Source of the DNA: Prorocentrum cordatum | Lineage: Eukaryota | DNA length: 64,000 bases | Reading direction: 5' to 3' | Assembly: GCA_963575745.1 (NCBI GenBank) | Contig: CAUYUJ010000303.1 | Span: forward strand, 434,001 to 498,000 | In this document: in pieces, positions 1 through 64,000 of the stretch | Layout: every line of letters begins with the position of its first letter | Position numbering within the stretch: position 1 is the stretch's first letter | Notes under the pieces: model-generated | Told to the model about the DNA's origin: nothing | Databases searched by the model: none | Seen by the model: the letters and a program-made list of their open reading frames with translations, nothing else | Translations under genes and position numbers: made by a program

Positions 1-308
1 CCGCATGTGGACACCCCCACTGGGGCCTTCGGTGGAGCTCCCTATTGGGCTACGAAACGCTGCGCTGGGTGGGGGAACCGCATGTGGACACCCCCACTGG
101 GGCCTTCGGTGGAGCTCCCTATGGGGCTACGAAGCGCTGCCCTGGGTGGGGGAACCGCATGTGGACACCCCCACTGGGGCCTTCGGTGGAGCTCCCTATG
201 GGGCTACGAAACGCTGCGCTGGGTGGGGGAGCCGCATGTGGACACCCCCACTGTGGCCTTCGGTGGAGCTCCTTATGGGGCTACGAAACGCTGCCCTGGG
301 TGGAGGAA
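1..308. repeat. Tandem array of a 77-bp unit (4 copies visible, cut by the window edge)
   Basis: The unit CCGCATGTGGACACCCCCACTG...CTTCGGTGGAGCTCC...GGGCTACGAA... starts at 1, 78, 155 and 232. Confidence 0.93.
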
Positions 309-459
309 CCGCACGCGGGCAGGAGGAGGGGGGGGTGGGGAGGAGGGGGGAGGAAGGAAGGAAGGAAGGAAGGAAGGAAGGAGAGGAACGCGGGGCACCG
401 TCTCTTCAAAACGAGGACCCAACACCACATGATGGTTGGGAACAAAACCAATGCGAAAG

Positions 460-892
460 TGTAGATGTAGATGTAGATGTAGGTGTAGATGTAGATGTAG
501 ATGTAGATGCAGGTGTAGATGTAGATGTAGATGTAGATGTGAATATCGCTGTTGATGTTGATGTAGATGTAGATGCAGCTGTAGATGTTAATGTAGCTGT
601 CGATGTAGATGTAAATGTTGTTTTCCTAGATGCTCCAACTCCTAGGTAGGGTCGCACTGGGATAATCGTATTCGTCTTCGTCGTTGCCGTTGTCGCCCAC
701 CCCCTCATCACCACCATTATCGTCCACGTCCTCATCTGCTCATCGGCATCACCACCGCCACCATCATCATCAGCAGCAGCATCAACATCAGCATCATCAG
801 CATCATCAGCATCATCATCATCATCATCATCATTATCATCATTATCAGTATCATCATCAGCACCATCATCATCATCATCAGCAGCATCATCC
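460..892. repeat. (GTAGAT)n hexamer tract (460-620) and (CAT/CAG)n trimer tract (~720-892)
   Basis: Directly visible simple repeats. Confidence 0.92.
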
Positions 893-901
893 CCACCATG
901 A

Positions 902-922
902 TCCGTACCCTTTCGGCTCGAG
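902..922 (+). other. Relic dinoflagellate spliced leader
   Basis: TCCGTACCC-TTTCGGCTCGAG aligns 18/22 to DinoSL DCCGTAGCCATTTTGGCTCAAG and lies 45 nt upstream of the first ATG of the GT17 gene. Confidence 0.72.
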
Positions 923-967
923 GTGGAGTCCGAGCAGGCAAGTAAGCGCGGCCCCGAGCGGTTAATC

Positions 968-2138
968 ATGGGACGTACGAGCGGCCATGAGCGGTTAATC
1001 ATGGGCTACTACTGCATCCGATACGCTCTCACAGCCGGCGCCGGGCTCACGGTCGGCTTCTGCCTGGGGGCTGCCGCGGGCCTGGCGAGATTGTCCGACT
1101 TGGCGGGAGCCTCGTACGCAATCTCCTTCGGTTTCCAAGGGCTGCAGGAAAGCGCAGGGTCGCCGCCCGGGCGGCCAGCCCTGTGCGCGGGCGAGCCCAC
1201 CACAGGCGTTGGCGTGGCCGTGCCTGTAACGGCAGCGACCGAGCGGGCCAGACCCCTGGTCCTGGCGGCGGCGAGCGTGGCGCAGGAGTTCGGGATCGAT
1301 GGGCTTTGCAAGTATTTCGGCTGGACAGCTCGTCCAGAGGGTCAGCGAAGACCGCGTCTATTTTACTGCACCCTCGTCGGGAACAACGGCCAGCAGGACG
1401 TCTATGACCTGACTTTCGCAGAGATCTATCCGCTCGTTGATCGGATCGTTGCTTTGGATCCTTTAGTGACCCTGACAGGAGCTCCAAGGCAGCCGAGCTT
1501 GAACATGTCTGACGCGAGGTGGAAGCGCTATGGGGACAAGCTGCGGCACGTCGTGTTGGAGAATCCGATTCCAGAGTGGAACCCCAAACTATTTCCGAAA
1601 TGGTCTTCAGAGCAGCGGGATAAGTTGAGCAGGCCAGGGCATCACCAAAGCACGGATCCGTTCATCTTGGAGGAGTGGATCCGCGCCCAATTCCAAAGGG
1701 GCTTGCAGGACTCCGCGGGCACATGGGAGTTGCACAAAGAGGACATCCTCATCGTCGCGGACTCTGACGAAATCCCGCTTCGTGAGTCTCTTGTTGCCCT
1801 CGCTGAGTGTGAGAGCACCGCGTTCGCGGAGGTGAAGCGCAAGCTGGCTGGGGGCAGAAAACCACAAGACGCATGCGTCAAGGACGCGAAGGTACTGTTG
1901 CTTTCCCAAGTGTTTGAGTATTACATCGATTGTCCCACCACCGTTCCTGCGTGGTGGCACCCAGACGCTATCCTCGCGGTCTGTGTCATGGATGGCGGGA
2001 TCGACATGCAGGAGGTCCGCACTGGCAGCTCTGGCAGTATGACGCCTGTCATGGCCTCCCGTCACATCCATAATTTTGCGATGTCTAACGATGAGGTCAT
2101 CTTCAAGTACACGCACTACGCGGAGCCTAGTGTGCCAG
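968..2138 (+). CDS. Glycosyltransferase family 17 (beta-1,4-N-acetylglucosaminyltransferase III/MGAT3-like), exon 1
   Basis: N-terminal hydrophobic anchor (ALTAGAGLTVGFCLGAAAG), then EIYPLVDRIV..TLTG, DPFILEEWIR, EDILIVADSDEIP (GT17 DxD motif, cf. DDLLIMSDVDEIP), ALAECE and HNF..EVIFKYTHY. The start could be ATG 968 or 1001. Confidence 0.82.
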
Positions 2139-2429
2139 GTCTGAAAGAGCGTGTTCTAACGTTGCTGGCAGAAAACCAGGGAGGGTCACTGGGGGGTTCC
2201 AACCCGCCCCCCCCCCCTCTCGACAAGCAGGGGGGGTCACTGGGGGTTCCGACCCCCCAATTCTCCCCCCGTCCATCATGAAATGGAGGGGGGTCACTAC
2301 CGGTTCGAACCCCTTCCCCCCCCCTCCTGGAAAATCTGGAGGTGTCACTAGTTACCGGTTCGACCCCCCCCCCTCCCTTCCCCTCCTCCCTCGCCGCAAC
2401 GACTCCCCGTCCTCTCCCACTCCAGATGG

Positions 2430-3515
2430 GGGACTGGCGGGGACAATGGTTGGGACGGTGGTGGGGATGGTGGTTGGGAGTGGGGACAGTGGCAAGAGCA
2501 GGACACTGGTGGGGACAGTGGTGGGAACAGGGGGGGTAGTGCGACAGTGGTGGGGACACTGGCGGGGACAGTGGGGACAGTGTTGGGGACTTTGGGGACA
2601 ATGGGACAGATGTGGGGACAATGGGGACAGTGGGACAGTGGTGGGGGCGGTGGTGGTGGGGACAGTGGTGAGGGCGGTGGTCAGGATATTGGGACAGTGG
2701 TACAGTGGGGAGAACGGTGGGGACAGTGGGGACAGTGGGACAGTGGTGGGGTGGTAGGGACATTGTGGACAGAGGGGCATCACAGTGGGACAGCTCAGTG
2801 AGACAGTGGGGACAGTGGGGAGAGTGGGACCGTGGTGGGGACAGTGGGGACAGAGGGGAGAGTGGTGGGGACAGTTGGGACAGTGGGGAGAGTGGGATCG
2901 TGGTGGGAGCAGTGGTGGGAACAGTGGGGGTAGTGCGACAGTGGTGGGGGCACTGGCGGGGACAGTGGGGACAGTGGTGGGGACAGTGGTGGGAACAGTG
3001 GTGGGAACAGTAGGGACAGTGGGACAGTGGTGGGGACAATGGGGACAGTGGGACAGTGGTGGGGACGGTGATGGGGGGGACAGTGGCGAGGGGACAATGG
3101 GACAGGGGTTGGGACAGTGGGACAGTGGCGGGGACGGTGGTGGTTGGGACTGGTGAGGGCGGTGGTGAGAACGGTGATGGGACAATGGGACAGTGGTACA
3201 GTGGGGAGAGTGGTGGGGACAGCGGGACAGTGGTGGGAACAGTGGGACAGCTCAGTGGGACAGCGGCGGGCATAGTGGGGAAGGTGGAACAGTGGCGGGG
3301 CCAGTGGGGACTGTGGGAGTTGAGGGGAGAGTGGGGTCAGTGGGGAGAGTGGGACCGTGGTGGGGACAGTGGCGGGGACAGTGGGGACAGTGCGACGGCG
3401 GTGGGGCATTGGTGGGGACATTGGGGACAGTGGTGGGAACAGTGGGACAGTGGGACAATGGTGGGGACAGTGGGGACAGTGGGACAGGTGAGGGCGGTGG
3501 TGAAGACTGGTGGGG
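2430..3515. repeat. GGGGACAGT(GGT) minisatellite
   Basis: Dozens of degenerate (G)GGGACAGTG units, strongly G-skewed. Confidence 0.93.
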
Positions 3516-3669
3516 ACCGGGAGTCTTTTGCCGGCGGCGAGGGGGGGGGCAGGTAGTTCGAACAGGTAGTGACCCCCCCCCCGTTTTCCAGAGAAGCGGG
3601 GGGGGAGGGGTTAGGGGGGGGGGGGTGCCGGGGGAGGAGGGGGGGGGGGGGGGGGGAGGGGGGGGGGGT

Positions 3670-4262
3670 ACAAGCTAGGTGCGCTCGCGTCATATCTGAC
3701 GTCCTACCCCTCCCTCCCATCCCTTACCATGGCGCTGATTTTCTCTATCCGCGGACGCGTGTCGTAGCGGACCTGTGGCTCCGCGCGCGCGTGCGTAGTG
3801 GGTGGTGGTGCGCGTGCGTGCGTGCGTGCGTGTGTGCGTGGTTGTGGTGGTGGTGGTGGTGCTGGTGCTGGTGGGTGGGTGCTGGTGCTGGTGCTGGTGC
3901 TGGTGCTGGTGGTGGTGGTGGTGGTGGTGGTGGTGGTGGTGGTGGTGGTGCAGCGCGGTGGTGGCGGGCGGATGGGCGCGCGAGAAGGAGGCCCGCGCTG
4001 GGGCGAGAACGCCATCCTGAACGACGGAGGCCAAACACCGATCCGAAAATGAGGCCCACGCTGCAGAGGGAGCACGATTCGGAACGATTCGGGAGCAGAA
4101 ATGAGGCCGGCGCCTCAGCGAGAGCAGCATTTTGAAAACAAACGCAAGCGAAAACCCGTTTCCCGGGAATCATGTGTGTAAAAAACAGTACGCGGGGGGG
4201 TTTCGGGTTTCTTCGGGACGCCATCAGGGGAAGTGGGAGAGTATTTTCATATTGTGTAATTG
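3670..4262 (+). repeat. Dispersed ~0.6-kb repeat, nested in the intron element
   Basis: Near-identical to the reverse complement of 22440-23076 (e.g. CATATCTGACGTCCTACCCCTCCCTCCCATCCCTTACCATGGCGCTGATTTTCTCTATCCGCGG and GGGAAGTGGGAGAGTATTTTCATATTGTGTAATT). Confidence 0.9.
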
Positions 4263-4367
4263 TCGAGCAGGGGGAGGGGATTTTCGGAGGGGGGGGGGCG
4301 GGTTCCGGAGGAAGGGGAGGGCGAAATTTTCCACAGTAGAGCGGCGGTGGATCCTTCTCTCTCCCAG

Positions 4368-4708
4368 GTCTAGACGCTGGGCTGTCGGCCCCGACGATTG
4401 ACGAGATGCGCTGGCGAGCCTGCGACCCGAATGCATTTGACATTGGGCCTGGCGGCTGGTACATGGACGTCGTCAGGCCGTCCAATGAGCTCGTCAACCC
4501 GGCCAACACGCGTGGGTACCACCTGCCCGCGGAGCAGCGGCGTGGGATCGACAGGCCTCTCGCGCTGCTCGAGGAGAGGCCAGAGTTGGCCGCGAAGATC
4601 TTCTGGAAGGGGCACGACGAGCACGTGAACCCCTTCGTGGGGAAGCCGGGCGGGCATCACGACTTCTCGCCAGGCTGGGAGGAGAAGCGTCGGAAGCCAG
4701 GGTGGTGA
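4368..4708 (+). CDS. GT17 glycosyltransferase, probable exon 2
   Basis: A pyrimidine tract plus CAG at 4365-4367 gives a phase-1 in-frame join with exon 1 (..AEPSVPG|LDAGLSAPTIDEMRWRACDP..). The frame is non-repetitive and open to TGA 4708. Confidence 0.7.
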
Positions 4709-4799
4709 TGCTCTCGGGTCGGATCGGGTCTGGCATGGCATTCGGATGCAGTGCGGAACACCGTTGAGCCCGCGGGCTGAGCTCGGACATGCCATGATG

Positions 4800-5490
4800 G
4801 CGCATGCGTCCCGCACATCCAGTACAGCGTTTCGTGGCCCCCTCCTCCCTTCTCCCTGCGTCTCACCCACCCAGCACAGCGCTTCGTGGCCTCACAGGGA
4901 GCCCCACCGAAGGTCCCAGTGCTGCCGTCCGCATGCGTCCCGCACACCCACTACACCGTTTCGTGGGCCCCTCCTCCCTCCTCCCTGCGTTCCACCCACC
5001 CAGTACAGCGCTCCGTGGCCCCATGGGGAGCCCCACCGAAGATCCCAGTGCTGCCGTCCGCACGCGTCCCGCACACCTGATTTGGCATTTTCACCCACCC
5101 AGTACAGCGCTTCGTGGCCCCATAGGGAGGGCCTCCGCTGGCCCAAGACGCCCCATCGTTCCAAGACGGCCCCAGAGGCGCCCCAAAAGGGCCCGACAAC
5201 GGTCCACCAGGGCTCCCAGACGGGCCCCAGAGGGGCCCAAAACGGCCCAAGAGGGCCCCAAGACGGCCCAAGACGGCCCCAAAGAGAGCCTCAAGAGGCC
5301 CAAAGAGGGCCCAAAGAGGCTCCCAAAAGGGCCCCAAGAGAGCCTCAAGACGGCCGCAAAGGGCCCCAAGACGGCCCAAAATTGTCCCAAAAGCGTTCCA
5401 GAAGGGCTCCACACGGTCCCCAGAAGACCCCCACGAGGCCCAAGAGACGATCAATAACACCATGGCTCCCATCAGCGAGCGGGAACGTAG
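4800..5490. repeat. Inverted relatives of the 77-bp unit (4800-5125) followed by a GGCCCAAGA-type degenerate minisatellite
   Basis: CAGCGCTTCGTGGCC..GGGAGCCCCACCGAAGGTCCCAGTG resembles the reverse complement of the 1-308 unit. ACGGCCCAAGA/GGGCCCCAAGA repeats occupy 5135-5450. Confidence 0.8.
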
Positions 5491-6499
5491 CAATTATGTG
5501 GCAACTGCTGGGCGCAACTTTGTAACCTAATGGCTGCTTGTTTGCAGTTTAGTTGTAGTTAGCTGCTATTAGTTGCCGGTAGGTGCTGGTGCCCGCGCAC
5601 GTTTGGTTGGCGCCGTCCATGGGTCACACCTGGTCGTCTTAGAGGCCATGCTGGGCTGCGCCTTAGGCATTTTGGGCCATCTTGGCCTCGAGCAAAGGAC
5701 GCATTGTGTTTTCGAAGGGTCGTGGCCCTGGGAGCGCGGCCCCATGGTTTTGTTTTCACGAGAGACGAAGCCCTCGGGAGAGGAGGGCGTGTACACGGCA
5801 TTCCGCATCCCTGGAAGACGTGTCTATTTTGCGTTAAACGCGTATAGACTCGCGGCGCTCTCGTTCGAGCGCGGTGCGCGAGTGTCTAAAACAACCAGTT
5901 ATTATAGACATGAATAGACGCGCGGCGCTCTCGCTTGCACGGCGTGCTCGAATGTCTAAACGTGTTCATTTTTCAAGCAGTGTCTAACATTTTACGCCGT
6001 GTCTATTCTGCCGTGTCTCAACATGTCTAAACGTGTCTAAACATGTCTATGCTCGCATGTATATTTCGTGTCTAAACGTATGGCCGGGTATTTTCCCCCA
6101 ACTGACTGGCGAGTGACGTCCCAGCATAGATATCCAGAAAAAAAGCGGAACGAACATGCGAGTCACGAGCCAATTTCGGGCGCTCAGAAAAAAAGGCTGA
6201 CAATTACGACATGTGAGTAAGGTGCCAATTGTAGCCATCGGAAAAACGACGAGAGAAAACTCATGGCTGAGATGGTGCCGACTGTTTGGGAGGCAAGGGC
6301 TCCCTCGAGGGTGCGAAGCTAGTCGCGCTTCGCGCTCCCGGGGTGGCGGCGCAAAAGCGCGAAGTTATTCGCGCTTCGCGGTCTGAGCCTACGACGGTTC
6401 GCAGAGCGAAGGTGGACGCGCTTCGCATCCTTGGAGCTAGGACAGCAGGAGATTGCAGCGCGAGGCGCGAAGTTATTCGCGCTTCGAGTAGAACCCGTG

Positions 6500-7315
6500 G
6501 AGTTTCGATAAGGTTAGGGTAAGGTGTTCGGAGGCGCGCAGAGCGGAACCCAAGGTATTCGGATTGGGTTCTCACGCTGGGCCCCTGAGGTTTAGACGTC
6601 GTTGCCCTCGAGGTGGGGCCAGTGAGTTCGGATAGGGCTTTGTAGGGAGGCCAGTGAGTTAGGATGAGGTTTTCGCTCGCAGCCCAACGGATTCGGAGAC
6701 GAATTTCGCGCGTAAGCCTGGTGTTGGGATAATGTTGTCGCAGGGAGGCAAGTGAGTTAGGATTAGGTGTTCGTAGGGAGGCAACAAGTGAACTAGGATA
6801 AGGTTTTCGCTCGCAGCCCAATGGGTTCGGAGAAGAATTTGGCGCGTAAGCCTGGTGGTAGGATAAGGTTTCTGTAGGGAGGCCAGTGAGTTAGGGTAAG
6901 GTTTTCGTTCGCAGCCCAATGGATTCGGAGAATAATTTGGCGCGTAAGCCTGGTGCTAAGACAAGGCTTTCGTAGGGAAGCCGTTGAGTTAGAATAAGTT
7001 TGTCGCCGGCAATCCAATGGGTTCGGAGAAGCATTTCGCGCGCAAGCCTGGTGTTAGGATACGGTTTTCGTGGGGAGGCCAGTGAGTTAGGATAAGGTTT
7101 TCGTAGGGGAGCCGCTGAATTAGGATAATGTTTTCGATCGCAGCCCAATGGATTCGGAGAAGCATTTTGCGCGCAAGCCTGGTGTTAGGATACGGTTGTC
7201 GTGGGGAGGCCAGTGAGTTAGGATAAGGTTTTCGTAGGGGAGCCGCTGAATTAGGATAAGGTTTGCGATCGCAGCCCAATGGATTCGGAGAAGCATTTTG
7301 CGCGCAAGCCTGGTA
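6500..7315. repeat. Degenerate ~100-130 bp tandem repeat
   Basis: Recurrent GCAGCCCAATGGATTCGGAGAAG..GCGCGCAAGCCTGGTGTTAGGATA..GAGGCCAGTGAGTTAGGATAAGGTTTTCG, about 6 units. Confidence 0.88.
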
Positions 7316-8422
7316 GACAGTGGGACAGTGGTGGGGACGGTAGTGGAGGGGACAGTGGTGAAGGCGGTGGTGAGGACAGTGTGGGACAGTAGTACAGTGG
7401 GGAAAGTGGTGGGGGCAGTGGGGACAATGGGACAGTGATGGGGACAGTGGGGACGGTGGGACAGCACGGTTGGACAGCGGCGGGGACAGTGGGACAGTGG
7501 TGGGAACAGTGGGGACAGTGGGACAGTGGTGGGGACCGTGGGGAAAGAGGGGGGAGCGGGACAACGGTGGGGAGAGTGGGAACAGTGAGACACTGGTGGG
7601 GGCACTGGTGGGGACAGCGGGGACAATTGTGGGAACAGTTGGGACAGTGTGACAGTGGTGGGGACTGTGGTGGTGGGGACAGTGGTGTGGGAACAGTGGG
7701 AACGTTGTGGAAACAGTGGGACAGTGGAGGGTACAATGGTGGTGGAGACAGTGGTGAGGGCGGTGGCGAGGACGGCGGTGGGATAATGGGACAGAGGTAC
7801 AGTAGGGACAGTGGTGGGGACACTGGGGGCAGTGGTGGGAACAGTGGGACAGCTCAGTGGGACAGCGGCGGGGACAGTGGGACAGCGGGGACAGTGGGAC
7901 AGTGGTTGGGGCCGTGAAGAAAGTGGGGAGACTGGAACCGTGGTCGGAACAGTGGCGGGGACAGTGGGGTCAGTGCGAGGGTGGAGGGGGCACTGGTGGG
8001 GACAGTGGGGACGGTGGTGGGAACAGCGGGGACAGTGGTGGTGAGGACAGTGGTGCTGGGGACAGCAGAGGGGGATGTGGTGCGGACGGTGGTAGGGACC
8101 CAGAGTTGTTTGTTGGCGGTGAGCGTGGGGGGGGGGAGGGGTTCGAACCGGTAGTGACCCCCTCGGTTTTCGAGAGGGGGGGAGGTTCGAACCGGTAGTG
8201 ACCCCCCCTGGTGTTCGAGGGGGGGGGGGGGTTCGAACCGGTAGTGACCCCCCCCGGTTTTCGAGGGGGGGGAAGGGTTCGAACCGGTAGTGATCCCCCC
8301 GGTTTTCCGGAGAGGGGGGGGGCCCGGTAGTGGCCCCTTCCGGTTTGCCGGAGGGGGGGGGTTAAGGGATGGGGGGTGGGGGGAATTTTTCATAGTAAAG
8401 CGGCGGTGGATCACGCTCTCTC
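7316..8422. mobile_element. Second, left-truncated copy of the GGGGACAGT TIR element
   Basis: Same minisatellite, four GGTTCGAACCGGTAGTGA subterminal motifs (8139-8295), and the right end AGTAAAGCGGCGGTGGATCACGCTCTCTC matching 4336-4363. Confidence 0.75.
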
Positions 8423-9289
8423 ACATACTCGTACGGATGCATGTGAAAATGTCTGCGCATGCCTGAGTGTGTGTCCGTGCACAGCCACACACTACGATTT
8501 TCGCGGGATTCGCGGAGGCTGTTTGGGGTTTTTCTTGGGGCAGCGTTTCGTGGCCCTACAAGGGGGCTCCACCGAAGACGATGCCTACAACAGCGGTGCT
8601 CACAATTGCATATGGTTGGGTCTTTCGCCAGGCCAATTCAAATTTACCCCCCGTCTATTTTTGCACATCAGACCATCATTAAGGCACCCGTCACCATCGA
8701 AGAAAGATCCCAGGAAGCTTTCGAGGGCCTCAAATCATCGAGCACCTAAAGCAAGTTGATGATTTTGTGGTTTCCGCATTCCCCCTTCTATACGCTTCCG
8801 AGGCTTGCGCAGGGACTCCAACAAGGTCGTTAGATACACAAGGCGCTTCAACAATTGCGATTCCATGCGTTAGCCTGTCGGGCCCAGCTAGAACTTGAGC
8901 GCGCGCGAAACGCGCGCGATGGTTATAGTATATATGGTCGAGGGTTTGCCCCCCCCCCCAATGCTAATGCCGTCGGGCCCCCCCCTTCCGCGCGATGCCC
9001 CCCCCCCTCCCCCTGTGGGCGTGGGCGTGGCGTGGTGGCTCCCCCCCCTGTGGATGTGGTGTGGGTGTGGTGTGTTGCTGTGGGTGTGTGCGGGGTGACG
9101 CCATGGTCCTCCTCCCCCCTTCCCTCCCCCCCTGTGGGTGCGGTGTGGGTGCGGCGTGTGGCTGGGATTGGCGTCATGTTGACAGCTCCGGTGCTCGACG
9201 TCGTGGCCGCCGCCGCTGGTGGTGCCGTCGACGTCGTCGTCGTTGTCGTCGTCGTTGTCGTCGTCGTCGTCGTCGTTGTCGGTGTCGGT

Positions 9290-9350
<61 letters not shown>

Positions 9351-9508
9351 TTGCCGTCGTCATTGCCGTCGTCATTGTCCATTGTCCTCCTCCTCCTCCT
9401 CCTCCTCCCTCCTCCTCCTCCTCCTCCTCCTCCTCGTCGTCCTCCTCCTCCTCCTCCTCCTCCTCCTCCTCCTCCTCCGCCGTCCTCCTCCTCCTCCTCC
9501 TCCTCCTC

Positions 9509-12500
9509 GCCGAGCAGACATTTTCCTGGGCCAGGAGACACACTTGCACGGCACCGTGGCGTGCGCGACGCAGGAGGACTGGGCGAAGAGGGCCAAGTGG
9601 AACTTGCAGCTGGACCCAGCAGTGCCCACAGGTCGTGGAGGCACCAGCGGCGGCCTATGTATTGCAACGCAGCCGTGGCGTGGTCTGGCGAGCTACCCAT
9701 GCGTAAGCACGAGGTTCGACATCGCACGTGGCCGCGTACAGCTGAGATGCTGGAAAGGATGGCTTCCAGGAGGCGTGGTGGTTGCAAACGTCTACCTGCA
9801 CCACAGCGAGGGCATGACAGCCAGGAATAGGCTCCTGGTCAACCTCCTCGCACGAGAGCTGAAGCGGCTAGCTCGGCCTTTCATCATTGGAGGCGACTTC
9901 AACATGCACCCCACGGAGCTGGCCAAATCAGGAATATTCGAGAAGCTGAGGGCCGAGCCGATCTTCACCCAGGAGGCAACGCTGGGCGACTTGGCGGAGG
10001 GCTCCGTGCTTGACTACTGGGTCCTGCCGAAGGCATTCGTGCCGAGGGTCGAGTCCTGCTTCGTCATCCACACCACCACCATCAAGGATCACCGCCCAGT
10101 CGGACTCAAGCTGAAGAACGGTGTGGTGGAGGACCTGATCACGGTTCACAAGGCCCCCGCCAGTTTCCCAGCTACGCGGCTCATTGGGCCTGGGCGGGAG
10201 GTGGCGACATCCTGGGGTGAGGCCACGGCGGCCCTGGGGGAAACGGAGGGCTGTCAGGAGGCCTTGGCGAACGGATTCGCGGCCTTCATGCAGGGAGCCG
10301 AGGAGGAATTGGGCAGCATGTTCCATATCCCGAAGGACGACATGCCGAAGTACACAGGGCGAGGACTGGAGCCGCGCTTCGTCAAGATACACCCCACGAG
10401 GCGGAACAACGCGGCGGTGGCCAAGGCATCACCAGAGGCACGGCAGGCCCTCTGGCTGCATGACCGGTTGCGTGAGCTCCAGCGGGCATACGAGAGAGAC
10501 GAGCTGAGGCACCGCCTGGCAGCGAAACGACTCCTCGACACTCTGGAGCGCTGGAATGGCTCCATCATGAAGACTCAAGATTGGCACCACTTTGAGGCGC
10601 ATTGGCAGCGGCTGCGCAAGCTCACGATCGATGACCTGGCAATGCTGGCGGATCAGGCCCAGAATGTGAGCGTGCGCCTCTCCAAGGAGTTCGAGAAGGC
10701 ACGGTGCCGCTCTTTTGACGCCTGGGCGAAGCGGGCCACGTTGAACGGCGCTGGCCTCGCCCGCAAGTGGACGCGTGGGCCCACGGGTGCGGGAGCAGGG
10801 CTGCTGGCCAACGGCGTGGCAGCGGACGTGCAGGATGCTGCCGACAAGTTCTGCGCTGACTGGCTCAAGCAGGTCTGGAACGTCCACGAGCCCATGAGAG
10901 CCACCAGCTGGGACGAGATCAAGCACCACGTGCTGGACGCGCCCGCGGCTGGAGCTATCAGAACGGCGAGCAGGAGGTTCAAGCATCGGACGGCCCTGGG
11001 CTCCGACGCGTTTCACCCAAGGTGGTTCGCGATGCTGTCCGACGAGGCTCTGACCTTTCTGGGCCAGCTCATGGCTTACATGGAGAGGGTCGGCAACCAG
11101 CCGAGGCAGCTGACCACCATCATCGTCTTCCTCGCCAAGAAGGAGGGCGGGGTGAGACCCATCGCTCTACTAGGAGGATTTCTTCGTGTCTGGACAAAGG
11201 TACGTCGGGCACAAATGCAGCAGTGGGAGGACGAGCATGACCTGCCATGTTTTCACAACGCAAGCGGCAGGACGGCCGAGCGGGCCGTCTGGGACCAGGC
11301 CGTCTATCAGGAGTGGGCACTCAAGGTCGGCATGGTCACGGCCTCCAACCAGCTTGACATGACCAAGGCATACGAGAGGGTGGGCCACCAGACGCTCTGG
11401 GACGAAGGCTGCGCCAGCGGCGCCAACCTGGTGCTACTGCGCACCAGCATCAGCATATATGCGGGCCCGCGGCGGTGCAAGGTCGACGACGCGGTCTCGG
11501 GCGAGGTCGAGCTGAGCTGCAGCATCTTGGCGGGCTGCGGGTTCGCGACATCATGGCTGAAGGTCCTCATGTACCGCAGCCTGAGGCTGTTCGGAGACAG
11601 GTACCAGTGCATCCAGCTATTCGCCTTCGTAGATGACATCACCATCCTCTGCATCGGGTCACAGCGGTTCCTACTTAAGGTAGCAGCGGACGGCCTGCAG
11701 TATCTCATCGAGCTCCTCCGCAAGCTGGGTTTCGAGATCAATGGCTCGAAGTCCATTATCGCGATCTCCACAGCGTACACGGGCAAGTGGATCGCCGAGA
11801 AGGTGCACGCGCACACGGCGCAGCGGCTACAGGTCAGGCAGCACCGCCGCAACCTGGGCGTGGACTCGATGGTGGGAGCAAGGAGGCGCACCAAGGTCAT
11901 GGACACAAACTTCGACAAGCAGAGGCGCCGCCTCGGACGGGTCACGTGCCTCAAGCGCAAGGCGCAAAGTCGGGCAAGGTGGGCAGGATGGGCATGCAGC
12001 CTGCAATGACGTACGGTGCAAGCGTGCTCGGCAGGAGCGACTCGCAGCTGCACATGATCAGGGCGGCGGTCGGAGCGGCAATGTTGTTCACCGACGCGGC
12101 AAGGCGCTCGCTCACGCTGTCCTTCATGTTGGAGGGGAGCAAGCAGGACCCAGCCTATGCCGTCAACGCGGCGCCGCTGGTCGAGTGGGCGAAGGCGGTC
12201 TGGACTAAGCGCATCCCCACCCACATACTGCAGGGAGCACTTGACCGAGCAGAGGAGACTCAGCGGAGCAAGCTGCACCCATGGGCCGCCGCGGTCGGGC
12301 CAGCGGGGGCGATGCTAGCCACGGCAAGGAGGATAGGCTGGCAAGTGACTTCGGCCAGCAGGTGGATCTCTCACGACGGCGAGGAGCTGGAGCTGGGAGA
12401 AGGCGTGGGGCCACGGGCGATCAAAGGTTTGCTGGACAGAGCCATCGAGCGGTGGCAGTACACGCAGATAGGTATGCATGAGGGGCTGGAGCACCTCAAG

Positions 12501-14607
12501 GATGGCATCCACCTGGAGCCAGTGCGCAGGGTCATCCGCAACCTCGAGAAGCACGGCCTGCAGCAGGAGGCGCGCGGCTTGCGATCCACCGTCATCGGAG
12601 CGCAGTGGCCCCAGCAGCAGCTGCAGGCCGCGGGCCTTGCTGACTCTCCGATGTGCCAGCGATGCGGGGAGGCCCCTGGCACGCTCCCGCACTGCCACGG
12701 AGCATGCATGGCGTGGGCTAGGGAGCGCAGGGAGAGCGAGATCGGCCAGGTCCACTTCCCCGAGGGTACGCTCACCGCGATGCAGGAGGCATTCTGGGGC
12801 AGGTGCCTGCTGCCCAACTGGAACGCGGGGCCGAGGCCGACGAGAGCGTGGCACACGGTCTGGAGCGTGGAGGTCCCAAGAGGTTTCTTCATGGACGACG
12901 GCTTCGTGGACGGATCAGGGCGTAGCCTCGCAGGCCCTGACGGCATGCGGGCGGGCTTCGGTTGCGCATCGGTGGACCACCTCGGGCGAGTCACTGGAGC
13001 CTGCCGCGGGCCATCTCCTGGCTGGCTACAGGAGGTGGGAGAGGGCGAGCTCTTCGCAGTGGAGGTCATGCTGCAGCACGCCGTGCCCCCTTTCACCATC
13101 TACAGCGACTACCAGGACATGCTCGACGGCATCGCCGCGGGGCCTGCCGTCTGCTGCGCGCCTGGCAAGGCCTACGCCGAGCAGTGGAGGAGGATCTGGC
13201 GTCTGATCATGGACATCGGGCAGGACCAACTCCAGTTCCGCAAGGTCAAGGCCCACCAGGCCATCACCCAGCTCGCGTACGGCTCCGTGGAGCGGCGGCT
13301 CGCCCTTGGCAATCACGCCGCCGACACCGAGGCCAAGCTGGGAGCGGCCTGCCACCCCTGCAGCTCGCAGGCTGAGGAGGAGCGCTTCGCCTCCCAGCAA
13401 GGGGCGGTGGGCCGCATGGCTGGCTGGGTGGCCCAGGTGTGTGTGCTTGCCAACGGGAGCCAGAGAGACACCACGGGCAAGCAGGTGCTGACGAGGGCCC
13501 CGCGGCACGAGGAGCAGCACGGCATGGTGCGTGCCGCCAAGCGCCACCGCACCCAGCCGCGCGGGCAGCCAGCGCCCGCCCCTGACAGGAGAGTCGGCAC
13601 GAGCCTGTGCATGGAACACGACGACCAGGACAGCGACAGCAGCGGAGACGAGCAGCCACAGCGCGGGGCCACGGTGCTGTCGGCGGAGGAGCTCGCGGCG
13701 GCAGCTGGGAGCGCAGGCCTGGCGGGGGGCTCCGATGGCGCGACCGATGGCAAGGACCTGGCCCAGCGTGTCAGCGCTGTCAGCAGCGGCGAGGCCGACC
13801 CCGCCTTGCCCCGAGGGGCCCAGCAGGGGGCGGCGAGCCAGGCCAGCGGCGGCGGGCCCGCAGGCCAGGCGGGCGGCTGGGCAGTGCAGGTCACCCCGCA
13901 GGGAGGCCAGGGCTGCAGCAGCCAGGCACGCCTCGACGACGAGGACAGCGACGACGCGCCGCTGGTGCGGCCGCGCTGGCAGGCGGCACCGCGGCGGCGG
14001 CAGCTCTACTCGGCGAAGGGCACGCTGGCTCGAGGAGGTGACAAGCGGCCTCGCGAGGCCGAGGCTCGGCAAGCAGCACTGGAGGCGAGCAGCAGCCAGG
14101 CCGATGGCAGGACGGCCAGCCTGGACGGCATCGGCCGCCGTGTGGCGGCACGGCTCCAGCGTGAGCGAGGGCCGCAGCTTTTCATGCACGACGACGAGGG
14201 CAGCGTGGTGGGCCTGCCGCTGCGGCATCGCGCGCAGTGGGTCGGCGGCGACAGCGCCCTGCCCTTCGCGTGCGACCGCTGCGGGGTCCGCTGCAGGGAC
14301 CGCGCCCAGCTGGAGGCGGCGCTGCGCCGCGGGGCGCCGGCTGCCGTGCTGGCGGCCGACACGTCGCACCGCCTGATGACCATGGGTGACGTGGTGTTCT
14401 GCAGCGCCTGCGGTGCAAGGGCGAGCGGAGGTGCGGCGGCACTGCTGGCGGCGAAGTGCTTGGGCAAGATCGCCAACGCCACGGCGGGCACGAGGCTCAA
14501 CAAGATGAAGGCGGGGAGGCACCCGAGGGCCACTTCATCGGCGAGCCCGTCCAGCTGGAGGCGCGCCTAACGGAGGCCCCAGCGGACGAGGGGTCGACAA
14601 CGGCATG
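9509..14607 (+). pseudogene. LINE-A ORF2: apurinic-type endonuclease, reverse transcriptase, Cys/His knuckle, RNase H, C-terminal CxxC motifs; frameshifted
   Basis: APE: FLGQETH, IIGGDFN, LDYW, DHRPV. RT: KKEGGVRPIAL, LDMTKAYERV, SILAGC, FVDD. Frameshift at ~11960. Knuckle CQRC..H..C. RNase H: FVDGS, EGELFA, IYSDY, KVKAH, GNHAAD. A second probable frameshift at ~14530. Confidence 0.9.
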
Positions 14608-14920
14608 AAGTTCGTGGGCGGCCCGCCGCCCAGCCTGGGCACTGCTGCGGCCGCTCGGCCTGCTGGGCGGCAGCGGGGGCGCGCTGGGCGGCGGGCGGCC
14701 CCAGGCGCAGCGTGGAAGCGGCTTGCGCCGTGCCGCGCCCGCGCCGAGGTGGGCTGGCGGCTGAGGCCGTAGGCCCGTGCCCGCCCGCGCGGCGGCGGCG
14801 GTCGGCGCCGTGCCGCGAGGGCGTGCCGCGCCCGCGGCGGCGAGGCGGGGGGCCGCCGCGCCGCTCGGGCGCGCGGGCGGCGCGCCGAGACAGACGGCCC
14901 GCCGCGCAAGTGGGTGCGGC
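9509..14920 (+). mobile_element. Non-LTR retrotransposon (LINE-A), 5'-truncated, APE-RT-RNase H
   Basis: Domain motifs as listed for its ORF. Both junctions lie in (CCT)n tracts (9386-9508 and 14921-14943). Confidence 0.9.
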
Positions 14921-15131
14921 TCCTCCTCTCCTCCTCCTCCTCGTCCCCCCCCCCCATCCCCAGATGGGCCCACGGCCTCCCCCCCCCCCAGATGGGATGG
15001 GTCCCGGGGTCCTCGGCCCCCCTTCCCCCTCCCCCCAGATGGGATGGGGTGGGGGAGGAAGAGGAGCAGGAGGAGGAGGAGGAGGACGAAGGCGAGGAGG
15101 AGGAGGAGGAGGACGACGACGACGACGGCTA

Positions 15132-15201
<70 letters not shown>

Positions 15202-15558
15202 ACCGACGACGACGACGACGACGACGACAACGACGACGACGACAACGACGACGACGTCGACGGCACCACCAGCGGCGGCGGCCACGACGTCTGTCAACAC
15301 GACACCACAATCCCAGCCACATGCCGCACCCACACCACACCCACAGGGGGGGAGGGAGGGGGGGAGGAGGACAATGGCGTCACCCCGCACACGCCCACAG
15401 CAACACACCACACCCACACCACATCCCAGAGGGGGGGGCGGGGGGGGGAAAGAAAAGAAGAGACCACCACGCCAGCCAACGCCCACGGCGTGGCATCCGC
15501 CGGGGGGGGGGGGGGCGATGGCTATTAGCATGGGGGGGGCCAAACCCTCGACCATATC

Positions 15559-16091
15559 ATATGGTCGAGGGTTTGGGCCCCCCCCGATGCTAATGCCATC
15601 GGGCCCCCCCTCCGCGCGATGCTCCCCCCGCCCCCCCGTTTTGGGCGTGGGCGTGGCGTGGTGGCTCCCCCCCCCCTATGGATGTGGTGTGGCTGTGGTG
15701 TGTTGCTGTGGGTGTGTGCGGGGTGACGCCATGGTCCTCCTCGCCCCCTCCCTCCCCCCCTGTGGGTGCGGTGTGGGTGCGGCGTGTGCTGGGATTGGCG
15801 GCCATGTTGACAGCCTGCCGACGACGTCGACGTCGTCGTCGTTGTCGTCGTCCCTCGTCCTTTTTGTCCGTCCCGTTGTCCCACCCCCCCCCGGTGTCGT
15901 CGTCGTTGTCGTCGTCGTCGTCGTCGTCGGCGTCGTAGCCGTCGTCGTCACTGCTGTCGTCATTGTCGTCGTCGTCCTCCTCCTCCACTTCCTCCTCGCC
16001 CCCCCTCGCCCCCATCCCATCTTGGGGGGGGCCCGATGACCCTGGGACCCATCCCATCTTGGGGGGCGGGAGGGGGCTGAGGACCCGGAGC

Positions 16092-16095
<4 letters not shown>
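15559..16095 (+). mobile_element. Third arm copy of the foldback element, abutting the previous terminus
   Basis: ATATGGTCGAGGGTTTGGG... in the same orientation as 8932, forming a palindrome centred on 15558. It ends at (TA)n 16095-16132. Confidence 0.8.
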
Positions 16096-16136
<41 letters not shown>

Positions 16137-16189
16137 GGGGGAGCAGACCCGGGCCCCGAAAAAAAGGCGCCCCGACCCTCCATGGGGGT

Positions 16190-19100
16190 ACCGGGGCTCA
16201 TTTTCCATGCGTTTTTACATGGTTTCCGCGTCCCGGGCCCCGGAGGCCACAGGGCTGCTGAAAGAGGCCCAAGGCTGTTCTGCAGATGGTTCCAAGAGGC
16301 CCAAGGACAATCTCAGAGCGCTCCAAGAGGGTCCCAAAACGGCTCCAGCAGGGGCGCCCGACGGAGCTGAAGCCCTCACTTGAGCAGCGATTTGGCATCG
16401 TTGTCCCTGTGTTTTTACAGGGTTTCCGCGTCCGGAGCCCTCGAGGGCGCAGCCTACGCGGAATGAGTTCCAATCACAGGTTCCACCTGGCCCGGCCCAA
16501 GGACAATCTCAGAGCGCTCCAAGAGGGTCCCAAAACGGCTCCAGCAGGGGTGCCCGACGGAGCTGAAGCCCTCACTTGAGCAGCGATTTGGCATCATTGT
16601 CCCTGTGCTTTTACAGGGTTTCCGCGTCCGGAGCCCTCGAGGGCGCAGCCTACGCGGAATGAGTTCCAATCGCAGGTTCCACCTGGCCCCGGGACAACCT
16701 CACAGGGCCCCAAGAGGGTCCCAAAACGGCTACAGCAGGGGTGCCCGACGGAGCTGAAGCCCTCACTTGAGCAGCGATGTTGCATCATTCGCCAGGATGC
16801 CGATCGCGCTCCGGAGGAGTCTTGCCGGAACGCGGTCGGTAAGCGCGCCATCCGAAGCGCCGTGCCCCGGGAGGGGAGCAGGAGGAGGAGGAGGTGGAGG
16901 AGGAGGAGGAGGAGGGAGAGGGGGAGGAGGAGGAGGATGACGATGATGATGATGATAATGCTGATGATGATGCTGATGATGATGATGATGATGATGGTGA
17001 TGATGCTTTTGATGATGATGATGATGCTGATGCTGATGATGCTGATGATGATGATGACGATGGCACCGGGGCTCATTTTCCGTGTTTTTTTTACAGGGTT
17101 GCCGCGCCCCGGGCTCCGGAGGCCGCAGGGGCCGCTGAAAGAGGCCCAAGGCTGTTCTGCAGATGGTTCCACCTGGCCCAAGGACAATCTCAGAGCGCTC
17201 CAAGAGGGTCCCAAAACGGCTCCAGCAGGGGTGCCCGACGGAGCTGAAGCCCTCACTTGAGCAGCGATTTGGCATCATTTTCCTTGTGTTTTTTACAAGG
17301 TTTCCGCGCCGGGAGCTCTCGAGGGCGCAGCCTACGCGGAATGAGTTCCAATCGCAGGTTCCACCTGGCCCCAGGACAACCTCACAGGGCCCCAAGAGGG
17401 TCCCAAAACGGCTCCAGCAGGGGTGCCCGACGGAGCTGAAGCCCCCACTTGAGCAGCGATTTTGCACCATTCGCCCCGATACCGATCGCGTTCCGGAGGA
17501 GTCTTGCCGGAACGCGGTCGGCAAGCGCGCCATCCAAAGCACCGCGTTCCCGGAGGGGGGCAGGAGGAGGAGGAGGTGGAGGAGGAGGAGGAGGAGGAGG
17601 GAGAGGGGGAGGATGATGATAATGATGATGATGATGATGATGATGAGAATACTGCTGATGATGATGATGGTGATGATGATGATGATGATGATGTTGATGA
17701 TGGTGATGCTGATGCTGACGCTGATGATGATGGTACCGGGGCTCATTTCCCTTATGTTTTTAACAGGGTTTCCGCGTCCCCGGCTCCGGAGGCCGCAGGG
17801 GCTGCTGAAAGAGACCCAAGGTGGTTCTGCAGACGGCTCCAATAGGCCCGAGGACAATCTCAGAGCGCTCCGAGAGGGTCCCCAAACGGCTCCAGCAAGG
17901 GTGCCCGACGGAGCTGAAGCCCTCACTTGAGCAGCGATTTGGCATAATTTTCCATGTGTTTTTACCGGGTTTCCGCGTCCGGAGCCCTCGAGGGCGCAGC
18001 CTGCGCGGAATGAGTTACAATCGCAGGTTCCACTTGGCCCGGCCCAAGGACAATCTCAGAGCGCTCCAAGAGGGTCCCAAAACGGCTCCAGCAGGGGTGC
18101 CCGACGGAGCTGAAGCCCTCACTTGAGCAGCGATTTTGCATCATTTTCTTTGTGTTTTAACAAGGTTTCCGCGTCGGATCTCACAGGAACTGAGTAGGGA
18201 ACTGCGTGATTTAAAAGATACTTCAGCGGATAGCGCTTCGAGGGCGCAGCCTACGCGGAATGAGTTCCAATCGCAGGTTCCACCTGGCCCCAGGACAACC
18301 TCACATGGCCCCAAGAGGGTCCCGAAACGGCTCCAGCAGGGGCGCCCGACGGAGCTGAAGCCCTCACTCGAGCAGCGATTTTGCATCATTCGCCCCGATG
18401 CCGATCGCGTTCCGGAGGAGTCTTGCCGGAACGCGGTCGGTGAGCGCGCCATCCAAAGCGCCGCGTTCCCGGAGGGGAGCAGGAGGAGGGGGAGGTGGAG
18501 GAGGAGGAGGAGGAGGAGGGTAAGTGGGGGGAGTAGTGAGGAGGAAGAGGAGGGTCAGGGAGCCAGTCGTCCAGGCTTCATGTGGGGCGGAAGGGGGTGG
18601 GGGGGTTGGTGTGGGGGATGGGGTGAGAGGGAGAGGTCGGCGTTCGTGGGAGGTGGGTGGGTGGGTGGAGGGAGGAGGACAATGCTGATGATTATGAGGA
18701 TGCTGCTGACGATGATGAGGATGATGACGATGATGATGATGATGTTGATGATGATGATGATGCTGTTGCCGAGTATGATGATGATGATGGTACCGGGGCT
18801 CATTTCCTTGCATTTTTCAGCGTTTCCGCGCCCCGGGTTCCGGAGGCCGCAGGGGCTGCTGAAAAGGGCCCAAGGCTGTTCTGCAGATGGTTCCAATAGG
18901 CCCGAGGACAATCTCAGAGCGCTCCAAGAGGGTTCCAAAACGGCTCCAGCAGGGGTGCCCGGCGGAGCTGAAGCCCTCATTTGAACAGCGATGTTGCATC
19001 ATTTTCTTTGTGTTTTTACAGGGTTTCCACGTCCGGAGCGCTCGAGGGCGCAGCCTACGCGGAGCGAATTCCAATCGCAAGTACCACCTGGCCCCAGGAC

Positions 19101-20169
19101 AACCTCACAGGGCCCCAAGAGGGTCCCAAAACGGCTCCAGCAGGGGTGCCCGACGGAGCTGAAGCCCCCACTTGAGCAGCGATTTTGCACCTTTCGCCCC
19201 GATACCGATCGCGTTCCGGAGGAGTCTTGCCGGAACGCGGGCGGCAAGGGCGCCACCCAAAGCACCGCGTTCCCGGAGGGGGGCAGGAGGAGGAGGTGGA
19301 AGGGGGAGGGGGAGGAGGGAGAGGGGGAGGAGGAGGAGGAGGAGGAGGAGGAGGATGACAATGCTGATTATGATGATGATGATGAGGATGATGATGATGA
19401 TAAGCGTTGGATGATGATGATGTTGATGTTGATGATGACGATGATGATGGTACCGGGGCTCATTTTCCTTGCGCGTTACAAGGTCTCCGCGCCCCGGGCT
19501 CCGGAGGCCGCAGGGGCTGCTGAAAGCCCAAGGCTGTTCTGCAGATGGTCTGAATAGGCCCAAGGACAATCTCAGAGCGCTCCGAGAGGGTCCCCAAACG
19601 GCTCCAGCAGGGGTGCCCGACGGAGCTGAAGCCCTCACTCGAGCAGCGATGTTGCATCATTTTCCGTGCGTTTCTACAGGGTTTCCGCGTCCGGAGCCCT
19701 CGAGAACGCAGCCTGCGCGGAAAGAGTTCCAATCGCAGGTTCCGCCTGGCCCGGCCCAAGGACAATCTCAGAGCGCTCCAAGAGGGTCCCAAAACGGCTC
19801 CAGCGGGGGTGCCCGACGGAGCTGAAGCCCTCACTTGAGCAGCGATTTTGCATCATTTTCTTTGTGTTTTTACAGGGTTTCCACGTCCGGAGCGCTCGAG
19901 GGCGCAGCCTACGCGGAGCGAATTCCAATCGCAAGTACCACCTGGCCCCAGGACAACCTCACAGGGCCCCAAGAGGGTCCCAAAACGGCTCCAGCAGGGG
20001 CGCCCGACGGAGCTGAAGCCTTCCTTTGAGCAGCGAGTTTGCATCATTCGCCCCGATACCGATCGCGTTCCGGAGGAGTCTTGCCGGAACGCGGTCGGCA
20101 AGCGCGCCATCCAAAGCACCGCGCCCCCGGAGGGGGGCAGGAGGGGGAGGAGGGGGAGGAGGAGGGAGA

Positions 20170-20200
<31 letters not shown>

Positions 20201-20770
20201 GAGGAGGATAATGCGGATGATGATGATGCTGATGATGATGACGATGGTGATGATGATGATGATGATGATGTTGATGATGATGATGATGATGGTACTGGGG
20301 CCCATTTTCCTCTTGGTTTTTTTTTACAAGGTTGCCGCGCCCCAGGCTCCGGAGGCCGCAGGGGCTGCTGGAAGAGGCCCGAGGCTGTTCTGCAGATGGT
20401 TCCAATCGGCCCGAGGACAATCTCAGAACGCTCCAAGAGGGTCCCAAAACGGCTCCATCAGGGGTGCCCGACGGAGCTGAAGCCCTCGCTTGAGCATCGA
20501 TGTGGCATCATTTTCTTTTTGCTTTTTACATGGTTTCCGCGTCAGGAGCCCTCGAGGGCGCAGCCTGCGCGGAATGCGTTCCAATCGCAGGTTCCACCTG
20601 GCCCCGGGGCAACCTCACAGGGCCCCAAGAGGGTCCCAAAACGGCCCCAGCAGGGGTGCCCGACGGAGCTGAAGCCCTCACTTGAGCAGCGATTTTGCAT
20701 CATTCGCCCCGATACCGATCGCGTTCCGGAGGAGTCTTGCCGGAACGCGGTCGGTAAGGGCGCCACCCGC
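16190..20770. repeat. Higher-order satellite (6 blocks, 15 core units) bounded by (TA)n tracts
   Basis: 15 copies of the core CAAGAGGGTCCCAAAACGGCTCCAGCAGGGGTGCCCGACGGAGCTGAAGCCC, ~190-200 bp apart within a block. Blocks are separated by (GGA)n/(GAT)n linkers. Confidence 0.92.
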
Positions 20771-20888
20771 CCAGAGGTCCTCCGGAACTGGAGATTGGTT
20801 CCCGAGCAAACTTCCGAACCGGAACATTTTGGGCAACAGCGAAAGCTCCGGAACCATCATCGCATCCCGGAACCATCTTACTTGACAC

Positions 20889-20950
<62 letters not shown>

Positions 20951-21709
20951 ATATGCATATCTTAAATAAATAGTATCTATTTACACATACATATGCTTTT
21001 TTTTTTTTGTTTTTTTTTTTTTTTTTTTTTTTTTTTCTTAGATGCGTTTATATTATACATGACGCATATACATATGCACACAATGCAGGTTTCATAGTTC
21101 AACACGTTATTATTTGTATATATATGTTTGCATCGACAAACGGCGACAGTAATGTGTAATAGCTAGTTGTGCATATATATGATACTGCATGTGTATACAT
21201 GTCAATCAGAGCGCCATGCCCAGGCCAGCCGGCCAACAACTGGGGGGCTGCGTGTTTAGCCTGGGGGGGTGGGGGGGGGGGGCCATCGATTTCGACGCCC
21301 CTCTCGAGAGATCGTCGATGCGATGGGTTCGCCCACGGGGGCATAAGGACCACAGCTCCCCCAGTTATGGCTGGTCGGATACCTGTCCGTTTTTCAAATC
21401 GGCAGCGCAACGAAGTCAGTTGCGCGAATCCGCCTGCATGCAAATGCCGGGCTCGAGCGCCCATGCCCAGGCCACGCGGCCACGCTGGCCGTGCCAAAAC
21501 ATGGGGGGGGGGAGGGCGACGACGGGGACAGGGATGGGGAGGGGGGGAAGGGGCGGGGGAGGGGGAAAAGCAGCAGGCGGGCTGGTTACATACGGGCTGC
21601 CCCCTCAATCCCACGCAGCCCGGGGAACTTGACCTCCAGCGTTGACCAAAATGCCAATCCAATGGCATAAAGCTGGAGGAGAAGCCGGTAGGGCCGAGGC
21701 TCTCTCCCA

Positions 21710-21931
21710 GAGGAGGAGGACGAGGAGGAGGACGAGGAGTAAAAGGAGGAGTAAAAGGAGGAGTAACAGGAGGAGGAGGGGAAGGAGGAGGAGGAGGAAC
21801 GGGGGGAGGAGGAGGCATGGGAGGAGGGGGGTGAGGAGGAGGAGGAGGAGGAGGAGGAGGAGGAGGAGACGGAGGAGGAGGAGGATGAGGAGGAGAAAGA
21901 GGAGGAGGAAGAGGAGGAGGAGGAGGGTGAC

Positions 21932-21973
<42 letters not shown>

Positions 21974-22160
21974 GATTATGATGAAGATGCTGATGACGAC
22001 GATGATGGTGGTGCTGCTGATGATGATGGTGATGCTGCTGATGATGACGATGGTGATGATGATGCTGATGATGCTGATGCTGATGATGATGTTGATTACC
22101 ATCATCATCGTGATGAAGCTGATGCTGGCGCTGGTGCCGATGCTGGTGCTGATGCTGGGG
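21710..22160. repeat. (GGA)n then (GAT)n microsatellites
   Basis: Directly visible. Confidence 0.9.
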
Positions 22161-22439
22161 CGCCCCCTAGCGCCCCACCCCAAGTGCGCGGATATCCTGA
22201 ATTCTCCCACCGCAACAACCCACAACACGCCTTTGGTTGAAAGTCGGAAGCACCGCACTCGTTCTGGAAATAAACATCTTCTTTCGACTCATCCTCCTCC
22301 TCCTCCTCCTCCTCCTCCTTATTGGCTTTCTCCTTCCCCGTCCGATTGCCTCGTCCCTTCCCCCCCTCCCCCCCTTCGCCTTCCTTGTTCGCGACTGCCT
22401 GATCATCCTTTACTTCTCCTCTTCCTCCTCCCCCCTCTA

Positions 22440-23076
22440 CAATTACACAATATGAAAATACTCTCCCACTTCCCCTGATGGCGTCCGGAAGATCTTCGGC
22501 ACCCCCCCGCGTATTGTTTTTTTACACACAGGATTCCCCGGAGTTGGGTTTTCGCTTGTGTTTTTTTTTCTAAAATGCTGCTCTCGCTGAGGCGCCGGCT
22601 TCATTTCTGCTCCCGAATCGTTCCGAATGGTGCTCCCGCTGCAGCGTGGGCTTCATTTTCGGATCGGTGTTTGGCCTCCGTCGTTGAGGATGGCGTTCTC
22701 GCCCCAGCGCGGGCCTCTTTCTCGCGCGCCCATCCGCCCGCCACCACCGCGCCGCACCACCGCCACCACCACCGCCACCACCACCACCACCATCACAACC
22801 ACCACCAGCACCAGCACCAGCACCACCACCAGCACGAGCACGAGCACCAGCACCAGCACCAGCACCAGCACCAGCACCAGCACCAGCACCAGCACCACCA
22901 CCACCACGCACACACGCACGCACGCACGCACGCACGCGCACCACCACCACTACGCACGCGCGCGGAGCCACAGGTCCGCTACGACACGCGTCCGCGGATA
23001 GAGAAAATCAGCGCCATGGTAAGGGATGGGAGGGAGGGGTAGGACGTCAGATATGACGCGAAGCGCAACCTAGCTT
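22440..23076 (-). repeat. Inverted copy of the dispersed repeat at 3670-4262
   Basis: Reverse-complement near-identity. Confidence 0.9.
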
Positions 23077-23727
23077 GCCGCCCCCCCTCCCCTTCCCCCC
23101 CCACCAATCCACCTCCCCCTTCTCCTCCCCTCTCATATCTCCTCCCTTATTACCTCATACACTCATTCATAGCCATCGTCATCAACCTCGCGATGGCCAA
23201 GTGATCCCCCGAGCGCAGCACAGTGGCATAACGAGGGGGGGGGGGGGGGGGGCGCAGGAGGAGGGGGGGGGGGGCGGGAGAAGGAAGGAAGAAGGAAGAG
23301 TGCGACGCTAAAAAGAGCAGGCTCACGTCATGCCACAGCCGCGAGCGTTCGAATGGGGCCGACTGCCCCAGCGAGCAGTTCTACAGTCGGGCCGCCGACA
23401 GGAGGGGCGCTAACTAAGGAACGAAGCCCCTTCTTGGCCCTGCAAGCGCCTCCATGCCCCAGGGGGGCAAGAGGAACAGCACTGGAGGAACCTAAGGAAC
23501 ATCGAGCCCCTTCCGAATCCAACCTTTCCCTTATTTCAGCATCTTGACTGGAGTCGGCCTCCCGTGCGCGCGTGCTGACGCGCGAGCTGAAACGTGCTCG
23601 ACTCTCTGCAGTGGAACAAGCTCGGCATGAACGGTGTGCTCCGATTTCGACCGCGCATTCGTGTCTTCTCGATATCCCCCCCCCCCCCCACCCCCCCACG
23701 CCCGCACGAAGGCGCACGCGCACGCGC

Positions 23728-23728
23728 C

Positions 23729-23765
<37 letters not shown>

Positions 23766-23845
23766 ACCCAACACCACACACAACACCCAACACCACACCA
23801 CACACACACACACACACACACATCACACACACACACACACAACAA

Positions 23846-23886
<41 letters not shown>

Positions 23887-24018
23887 ACACACACAACACA
23901 CCACACACCCACCACACACAACACACCAAACACACACCCACACAACACACACACACACACACACACCCACACACACACACACACACACAACACACACACA
24001 CACACCACACACACACAC

Positions 24019-24082
<64 letters not shown>
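23728..24082. repeat. Poly-C and (CA)n microsatellite
   Basis: Directly visible. Confidence 0.93.
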
Positions 24083-24084
<2 letters not shown>

Positions 24085-25419
24085 ATTGTCTCAAAACGAA
24101 ATCGAAACGGAAATTGCCGCGAAATCGCCACACCACCGTTTAGACCGAGACTTGGGCAACGCACCTCGAGGGCGCGCGGCGGGCACGGGAACGGGCGCTG
24201 GAACGGGCTCTTCCGAGAGCAGTAAGGAGGTTCGGAGGGCTGGGATATTGGCTAGGTCAATATGTTGGGGGGGGGTGAACGGGGGGAGAGGGAGCACCCG
24301 TAGACAAAAAAACAAGCGACACCACCCCGCGCACGGCTTCCCCCCCGTAGCGAATACCACGCAAACTCGCGCCATATATCCTGGTATAGGCTAAGTCCCT
24401 CAAGGGACTTAGCCTTTTATGCGCATGGGACGTTAATTAACGCCTGTAACGCGGAGGGGGGTGGGGGTGGGTCGTTTGTTTTCTGGTCCAGTTCGGCGGG
24501 CCCGAGCCCTCTCCGACGCAGCGCAGCCATCGCATCTCCTCATGTTTTTCTTCCTCAGCCTGGATCGCGGATCCTCATGCTTTTCCTCAGCCTTGATCAC
24601 AGATCCTCATGCTTTTCCTCAGCCTGGTCAAGCGCACGGGTCTGCGAAGGAGGGGCTTCCAAACAACCCAGAGAAGGTGCCACCGAACACTAGGAGAAGA
24701 GGCATGGGGGCGGTCACAGTGAGGGTGCGATCGCGCGCGATGGTCTTCGCGATGCATTGCAATGATCCCCAATGAACTGCGATGAGCTCCAATGGGACGA
24801 ATGTCGACTGAGGAGTGTGCGAGGCAGACGGTGTAGGCAAGGAGGAAGTGCGATGACGCTCATATAGGGGGGATGCGGTAAAAGCTGACAAGGGGAAGAC
24901 ACATGCCGTTAGAATTGCCCCCCCTCATCAACGATCATGTGGACGCCAGGTTCAGACAGGACAAAAAAGGGGAAGATAAACACATTGATGGGATACGCGT
25001 TGTAAAAATGGTGGCGGGGAAGGGACGGGCGATGGTGATTTGCGGGTGGGAGGGGCTGTTGGGCGAGGGGCTCTGGTGAGCAGGCAGCGGGGGAACATGG
25101 CAATAATGCGATTGCGGGTGTTGTTCTTGGCGAGGGCGAGCTTTGAACCGACAATTATTCTAAGCTTCCTAGATGGGGCCCGAATAGATGGGGTCGGAGG
25201 ATCGCACCGCATCGCCGATGCACTAACGATGCGGCTCGATGCGAGTCCGTGATTTCCCGCGCCAGCGCCGCCGATGCATCGCCGACGTCGCCTCTGCATC
25301 GCCGATGCATCCGCAATGCATATTGGCGACGCGGCGCTGTCCTTCGACCCCATCCATTCGATCGGACTCCATCTAGGAGGCTTCCAAATAGAGCGGAGAA
25401 CTGCCTTGCCGTATTCGTG

Positions 25420-27935
25420 GGGCGTGCGGTTGTTGGATGGCGCTGCCCTTTTCTTGGCCCTCGCCCTCCTCCTCGCAAGCTTCTCGGCAGCTGTGTCCTT
25501 CTCCAAGAGTGCTGCCACCCTCGACCTCTTCCTCATGATCTGGCCATCGCTCATCAACAAGTTAATCCTGTCCATGAATATAGCCTTCTGCTGCGCGGCC
25601 TTCCACGCGTTCCACAGGGTCTCGCAGTATCCCATCGGATAATGCTCTGTGGAACTCAGCTCCTCCACGAAGAGAGGCGGGGGGGGGGAGAGGATGGGCT
25701 CTTGCACAGTGGGGCAGGGGGCCGAGCAGTAGTGTGACCAGAACCCCGAGGATCGCATAACAAATCGCAACTTGCGTTCTGCGCGCGCACGCGCGCAGAT
25801 ACTGGCGCGCACGTGCTGGATCCGAGTGCTGCCTACATCGTCGCCTCGCGATGCTAGGGGGTCAGAGTGACCCCCTCCTCCCCATGGTGTCGTCACCAGA
25901 CCCGACACTTCCCATATGTTGTGCTTGTCGCACTGCCCTTGAACGCCCCACTGCAGTTTCTCCTGGCTCCTCCGTCTCGTTCTCTTCGTCTCCCCCTTCC
26001 TCCGTCTCGCTCTCTTTGGCATCGTTTCTCCGCGCCCTCTGCCCCCCCCCCCCCCTCTCCCTGTCCCCCAGGAATGGTTCCAAGGTGGGAACGGGAACGA
26101 TGGCGGAGGTAGGTCGGGGGTGCGGGTGGGCACCCCTCTGCCCCCCCGTTCCTCTTTATTCCTCCCTGCCCCGCAAGAGAAACGATGCTTGTCCTTGCCG
26201 CCGACGACCCACCCTCGAATCTCCGTGTGGAACCGATCCCTGTCCGACTTCTTGGAGCTGCATGTCGGGCGTTTCTTCGCCAGCATGTTGTGAACAGTGG
26301 AAGGTAAAGTAGTGATGGGGTTGCGCGCTTTCGGGATGAGCGGCCTGGGCTGGAACGCGCCCATGTATGTGAGAATCGTAGACGCACCCAGCAGCGCCAT
26401 CACAGTCTGCATGGCCGGGTGTTCGTCCATCCTGCTCTGAAGCGGTTTCTCCATCAATATCCATGCGCGCCTCACGTGCGCCAGAGTCGCAAGATAAGCA
26501 GCAAACTGGAGCTGGACGTTCGCGGACGCGACCTTCGGGCAATCCTCAGCCGCCCACTTTTACATTTAATGGCATGTGCCATGCGTTAGCCCGTCGCCCC
26601 CCGCATCACCATCATCATGACCAGCATGCGCAGCATCACCATCACCACCATGGCCACGAATGCCACTAGCATCATCAGTAGCAACACCAACGTCTTCAAC
26701 ACCATCATCAGCACCACCGCCACCGCCACCACCATCACCACCATCATCACCCTCAGCATCATCATCACCACCAACACCTTCGCCATGACAATCATCATCA
26801 GTGGCATCACCATCGGTATTGGCATCATCATCATCATCATCATCATCACCATCACTATCATCATCATATTTATCACCACCATCATCAGCAGCAGCATCAT
26901 CATCACCGCCATCATCGTTGACATCGTCATCACCATCATCATCTCCACCACCACCACCACCATCACCACCTTCACCAGCACTGCCATCATCCATCCCTTG
27001 CTCGCCGATGACGCGCTCGTCCCGTTTATCATGTCTGCCGTGCTAGTCATCCCTTCATCGGGCCCCGAATCGAACGCACCCCCAATTGCTACGCAGCGGC
27101 TTGCAATCATCAGTGCTGCGCGCCGTCCGTGATTCCCTGTGCGTTGTGCCCATCCCCCTCCCTGTCCTTTTCCACCCCTGCTCCTTCTCTGATGTTTTTT
27201 TTTTTTTTTTTTTTTTTCAACGGTTATCATTTTATCTTCCACCCCTACCATGATTCCGTCCCGCCTCCTTCCCCTCATCCTACCTGGCGCGCGCCGTCGT
27301 CTGGGCGCACCCTCTGCTGCGTTGCTCGCATGCTCTGCCCCGTCGCCCCTCATCGCCGAAAATATTACGCACGTCCCGCTTGTGCCCCGTGGCGTTGATG
27401 AAGCGAGGCCAGCTGCGGCGCTCCAACTGCGGGGGGTCGGCGGGGCGACTGGGATGCCAGATGGGCGCGGAAGAGTTGCGCGGCGAGGAGGGGGAAAAGG
27501 TCGAGGTGGAGGGGCGCGTTGGAGGAGGACGCGGGGGACGCGGACGAGGGGGAGGAGGAGGAGGAGGAGGAGGGGGAGGAGGAGGATGGGGATGAGGAAG
27601 GGCAGGGCCGAGGAGGAGAAGGAGGACGTACCAACCAACAGAAACAACACCCTCCTCTCTGCTCACCCCGCTTGCTTGGACAACGTCAGCTCACTCCAAT
27701 ATCCCGCTGACAAATCGCCCCCGACTGCGCCCCCAGCGGCTGGCCACCGCAATAGTAAGTAGACCGCCTTCCTTCAGGCGCAGCACTGTGAAACTAGCAT
27801 GCAGTTGGCCCTCGAGGCTGGTAAGATCCTCCTCGATGTGGCGGGCATGCTTGTCGAATTCCATGGTGTTCCCGCCTGCCTCCCGAAATACTTTGGATTG
27901 CAGACCACACCCTGAGCAAACCTTAGTTTGAGCTG
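25420..27935 (-). pseudogene. Multi-exon cytosine-C5 methyltransferase-like gene, degenerate
   Basis: Exon pieces read VCSGCG..MEFDK..EDLTSLEG..LRLKEGGLLTIA|LERRSWPRFINATGHKR..NIFGDE, then KVASANVQ..WILMEKPLQS..HP..TYMGAF, then GGK|ELSSTEHYP..C. These follow the order of C5-MTase motifs I-III, IV, VI and the C-terminal YP motif. Candidate in-frame introns are 27747-27427 (GT-AG) and 26193-25663 (GA-AG). Confidence 0.5.
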
Positions 27936-28720
27936 TTTTTTTTGTTTTTTTATATACAAACCATTCTTTGTTTAAAAAAATCGATGGCACGTAGCTCGCA
28001 TTTCGGATCGATCGCGTCGGACCACATTCCTACCAATGCTTCCTCAATCACAAACGTGCTTGCCAAACATGCAACCGTTCGCCAAAGGCGGCCAGCGGGC
28101 GTTCGACGTCGAGCCACCAACGTGAGAACATACTCAGAATGATGCGACCACTTTGCCGCTTGCACAGAGGTGAGGCCAGGCGGCTGGGAGAACGATGCTC
28201 GAAGAAATGCCCCCCGCGTGGCGCCGCCCGCCCACGTCATCCCACTCTACCTGCAGTTTCCTCCATCATCCACCCCACTTCCTTGCTGTGCGATCGGGCA
28301 CACTTAGGAGAACTTTTCAAAAGCGTCCAAATCTCTAGGTGCAGAATTCATGTGGCTGTTGACGAAGTCCGTCACCGCCTCCAGCTGCTGCAGCGGCGTC
28401 ATGTCGCCCCCGCTGCACTCTCTAATTAGAACCGCATAGCCCTTGATCTCGTCAGGGGCCCCGAGGTTGCCACCTCCCCACAGCCGCAAAAAAAGCTTTC
28501 TGAACCAGCAGAACCGCACATGTATCAACGCAGTCCCGCAAGACACAAGGATTGCACAGAGCGGGGTGATGGATTGGTGAGCTTCTTTTCCACCGCCTTC
28601 ACCATAAGTAGGAGGGGGAATGAGGCCACTCTCTTCCTCTTCATCCTCAGCCTACACCTCCTTCGCCCGGCCAATGCATGGTGGTGGCTGTGGAAAACAA
28701 GCCCGCCACGGCAAATTTAT

Positions 28721-28901
28721 AGTAAGGACGCGTGGTAAGGGCGCAAGACCCTTGGAGGCAGAAGTTGAAGTATTCTGGGCGGCAGGCGGCCACCCCCAGG
28801 GAACCTGAGAAACTGGCTTGCGAAAATTGCTAGGGGCGGGCCGCAGAGGCTGAGGCAGGCAAGGACCCAAGGGCACCCTTGAAAACGTAGTTTGTCCGTA
28901 C
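28721..28901. repeat. ~180-bp direct repeat, copy 1
   Basis: AGTAAGGACGCGTGGTAAGG..CAAGACCCTTGGAGGC..GCAGAGGCTGAGGCAGGCAAGGACCCAAGGG.ACCCTTGAAAA recurs at 35828-36010. Confidence 0.88.
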
Positions 28902-29427
28902 TACGCGCGCTGCCCTGGCCGCGGACAAGCATGAGAGCACCCGACGAGTCAATGCGCACCCGAGCGCGCGTTGCAACAAATCTAGCAATCGGCCGACGAA
29001 CCACGATGAACTGAGCGACGTCAACAACACCCGCGGCAGGGAGGACTGCTGAGGGAGGAGCACTGCCCTCTCCCACCTTGCGCATAGCTGCCGCGAGCGC
29101 GTGCGGCAGGGTCAAAAAGCTGACGAACGGCCTTTGACTGCTTTGGGGCCTGCAGGGGGTGAGCTGCGACACTCGAGCGCCCAAATGGCCCCGAGGTGGG
29201 GCTTCAACTGCTTCGACTAAGAACACCCAGTGGGGCCGAACTCTGGGGGCGGGAGGCGGGGGGTGGCGCGCGGCACAGGGAGGGGCGTTGCTGGGCCAGG
29301 GGGCGGGGGTGCACACAGGGCGGCGCAGTTGAAGGACGATGGGGAGAAGGAGAGGAAAGTGCAACGTCGGTTTCGATCCTGGTAGGTGGAGAACAGGGGT
29401 CATGCATGGGGCGGGGCTGGGAAGGGG

Positions 29428-30019
29428 CTTTTTTTTTTTTTTTTTTTTTTTTGTTTTTTTTTTTTTATTTTATTTTTTTTTTCTTTTTTTTTTTCTTTTT
29501 TTTTATTTTCCTTTTTGTTTTTTTTTTTTTTTTCATTTTCTTTTCTTTTTTTTTTTTCTTTTTTTTGTTTTTTTTTTATCTTTTTTTTTTTTTTTTTTTT
29601 TTTTTGTTTTTTTTTTTTTTTTTTTGTTTTTTTTTTTTTTTTTTTATTTTTTTTTTCTTCTTTTTTCTTTGTTTTTTGTTATTATTTCAATGTGTCTGGC
29701 CCGCGCTGGCCTGTCGCGGGCTCTTGCGCGACGCAGCTGCCTCCATCGTTGGCCAGGCCACTCCAAAGTGGGAGCTCGAACTACTGCGTGCTGGTCGATG
29801 GGGGTCTCGATCCCAAAAACATGGACTACTATTGTTTCGTGTTGCTCTACAGCGTTACTGATGATTGGGGTGGCATTCCCGGGGGCGTGCTCTCCCCAGA
29901 AACTTGCAATTGTCAATTGTTTCACCCCTCCTGCTCAGGTTGCCCCCCCCCCCCCCCCTCGAGCCTGCCGCGTGCCCCCCCCCACCCCCCCCCCCCACAC
30001 ACACACACACCACACACAC

Positions 30020-30071
<52 letters not shown>

Positions 30072-30117
30072 ACACACACACACACGCACACACACCACAC
30101 ACACACACACACACACA

Positions 30118-30149
<32 letters not shown>

Positions 30150-30166
30150 ACCACACACACACACAC

Positions 30167-30211
<45 letters not shown>

Positions 30212-30220
30212 CACACACCA

Positions 30221-30286
<66 letters not shown>
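29428..30286. repeat. Degenerate poly-T (29428-29685) and (CA)n (29996-30286) tracts
   Basis: Directly visible. Confidence 0.9.
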
Positions 30287-30290
<4 letters not shown>

Positions 30291-30294
30291 ATTC

Positions 30295-33280
30295 TGATCC
30301 CGCGGGCCTCTCGCAAGGTACCACCACTTTCGAAACACCATTCTTTCGAGCCGCGCCCTGTGCGCCGAGGCAGCTATGGACGCGACCACGCCATTCATTT
30401 CCTCATCAATGTACGTGTGGTAGTAGTGAGGTGAACCTTTTACCCGTATCATTTCGGTGAGATGTCGAAACAAATGGTGTTTCGGTAGGATTGGAGCGCC
30501 TCCGATGCCCGCGAGGTTACAATGCATTGCCGCAAACGCTTCCAAGTCATCGCACACATCGGCTGGCACTTTACGGGGCTGCTTCTCTAGCAAGTCACAC
30601 CACTTCACCAGAGCAACGCCAGCCTGCAGCAATACGTTTGCTCTCTCCACGTCTGCGCATTTATTGCCAAACTCCTCCACCAACCAAACCGAAAAGAAGA
30701 ACAACCATTTGGATTCTGCTGCCTTCGTGCTTATCGAGGGGCTGGCTTTCGAACCGATCATCCCTTCTGTGATGTTCCCCACCCTGGTAACCTGGGACTC
30801 TTGGAGCCCCCGCCGATCCCTCTCTTTGGGGTGCCACTCTGCCAAGATAATCATAATGTTCTGCAGGCCGACCGAAACAAGATCGTCCTGAGTAGAAAGC
30901 TTAAGACCGAAAACGTTCGCTAGCAAGAGCCTCCAGAAAACAGTGCCGACATATACTTTCATGATGCCTGAACGGACGCAGTGCATCTCATCGATGCTGA
31001 ATGATGTAATGCCTATTCCCAGCGACGCGTCGAGCAATGTATTGCGATGGTGCACCTTAGCATCCTGCGTTGGCCTCCAGAAACAGATCAGGGCAGGGCA
31101 CTCTTCTAAATTGCTAAGCTTATCAAAGTCCATGGTGTCCAACATAGAAGGTATGGCCACGAGGCGATCGTCTTGTTTTAAGCCCAGCTCTGGGATATCC
31201 GGTGGTAGTGCCCTCCCCTTGTGCTTCTTCTTGACTACTAACCTCCACCTCACCTTCCGATGCAGCTCAGAAGAGTCTAAGATAACCCACTTCTCATGGC
31301 TCCTGCATTCGGTATCTTAGCAATTCGGCCCGTGTGGCAGCAACGGGTTTCGAAGGTCGTGGCCCCTCAACTCTGATTGGGGGCAACTGCAAAAAATGCA
31401 CGGCGCGGCATTGTGGGCGCAAGTCGGGGAGCCCATGCTCGTGCTCATCTCGGGCCAAATCGGCCTTGATATCGACGACCACTGCGCGAAATCCAAGCTC
31501 CTGCCCGAGTGATTTTACGTGGTTTTCTTCCAGAAGATCGCAGTGCCCCCTCTTTCTCATTGTCTTATTCCTCCTCCTCCTCCTCCTCCTCCTCCTCTTC
31601 CGCCTCTGCCTCCTCCTCGCTCCTCATGGTCGGCGTCGAATGCCCTTCCCTCCCCAATCTCAGAATCTCACCACAACTCGCATCCACCGCGTTACACTCC
31701 ACCCTTTCACTGATGAGGACTGGCGACAAGGGGGGGGGGGAGAGGCTGAAGCGCTGCTTCGCTCGCGCCCAGACTGCAGCCTATCACATCAACGGCACGC
31801 GCCCATCACTGGCCCGCAGTCGCACTTGCTCGGAGGGTACGCGCGAGAGGACGCAAGACCCTTCTGAGGGCCACATTGCCACGGGAATGTAGACGACATT
31901 GGCCGCGAAACAGAGAATGCACGGGCGCCCTTGATTTGGCAGGGCCGACCTACTAATCAGGGCCGACTGTGCTTTTTTTCTGCCCTCGACCACGGGCGCG
32001 CAGGGCATGTCGCGAGGCAGCGCCCCCCGACCCTAACGTTGCGGGGCGCCTCGGCGAGGCGCAAGCAGTCGGACGAGGGCGGGGCGCCACGGGGAGAGAG
32101 CGAGGATGACAGCGAGGGGGCAGGGCGCAGAAAGATGATCGATGGGGAGAGTAGGGGGGCGCCCCCCAAACCGGATGAGCGATGGAACGGGGCACCGCGG
32201 CGGCGAGGAGAATGGATGCATGGCCCCGCGAACACAAGGGCCCCCGCGCCCCCCCGCTCTCTTCGCGAGCCGTTCGCCCATGTTGCGATCAGCCCCCGCT
32301 CTCTTCGAGGGCAGTCCACTCCTCCTGCGCTCGAACCGAACGCCCCCCCCCCCATCCCCCTGCAAGTGGCAGCACAACACGTCGCGCCCGCGTGCCCTGC
32401 AAATGCAACCACTGCTGCAACCCTCCCGCCCCTGTCCAGATCTTGCGCACCGCTTTGACTCGAACGGCAGCCACGGAGACCCGTCGTGGCGCTCGCTTGG
32501 GAATGTACCATTCGCTAGTGCTGATAGACTCCAGTGCAACAGCGTATACACAACATGCATTGAACAGTAATGACTGCATCCGCAGTCGCACAGGTCGCCC
32601 GTGCGCAGAGCCAGCAGAAGATGTCTTCTCCCAGAGCTCAAGAGATGACAGCTGATACTCCAAAAACTCTCGGTCTTAGTACATGGTGTCTTGTCCATGT
32701 ATATTGCTATGGGCAGGGTTTTCAATCGCTCTTCGGGCGTGAGTTGTTTGACGATGTCGTGATCTTCGTATGCAGATATCCACTCAGCATCATGTACGTG
32801 CTCAGCCCAGTCCGTCAATATTGACAGGTCGTTTGAAACCTCATCGAACAAAACTTCGTGCGGTAGTGATGCATGCACGGTCTGAGGCGTGCGCTCGATA
32901 TCTCCCCTCGCTAGACCAGGTATGTCGAACGCATAAAGCATGTCGTCGAATTGTGCGAAACCTAATGCAGTCTCTAATTTCCTGTGGAAGTGTCCTGTTT
33001 TTGACGCGGCAGGCAATTTATATTTGAAAGCGTCTTCTACCCCGCAACCATATGCATACCCGCACAAAACGCACACTGAGCGTGCAGTCACTCGTTTCCC
33101 TGTCAAGTAATGGTCAAGCAACTCCTCGATAAACAAATGACTGCTTTCCTTTGCTTTTGCTTTCCTCTCAGCTTCTCGCGACGGGTCTTGTTTCCATTCT
33201 GGTTGTTCCCATGGCCGAGGGGGCGAAAGGCCGCGCTTGGGCATTGCGCGCTTGATCTGAAATGCCCAAATGCTTGACAT
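30295..33280 (-). pseudogene. CACTA/Plavaka-type DDE transposase, two exons, disrupted
   Basis: PIAIYMDK (first Asp), CDCGC..C..WS..AL..G.FP..RHD, VDIKAD(W) (second Asp), PCIFC, IDEMH, TKAAE, PKHHLFRHL..GSP..Y.TYIDE..NG (Glu region). Probable intron ~32430-31502. An extra base at ~31458 and an in-frame TAA at 31319-31317. Confidence 0.68.
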
Positions 33281-34653
33281 CAGCCCACAACGCAGTGCAA
33301 TTCAAATCATCAATATCACCCAGAATTCGTAATAATGTGTTCCACTCTGGCTGCGATTCGCATCGCTACTCACCCCGCCCCCTATCATGCGCCCTTCGGG
33401 TACCTCTCGGGCAGTCAAGGCGCGCCTGAAGCAGGCCACACTTCGAGAGGCGCTGGAGTCAAGGGGCGCCCCGCGGCGAACAGGGCGAGAGACGATGATG
33501 CGGAGGGGGAAATGCTGCGCAGGGGCGGGGGGTGGGATGTTGCGCGGCGTAATGCGCCCTGCGAAATGCTTCAGAAATCATGGTTTAAGAAATTCATAGT
33601 CTCAGAATCGGAATAAAAAAACACTAAAGTTCTACTACGCTTTTAGGATTTACATTGAAACAGTAAGACTAATCAAGACTCTGGCCGAAACCTTCCGTTT
33701 TCTTAAGCGTCGCCTAGGGTGTAGGGTGCACAGGGCGGGGGGGGGCGGGGCAAGCGGGGTAATAGGTCGGGAGTGCAGTAGTTATCTGACTTCTCCCTAG
33801 TAGAAAACTCCATGGATCGAGCGAACCATTGCACGCTCGATTGCCCCACAAAAACGGCGAGAATCGAGCCGACGTTCTTTCCTCGCAAGAGCCTCGCACG
33901 AGGCGCATATAAGTCATGCCGCAATTGGCCATGGCTGCTGGAGGAGCGGACTCTGAGCGAGAGTGAAATCATTCTGCTGTCAGAATGAACGCATTATAAG
34001 GAACGGTCTGGCCATGGCGGGCCTTGGCCACGAATGGGATCCACGACGTGAATCTACTGAACGGCCCGAAAACTGGCACCCGAATATGTCCTCACTCCAG
34101 CGTCTTAACTTCACGGAACGAGGAGAGCAGAAACGCTGGAAAAATGGCCATCTGAGACACTGCGCACTTTCCCCACAAGGCGTCGCGAGAGCGGCTTGAA
34201 GTGCGCTGCTTCTTATCGCGCAGAAATGCTTCAAAAAGAAACGCCTCATTGTCATTCTCGCCCTCATCAGGCACCTCTCAACTGATAGATGTTTCCGCGA
34301 CTATTCCCCTGGAGAGCGGTGGGAATGATGACCGGCGCAGACGCGAGGTTGGCGCCGTGGGAAAGCAGGGGCCCGATTGAAAGGGGGGGGGAAGGGAAGG
34401 AGGGGGCGGAACTGAAGGGAAGCCCTGGGCAGGAGGAGTGGAAGCGGAGGAGGGGCAGGGCGAGGAGAGGGTTGGATGAGCAGGGAAAGGGTGAACTTGT
34501 TTCGAGGATCAAGCGCACATGGCACTCGGATTTCTAACGCCAGGCATTTTCCAGTTTTTTCCGGATGATTTCTCGGAGCTCTCCGGAGCTCTGCAGAGTT
34601 CATCGGAGTTCATCGCTGTTCATCGCGGAGTTCATCGCCCATGATTTTTGTGT

Positions 34654-34689
<36 letters not shown>

Positions 34690-35404
34690 TTGTGCAGCTG
34701 TTTCATCGGGGATCACCGGTTCAGAGTTCATCGGTAGTGTTTCGGTGGGGGAACCGGAGCCTCGCCAGCCGAATTGGCCGCGCCCTCACCCTCTTCCCCT
34801 CCTAGCTCTCTGTCACCTGTTGCTGGGTTCCCTGGGGGCCATGCAATGAGTGCACCCCGCTGCTGAGCTCTATGCTAGTACAGTCTAGCCCGCTGCAGCT
34901 GCCTGATCCCTACTGTGCTTATTTCTTAGCCCACTTGTTGTTCAACGCGTGCTGCTCGTTGATGATCTGGTTCAGCTGGATAAGCTCGTCCACAGGCTGA
35001 GTCATCCTGCCCCCCCCCCCCATCTATCCACTGGCGCCAGATGAGCAAGGAGGGGCGGGACAAGGCTCGCATCGAGAGGCGGGGGGGCGGGATGAGGGGG
35101 CAGGGATGGGGGAGGGAAGGGGCAGATGAGTGGCGAGAGGGGCGGGATCGAGTCCTTCGCATTCAGTCGCGGTCTCGTTTTTGGATGAGGGCGAGAAGAA
35201 CGGAAGTCGGACGAGTGGGAGTGTTGCGGTCGAGTGCAATCAGATCGAGTTCTGAATTGTAAGCTTCTAGTTGGCTTGATGTATGTATCACTGTTCTCTG
35301 GCTGTGATCACATCTTGTGATCTATAACTATATAGAATTACGTGTACATGTGTGCGTCGTGTTGTATATATAAGTATGACTAACGGTGTGTAGACATATC
35401 TGCA

Positions 35405-42900
<7,496 letters not shown>

Positions 42901-43956
42901 TCGACCCCCCTCATCCCCACCCCCCTCCTCCCCCTGTCTCAGAACGCTGACTCCCACGGTGCCCCAGAGAGAAAACATGGAATGGGGGAGCCGCAAGGGG
43001 GGTGGGGGGGGGAGGGGGCGGAGGAGAAGGCCCCATTCGACTAAATTCACTCGCCCTTCAAACCTCGTCGCTGGACCCGTCCAAGTCGATGACACCAACG
43101 GGTTGCTGACCCGCCGTCGCCCTCATCACCTCAGCCACTGCAGTCGCCACCGAAATCTCCCTGATTAACCTCGTGCCGCACGGTGCCGTCTAGTTTGAAA
43201 TTGCTGCCCTGAAACGCCACGAAGTCCCTGCCCCTGCCGCTCTGAGGCATCGGATCGCCGCTGCCGGCGCCGCGGTGTGAGGACATGTGGCCTATAATAT
43301 GTAGATCGGCCAATGTTCGTTGCTTGGGCCAAGTCGTTCTCGAGGAAAGGGTCATGGGCAGGAAGGGCCAGGGCGACTGATCGCGGCTGTCTGGGCTGAG
43401 TTGCAATGGCATTCGTGATTCCACTGGTTAATACAATCAACCCGCAGAACATGGATGCGCGATAAGGTCGCAAGGGCATTGGACGCCCATGTCGAAGCTT
43501 CCCGAGCGGGGCGCGGCCAACGGAAGTGCCCAAGGATGGGCCCAGGAAGCAAGGATGCAAGGGTACCCTTGGGAGGGATGCCCATCCTTACTCTGCGGGT
43601 TGACGGTGTCCGTAGATCCCACGGTCAAGCCGCCTCTTCCAAACCATTGGCTTGCGCGCCATATCTTAGCATGGCTCCCGCGCCCAGTCCTGCGACTGCG
43701 CGCTAAACATCGTTTCCAGACGGGCTGCCCCCTCAACCCCTGCGCCCGCGATCCTCTTGCGCCCTCCTCGCACGCACAGTCTGGGGTGCTTCGCCTCCAG
43801 CGGCAGTGGCCAAATACTCGACACACGCGGCCGTCGTACTAATCCATCCAACCATCCAGTTCTCTCTCTTTCTCTCCCTCTTTCTCTTTCTTTTTCTCTC
43901 TGTCTCTCGCTCCCCCCTCTCTCTCTCGATCTCTCTTTCTTTTTTTTTTTTTTGTT

Positions 43957-43994
<38 letters not shown>

Positions 43995-44036
43995 TCTCTT
44001 TCTTCTCTCTTTCTCTCTCTCTATTATCTCTATTTT

Positions 44037-44151
<115 letters not shown>

Positions 44152-44840
44152 GCTCTATCTACCTGTCTCTCATTCTATGCGCGCCCTTCGAGATATACAT
44201 GCAGTCAGGCGCGATTTTTTCCGGGGGGGGGAGGGGCGTGGTCGGACGCAAAACCATTGTTTAGGGCTGTGAAAGCAGGATCGACCTACTCATCGCACCG
44301 ACTGTACACGTATATACACCCCTGTCTCCATTTCTGCTTGCAAACAAGCGCGACGGCAGTGCGAGGTCGAGCCGCCCCCTGGCTGGGGGGGAGTCAGTCT
44401 GACTCGGTCTTCTTCTGACCTTCATCATGATCATCTCGACCACCTCCCCATCCCCGCGATTGCAAACGGTGGGTCGTCGACACTGGGAATTGGCTTGGCA
44501 ACGCATCGGAATGCGTTGCCAAGCCAATCATAGCATCGACGACTGAATGAGAGAATGACGAGGATGACATGGCTGAGAAACGATGGAATCAGGCATGACG
44601 AGCACGACGAGGATGACATGGCTGAGAAACGAAGGATGACTAGGAGACGCGACGAGAATGAGCATAGGAATGGCTGAGAAACGATGGCGGGGAGGCAGCG
44701 CCCCTGCACCGCCGCCCCACCTGGCGCAGCTGCAGTCAGCTGTTCCACCTCCTTGTCCCGCGACTCGTACACATTGTCGGCGTTGATCTGGCCTCCCTCC
44801 CTTTTCCTCACGCTCGATCTCTTTCGCTCGGTTGTTTTTT

Positions 44841-44892
<52 letters not shown>

Positions 44893-44897
44893 ATTTG

Positions 44898-44949
<52 letters not shown>

Positions 44950-45110
44950 CTCTCTCTAGTCTCGGCTCGAGAGTGCCCTGCACTCAGACCGCAGCCGCGA
45001 CGCGAAGCGCCCCGCCTCGGAGTCAGACTCCCAGGCCTCGCGAGACCGGAGGGGTCCCAGCAGGACCCTACTGATTCGCGTCACCTCTCTCCCACCAGAG
45101 CGCCCGCCGC

Positions 45111-47682
45111 AATGGCCCCCGGTAAGCCGGAGCGCCGTCGCTCTTCCAAGCAGCCGCCGAGCTCACGTCCTGCAGCTGAAGGGTCTCTCCTCCAACGCAA
45201 GCAGGACTGCATCGCAGCTTTCAAGCAAGCGGGGTCTGACCGCCCCACGGCCGCATACAACGGGCTCGCCGAGCTGAACGCGGACGAGCTGCAGGCCACG
45301 TACGACATGCACAAGACCAACACAAAGAAGCTCGGCAGTGCCTTGATCCGCATGTGTGCCGCCAACCAGATCAGCTACACGCTGGATCACCACCAGCGCA
45401 GCAAGCCTAAGCGCATTGGTGGTGACACATCACACCCACCAGCTGCGTCCGCACGTCTTCAGGCTGCGGACGCCCAATTCATTGCCTTGGACCCGGCCTT
45501 CTGGAAGGTCCCAGTCCTTGCCGAACCCACATCACTTGACGACGGCAAGACGTACAAGCCCAGTATCAGCCTCCACGACTACGAGAGCGGTGAACGGCTG
45601 CTGCAACACCACCTCGAGCAGGGTAAGCGTACCACGGGTCAGCTTGCGATTGCTGTCATGGGCCCAAAAAACGATAACTACGTCGGTACCGAGCTCGCCG
45701 TCCCCGTGCTGAAGCGTCACCCCAAGGCGCCCAAAGTGGTCCACACGCACGTCCCCGTGACCGTGTACCAGCTGGGCACCAAGGAAGTCGCCTGCACGGA
45801 AAAAGTAGCCGTCGCCACCATCGACCCTGCCGACCACGTATGCTGGATTCGGGCGACCATACATGAAACCGAGGCCATCGCCGCAGTCCCCTCCATGCAT
45901 CAGGCCTTCGAGGATCAGTTCTCGGGAGGTGCCCCCGTGAACGGTGGTCCACGCGCCAAGGGTCCTTTCCGAAGGGACTCCGCTCCACAGGACAAGGCGC
46001 GCCAAAACCAAAAGCACAGGGAGTCCAAGAAAGACGCTCGCCGCCAGGAGCTCGATAGTCAGCTCCAGGACACCTTCAAGGCCCTCTTCCACGGCAACTT
46101 TAAAGCCGTCACCATCCTCGAACCCTGCAAAAGCCTAGGCAGGTATGGATCGGGCGTCGGAAAGAGGTCCCTGGCTGCCACCTTCGGCGTCAGTCTTCAA
46201 GCGGTTGACAAGGTCTTGGCGGGTTCAGGGCAACTCGGCGCCACCTACGACCTCAGCAACGTAGGTGCAGACGAGCCCACTGCAGACAAGTACCAGACCG
46301 TGTGGTTCCCTGAGGACCAGCCCATCACGATGGCAGATGCGTTCCAGAAGTCGGTGGATTTCAAGGCCCTTGGAGTCGTCAGGCACGGCAAGTCAGGCTT
46401 ATTGGGGATCCGTGTTGCACGAGGGTCAGACGCCGCCAAGGCTGCTGCCGTCAGCATCCGTGGCTGCGAAGCCACCCTCGCCAAGACGCGATACCGCATC
46501 ACTGGCATTGCGGCACGCCACGCCACGCTGACCCAGTTCGCTAAGACTCTCACGGGCCCGTCCGTCAAATGGGACTGTGAGGTCTACCACACCGCCTGGG
46601 ACCCAGCCACTTCGGCTCAGTTTGCCTTAGTGCGCGCCCATCGTCCCCCACCCACATATACGGTACAGGTCGCAGGGTGCCCCATCCCGTGGAGCATCAC
46701 CGAGGCCCCGTTGGCTGAGGTGGTGCCGAAGAGGGACAACGTTACCATTGTCACCCCTACCACTATCACAGAGCCTGTGACGCCGCCAGCCCGTGGTGGC
46801 GGCTTCAGCCCCGCCACTGGCACACTACTCACCAAAGCGGCCCAGAGCCCTTACCTCCACGACCTCATGACTGCCACGCCCAAAGGCAAGGGCGTCGCAC
46901 CGCTCCTGATCCCCAAGGAGGAGCCTTTAGCCAAGCGCCACCGATCCTCCAGTGGGAAACGCGACGCCACGCCGCACGCAAGATCACACGGCGCCCCAGG
47001 CCGCAGCTCCTCTGCACCCCCGCACGGCACGGATGGAGCTGCCGAGCAGACGGCCGTCCAAGGATCAGGTGGTCATGACCCGCAGCTTGGCACGGTGGCG
47101 GCTGAAGGCGGGGGCCACACGGAAGGGGACGCTGCCACAGCCGCCGAGGTACCAGGCGACGCTGACGACGTCGAGATCCTCTCATCAGGTGATGAATTCA
47201 GCGTGGCATCTCGCGAACTCAACACCTTCGGGGAACGCTTCGCAACGGCCCCTAAACTGCCAGATGCCGCCACGACCCGCATCCAACACATGGAACAACA
47301 GCACGAGCTGCTTGCCAACACGGTGGATAACATGCAGGTTCAGCTTGCGGGCGTTCTCTCATCCCAGGCCACACTCACGGAGCACGTTTCAGGTTTGGAA
47401 CGAGGGCTTGCCACCGTCGTCACCCAGCAACAGACGGCAAACACCGAAGCTGCTGCACTGCGTGGCGACATCCAGGCCCTCCTCGGGCACCTCACGGGGG
47501 GCACCATCCACCTGCCACAGGTGGCCACTCTCGAAACAAAAAAGGAGGAAGCTGCATCAGTTGCCGATCCCGTGGCTGTCTGCGGGTGGATCGACCAGCC
47601 AGGCCAGGTCACCCCAGGGACGGGGCCCCCAGGGGCTGACAAAGGCAAAGACAAGGGTCGGGTCACTCAGGAACCCTATTGA
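45111..47682 (+). CDS. LINE-B ORF1-like protein
   Basis: Intact ~856-aa ORF at the 5' end of the element. It has a globular alpha/beta centre (TVWF..LGVVR..LGIRV..YRITGI) and a C-terminal heptad coiled coil (IQHMEQQHELLANTVDNMQVQL). Confidence 0.65.
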
Positions 47683-47856
47683 AGGTGCCTCAGAGAGCCT
47701 GCCTCAGCCCTCCGAGGAAGCGCCTTCAGAGGCATCTCTTCTCTCTTCGCGTCGTATCTCTTTCTTGTCATATCATGTCAGTTTTGGCAGCAGCACGTGC
47801 AAGCTATCTGGTGTAGGGACACCCGTCATCTTGCAGGGGGAGTGATTGTTGCAATG

Positions 47857-50800
47857 TACATGAGCATGCAGGGGTATCTGAGGATGCGTGCTGACATGCA
47901 GCTTTTGGCTCATCGCTCGCGCCGCCCGCCAGGCCTCGCCATCATGTGGCGCCTTGCCTGCAGCCTGGCCCTCCCCTCGCTCGCTGGAGCACACCCGTCT
48001 TCAGGCGGTGCGCCCCAGCATGGAGGTGAGGTTTTCCTGCGACACGCTGAACGTGGGACTCTTTTCTACCTTTACGATGACAGCATCTACAAGTACGATC
48101 ACTGCACCATTTTGGACCCGATCGTGAACAGCACCGTAGCCGCGGGTCCGTGCGGCAACGGACCGCTGGGCGCCATCGTGAGCGCATGCACGCCCTTGTC
48201 AACTACGACACATGCATCGAAATCCACCCCCAGCGTGGCCTCGACTGCGGTGCAGCAGATCTTTGACGGGGACGTTGATATAGGCCAGGCACACAGTGGC
48301 GGCTTCAGCCCCGCTGTCGTGCCCCGCTATTGCCCCACGGGTCTCACCACCCCCTGTGCGCTAGGGGCGAACCCGAGGAGGACCCTGCTTTCTGGCACCT
48401 GATGATGATCCGTGCCCGGCTCATACCGTGTGCTGCGGCGTGGGCACCAGGTGAGGACCACCAGGACGTGTTCTGGGCATGGCTCGAGGACTGCGTCCCG
48501 TACATCCTGGCGACGCTTCATCTGCCACAGTACGATCACCTCTTCCAGGAGGATTCTGAGGACACAACCGACGCCCTGCGCCAGCTCACTGCGCTCGACA
48601 TGTGCGAGGACATCTGGTATAGAGCGGGCCTCGACAGACAGCGCACAAACCGCAACCTCACTCTTATCCAAGGCAGCCGCGAGTATTCCACCCGTTACTT
48701 TGGCCTCCTTCTGGAATACCAGGGTGCTCGTGCCCAGCTTGTCGGCCCTGAAGCTTTCACGGCACCTTTGCCGCCATACCTCTCACGGGCCCACGCCTTA
48801 CTACCAAGAGGCCTTCCCCCACCCGACCAAGACGCCCTGGCGTACCTCGCCGATGCGATCCTGCACCACCCGACAGACATGCAGCCGCTTGTGGAGGCGG
48901 AGCTCGCCGCGGCACCGATGGAACCGCTTAACCCACCACCGCCAGCTGGCCTCGCCCAGCACGCCACGGGTGATCAGGCCGCAGACGACCCCGTACCATG
49001 GTTGCCTCAGCACATCGCGGCCAGCGACATCAGCGACACACCCCTCGACTCATTCCATGCGTCGGACGATATCAGCAACATATCCCTGGGCTCGGTCCAC
49101 GTGGACGATAGCCAGGACGACATGGAAACCCAGGATCGCAACGGCACAACACCACCAGGCGACACGGCCCAGCGTGACAGCGACAGTGAACCCTACTTAG
49201 GGCACACCTCGTCGCACAGCAGTCCGCCCAACAACTCGGCTCAGGCCGACCCCTGCGCACAGCTCAACGACGCTGAAGGCGTCACTGCCGCCGACGCGAC
49301 AAGCCATTCCACTGCATCGCCAGCTCATGCCAGCCCGTGCAGTGGCGGCTTCAGCCCCGCTGCAGCACTGGCTAGACCTGGACATCCCCAGACCGCAGGT
49401 GGCAGCACCACGCCCTTCACCTCTGTACACCGTGACAACGTGACTGACTCCAACCCCAGTGTCATTGGCCACTGGCAGGCCGACATCGACAACGACCCCA
49501 TCGATGATGAGTACCCAGATGCCAGCGGTTCCCACGAGCCCCAGCACAGCGCAGCGGCATCACGACATTGTGGCTGCCTCATCTGCCTCTTTGTGGCCAC
49601 GTACGCCATCGTGATAGCAATGCCGTACAAGGACCAGATCGATGGGTACTTGCCGACACCGAGCCGAGACCCCAGCGACCGACAACGACGACGACGCAAA
49701 GCGACGGCACCAGGCCCATCTGTGCCCACCACACCCCGACGCACAACGACATACAACGTCACGTCCGCATTGTGGGCCACTCTCAAATGGACTAGCGTCA
49801 AACTCAGAGATAGCGTCTCGGGCGGAGCCACCGCAGTCGGGGTCGGCCTCGGGGGCGTCCTGAAATGGGCCAGCGGCAAGCTCGGGGCTATTGCCACGGG
49901 TGGAGTCGTGTGTGGTCTTCTACTCGTCGGTGCCAAACTTCTTGCCCAAGGAGCTGTCGGACACGTAGGAGCCCGCATCTGTGCGCGGGCCCTGGACTCA
50001 TCCACAGCCCAGTGGTGCCTCCGCTGTTGCCAACCGAGCAGGAGGCCGCGTGATGAGGCCACATACACAATGCCGTGCACGCTCGCCGACGAACACGACG
50101 ACCAGCACGTGCACGCACTCCGACATCCGCAGCTGCAGGAACACTACGCCGCAGCAGTTGCCGCCGCAGTCGCCGATGTCACTACCGCCACCACCGCCGC
50201 CATCGTCGAAGTCACTGCCGCCGTATCGCGAGCCTCGTCTGTCACACCAAGATCGACCAGCCCGTCTCCGCGAGACGGCTCCAAAAGCGGCGCGGCATAC
50301 GGTAACCTACCGACTAACGAGGATGCCACAGCACACGGCAGCGACACCGAGGCAAGGGAAACACGTGAGTGCACCCACGATAGCCCGTGGTCCATCTTCC
50401 GACACGCTGATGCTCGTGGTTCCTCTCCCGACGCGGACACCCAACCACCACGACGGCGAGCGCGCTATGCATCACCCCACAGGCCCCAGGCGCCTTCAGG
50501 CCCTGGTATGCCTTACACAGCCCTCAAGCCACCGACACGCAACTTACGCAACACTATCCAGCGCGACCCAGCGGTCCCCGTGCCGCCGAAGAGCATACTT
50601 AACGCCCTGTATCAAAACGGCTTTGCGCTTGGTAACAGTGGCGTGTCTACAGAGGACATCAAAGACGCTCTGCGACTCCACGACCATCCTCGATTTACAC
50701 ATGATCCAATACTCCAAGCGCTGGGGCCGTGGACGGACATCATGCAGAGGCCCCCGAACCGCCTCACTTGGGTGCTCGAAGACTCGGGCGGAAACTCAGG

Positions 50801-53800
50801 CGAGACAATCTTCCCATACCTCACGTGGGACCTCCGCCAACCCACCACCGACGCGCCCACTGTCTTCTGGCATGGGACCCGCGGCGACCTTGCGGCCCGT
50901 CTTGCTGCCAGTGGAGGGCACCTCTTGCAGGTCCCCGCCGTGAAGCGAAGGGCCGAACTGGCACCAACGTTGGCCGCACGTACGCGAGCGTGCACCCTTC
51001 GCTGGCCGCGTGGTACGCAATGCCGCCCCACCCGCCCTACAGTCTCGAAGACGACACCCTCGCGTGGGGACCCATCGCACTCTGGATGTGCGAGGCCACC
51101 CAACCACCGCGCGGGGAAAACAGGCACAACTTCGTGAAAGGGGAGGCCCACGGAGCGCGCCTCATTTACCCTCGGGCCCTGAGCCTCCTCATCCGCATGG
51201 ACTGGTGCGCCCCCACAGAAGCTGCTTCCAGGTGCCGTGCCCTACCACACGCCTATTGCATGGGCGACTGCGCGCACGCCCTTCACATCGCTGGCTACGA
51301 TCATCCAGATCTCCGTGAGGCGGCTGAAGCTCACGACCAGGAAGCTAGCACCAGGCGCAGAACAGCCATCGCGGCAGCGTGGCCACCGCCGCAGGCACTT
51401 TTTTTGGTTTTCTTTTTTTTATTTTTTTTTTTCTTTACTTTTATTTTTTTTTTATTTTTTTTTATTTTTTTTTTCTTTTTTTTTTTCTTGTTTTTTCGTT
51501 TTTTTTTTTTTTTTTTTTTATTATTTTACTCGCCAGAGGCAGCGCGAGTATGGGCCAAACAGCACTACGACACGGAAGCAGCCACCAGTGATGACCCTAA
51601 CCAGCCCCGCCCACGCGTCTCGCTTCACATGCTCCAGCTGGACCCGAAACCACTCATCGACCTGGTGTACACTGGCTTGCAAGCTGTCCCCGTGCGGGGG
51701 CACCCTGACGCACGCGGGTCGCGCCCCAGCGGCTCCAGCCCTGGGGCCGCGTCTGGCCCACCACGCACTTACAAGTCAGGCACAGCCCTGGCGCACAGTC
51801 CTGACCGCTCATCGACGTCATCAGGAGCCGACGAACGCCGCACGCCTTCCCTCATCAGTGCGGCCGCCGCCCTCGCCCGAGGCCGTGCCCGCCCACGGCG
51901 ATCTGCCTCTCGCTCGTCACGACAGAGTGGCGGAAATTCCACCTCAGACAACAGTGGCTTCGAGACGTGGGAGCACATTGAGACGGAAGAGGAGCCGACT
52001 GCCTACCACGTCCTCGCCTACCACGTCCGTGATGTGCGGACCCGTGTCAATGCCCCTGGCATCGAGGTCTGGCTTGACCCTGGTGATCACCACGACGGCG
52101 CCTACTTACCGTGGGGGACGACAGTCATGGGCCACCGCGTTATAGACCCTGCGGTAGCGGGGCGGGACGGCTGGGTCATCCTCCACCACGACCACGGCGA
52201 CACCACTACTAAGCTCTGGGCACCGACCCAAGTCCACGTCAAGGCGGACGACACCTGGCGCACCGTCATGGTACCAGCGGACATGGGGCCCCAGTGGATC
52301 AGGTGCCGCGCCGAGGACGCTCGCCTCCCCGCCGAGGTTGTCCGCACTACAGGCCAATCCTGGTTTGCTGACGTCTGGCCCTTGTGGGATCGCCCGCGAC
52401 CCCACCCAGACGACCCAGGCGCTCCCGCCTCTACCAGGACGCTGGTCTTGCCTTCAGTGTCGATTCCAATGCTGTCAGTACTGTGCGGCTCGCCGCAACA
52501 CGCAGCTCGGCACCTCGGGCCAACCAACGTGCCCAGACTGCGCCCGCAGCGGACTGCGTACACTTATGGACTGGTCCACGGACTACTCGTGCAACAGTTG
52601 GACGTGTGCATACAGCACCAACAACAGGGACTCCGACACATGCTGCCTGTCCAGCAGGTGCCCCCATCCCCCCCGTCCACACAGCCTGCTCGACGTCCGT
52701 GCCACAGGGATGCCGCCGCACATCCTTGCCCGCCAATTCGGCAACGCGCCAGCCCTCCACGACCTTAAGGAACCCCCCGAGCGCCTTCAGGCCCCGGGGG
52801 GGAACCTCCACAACCAGGGCAAGCAGGTTACCAGGGTCAATGGTACTTCCCACCGCAGCCGCGGCGCGTCCCCAGGCAGGGACTGCCTGACGGCACAAGG
52901 CGGCCACCTGGGTTCACAGGAACGGGGATGCCCGAAGAACCTTTCCCCGACCAACCTCTTTGGAGGGAAGGCTACGTGCTCTTCAGCCCCCACAAGGCCC
53001 TCAAGGAGGAATTCACCTTCAACAAAACGGTCCGCCGACCCTACTCCCTAGCCATCACCAACATGTACAGGGACCGTGTCACGGTCAGGACCGTCTGCGA
53101 GTCGATCGCCGAGCGCATCCACACTACCCGCACCCGGTGGCGAGATGTGGTACTGTACTGGGACGCCGAGGGTGGCCCTGGGCCACAAGCCCTCGACTAC
53201 GACATGCGACTCTGCGACGCCATGGTGAGCCGTGCCACGACCGAAGCCGAGCTAAACCACGACCGCAGCAACCGTGGTAGTTTCTGCCTCTATGGGCCAG
53301 CGCACCAGCGAGCTGTCAACATCACGGCGATCTCCGAGCCGCAGAACATCGACTACATGGAGCATGTGCGGCGATACTCACCCGTAGGGGGGACCTACCC
53401 TGACCACGCCTTCGAGCACGTCTATCGGGGCTGGCAGCGGCCCGACGTGCCACCATCCTCCCCGACACCCGTCCCCTCTCGAGAGCCGACTGGCAGCGAC
53501 ACCAACAGCACCAGCAGCGCATTCAGCAGCGCGACCCACGTGACGCAGGACAGCAGGGCACGCCACGCTACCGCTCTCCCGCGCGAGTCCCGACAGGCGG
53601 TAACACGGCCTACGACGGGGTTGCCGCCTACTACCGTGGCACCATAGGTGCCAGGCCCGCGGCTGCTGGAGCAGCCGCCTCCAGCTACGGCCACGCCCCC
53701 CACGCCAGGGTACACCCAGCGGTCATCGGCTACCCGCGTGCACCCGTGCAGGCCCTCCCAAGGGCCACCTCGCCAGTGCCAGGGTCCACGCGCGCCTGGG

Positions 53801-54834
53801 GCCTTTACTCAGGCCGACATGATGGCACCTCCAGAAACCAGCCCGCAGTGATAACCCCTGCGGCTTCAGCCCAGGGGGCTGCAACAAACCGTGGCAGGGC
53901 TGGGCGCCCCGAAGGATGGCGTGATGCGAACGTTCGCGCTTGGCAACCTCGCCAGCACACGCCCCCGCCAAACGTGGCTGCAGCACTGCGCCCTGCCCAG
54001 GCAAAACCTGCCCCACCTGAGCGGGAGAGGCAGCCGCTTACCCCGCTCGTCCTCACGCACATCCAGGCGCATCACAGCGCCTCCCCGCGGCACAGCGAGG
54101 GAATCGCCCACCACGTCAGCCCCCGCCCCGACGCTGTCGACCCTGACCAGGCCACAGCCACGGCGGAGGGCGGCACAAGCGCCTCTCGCCAGCCCAGCCC
54201 ATCACCCTGCGCGGCGCCGATCCGATCCCCGAGCAGGGCGGATTCCGAGCGCGCTAATGCCCAGGCGACCTCGCCACGCGCCCGCCACACGGGCGGGCGC
54301 GTCCCGCGCAGCAGGTCCTGCAGCCGCCACAGCTCACGCAAGGCCCCAGGGAGCTCCACGAGCTCGCCGCCTCGCGAGACTCAGTCTGATGGCCGAGCCC
54401 CCGAAGTGGTGCCACGCTTCGGTGCCAGCGTCATCGAACCTGGCCAGGTCGACCTCGAGCCGACGCCGTCCACGGACCACGAGCCGCCGCTGCCCACCCG
54501 CGTGATCGTCCCCATCGACGAGGCGCCAACCTTCGACCCGTTCAAGAACAAGTACCGTGTCAAGAACCTTGTGGCGGTTTTCGGCGGGGGCTCACCGCTC
54601 TCACCTCAGAGTCGGGGCGGAGCCCCCGCCACCTCGGCTGCTGCGGCAGCGGCGGCCCCGCGGGGAATCAGCCCTGTCCGCAACGTGGGCCTCACGGCAG
54701 CGGGCATGGACGAGGCCCAGCGCCAGGCCTCCGACCGTTCTGCTGGAGCTGTTCCACCAGATGCTGCTCATCAAGATACTGACGGGGCGGGCGCGCCACC
54801 GCAGGACGGACCAGCGGTGTCGCGTGCGCAGTAA
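47857..54834 (+). pseudogene. Extra coding region of LINE-B: chain of + strand frames broken by frameshifts/stops, with hydrophobic segments and an ART-like domain
   Basis: Abutting or overlapping ORFs 47797-48402, 48330-51137, 50729-52768, 52928-53647 and 53746-54834, all non-repetitive. Confidence 0.55.
50855..51205 (+). other. ADP-ribosyltransferase (PARP-like, H-Y clade) domain, frameshifted at ~50925
   Basis: VFWHGT (His codon at 50871) ..GG.L / LAGP..GRTYASVHPSLAAWYA (Tyr codons at 50981 and 51014), then beta-strand-like IALWMCEA and LIYP. Confidence 0.55.
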
Positions 54835-55112
54835 ATGCGCGTGCGTTGTGCCGCTGCCGCGCCTAGCCGCCGCCGCTGGTTCGCTTTTGCTTTTGTGTTC
54901 GGCAGGACGGATCGAGGAGTCGCCTCCCTCTCCCTCTGCTGCCGTCTCACCTCTCCTCCCCTCGTCCCCTATGGTACAGGAGTGAGGAGGATTTTTCGAG
55001 ACAGTTTTACTGACGTTTATGAACCCCCCCTGGCGCAGTGCCGACCATGTCTCGCCTATACTTCTGGCCTGACGGCGGCTTCAGCCCCGGTCAAGCTAAT
55101 CCATAGGAACGC

Positions 55113-58100
55113 CATGAGCTCCTACTGTGGCCAAGCCTTCTACCTGGGCGAGGGTCAGGCTGACCTACACCGTGCGGGGCGTGCAAACCCCAGCTCCACC
55201 GATGGAGACGGGCCAGGTCGCTCCATACACCTCGTCAGTCTAAACATCACCAGTCTCTCAGCGAATTGGCCAACCATCACCGCTCTTGGTGTCGACCACA
55301 ACGCCGCAGTCATTGCACTACAGGAGACCCGACATGCCAAGCCGCCCAGACAAGCCATCGCTACCAGCGCCGCCAATCCACACCACGGGGGATACCACGC
55401 CAGTCTTGGACCTGACCTGGATCTGGCGCGAGCCCAGCGCAGAGATGCCCACGGCGGCACAGACCACACCGTCGTGGGCAACACTGGCGCCTCGGGAGGG
55501 GTCGCCATCCTCTCTAAGGATGCCATTGTCGACTCCACTGTCGACGACAATGCGCCCTGTATCGTCGCCCTCAAGGCCAAGAAAAGATGGCGCGAGGTCT
55601 TTCTCCCGCTCTGCACTCAACACCGCCGCAGGCGGCGACGAAACAACCACGGGCCCGCGGGGATCTACATAGCGAGCCTCTACGGGAATGCTGGAGGAGA
55701 CAGCACAGCTCTTTTTCGGCTCGCTGACTGCGCCGCCGCTAGGGTCGGCTCAGCCCCCTACTTCATCTGCATGGACGCCAATACGAACATCGACGACAAT
55801 CCACACCTTCTGCACATGTTGCAGCACGGATGGTTCAACGTCGCTGAGGGCACACCAGACCACACCATGCACACATACGGCAATATCCCCGACTGGGACC
55901 GCGTCACCAAGTGCCCCCGCACTTCGCGCATCGACTATATCATTGCCAACCAAGCGGCGCGATCCCTTGTCACCGACTTCTGCTATCTACGCGACTTGCC
56001 AGCGAAGTCTCATGTTGGCCTGCAGGTCACGCTTGACCTCAGTCGCCTCGACCATACGGCCCGACGTCTTCTTGCCCCCACGCCCTACCCTCCCAACGAT
56101 GGAGCTCATGAGGGTCACGAACTGCAGGCACTAGGGACCCTTATCGCTGGGCGATATCAGGACCGCATGGAACAGGCCGACACACGCGACGACGTGGAAC
56201 GCATGTTCGCCCTGGCTAACGAGGCCAGTCATGAGTACCATCTCACCCGTCTGCGGGACCTGCCACCTCCACCGCCCGACCACCCAAAAAAGAAGCCCCC
56301 CACCATGCACGGGCTCACGCCCACGTTCGAAGAGCGACCAGTCGTCCCCCGCGCCTTCCCCACCTACGGAGCTTCCACGATACACATGAACCGACTGCGC
56401 AAGCTCCATCGGCAACTCTGTGAGCTTCGTTTCATCGGACAGCACCATCATTTAGATTGCCGTGCCATCCCGCCGTACCTTGCGCAGCGCATCGACTGCA
56501 CGTGGACCGCGGCCCGCCTCCTATGCCACAAGCTGCGCCCCACGGTTCTCCTTGACTTTCCCGAGGCCTGGACCCCCGACGAGCCAGCACCTCACGGAGA
56601 GCATCTTGACGTTTTGATCCAACACCTCGACTTAGAGCTGGCGCGACGTGCGAACCGTGCCAAAGCTGAACGCATCAAGATATGGGCTGAGGGCGTCCGC
56701 GAGCCAAGCGGGCGAAAGGCGGCCATATACGCACGGGCTGCTGACAGCTCGCCACGGCGTATCTCCGCACGCCTACCACACCTGACGATACGCAACTCCA
56801 CTGCGACACCAACGCCTTTAAACCTGACGAAGCTAGCACGGACGACAGCGACGCTGACACCGAAGCTGGCGGCTTCAGCCCCAGCGACGGTAGTTCGCCC
56901 GACACGGACAACGACGAAGACCACACTCGTGAACCACCACCTGCGCAAGTCCCCGACATTCTCCCTGCCAACGCCATTGTTGCTAACACCAAAGACATGC
57001 TTAAGCTCATGGTCGACACTTGGGAGCCCATCTTGGGCAGGTACCGTGCCCGTGCTGGACATGACGCCGAAGCCATGCCGACGTGGGCTGACTTCTACGA
57101 CGAGTACCGACAAGAGCTGCCGACGCCATCACCAGCTACCCCTTTCCACCTCACCGACGACCAACTCATCCACTTTATTCGCACCCGTTCACCGCGCCGT
57201 GCGGGGGGACTGGACGGCTGGACTACTAAGGAGGCTAAGGAGTTACCCGACGACATCCTTCGCCTCTTCGCCAGCGTCTTACGCGCTATGCAACGCACTG
57301 GCACCATCCCAGAACCCCTCCTTCATGTGCCAAGCCCGTGCCTCCGAAAAGGCCGAGGCGAACTCCCAACGGACCAACGACTTCTCTCGGTGCTTTCCGT
57401 TTGGATGTATGCGTGGGAAGCGCCAGCTTACCGCAGCCTCACGGACTGTCGGAAAGGATGGACCCACGCCACGAGTTTTGGCGCTGTCCCCAAAGCTACC
57501 ATTGGGGACGTCAGCACCTCTCTTGCCCTGCGCATCGAACACGCCAGGGCCTTACTCCTTCCCTTAGCTGGGGCTGCCCTTGACCGACAGAAGTGTTTCG
57601 ACTACCTCATCACGGACATCTGCCTTAACCTTGCGCTTCACGCGGGGTGCCCCAAGACATCGTTACTGTCCGCAGAAACTTCTACAGTCGCCACAAACGC
57701 TACATCCGCATGAACGGTGCGTACTCCAAGGAACTGGCCAGGACTAACGGTCACCTCCAGGGAAGCTCTTGGTCCCTGGACGACATTAAGCTGCTCATGT
57801 GTGTGTGGACCAAGAGACAGCATCGATACGTTCCGCGATCACTCAGCACTACCTTTGTTGACGACAGCAACTCCACTACTCACACCGCGCCTGAGTTGCA
57901 GAAATCTCTTGATGAAACCGCCAAGTTTGATCGATTTTCAGGTCAACGCATTCACCCTGGCAAGGTGGCGGGGTGGGCGCTCACCGACGAGCTTCACGCC
58001 GCCGTTACCCAGCTCACTCTGGCGGAACGGCCCTTACGCGTGGTCGACTCCTTCAAGCTCGTCGGGAGTTACATCAACGCCGAGGCAGCGCCGGCTCCAG

Positions 58101-60943
58101 CCGCGCTTAACCTCACGGCCACCGCTGACGCCCGTTTTCGCAGGGCGACTAGTCGCCTGCCGCGCATTGGCAAGCTCCCATCACCGATGCTTGTTAAGGC
58201 GCGGCACGCCCGTTCCCTTGCTGCCAGCGTCTGTACCACGGGCACCGACATTCAAGCCCCATCAGGCCCCGTCAAAACTGCCTACAACCATGCCCTTAAG
58301 GCGGCTATCCGCCCCAAGGGATACAGGTGGGTCGAGTTTTGGACTCTCATGGCCGTGTGCGTCCCAGGACACGCCCTGGAGATTGACGCCATTACGCAGC
58401 GTGAAGTCTTCCTGTGTCTGCGGCGACAGGTTAACCGCGACGCTACTCTCTGCGGTCTCGTCAGGGATCTCCAACACCATGTCCAGACCCTATTCGGGGG
58501 AGGACCTGTCGGTCGACTTGTCCAGACGCTTCAGCAGCTCCGTTGGACCTGGCCCACATTTGGCATCATGTACGACGACTGGGGCTGTCAGATCAGTTGG
58601 CTGAACTTACCCCAAAACGCCTTCCTTCACATGCTGCGAGCCTCACAACGCAGAGCCTTTCTGAGAAAAATCAAGCCACGGCGTCATGACCTTTGACACC
58701 TGGCCTCTGTCAGACAGGGCCTCGACCTCTTCGCCAGCACGTGGCTCGCCCGAACGAAAGGAGCAGCCAAATGCAATGCCTGGCAGCTGGCGCTCCTCCT
58801 GAACTACCTGTCGGGCGGGGACCACACCCAACAGCGACGATCCCGATCAAACACGTCTGCTGACCCCAGCCCCATCTGCCGATACTGCGACGAAGAAGAG
58901 GAAACTCAGGAGCACACTGTTCGCGACTGCAAGTGCTGGGCCCGAGAAAGAGTCCCTCTCACCACCCTCATCAGTGACGAGCAGTGGGCCCGTCTTCCGC
59001 CGCACACAAGACACTGCGGGCTCTTCGATGAAGACCCAGCCCCCCTCGACCTGCAGGCCGACCTCGCGAGGGACCCGCTACCTCAGCCCATACCGCGGCC
59101 CCCACCTGAGGGAGATCCTGCGGCTTCAGCCCAGGACTCCTACACAACCTACCTTGACCACGACACTGGTTGGACATGGGTCTACGCTGCCACGGACGGT
59201 GCATGCACCAACCAAGCCATCCCATTGCTAGCACGAGCGGGCTACGGCGTCTACTACGGCATCGACCACCGCATGAACTACAGTGCACGCGTTCACGGCA
59301 TTACGCAAAACGCACAGCTTGCGGAGACCCTCGCCATTGTCCACCTCACGGCATGTGCTGAACGGCCCGTACACGTTTTCGTGGACAACCAGGCGGTGGT
59401 AGATGGGTTCCAAAGTATCATCGACGGACACTCACCACCGCAGGGCACGCACGTGGAGCTCTGGGAAAAGATCCACCGATGCGTCATGGCCAAGCCCAAC
59501 ATGTTCCGCGTCGAGAAAATCGCAAGCCACCTGGGAGACATGGGCATCGACCTCGGGCTCATCGGGCCCATCGCGGAGGATTTCAATCGTCAGGCTGACG
59601 CCCTCGCCACAACGGCGGCACGTACTCATAACCTTCCAGACGACATTGTCGAAGCTGCCAAAACACGACATCGCCAAGCGACCGTGCTTCATGGAGTCGC
59701 TGTCGCCATCTACGAGCGTAGACACCGTGCACTCCCCCTCCCACACCGCAGGGCTGGGTTCACAGCTGCGGAACTCAACAAAATGGAACCAAATCCCCTG
59801 CTGTCTGACCAGGCACCACCCGCGGCTGGACCAGTCATCCCACAGAACCCGGACGAGCTCTGGGCCGAGGCCCAACGGGCGATATTCGACGAACAGGAGG
59901 ACGACCCGTTCGGCTTTGGTGGGGGCCTGGACTTCCTGGGCGACGGGCCAGCCAGCGCAAACCCTGCCTCGTCGGGCACCCGCACGGCGCCCTCGACTCC
60001 GCCATTGAGAGCGGCAGCGCACCCACATGACAACGCCGCTCACTTTCAAGACGCTGACGAACAGGAGGATGACCTGTTCAGCTTCGGTGGGGGATCGGAC
60101 GCTTTGGACGACGGACCAGCCAGCGAAAACCCTGCCCCGTCGGGCAACCTCTCGATCCCTACTGCGACTCCGTCCCCGAGAGCTACATCGCCCACATACG
60201 ATGATATCGGCCACGCCCAAGACGCCGACCACGACCTGGGTGACCCCCGCGGACTGAGTGGCATAGAGGACGCACCGCCGATACCACACGCTGCCGACCA
60301 TGCCGCCCTACCGAGACGCCAACCTTCTACGCGACCGACCTCAGAGCCCTTGCACGGCATCATGATTGGTCCCACCGCGCAAACCACTCCGCCCCCCCAC
60401 CGCCGGCAGCCCGCGGGGGCGGCTTCAGCCCCCACGCAGGGCACTAAACCAGACAGGCCCTCGTGCCCCGTCCACGCTTCCATCGTTGCTGAGCGAGAGG
60501 AAGCGGCTCTCCCGACCTCTCGGGGCGTGGCCCTAGCGGCTCCAGCCCTGGGGTCGCGTGTGCCCCTCCAGTCACCCTTCAAGGGTGACGGACGACAGCG
60601 TACAGGGTGCCGCACTACGTTGGTCCACCATTTGGACAGGCGTACCGAGGACCTTGCCTCTGTCTCGAGGCCCTCGGCTGCTGGCACTGAGCAGCCACCC
60701 CTCACCGACCGCGAAACCGAGCTGTCACAGGCTATGGCTGCTCTCCAGCAGAGGTGCTTAGCTCTCGCCGCGGACCTCGCCGCCGCCCAAGCTCGTCAAG
60801 GCCCTCTACTCCAGCGCCTTCACAGCGCTGGGCGAGCCTTTGCCGAGCTGCTCACGGCCTCGCCCGATGGTGCCGTGCCGTCACTCACCATCCAAGCTAT
60901 GCTGTCATCGTTCCGCGGCGCTCCACCTGGTGCCCCGCGCTAA
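55113..60943 (+). pseudogene. LINE-B ORF2: APE endonuclease, reverse transcriptase, CCHC knuckle, RNase H; 2 frameshifts and 1 stop
   Basis: APE: SLNITSL, ALQETR, GGVAIL, MDAN, RIDYII, SH. RT: AGGLDGW, QRLLSVL, LDRQKCFD, GHLQGSSWS, FVDD. Knuckle CRYC..EH..C. RNase H: ATDGAC, QLAE, FVDN, KIASH, NRQAD. Frameshifts at ~56750 and ~57650, TGA at 58694-58696. Confidence 0.93.
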
Positions 60944-61318
60944 TCTCCTCCTTTCTGCCTGCCCGTGTGTACGCGTGGCTCCGCGTCCACGGTGTCAGGG
61001 CGTGGGGGCGGGGGGTGCCCCGTCACTGCGCGCCGCTTAGCGGCCAAGCGCCCAACTGGCGGTCTGCCAAGCCGCCTAGCCACGTGTCAGCACGTCGCCT
61101 TTCTTGTTGGGGCCTCTTTCTTTACGCGGTCTGACAGGTGAGATCATCATCGTCTGTCCGCCGTCTGCAGCGTCTGTCGCACTGCGCCGGGGGAGGGGTT
61201 TTTTGTTGCCCGCCCTCGTATCTAAAGGCTGCACCGCCGCAAATAGTGCATGCGAGTTGTCGCACCGCAGTGCGCCTCGCGGACGGACCCTGGTCCGCCT
61301 ACTTGTCCGATCTCTCTT

Positions 61319-61354
<36 letters not shown>

Positions 61355-61599
61355 TCTCTCTCTCGCATGTTATTTGCATCTTGCGTTATATATTACTAGG
61401 TGCCTATATCACTCCTCCTATTCCTGCCTCTCGGTCTCACTCTCCATCCCTCTCTCTCTCTCTCTCTCTCTCTTTCGCATTTCTCTTGGCTGCCTGGATA
61501 TCGCTCTGGAGCTGCATCTCTCTCACTCTCCCTCTCCCTCCCCCGATTCTCTGAATCTAAACGCTCCTCGCCAGACTCCATCGTACTTCACCGCTCTTC

Positions 61600-63264
61600 A
61601 TTGCTGAGCTCATCGCTACTCTCCCCGACCTTGCGATGCGACATTCCCAGTGTCCTGCGGAGTACTTCTTGCACAGGTTGACTATGGCCTGGCGCGCAAT
61701 CTCGTGAGTAACCTCGCCTTTGATCGTCACCTGGCATACCTGGCTCCACTTCTCGCCTGGCTTCGCCTTCTTCTCCTGCATCACGAAGATCGAGTGCCGA
61801 TCCTGGGGGCGCGCGAAGGCAGTGCTTCGTCGCGCGGGGCATGGGCTAAGGGTGGATGGGGGCAGGGGCAGGGCGAGAGGGCGGGCAGGGGGGGAGAGGA
61901 TGGGGAGCAAGGAAGAGACCAGATGACGAGGATGACCGGAGGGCGAGGATGGACGGGGGGGGCGATGAGGATGGGCAGATAGGGAAGGAGGACCAGGATA
62001 AGGGCGATGTGAGGATGGCCTCTAATTCCCCAGAACCTCAGCGCACGCAAGTTTTGAAGTGGCAGTGCAATTTTGACACCAACGCTGGAATGGGCTTGAG
62101 CGGAGGACAGAAGCAGCGGGACAAGCAAAACAAGCATCTCCTTCTGTGGCTTCAACTTGGCCTCCAGCTTTTTCCTCCCATCATGCGTCTTTCCTTCACA
62201 CACTGGCGGTACCCTGCCCTTTCCAGGATGCGTTTTCACTTCCAGCGCTTCTGCCAAATCTTCAGGCCTCATGTTTTCCACGCGAATCCATTCTCCTGCA
62301 ATCTTACCCCTCACCTCGTTCTCATAACTCGTGCTATCAAGCTCGTCGCTGTAGATGGGCTGACCTTTCTTCGCTCCCGAGCCCGCCCGCTGCGTGTACG
62401 CCATGGCTTTTGCAGAGCACCACTTCGCTGTCTTCTCATCTCCTCCTGAGCTCTTCCCTCCTGCCGCGACTGCTGCTGAACCTGCAGCTGCCTTCCCTGC
62501 AGCCTCGGCCGTCTCATCCAGCTTCCTCTTCTTTGCAGCCTCCTCTGCCTGAGCCGTCATTTCTCGCTGCATTGCAACGTGCCTCCTCTTCTCGATTTCG
62601 TTGAGTCTACTCACTACGCTGGGCCATGCATCGTCGAAGACACTTTCCTCGATCTCGTCGAACACTTCAACTTTCCTAACACTAGTCATAACTGTCTTTG
62701 ATCCAAGCTTGATCCGAGGCATTTGTCTCTCTGCATCGACTTCGGGGCCCTCACATTCTTTATCTGTAGTCGTGGCTTTCAACCTCTTGGCTTCCTTTTT
62801 GCGTGCCTCAACTGCGCCTGCTGCCCCTGCTGCTGGTTTCTTTCGCACCGTCTCCTCAGCGCCGTCACCTGATGCCTCATCATCGTCAGCTGGCTTGGCA
62901 GCAGGCCTCTTCGCAACTACTTTCGAGGCTGGTCTCCGAAGCACCTTCTTTAGCTTTTCACCTGGCTTGTCCTCATGATCTGTTGGCTCATCGGATGCTT
63001 TCTTCGCTGGCCGCTTTGACACGGGCGTGGCTTTCTCTTCGTTGTGCTCTTCGTCTTCGTCTGCCTCGTCCTCGTCCTCCTCCTCTTTGATGCTTCTAGC
63101 GGCTGCCTCTTCCTCCTCCTCTTCTTTTCCTCCTCATCCTCATTAGTTTCTTCTTCCTCTTCCTCTTCCTCTTCCTCTTTGATATCCTCATCTTCGCATT
63201 CCGCCTTCTTGTCCTGCTCGCAATCATCTGGCGCGGGCCTCTTCATCGCTACGAACGGCCGCAC
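61600..63264 (-). CDS. Lys/Glu-rich KRPAA-repeat protein of unknown function, probably multi-exon
   Basis: Repeated KRPA/RRPA/KKPAA motifs and acidic tracts, followed by a globular part (GEWIRVENM..KLEAKLKPQKE) and a downstream exon (IFVMQEKK..WSQVCQV..LCKKY). Confidence 0.45.
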
Positions 63265-64000
63265 CCACTTCGTATCGGGGTGCCCGTTGATCGCATCGCG
63301 GATGTGGCATAGCGCCGTTCGTAGCCTGTCAGCATGAACCTCAACCCACTCTTCAGTCTCCTGCCCTGCCCCTGGCGACAGGGATTACGCGCGAAACATG
63401 CAACCGCCCAAACCGCATTGCGAACACCTGCTTCCTCACCTACTGCCATCGTGCGACCAGCAAGAACGTTGAATAAGGAACGAGCTTTTCTGACCACGGC
63501 GAGCCTCGGCCACAAACTGGCTCCAGACTGCGGAGCTAAGGGGCGGAACGCCAGAGCCTCTCCCGAGCCCAAACTGGTCCTCATGCCAGCGTCTTGGGAG
63601 GCCCGGGGGCCGACGGGGAAGAGGGCGACGACGGGGGGGGGGGGGGCGAGGTGGGCGCGGGGAGAGATGCAAGGTCGTCACGCGAACGCACCAGAACAAT
63701 CCCCAGTCCTACCGTCGACGATAGCTTCCCCAATCCAGACGTCTTCTTGAGCGCAACGATGGGCCGCATGGCTGCTTTCCACGTGGCCGCAGTAACCTTT
63801 TCGCCCTCCAGGCGGTGCCAGGGGCATCATTTGGGAGCCCCAAGGGGGAGCCACCCTGGCTGATCTCACGAGCCCGTTCGCGCCGATTTTGGTGGGACGT
63901 CTCAGCTGAAATTGCCGTTTGGCCTCCCCAACATGTATCTCTTGAGAGCCTCATGGTCACAAAACGCTGCCGGGGGCATCACTTGGGAGCCCCAAGGGGG

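What the first reader, a model, noticed from the sequence alone, without database searches (positions are those of the whole stretch)
46799..60431. Frame-independent 13-mer GCGGCTTCAGCCC repeated eight times along LINE-B
Seen: exact same-strand copies start at 46799, 48299, 49345, 53860, 55075, 56869, 59120 and 60419, and two more occur in the inverted sibling (39846, 39963). I noticed none outside this family. It is read as GGFSP at some sites and AASAP/AASAQ at others, so conservation is at the nucleotide level. It can fold as a GGC-UUCA-GCC tetraloop hairpin, often extended by GG/CC across a bulged C. Inference: a periodic cis-signal such as an RNP assembly or packaging site, an export or processing tag, or a DNA-binding site.
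Basis: partly seen in the sequence, partly recalled or inferred. Interest (0 to 1): 0.82.

Follow-up and report, generated by a model that had tools for sequence, protein, structure and literature searches.

The report
Evenly spaced conserved hairpins along giant LINE
A 16-kb jumping gene (a LINE retrotransposon) of a microbial eukaryote carries about fifteen copies of one small RNA-type hairpin, set roughly every 1.25 kb through its protein-coding sequence, which looks like a repeated docking signal that has not been described for this kind of element.

Summary
The 13-mer occurs exactly 10 times (0 expected), only on the sense strand of one LINE family.

- **Hairpin:** the 13-mer is the apex: closing G:C, bulged C, 3-bp stem and a UUCA loop. 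The lower stem differs in sequence at each site but stays complementary. 86.7% of cells pair against 63.4% in shuffles, and 9 of 11 pairs change on both sides.
- **More members:** a structural scan and a covariance model raise the count to 15 in the full element. All are sense-strand and inside the ~5,277-codon reading frame, in all three codon phases.
- **Spacing:** with two close doublets merged, 13 positions lie 1247 ± 202 nt apart (0 of 300,000 simulations as regular).
- **Relatives:** relatives with 58-81% protein identity lack the hairpin at the three sites that could be compared. One gain is a 21-nt in-frame insertion.

My best reading (about 45%) is a repeated protein-docking RNA signal, comparable to the dispersed packaging signals of RNA viruses. 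A neutral self-copying cassette, ribosome pausing and a role in DNA synthesis remain open. No binding or expression data could be obtained.

The parts
44960..61540 (+). Full-length copy of the LINE ('LINE-B'), about 16.6 kb, with (CT)n simple repeats at its 3' end and just upstream of its 5' end
   Evidence: Contigs of four public runs cover 44781-61600 at roughly even, very high summed depth. The 3' limit comes from the homology with the truncated sibling. The sequence of both ends was read.
45113..60943 (+). Giant coding region, about 5,277 codons. In this copy it is broken into long frames by single-base length differences and in-frame stops.
   Evidence: Long frames are listed; the ATG and stop were read. 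A share of other copies differ by one base at the frame junctions. The stop at 58694-58696 is private to this copy: at 58694 the other letter was read at depth 4007.2 of 4041.9 in X1.
55291..55959 (+). Apurinic-type (EEP) endonuclease domain
   Evidence: Pfam PF03372, E 9.7e-06, residues 153-375 of frame 54835-57567.
56934..58696 (+). Reverse transcriptase region (contains FVDD)
   Evidence: It is 62-80% identical in protein to metagenome loci L001-L004 and 41% to P0001. Atlas neighbour clusters carry RVT_1 in 32-66% of members. Pfam itself gave no RVT_1 hit at E <= 0.01.
59189..59620 (+). RNase H domain
   Evidence: Pfam PF00075, E 2e-06, residues 165-308 of frame 58697-60943.
45446..45472 (+). 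Hairpin 1: 9-bp lower stem, bulged C, GUC-UUCA-GGC (U.G wobble in the upper stem)
   Evidence: Covariance model 21.3 bits, E 0.0095; not in the training set. Fold -20.1 kcal/mol, z -3.25.
46792..46818 (+). Hairpin 2, exact 13-mer at 46799, read as GGFSP
   Evidence: z -2.24; 35.8 bits.
47988..48014 (+). Hairpin 3a: weaker member with apex C-GUC-UUCA-GGC, forming a doublet with the next hairpin
   Evidence: Covariance model 17.3 bits, E 0.1; not in the training set. Fold z -2.85. This is the least certain member.
48292..48318 (+). Hairpin 3b, exact 13-mer at 48299
   Evidence: z -4.30; 36.3 bits.
49338..49364 (+). Hairpin 4, exact 13-mer at 49345, read as GGFSP
   Evidence: z -3.11; 38.6 bits.
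50483..50509 (+). Hairpin 5: apex GCGCCTTCAGGCC, with the middle pair of the upper stem flipped from G:C to C:G
   Evidence: 32.5 bits; z -2.63.
51722..51748 (+). Hairpin 6, loop UCCA
   Evidence: 36.3 bits; z -2.13.
52774..52800 (+). Hairpin 7: flipped middle pair and one A-C mismatch in the lower stem
   Evidence: 33.5 bits; z -2.22. It was missed by the strict scan.
53853..53879 (+). Hairpin 8, exact 13-mer at 53860, read as AASAQ
   Evidence: z -2.10; 35.8 bits.
55068..55094 (+). Hairpin 9, exact 13-mer at 55075, read as AASAP, just upstream of the endonuclease domain
   Evidence: z -2.35; 30.7 bits.
56862..56888 (+). Hairpin 10, exact 13-mer at 56869, read as GGFSP, in the linker between endonuclease and RT
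   Evidence: z -3.52; 33.9 bits. This linker is about 45 nt longer than in L001 and L003.
58084..58110 (+). Hairpin 11: loop UCCA, closing pair C:G instead of G:C
   Evidence: 28.8 bits; z -3.48. There is no length difference from L001 or L002 at this site; the 21 nt of the hairpin differ from L001 at 9 places by my count on the alignment.
59113..59139 (+). Hairpin 12, exact 13-mer at 59120, read as AASAQ, in the linker between the zinc-knuckle-like motif and RNase H
   Evidence: z -3.45; 32.7 bits. It matches a 21-nt gap in L001 and a 4-5 residue gap in P0002 and P0004-P0007.
60412..60438 (+). Hairpin 13a, exact 13-mer at 60419, read as AASAP
   Evidence: z -0.59, the weakest fold; 36.1 bits. 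Shared with the sibling.
60529..60555 (+). Hairpin 13b: loop UCCA, 12-pair lower stem with two G.U wobbles where the sibling has G:C
   Evidence: 35.3 bits; z -3.53.
38869..40771 (-). 5'-truncated sibling copy of the same LINE (its 3' ~2 kb)
   Evidence: Self-BLASTN gives 81.5% and 89.4% identity to 60056-61540 and 59459-60060.
39956..39982 (-). Sibling hairpin homologous to 60419
   Evidence: z -2.92; 38.7 bits.
39839..39865 (-). Sibling hairpin homologous to 60536, with the exact 13-mer
   Evidence: z -4.20; 39.9 bits.

Best explanation
The 13-mer is the invariant apex of a small hairpin formed by the sense strand, most likely in the element's RNA. The apex is a closing G:C pair, a bulged C, a 3-bp G/C stem and a UUCA loop. 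It sits on a lower stem of 3-12 pairs whose sequence is free.

About fifteen such hairpins tile the whole 15.8-kb reading frame of a very high-copy, ~16.6-kb LINE. There is one, or a close pair, about every 1.25 kb, mostly in linkers between protein domains and in any codon phase.

I read them as repeated docking sites for one RNA-binding protein, most plausibly part of the element's own giant polyprotein. Such sites would mark the transcript as 'self' and nucleate its coating into the ribonucleoprotein that is copied back into the genome. This is the same logic as the dispersed packaging signals of single-stranded RNA viruses.

Shown here: the hairpins, their covariation, strand, spacing, phases and lineage-specific gain. 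Inferred: that the RNA, rather than single-stranded DNA, is the active form; that a protein binds; and which protein.
For: - **Exclusivity:** 10 exact copies against 0 expected, all in one family on its sense strand. A structural scan gives 12 hits on +, all in the element and all with a bulged C, and 2 on -, both in the sibling. The window holds 61 hairpins of the same architecture with any loop.
- **Structure under constraint:** 86.7% of 165 cells pair against 63.4 +/- 2.3% in shuffles (0 of 500 reach it). With the partner slid, pairing is 33.9-56.0%. Nine of 11 pairs change on both sides, including a G:C to C:G flip in the upper stem at two sites.
- **Apex only:** information content is high only from about -2 to +13 around the apex.
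- **Independent detection:** a covariance model separates the 15 training sites (28.8-39.9 bits) from everything else. Its next two hits (21.3 and 17.3 bits) are again on the element's sense strand and fold alike. All other hits score 15.6 bits or less.
- **Spacing:** for all 15 sites CV is 0.386, P about 1.7e-4. With the two doublets merged there are 13 positions and 12 intervals of 1247 +/- 202 nt. Eleven of the 12 lie within 1000-1400 nt, and 0 of 300,000 simulations are as regular. The first hairpin is 340 nt after the ATG and the last 407 nt before the stop; none is in the UTRs.
- **Wobbles:** in the inner 8 pairs of the 15 hairpins there are 109 Watson-Crick cells, 7 G.U and 4 other mismatches. 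This favours RNA.
- **Loop:** UUCA is not a UNCG-type stable tetraloop, so its conservation points to recognition rather than stability (established knowledge).
- **Gain during the family's history:** hairpins are absent at the comparable sites in L001-L003 and in P0002 and P0004-P0007, while apexes shared with the 81-89% identical sibling stayed intact.
Against: - There is no direct evidence that the element is transcribed, that the hairpins form in vivo, or that any protein binds.
- No RNA-binding or coat-like domain was found in the 10-kb orphan 5' part: Pfam gave 0 families in five frames, PDB sequence searches gave 0 hits in three frames, and the one structure model was unusable (pLDDT 36).
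- Conservation of the apex among active copies could not be measured. Only one sibling comparison was available (4 differences in 54 nt against 11-18% divergence nearby), which is not significant.
- Some lower stems resemble one another (for example GTGG/CCGC at 46799, 48299 and 49345, and a shared upstream CCAGCCCG at five copies). Part of the 'covariation' could therefore be shared descent from copied cassettes.
- Even spacing could partly reflect that only inter-domain linkers tolerate insertions. The hydrophobic fraction around hairpins is 0.215 against 0.264 in the background, P 0.02.
- Three of the 7 G.U wobbles sit in the three similar stems.
- Site 52781 entered the set by a looser criterion, and 47995 is weak (E 0.1).
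Confidence: 0.45

Rival explanations
1. Neutral or selfish micro-cassette. A short palindromic, in-frame unit (21-47 nt) has been copied from site to site within the master element, for example by template switching during reverse transcription or by small templated insertions. It persists only where the protein tolerates it (linkers) and has no function of its own.
For: The site at 59120 is a clean 21-nt in-frame gain relative to L001 and 4-5 residues relative to P0002 and P0004-P0007. The linker at 56869 is about 45 nt longer than in L001 and L003. Groups of hairpins share lower-stem words, the same codon phase and an upstream CCAGCCCG. The hairpins sit in less hydrophobic stretches.
Against: All 15 sites have the same orientation, although the reverse orientation would be open in two of three frames. 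Spacing is far more even than random, with essentially one site per ~1.25 kb from the start to the end of the reading frame. At least one site (58091) arose without any length change, by many substitutions. Stems that differ completely in sequence still pair. No copy lies outside the family in 44.7 kb of other DNA in the window, which includes another LINE.
Confidence: 0.2
2. Translational pause sites. Stable hairpins at domain boundaries slow ribosomes so that each ~415-residue segment of the 5,277-residue polyprotein folds before the next emerges.
For: Where domains are known, the hairpins fall between them: before the endonuclease, between endonuclease and RT, inside a variable RT stretch, before RNase H, and in the C-terminal tail. 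They are evenly spaced and confined to the reading frame.
Against: Pausing needs stability, not an invariant 13-nt apex with a bulged C and a fixed loop. Several hairpins are only moderately stable (-18.9 to -24 kcal/mol in a 53-nt window), which is little for a translating ribosome.
Confidence: 0.12
3. Signals for DNA synthesis. The hairpins, in the RNA or as their complement in the first-strand cDNA, act as regularly spaced pause, hand-over or priming sites. These would let the reverse transcriptase and RNase H copy a 16-kb template, for example by multiple priming of the second strand.
For: The element encodes its own RNase H and is unusually long. A spacing of 1.0-1.4 kb suits a length-measuring process. 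One contig joins 46815, 4 nt behind a hairpin apex, to 60957 (table 5; a single contig with a 21-nt side).
Against: There is no precedent known to me for internal priming sites in non-LTR elements. The sibling's 5' truncation point (equivalent to 59459) is not at a hairpin. The single joint is weak evidence.
Confidence: 0.1
4. A DNA-level signal: a cruciform or palindromic binding site for a host or element protein on the integrated copies, for example for silencing or chromatin marking.
For: The sites are near-palindromes and would be recognisable in double-stranded DNA. The family is very abundant.
Against: A palindromic duplex site has no need for uniform orientation, for a bulged base, for an asymmetric loop, or for G.U-compatible changes.
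Confidence: 0.05

Closest known systems
Dispersed packaging signals of single-stranded RNA viruses and hepatitis B virus pregenome (MS2, STNV, parechovirus, enterovirus, HBV RGAG loops). Seen as search listing and abstracts only: PMC6281560, PMC4751978, PMC7612645, PMC5431903.
   Same: Many stem-loops are spread through a coding RNA. They share an apical recognition motif while stem sequences vary, and they overlap protein-coding sequence in any frame.
   Different: Here the carrier is a non-LTR retrotransposon with no recognisable capsid or coat protein. The apex is a nearly invariant 13-mer rather than a degenerate loop motif. The sites are evenly spaced at about 1.25 kb. No binding has been shown.
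3' stem-loop of 'stringent-type' LINEs, recognised by their own ORF2 protein (zebrafish and eel L2-type). Abstract of PMC4176376 and listing of PMC5135761 seen.
   Same: It is a hairpin in LINE RNA whose loop is the identity mark read by the element's own protein.
   Different: That signal is single and sits in the 3' UTR next to the tail repeats. Here there are 15 copies inside the reading frame and none in the 3' UTR.
Iron-responsive element (recalled from general knowledge; no call)
   Same: The architecture is similar: a sequence-free lower stem, a single bulged C, a short upper stem and a conserved loop. It is used in several copies on one mRNA and read by one protein.
   Different: The IRE has a 5-bp upper stem and a 6-nt CAGUGN loop and lies in UTRs. 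No Rfam family, IRE included, matched.
Localisation stem-loop inside ORF2 of the Drosophila I-factor LINE (recalled; no call)
   Same: It is a functional RNA hairpin embedded in the coding sequence of a LINE.
   Different: It is a single copy with another shape and a transport function. There is no periodic array.

Membership tests
Dispersed RNA packaging signals (virus type) | Multiple stem-loops along one RNA that share an apical motif while stems vary | tested here: met
   There are 15 hairpins with a common apex. Nine of 11 pairs change on both sides.
Dispersed RNA packaging signals (virus type) | A cognate coat or capsid protein encoded by the same genome | tested here: inconclusive
   No family was found in the five 5' frames (Pfam), and three of them gave 0 PDB sequence hits. 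The structure model was unusable. The orphan 10 kb could still hide such a protein.
Dispersed RNA packaging signals (virus type) | Sequence-specific binding of that protein to the stem-loops | not testable with these tools
   This needs EMSA or CLIP.
Stringent-type LINE 3' recognition stem-loop | Single hairpin in the 3' UTR adjacent to the tail repeat | tested here: not met
   The covariance model finds no hit in 60944-61540. All sites lie in the reading frame, and the last is about 1 kb from the 3' end.
Iron-responsive element | Bulged C below a 5-bp upper stem and a CAGUGN hexaloop | tested here: not met
   A bulged C is present, but the upper stem is 3 bp and the loop is UUCA or UCCA. There is no Rfam hit.
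Phage MS2/PP7-type operator hairpin | Bulged A and an A-rich loop recognised by coat protein | tested here: not met
   The bulge is C in 15 of 15 sites and the loop is UUCA or UCCA. The defining features are recalled, not taken from a call.
Any described RNA family (Rfam 15) | Match to a curated covariance model | tested here: not met
   The only hit was mir-598 at 29.3 bits against a gathering score of 69, on the opposite strand.
Internal duplication or tandem repeat | The 13-mer sits in longer repeated blocks | tested here: not met
   No self-match of 150 nt or more lies within the element. Conservation is limited to about 15 nt.
UNCG-type stable tetraloop | Loop UNCG closed by C:G | tested here: not met
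   The loop's fourth base is A in all 15 sites.

The most novel reading that the evidence does not exclude
A non-LTR retrotransposon has evolved a virus-like, multi-site 'barcode'. An invariant C-bulge/UUCA hairpin is written through its own coding sequence in every codon phase, about every 1.25 kb. Its giant polyprotein, or a dedicated host factor, uses these sites to recognise and nucleate packaging of a 16-kb RNA. That would make it a natural hairpin-protein tagging system comparable to MS2 or the IRE, one that arose recently enough to be absent from relatives that are 81% identical in protein.
Probability: 0.3. Interest if true: 0.85.

Novelty: new variant of a known kind. Interest (0 to 1): 0.72.

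Why it matters
How LINE proteins pick their own RNA (cis preference) is a long-standing question. Known answers are a poly(A) tail or a single 3' stem-loop.

An array of identical hairpin apexes written across a 5,277-codon frame, evenly spaced and recently gained, would be a new solution, and it is directly testable. It has 15 natural sites with different stems, and relatives without them serve as controls.

It would also be a clear case of nucleotide-level selection overlapping protein coding in all three phases. It could yield a compact new RNA tag and reader pair, and it draws attention to an unusually large, very abundant LINE with a 10-kb orphan coding region.

Tried and rejected
- **Genome-wide count:** no genome is held for this window, so inside-versus-outside counts rest on the window and four metagenome loci only.
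- **Expression:** no RNA holder was listed among 24 runs. Reads could be laid only as contigs.
- **More DNA copies:** scans of genome contigs and viral contigs with the C-terminal frame found no relative. The one metagenome scan gave 4 loci, none with the hairpin.
- **Protein relatives:**
  - P0001 was the only 'longer' hit.
  - P0009 aligns too poorly in the tail to judge sites 60419 and 60536.
  - P0010 begins just after site 46799.
  - P0011 covers site 45453 and keeps SARLQ, but gives no DNA.
- **Alternative motif in the relative:** a search for a different recurrent hairpin in L001 found 12 and 23 stable local hairpins on the two strands, with no shared apex by eye.
- **Known RNA families:** none matched.
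- **Protein clues for a reader protein:** Pfam and PDB sequence searches found nothing. The AlphaFold model of 45466-46797 has mean pLDDT 36 and was not searched further.
- **Earlier notes of this scan:** nothing was on record.
- **Literature:**
  - A search for the 10-mer and 13-mer gave 47 papers. The 15 listed hold only the 10-mer, with titles unrelated to retrotransposons.
  - Three word searches listed 3' stem-loops of LINEs and viral packaging signals, but no periodic hairpins in a LINE reading frame (listings and abstracts only).
- **Rejected ideas:**
  - Frameshift stimulators: the six frame junctions lie -442 to +437 nt from the nearest hairpin, with no pattern.
  - Protease or peptide motif: the peptide differs with codon phase.
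  - tRNA T-arm mimic: the loop length is wrong.
  - Assembly artefact: contigs of other runs span sites 46799, 59120 and 60536 without gaps (table 8).
- it failed on a frame error. I did not resend it and used instead.

Full report
**Observation**

The 13-mer GCGGCTTCAGCCC occurs exactly at the ten stated coordinates and nowhere else in the window: eight on the + strand between 46799 and 60431, and two on the - strand at 39846 and 39963. One hundred dinucleotide-preserving shuffles gave 0 matches.

With up to two mismatches there are 19 matches against 4.37 expected. Of the nine inexact matches:
- Four lie on the + strand inside the same element (50490, 51729, 52781, 60536).
- Five lie elsewhere on the - strand. 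By eye these five lack complementary flanks. In the later covariance-model list one of them reaches 13.5 bits (9849-9875) and the other four do not appear at E up to 10.

**What the 13-mer is**

The flanks of every exact copy are complementary to each other but differ from copy to copy. All ten fold to one shape: a lower stem of variable sequence, a bulged C, then GGC-UUCA-GCC. Z-scores run from -0.59 (60419) to -4.30.

A mechanical scan asked for this architecture: at least 3 contiguous lower pairs, a one-base bulge, a 3-bp Watson-Crick upper stem and a T[TC]CA loop. It found 12 sites on the + strand, all inside the element and all with C as the bulged base. It found 2 on the - strand, both in the inverted sibling. 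For comparison, the window holds 61 hairpins of that architecture with any loop and any bulge.

I aligned 15 sites (13 in the element, 2 in the sibling) on the apex. On that alignment:
- 86.7% of 165 cells form standard pairs, against 63.4 +/- 2.3% after shuffling the partners (0 of 500 shuffles reach it).
- Pairing is 33.9-56.0% when the partner is slid by 1-3 columns.
- Nine of 11 pairs show changes on both sides. These include a G:C to C:G flip of the middle upper-stem pair at 50490 and 52781.
- Information content is high only from about 2 nt before to 13 nt after the start of the upper stem. Primary-sequence conservation therefore covers about 15 nt, and the rest is conserved only as pairing.

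A covariance model built from these 15 sites was run with filters off over the window and the four relatives' loci. It scored the training sites at 28.8-39.9 bits.

Its next two hits are again on the sense strand of the element: 45446-45472 (21.3 bits, E 0.0095) and 47988-48014 (17.3 bits, E 0.1). Everything else scored 15.6 bits or less. Both new sites fold to the same shape with apex C-GUC-UUCA-GGC, which has a U.G wobble in the upper stem.

The element therefore carries 15 hairpins. The one at 47988 is the least certain, and 52781 was admitted despite one stem mismatch.

**The carrier**

Frames 54835-57567 and 58697-60943 contain an EEP endonuclease domain and an RNase H domain. The stretch between them is 62-80% identical in protein to four metagenome loci and 41% to an unnamed 1,328-residue protein. 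It contains FVDD. Pfam itself reported no RVT_1 at E <= 0.01, but Atlas neighbours carry RVT_1.

Contigs of four public runs cover 44781-61600 at roughly even and very high summed depth (about 10^4 in two runs). The whole ~16.6 kb is therefore one high-copy repeat unit.

A share of other copies differ by one base at the six places where this copy changes frame. The stop at 58694-58696 is private to this copy. Active copies therefore probably encode one polyprotein from the ATG at 45113 to the stop at 60941-60943, about 5,277 codons.

The first 10 kb of that frame has no Pfam family and no PDB sequence relative.

The inverted 'sibling' (38869-40771, - strand) is a 5'-truncated copy of the last 2 kb at 81.5-89.4% identity. 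It shares both 3' hairpins.

**Distribution**

- **Strand and place:** all 15 hairpins are on the sense strand and inside the reading frame. The first lies 340 nt after the ATG and the last 407 nt before the stop. None is in either UTR.
- **Codon phase:** all three phases are used.
  - GGFSP at 46799, 49345 and 56869.
  - AASA[PQ] at 53860, 55075, 59120 and 60419.
  - RLQ at 45453.
- **Spacing:** successive distances are 1346, 1196, 304, 1046, 1145, 1239, 1052, 1079, 1215, 1794, 1222, 1029, 1299 and 117 nt.
  - For 15 random points in the element, a coefficient of variation as low as the observed 0.386 has P about 1.7e-4.
  - With the two close doublets merged, the 12 intervals average 1247 +/- 202 nt and 11 lie within 1000-1400 nt. 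None of 300,000 simulations is as regular.
- **Domains:** where domains are known, the hairpins fall between them or in variable stretches. The 45-residue windows around them are somewhat less hydrophobic than the background (0.215 against 0.264, P 0.02).

**History**

None of the four related loci (9.2 kb together) contains the hairpin. Three sites could be compared with relatives:

| Site | Comparison | Result |
|---|---|---|
| 59120 | L001 | L001 has a clean 21-nt gap, the length of the hairpin |
| 59120 | Five protein relatives | All are 4-5 residues shorter there, including P0002 at 81% identity |
| 56869 | L001 and L003 | The linker is about 45 nt longer in this element |
| 58091 | L001 and L002 | No length difference. 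The 21 nt of the hairpin differ from L001 at 9 places (my count on the alignment), so this hairpin arose by substitution |

The hairpins are therefore lineage-specific gains, by small in-frame insertions or by substitution. Apexes already present when the sibling's subfamily split off have stayed intact.

Some lower stems and an upstream CCAGCCCG word recur among sites. This suggests that at least some hairpins were seeded by copying an existing one.

**Interpretation**

Several features point to a signal read on a single strand by a sequence- and shape-specific factor:
- the conserved apex on a sequence-free stem;
- the invariant bulged C;
- a loop that is not intrinsically extra-stable;
- strict sense orientation;
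- independence of codon phase.

In the inner 8 pairs of the 15 hairpins there are 109 Watson-Crick cells, 7 G.U and 4 other mismatches. This favours RNA, though three of the wobbles are in similar stems.

Tiling of the whole reading frame at about 1.25 kb suits a factor that must act along the entire 16-kb RNA. I therefore favour repeated docking sites that nucleate the element's ribonucleoprotein or mark the RNA as self (confidence 0.45).

The rivals are:
- a functionless self-copying cassette tolerated only in linkers (0.20);
- ribosome pause sites at domain boundaries (0.12);
- signals for reverse transcription or second-strand synthesis (0.10);
- a DNA-level site (0.05).

None could be excluded, because no RNA run was listed, no genome is held and no further DNA copies could be fetched.

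**Comparison with what is known**

No Rfam family matches.

The nearest concept is the set of dispersed packaging signals of single-stranded RNA viruses and HBV, which I saw as abstracts only. The nearest LINE precedent is the single 3' UTR stem-loop of stringent-type LINEs (abstract and listing).

The architecture recalls the iron-responsive element (bulged C, conserved loop, free lower stem). That comparison, and the I-factor ORF2 localisation hairpin, are recalled rather than retrieved.

My four literature searches (listings and abstracts) turned up no periodic, apex-identical hairpin array inside a LINE reading frame. This is not proof of absence from the literature.

I file it as a new variant of a known kind: cis-acting protein-binding hairpins of retroelements and RNA viruses.

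Noticed in passing
window 44960-61540: The LINE itself is unusual. It is about 16.6 kb with an apparent single reading frame of about 5,277 codons. The first ~10 kb (45113-54834) has no Pfam family and no PDB sequence relative. The family is very high-copy in at least two coded organisms, and 31-mers of it occur in many marine, estuarine and freshwater metagenomes.
   Followed up: partly
window 44200-61600 versus contigs of runs X1, X2, X4, X9: Differences between this copy and other copies are strand-asymmetric. At 316-389 places this copy has T and others have C, against 121-175 places where this copy has A and others have G. That is more than the C-over-G excess of the sense strand would give, and it suggests C-to-T decay or editing on the sense strand.
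   Followed up: no
window near 48349, 50927, 52772, 53449, 56751, 57649: The six changes of reading frame in this copy coincide with places where a share of other copies differ in length by one base in a C run. These could be real decay of this copy or homopolymer errors of the assembly (table 4).
   Followed up: no
window 48153-48284, 48324-48350, and 46815 joined to 60957: Several contigs in two runs lack about 125 nt that end right at the 5' foot of the hairpin at 48299. One contig lacks 25 nt just behind that hairpin. One contig joins 46815 (4 nt behind a hairpin apex) to 60957. These may be deletion junctions at hairpins, but each is supported by few contigs (table 5).
   Followed up: no
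window 44824-44959, 61308-61484, 38861-39084, 40768-41097, 43861-44178: (CT)n-type simple repeats lie at the 3' end of both copies and directly upstream of the full copy. The element may carry a (CT)n tail or insert into such microsatellites.
   Followed up: no
window 8968-14570 (+): A second, unrelated LINE with EEP endonuclease and RVT_1 domains lies here. It has no copy of the hairpin.
   Followed up: partly
window 16187-20768: A large tandem or nested repeat array at 75-93% identity between units. It contains a look-alike word GGGGCTTCAGCTC on the - strand that has no complementary flanks.
   Followed up: no
window 51399-51532: A T-rich simple repeat inside the element's coding region is translated as runs of F and L. 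Reads seem cut there in the laid runs.
   Followed up: no
window 902-2281 (+): A host-type gene fragment with a glycosyltransferase family 17 domain. Its nearest Atlas clusters are eukaryotic.
   Followed up: no

What the first reader, a model, noticed from the sequence alone, without database searches (positions are those of the whole stretch)
50855..51205. ADP-ribosyltransferase-like domain inside a LINE
Seen: FWHGT followed, after a one-base frameshift near 50925, by G.L.AGP...GRTYAS.HPSLAAWYA. Known: HGT...Y-x-S/T...A..YA is the NAD-binding signature of PARP/diphtheria-toxin-type ART folds. No third catalytic Glu could be assigned by eye. Inference: the retroelement carries an ART that might modify nucleic acid or host repair/defence proteins. 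I do not know this as a standard LINE domain.
Basis: partly seen in the sequence, partly recalled or inferred. Interest (0 to 1): 0.78.

Follow-up and report, generated by a model that had tools for sequence, protein, structure and literature searches.

The report
PARP-like domain in a giant LINE
A broken copy of a 16-kb jumping gene (a LINE retrotransposon) from an aquatic microbial eukaryote carries, in an extra gene, a domain that looks like the NAD-using enzyme PARP, which is not a known part of such elements.

Summary
FWHGT (50865-50879) and GRTYAS...AAWYA (50972-51019) lie in two frames. A 97.7%-identical intact copy (L001/P0002) shows the window lacks one base between 50927 and 50928, so the motifs are in one frame there.

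The domain belongs to a rare family: 18 hits among 1.84 billion representatives. It conserves WHG[TC]R, PGPRRE, R-x-Y-x-S, AA-x-Y, C-E-A and H-x-A-[RK]-LIYPR.

- Fold: two AlphaFold models searched by two methods rank PARP catalytic domains first (Foldseek E 4.3e-4; VIA Z 6.2, top 14 of 48,161 chains).
- Sequence: support is weak and sub-threshold (Pfam PARP 19.6 bits against a cut-off of 26.7; hhalign P 0.001-0.003, aligning His, Tyr, Tyr).
- No catalytic Glu: Ala sits at that motif position, so the triad is H-Y-A, like mono-ART or pseudo-PARPs.
- Selection is purifying (pN/pS 0.15-0.18).

The domain sits in a long middle ORF. Its TAA is directly followed by the ATG of an endonuclease-RT-RNase H ORF2. 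In another copy the LINE 3' end plus (CT)n abuts the first ORF. Only element parts recur in an unrelated bin.

I read it as an accessory PARP-like domain of a ~16.4-kb three-ORF LINE. This copy is decayed. Catalysis and co-mobilisation are untested.

The parts
44960..45111 (+). Presumed 5' end and 5' UTR of the element, directly after a (CT)n tract (44850-44960)
   Evidence: Similarity to MAG contig C329 runs from within the (CT)n tract, at 44864. In 44965-45112, 142 of 148 positions match.
45112..47682 (+). ORF-a (ATG 45112 to TGA 47682, 856 codons). No Pfam family. The C-terminal part looks like a coiled coil by eye.
   Evidence: Against C329 there are 18 synonymous and 5 non-synonymous differences in this frame (pS 0.052, pN 0.005). 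The two other frames give 2-3 synonymous against 17-19 non-synonymous.
47944..54834 (+). ORF-b, the long middle ORF that holds the ART-like domain, broken in this copy. The start is uncertain: ATG 47944 or later, and open from 48279.
   Evidence: Breaks: a 1-base deletion at 50927/50928, a T-rich insertion at 51400-51525, an in-frame stop at 52766-52768, an inferred frame change within 53404-53647, and possibly one within 48279-48402.
50565..51223 (+). PARP-like ADP-ribosyltransferase-fold domain, equal to P0002 residues 166-385. The core runs from 50865.
50865..50879 (+). FWHGT. The His codon is 50871-50873 (P0002 H268).
   Evidence: His in 10 of 12 family members.
50927..50928 (+). Site of the one-base deletion that splits the domain over two frames
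   Evidence: alignment with L001.
50972..51019 (+). GRTYASVHPSLAAWYA. Tyr codons are 50981-50983 and 51014-51016 (P0002 Y305 and Y316), 11 residues apart as in the bacterial PARP domains fetched here.
51086..51097 (+). M-C-E-A strand. The Glu codon is 51092-51094 (P0002 E342). It lines up with the A-E-A strand of bacterial PARPs in a low-confidence extended hhalign.
   Evidence: Glu in 13 of 15.
51149..51175 (+). H-G-A-R-L-I-Y-P-R strand. By motif register against E-Y-L-V-Y of the bacterial PARPs, Ala (51155-51157) takes the place of the catalytic Glu.
   Evidence: Ala in 9 of 14 and His two residues before in 10 of 14. The register was set by eye, not by a superposition.
51400..51525 (+). T-rich tract inserted in frame in ORF-b
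   Evidence: It is absent from P0001, P0007, P0008 and P0020.
51965..52420 (+). Second conserved domain of ORF-b (motif HDGAYLPWGT), with no known family
   Evidence: 35% identity over 161 aa to P0020, E 1e-20, colinear with the ART block; no Pfam match.
54832..54837 (+). TAAATG: the stop of ORF-b directly followed by the first ATG of ORF2
54835..60943 (+). ORF2, broken by frame changes near 56745-57564 and 57629-57710 and by an in-frame stop at 58694-58696
   Evidence: Endonuclease at 55291-55959 (Pfam Exo_endo_phos, 25.9 bits against cut-off 24.5). RT at about 57200-58400: no Pfam match, motifs seen by eye, and 26 of 30 ESM Atlas hits are RVT_1 clusters with scores up to 0.95. RNase H at 59189-59620 (28.5 bits against cut-off 25.8).
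60944..61366 (+). 3' UTR and (CT)n tail (61310-61366)
38916..40771 (-). 5'-truncated second copy of the element's 3' end (matches 59459-61486)
   Evidence: 82-89% identity.

Best explanation
Window 50565-51223 encodes a very divergent PARP-like ADP-ribosyltransferase-fold domain, split here by a one-base deletion. It keeps the NAD-binding His and both Tyr of the H-Y-x clade. It has Ala, flanked by a conserved His and Arg/Lys, where poly-ARTs have the catalytic Glu.

The domain is one module of a long middle ORF (ORF-b, roughly 2,200-2,300 codons, with a second conserved domain downstream). ORF-b belongs to a ~16.4-kb, (CT)n-tailed, three-ORF non-LTR retrotransposon:
- ORF-a;
- ORF-b;
- ORF2, carrying the apurinic-type endonuclease, RT and RNase H.

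ORF-b ends with TAA directly before the ATG of ORF2. This suggests that the two are translated from one RNA.

Inferred, not shown: the domain binds NAD+ and acts as a mono-ADP-ribosyltransferase in the manner of H-Y-hydrophobic PARPs, or, failing catalysis, as an NAD/ADP-ribose-binding module. It would act on the element's own RNP, on DNA ends at the nicked target, or on host repair or restriction factors during target-primed reverse transcription.

The window's copy is a dead one. It has at least two frame breaks, one in-frame stop and a T-rich insertion in ORF-b, and further breaks in ORF2.
For: Motifs and frame
- establish the motifs, the one-base deletion and the intact copy.

Family
- 18 hits at E<=1e-3 among 1.84 billion representatives, all short metagenome fragments.
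- Conserved motifs were counted.

Fold
- First model: Foldseek against the PDB lists only PARP-family domains, best E 4.3e-4.
- VIA-align over 48,161 chains ranks 14 PARP-family domains at positions 1-14, Z 6.2-5.2 with 113-146 residues aligned. Eight further ART-fold chains fill ranks 15-22.
- The viral library's best named hits are also PARP/ARTs, E about 5e-3.
- The second model gives the same order with weaker scores.

Sequence
- Pfam PF00644 matches P0020 at E 7.1e-4 and P0006 at E 4.7e-3, over profile positions 47-102, which cover the H-G-T to Y...Y part.
- hhalign of the family against bacterial PARP domains gives P 0.0032 and 0.0012, pairing His-His, Tyr-Tyr and Tyr-Tyr.
- ESM Atlas named neighbours are all ARTs (PARP, Exotox-A, Tox-ART-HYD1, Arr) at 0.79-0.80, which is a lead only.

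Selection
- Window against L001: 21 synonymous and 11 non-synonymous differences, pN/pS 0.18.
- ART domain alone: 11 against 5, pN/pS 0.15.

Architecture
- The ART block and a second block are colinear in P0020 at 35-38% identity.

LINE membership
- EEP and RNase H score above the Pfam cut-offs.
- The RT is supported by the Atlas: 26 of 30 hits are RVT_1 clusters, scores up to 0.95.
- A 5'-truncated copy shares the 3' end.
- The TAA-ATG junction lies at 54832-54837.
- MAG contig C329 joins the LINE 3' end (93%), (CT)n and the ORF-a 5' region (97.6%).
- In that 6.5-Mb bin, the long matches to the 57.8 kb of window searched (1-40000 and 44200-62000) all belong to the element: ORF-a, the ART region, two ORF2 contigs and the 3' end. 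In the 40 kb outside it, apart from the element's own truncated copy at 39011-39214, only simple-repeat hits of at most about 250 nt were found.
- Synonymous divergence is similar across the ORFs: pS 0.052 for ORF-a, 0.058 for ORF-b and 0.091 for ORF2.
Against: Sequence searches
- No Pfam family reaches its cut-off. P0002 itself has no Pfam match even at E 10.
- No PDB match by sequence or by profile at E 10.
- PF00644 scanned over the MAG did not ring on the contig.

Fold scores
- Scores are middling. The tool's own note says Z under 8 can be a common arrangement.
- The domain-only model scored lower: Foldseek best E 0.017, VIA best Z 4.2, pLDDT 40-58 in parts of the core.
- The alignment behind the models is shallow: 18 rows, mostly fragments.
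- hhalign probabilities are low, at 10-19%.

Catalytic residues
- There is no catalytic Glu.
- 2 of 12 members have Gln for His, and 1 of 11 has Cys for the first Tyr.
- A non-catalytic pseudo-PARP is therefore a live option.

RT
- It is not found by Pfam or PDB sequence search.

Linkage
- It rests on one full-length, decayed copy plus one 1.8-kb junction contig that could be a mis-join through (CT)n.
- No second contig spans ORF-b to ORF2.
- Coding of 53404-54831 is inferred only from its openness.
- Metagenome and viral contig scans found no relative.
Confidence: 0.6

Rival explanations
1. The domain is a true PARP-like fold but non-catalytic: a pseudo-PARP used as a binding or scaffold module, as in ZAP/PARP13 and TASOR. 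It would not be an ADP-ribosyltransferase. (This rival concerns activity only, so it overlaps the best explanation.)
For: - No Glu at the catalytic position. Ala in 9 of 14.
- The top VIA hit is the inactive PARP13 domain, and the TASOR pseudo-PARP is also listed.
- 2 of 12 members carry Gln for His.
Against: - His and both Tyr are kept in most members: 10 of 12, 10 of 11 and 12 of 13. From recall, pseudo-PARPs usually lose them.
- From recall, H-Y-hydrophobic PARPs such as PARP10 are active mono-ARTs.
- The invariant PGPRRE loop beside the NAD site suggests a ligand site that is under constraint.
Confidence: 0.35
2. The ART-bearing ORF is not part of the LINE. It would be a multi-copy host gene, or another repeat, that merely lies upstream of a LINE insertion in this window.
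For: - The ART domain lies 3.6 kb upstream of ORF2's ATG.
- No contig spanning ORF-b to ORF2 other than the window was obtained.
- The junction contig C329 could arise if LINEs target a (CT)n tract upstream of such a gene.
- An ORF1 region of nearly 10 kb is far beyond usual LINEs (recall).
Against: - A LINE truncated exactly at its ORF2 ATG and placed right after another gene's stop codon would be a coincidence.
- There is no UTR, tail or (CT)n between ORF-b and ORF2.
- ORF-a, ORF-b and ORF2 pieces, and no other long stretch of the window, recur together in an unrelated bin.
- The same strand and similar pS hold across the three ORFs.
- This copy's ORF-b is as decayed as its ORF2.
Confidence: 0.22
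3. The resemblance to ARTs is a chance or convergent beta-alpha arrangement. On this view the family is an unrelated domain of unknown function.
For: - All scores are sub-threshold or middling.
- The alignment behind the models is shallow.
Against: - Three independent kinds of search point to the same superfamily: fold by two engines and three libraries, Pfam HMM, and profile-profile comparison.
- They put His, Tyr and Tyr on the PARP motif positions.
- In one search only 44 of 48,161 chains reach Z 2, and the top 17 are PARP-family chains plus 9ld3, whose fold I did not verify.
Confidence: 0.1
4. It is a nucleic-acid-directed ART of the Tpt1/KptA or DarT kind rather than PARP-like. It would act on RNA 2'-phosphates or on DNA bases.
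For: - An ADPR-complex chain (9ld3) scores Z 5.2, and named tRNA 2'-phosphotransferases score Z 2.1-2.4.
- DarT and a putative RNA 2'-phosphotransferase appear far down the viral list.
- The conserved Arg-rich PGPRRE loop could bind phosphate (inference).
Against: - PARP domains score higher and align over more residues, 113-146 against 72-83.
- The second motif residue is Tyr, not the His of Tpt1 (recall of the Tpt1 motif).
- The Pfam and hhalign hits are to PARP.
Confidence: 0.08

Closest known systems
PARP catalytic (ARTD) domains, especially the H-Y-hydrophobic mono-ARTs and inactive members (PARP10, PARP16, PARP13/ZAP, PARP4)
   Same: - The predicted fold matches, and these are the top hits by Foldseek and VIA-align.
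- The H-G-T strand, the Tyr strand and a second Tyr 11 residues later are shared, as is a Glu in the following strand.
- The canonical catalytic Glu is missing, as in mono-ART and pseudo-PARPs (triads recalled from memory).
   Different: - Sequence is below every family threshold.
- The loop between the His helix and the Tyr strand is 7 residues longer and carries an invariant PGPRRE.
- The segment between the C-E-A strand and the last hairpin is much shorter.
- An N-terminal subdomain (P0002 residues 166-260) is specific to this family.
- The setting is a retrotransposon ORF, not a cellular gene.
APE-type non-LTR retrotransposons with RNase H (I/Tad/LOA/Ingi-like architecture; clade not assigned here)
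   Same: - ORF2 carries an EEP endonuclease, an RT and RNase H.
- There is a 5'-truncated copy.
- The 3' tail is a simple repeat.
- The upstream ORF's stop abuts the ORF2 start.
   Different: - The unit is about 16.4 kb, with about 9.7 kb of coding sequence upstream of ORF2 in two ORFs.
- One of them holds a PARP-like domain and a second unknown domain.
- From recall, known ORF1 modules are coiled coil, RRM, CCHC, esterase and PHD, none of which is an ART.
- My paper searches listed no LINE-encoded PARP-like domain.
- A survey of PARP distribution, searched by word only, has no occurrence of 'transpos' (PMC4245714).
Host PARP-like proteins that act on retroelements: ZAP/PARP13 and TASOR of HUSH
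   Same: PARP-like folds tied to LINE biology. I saw only the titles and abstract openings in the search listings: PMC4423928 (ZAP inhibits LINE and Alu retrotransposition) and PMC7532188 (TASOR is a pseudo-PARP). Both folds appear among the structural hits.
   Different: - Those are host restriction factors that have lost the His/Tyr/Glu residues (recall).
- Here the domain is encoded by the element itself and keeps His and Tyr.

Membership tests
PARP catalytic domain (Pfam PF00644) | Sequence match at or above the curated gathering score (26.7 bits) | tested here: not met
   P0002 has no match at E 10. The best family members are P0020 at 19.6 bits (E 7.1e-4) and P0006 at 16.9 bits (E 4.7e-3). 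2 of the 18 members of A1 match at E<=1.
ADP-ribosyltransferase fold, H-Y-x (PARP/diphtheria-toxin-like) clade | Split beta-sheet ART fold | tested here: met
   First model: Foldseek PDB best E 4.3e-4, with all listed rows PARP-family. VIA-align ranks PARP-family domains 1-14 of 48,161 chains, Z 6.2-5.2, and ART-fold chains at ranks 15-22. The second model gives the same order with Z 4.2-3.1. Scores are moderate, not decisive alone.
ADP-ribosyltransferase fold, H-Y-x clade | His of the H-G-[ST] strand (binds NAD+) | tested here: met
   H in 10 of 12 and Q in 2 of 12. It is aligned to the PARP His by Pfam and hhalign.
ADP-ribosyltransferase fold, H-Y-x clade | Tyr on the second strand, and a second Tyr about 11 residues later | tested here: met
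   Y in 10 of 11 and in 12 of 13. The +11 spacing is the same as in the bacterial PARP domains. Both are paired by hhalign.
PARP, poly-ART type (H-Y-E) | Catalytic Glu on the fifth strand | tested here: not met
   By motif register (E-Y-L-V-Y of L034/L035 against A-R-L-I-Y) the position is Ala in 9 of 14. No Glu is conserved nearby, and E359 of P0002 is Glu in 1 of 14 sequences with a residue there. The register was set by eye, and hhalign did not reach this strand with confidence.
ADP-ribosyltransferase (enzyme) | NAD+ binding and ADP-ribose transfer | not testable with these tools
   This needs biochemistry.
Tpt1/KptA RNA 2'-phosphotransferase | His at the second motif position, plus the Arg/His tetrad | tested here: not met
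   The family has Tyr at the second position. The Tpt1 motif is recalled from memory. Named Tpt1 structures score Z 2.1-2.4, below the PARPs.
R-S-E ARTs (cholera/pertussis-like) | Arg on strand 1 and an S-T-S motif | tested here: not met
   Strand 1 carries His, not Arg. Pertussis S1 scores Z 4.2 and 2.3, below the PARPs. The motif is recalled from memory.
Non-LTR (LINE) retrotransposon, APE type | Apurinic-type endonuclease domain | tested here: met
   PF03372, 25.9 bits against cut-off 24.5, aa 153-375 of 54835-57564.
Non-LTR (LINE) retrotransposon, APE type | Reverse transcriptase | tested here: inconclusive
   No Pfam or PDB sequence match in either frame piece. In the ESM Atlas, 26 of 30 named hits are RVT_1 clusters, with scores up to 0.95 and 180 of 256 features shared. 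FVDD and other motifs were seen by eye.
Non-LTR (LINE) retrotransposon, APE type | 5'-truncated copies sharing the 3' end, and a simple-repeat tail | tested here: met
   38916-40771 (-) matches 59459-61486 at 82-89%. (CT)n tails are seen.
Non-LTR (LINE) retrotransposon, APE type | Target-site duplication around the full-length copy | tested here: inconclusive
   Both ends abut (CT)n, so no duplication can be read.
Non-LTR (LINE) retrotransposon, APE type | The ART-bearing ORF is mobilised as part of the same unit | tested here: inconclusive
   For: the TAA-ATG junction, the head-to-tail contig C329, and co-occurrence of only element parts in one bin. Missing: a second full-length copy.

The most novel reading that the evidence does not exclude
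A family of giant (~16 kb) three-ORF LINEs in aquatic protists encodes its own catalytically active PARP-like mono-ADP-ribosyltransferase, and the element needs it. The enzyme could mark the nicked target DNA or the cDNA ends, its own RNP, or host repair or restriction proteins during target-primed reverse transcription. This would be the first retrotransposon known to bring an NAD+-dependent modifying enzyme.
Probability: 0.3. Interest if true: 0.85.

Novelty: new variant of a known kind. Interest (0 to 1): 0.62.

Why it matters
LINE accessory proteins are thought of as RNA-binding chaperones, with a few lipid- or chromatin-binding modules. An element-encoded PARP-like domain would add NAD+-dependent ADP-ribosylation, or ADP-ribose/NAD sensing, to what retrotransposons can do.

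ADP-ribosylation governs the single-strand-break repair that target-primed reverse transcription has to pass through. Hosts also use PARP-like proteins (ZAP, TASOR) against LINEs. A LINE carrying its own version would therefore make the conflict over ADP-ribosylation testable from the element's side.

It also defines a new, very divergent branch of the PARP-like superfamily that current family libraries miss. Finally, it shows that LINEs can reach about 16 kb with roughly 10 kb of extra coding sequence.

Tried and rejected
- Pfam, PADLOC and PDB sequence searches of P0002, P0001 and other members gave nothing at the thresholds.
- Pfam on all large ORFs of 44.6-61 kb gave only EEP and RNase H.
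- Metagenome contig scans found no relative. One used a profile pattern. One used a degenerate WHGTR...PGPRR DNA pattern; its 26 loci were all chance by tblastn.
- The viral contig scan found none.
- The genome-contig scan found only L001.
- The search for homologous proteins with the ORF2 N-terminal ORF gave no hit among 8000 scored candidates, so the LINE clade and the host remain unassigned.
I therefore have no read- or contig-level view of copy number, of the frameshift in other runs, or of RNA.
- The look-up of sequencing runs lists 20 rows in 15 studies, mostly aquatic metagenomes, that hold part of the ART region, with shares of 0.07-0.78. Nothing was laid, so I draw no habitat or expression claim beyond 'aquatic metagenomes hold near-identical words'.
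- tblastx and blastp of the element against the rest of the window, including the second LINE at 8968-12006, showed no real similarity.
- GC3 periodicity was too weak to map frames.
- The sequence upstream of the element (44150-44870) is not a diverged LINE 3' end.
- hhalign in global or low-mact mode did not give a trustworthy alignment of the last strands, so the Glu position rests on a by-eye register.
- Earlier-findings look-ups returned nothing.
- Supplements of the papers were not consulted.
Full report
**The observation**

The window is GC-rich (about 55-73%) and looks eukaryotic. No genome is held for it.

FWHGT lies at 50865-50879, in the frame of ORF 48279..51137. GRTYAS lies at 50972-50989 and AAWYA at 51005-51019, in the frame of ORF 50705..52768.

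A word-indexed protein search with the downstream half found P0002 (420 aa, 95% identical). Its DNA is L001, a 1423-nt contig. L001 is open in one frame from end to end and differs from the window by a single missing C between 50927 and 50928. In this intact copy the motifs read in one frame: FWHGTRGDLAARLAASGGHLLPGPRRETKGRTGTNVGRTYVSVHPSLAAWYA.

**The family**

HMMER of P0002 against 1.84 billion representatives gave 18 proteins at E<=1e-3, of which 11 are at <=1e-10. The ten looked up are singleton or two-member clusters from metagenome assemblies, on contigs of 0.7-5.3 kb, and none has a name.

I aligned P0002 with 17 of the hits (A1). P0019, a 1574-aa protein with ten short stretches at E 8e-4, was left out.

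Counts among sequences with a residue at the site:

| Motif position | Conservation |
|---|---|
| W-H-G-[TC]-R, His | 10 of 12 (Gln in 2) |
| Arg of PGPRRE (R291) | 13 of 13 |
| [RK]-x-Y, Tyr | 10 of 11 |
| A-A-x-Y, Tyr | 12 of 13 |
| C-E-A, Glu | 13 of 15 |
| H-x-A-[RK]-L-I-Y-P-R, His | 10 of 14 |
| H-x-A-[RK]-L-I-Y-P-R, Ala | 9 of 14 |

The window's own copy keeps all of these residues.

**Selection**

Between the window and L001 there are 21 synonymous and 11 non-synonymous differences (pS 0.058, pN 0.010). Within the domain alone there are 11 and 5. The protein was therefore under purifying selection along the lineages that separate the two copies.

**Is it an ART?**

Sequence libraries alone do not say so.
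- P0002 and P0001 have no Pfam match at E 10.
- There is no PDB match by phmmer or by the A1 profile.
- PADLOC gives nothing.
- Two divergent members do touch Pfam PARP (PF00644) below its 26.7-bit cut-off. P0020 scores 19.6 bits (E 7.1e-4) and P0006 scores 16.9 bits (E 4.7e-3). Both match profile positions 47/50-102, the stretch from H-G-T to the second Tyr.

For a profile-profile test I fetched eight bacterial PARP domains (PF00644 over its cut-off in 4 of 301 genomes).
- hhalign of the family against all eight gives P 0.0032 over 54 columns.
- Against the four longest rows it gives P 0.0012 over 50 columns.
- Both pair His with His, Tyr with Tyr, and the second Tyr with the second Tyr. Probabilities are low, at 10-19%.
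- The two Tyr are 11 residues apart both in the family and in the bacterial PARPs.

**The fold**

AlphaFold2 on A1 gave a model with pLDDT about 80-95 over residues 166-385 (mean 63.8, because the N-terminus is disordered). The order of elements is a strand carrying H-G-T, a helix, a strand carrying the Tyr, a helix carrying the second Tyr, the C-E-A strand, and a final hairpin.

- Foldseek against the PDB returned only PARP-family catalytic domains in its listed rows. The best is the PARP4 ART domain at E 4.3e-4, prob 0.98. This was the only match at E<=1e-3.
- VIA-align against 48,161 representative chains does not depend on Foldseek. It ranked 14 PARP-family domains first (PARP13, 16, 2, tankyrase 1, 10, 1, tankyrase 2, 4, 15, SRO1, 3), with Z 6.2-5.2, rmsd 3.8-5.0 and 113-146 residues aligned.
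- ART-fold chains followed at ranks 15-22: an ADPR complex, tankyrase 2, RCD1, the TASOR pseudo-PARP, an Rhs ART toxin, pertussis S1, and two more. Only after these came helical matches to the N-terminal helix.
- The viral library's best named hits are PARP/ARTs of giant viruses at E about 5e-3.
- A domain-only model (L001:658-1422 with the same rows, A4) was poorer, with mean pLDDT 69.9 and 40-58 in parts of the core. Its scores were weaker: Foldseek best E 0.017, and VIA best Z 4.2 with no chain at Z>=5. The order was the same. Only 44 chains reached Z 2, and the top 17 were PARP-family chains plus 9ld3, an ADPR complex whose fold I did not verify.
- The ESM Atlas neighbours with names are PARP, Exotoxin A, Tox-ART-HYD1 and Arr, at 0.79-0.80, which is a lead only.

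The scores are middling, and the tool warns that Z under 8 can be a common arrangement. What carries weight is that independent methods agree, and that the conserved residues fall on the NAD-site positions. I put the ART fold at about 0.85.

**The third catalytic residue**

hhalign did not reach the last strands with any confidence. By eye, E-Y-L-V-Y followed by a four-residue turn in the bacterial PARPs lines up with A-R-L-I-Y followed by a one-residue turn in the family. This puts Ala at the Glu position, with a conserved His two residues before it and Arg/Lys after it. The only Glu nearby (E359 of P0002) is not conserved, being Glu in 1 of 14 sequences with a residue there.

So the triad is H-Y-A, not H-Y-E. 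From recall, H-Y-hydrophobic PARPs are mono-ARTs, and PARPs that have also lost His or Tyr are inactive. Since His and Tyr are kept here, NAD+ binding is likely. Transfer activity is open, at about even odds.

**Is it inside a LINE?**

Downstream on the same strand lies an ORF2.
- Exo_endo_phos: 55291-55959, 25.9 bits against a cut-off of 24.5.
- RNase H: 59189-59620, 28.5 bits against 25.8.
- RT: between the two I read RT-like motifs in two frames, including FVDD. Pfam and PDB sequence searches do not find an RT. In the ESM Atlas, 26 of 30 named hits for 57629-58693 are RVT_1 clusters, with scores up to 0.95.
- The last 2 kb (59459-61486) recur inverted at 38916-40771. This is a 5'-truncated copy, and both copies end in (CT)n.

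Evidence that links the ART-bearing ORF to this ORF2:
1. The frame open from 53404 ends with TAA at 54832-54834. The next codon is the ATG that opens ORF2. No UTR, tail or repeat lies between them.
2. The 6.5-Mb bin that holds L001 also holds contig C329. In C329, 132 nt of the LINE 3' end (93% identical to 61180-61310) and a (CT)n tract run into the sequence of window 44864-46556 (97.6% identical). That stretch is the 5' UTR and the start of ORF-a. In the window the same point is preceded by (CT)n but by different sequence before that. This is therefore another copy, joined head to tail. It marks about 44960 as the 5' end of a unit that ends at the (CT)n tail near 61366.
3. In that bin, the long matches to the 57.8 kb of window searched (1-40000 and 44200-62000) all belong to the element: ORF-a at 98%, the ART region at 98%, two ORF2 contigs at 96% and 89%, and the 3' end. 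The other 40 kb, apart from the element's own truncated copy, gave only simple-repeat matches of at most about 250 nt. The three ORFs thus behave alike as high-copy DNA.
4. Synonymous divergence from the bin's copies is similar across the ORFs, and all show purifying selection:

| Region | pS | pN |
|---|---|---|
| ORF-a | 0.052 | 0.005 |
| ORF-b | 0.058 | 0.010 |
| ORF2 | 0.091 | 0.013 |

5. In P0020 (641 aa), a relative only 35-38% identical, the ART block is followed about 200 residues later by a second conserved block. It matches window 51965-52420 in the same order. ORF-b is therefore a conserved multi-domain protein that continues towards ORF2.

Weak points:
- Only one full-length copy is in hand, and it is decayed.
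- C329 could be an assembly join through (CT)n.
- Coding of 53404-54831 rests on its being open for 476 codons.
- No other contig spans ORF-b to ORF2.

I put membership of the ART ORF in the LINE at about 0.7-0.75.

**State of this copy**

Breaks in ORF-b:
- the one-base deletion at 50927/50928;
- an in-frame T-rich insertion at 51400-51525, absent from P0001, P0007, P0008 and P0020;
- an in-frame stop at 52766-52768;
- a frame change inferred within 53404-53647;
- perhaps another within 48279-48402.

ORF2 changes frame twice and has an in-frame stop at 58694-58696.

**Comparison with what is known**

The domain works like, and probably descends from, PARP-type ARTs. It fails Pfam's threshold and lacks the Glu, so I file it as a new, very divergent PARP-like family rather than as a PARP.

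The element meets most LINE criteria. It is unusual in size (about 16.4 kb) and in having about 9.7 kb of coding sequence upstream of ORF2.

Three full-text searches listed no paper on a LINE-encoded PARP-like or ART domain (I read listings only). A survey of PARP distribution has no occurrence of 'transpos' (word search only, PMC4245714). The listings did show that hosts use PARP-like proteins against LINEs: ZAP (PMC4423928) and TASOR (PMC7532188), of which I saw titles and abstract openings only. Absence from these searches does not prove that nothing is in print. Repbase-type catalogues and paper supplements were not searched.

**Verdict**

- Catalysis, targets and co-mobilisation remain untested.
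- Novelty: a new variant of a known kind, namely a LINE with a new accessory domain that is a new branch of a known superfamily.
- Interest: 0.62.

Noticed in passing
window 8968-12006 (+): A second LINE ORF2 with Exo_endo_phos (28.8 bits) and RVT_1 (35.9 bits). It shows no detectable similarity to the ART-bearing element's ORF2.
   Followed up: partly
window 38916-40771 (-): A 5'-truncated inverted copy of the element's last 2 kb, 82-89% identical, ending in (CT)n.
   Followed up: yes
window 51400-51525: A T-rich tract of about 126 nt lies in frame inside ORF-b and is absent from four relatives. Similar T-rich tracts lie at 20974-21074, 27174-27253 and 29386-29726.
   Followed up: partly
window 44850-44960 and 61310-61366; L028 (G001:C329) 1-220: The element abuts (CT)n at both ends. 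In contig C329 a LINE 3' end and (CT)n run straight into the ORF-a 5' region. This suggests head-to-tail copies or insertion into (CT)n tails.
   Followed up: partly
G001 (genome of L001): C329, C731, C429, C941: A bin labelled as a myxobacterial MAG holds at least four contigs of this eukaryote-type retroelement. From the rest of window 1-40000 it holds nothing but simple repeats. This looks like bin contamination by high-copy repeats.
   Followed up: partly
window 51965-52420 (+): A second conserved domain of ORF-b (motif HDGAYLPWGT), 35% identical to P0020 residues 450-610, with no Pfam match.
   Followed up: partly
window 47944-48000, 49560-49616, 49872-49928 (+): The possible start of ORF-b looks like a signal peptide (MWRLACSLALPSLAGA). 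Two hydrophobic 19-residue stretches (Kyte-Doolittle above 1.6) lie upstream of the ART domain. Membrane association was not tested.
   Followed up: no
window 16200-20830: Tandem units of about 660-1050 bp with internal GAT/GAG-rich repeats (families D15-D18).
   Followed up: no
window 902-2278 (+): An ORF with a Glyco_transf_17 match (E 1.7e-11), probably a host gene.
   Followed up: no
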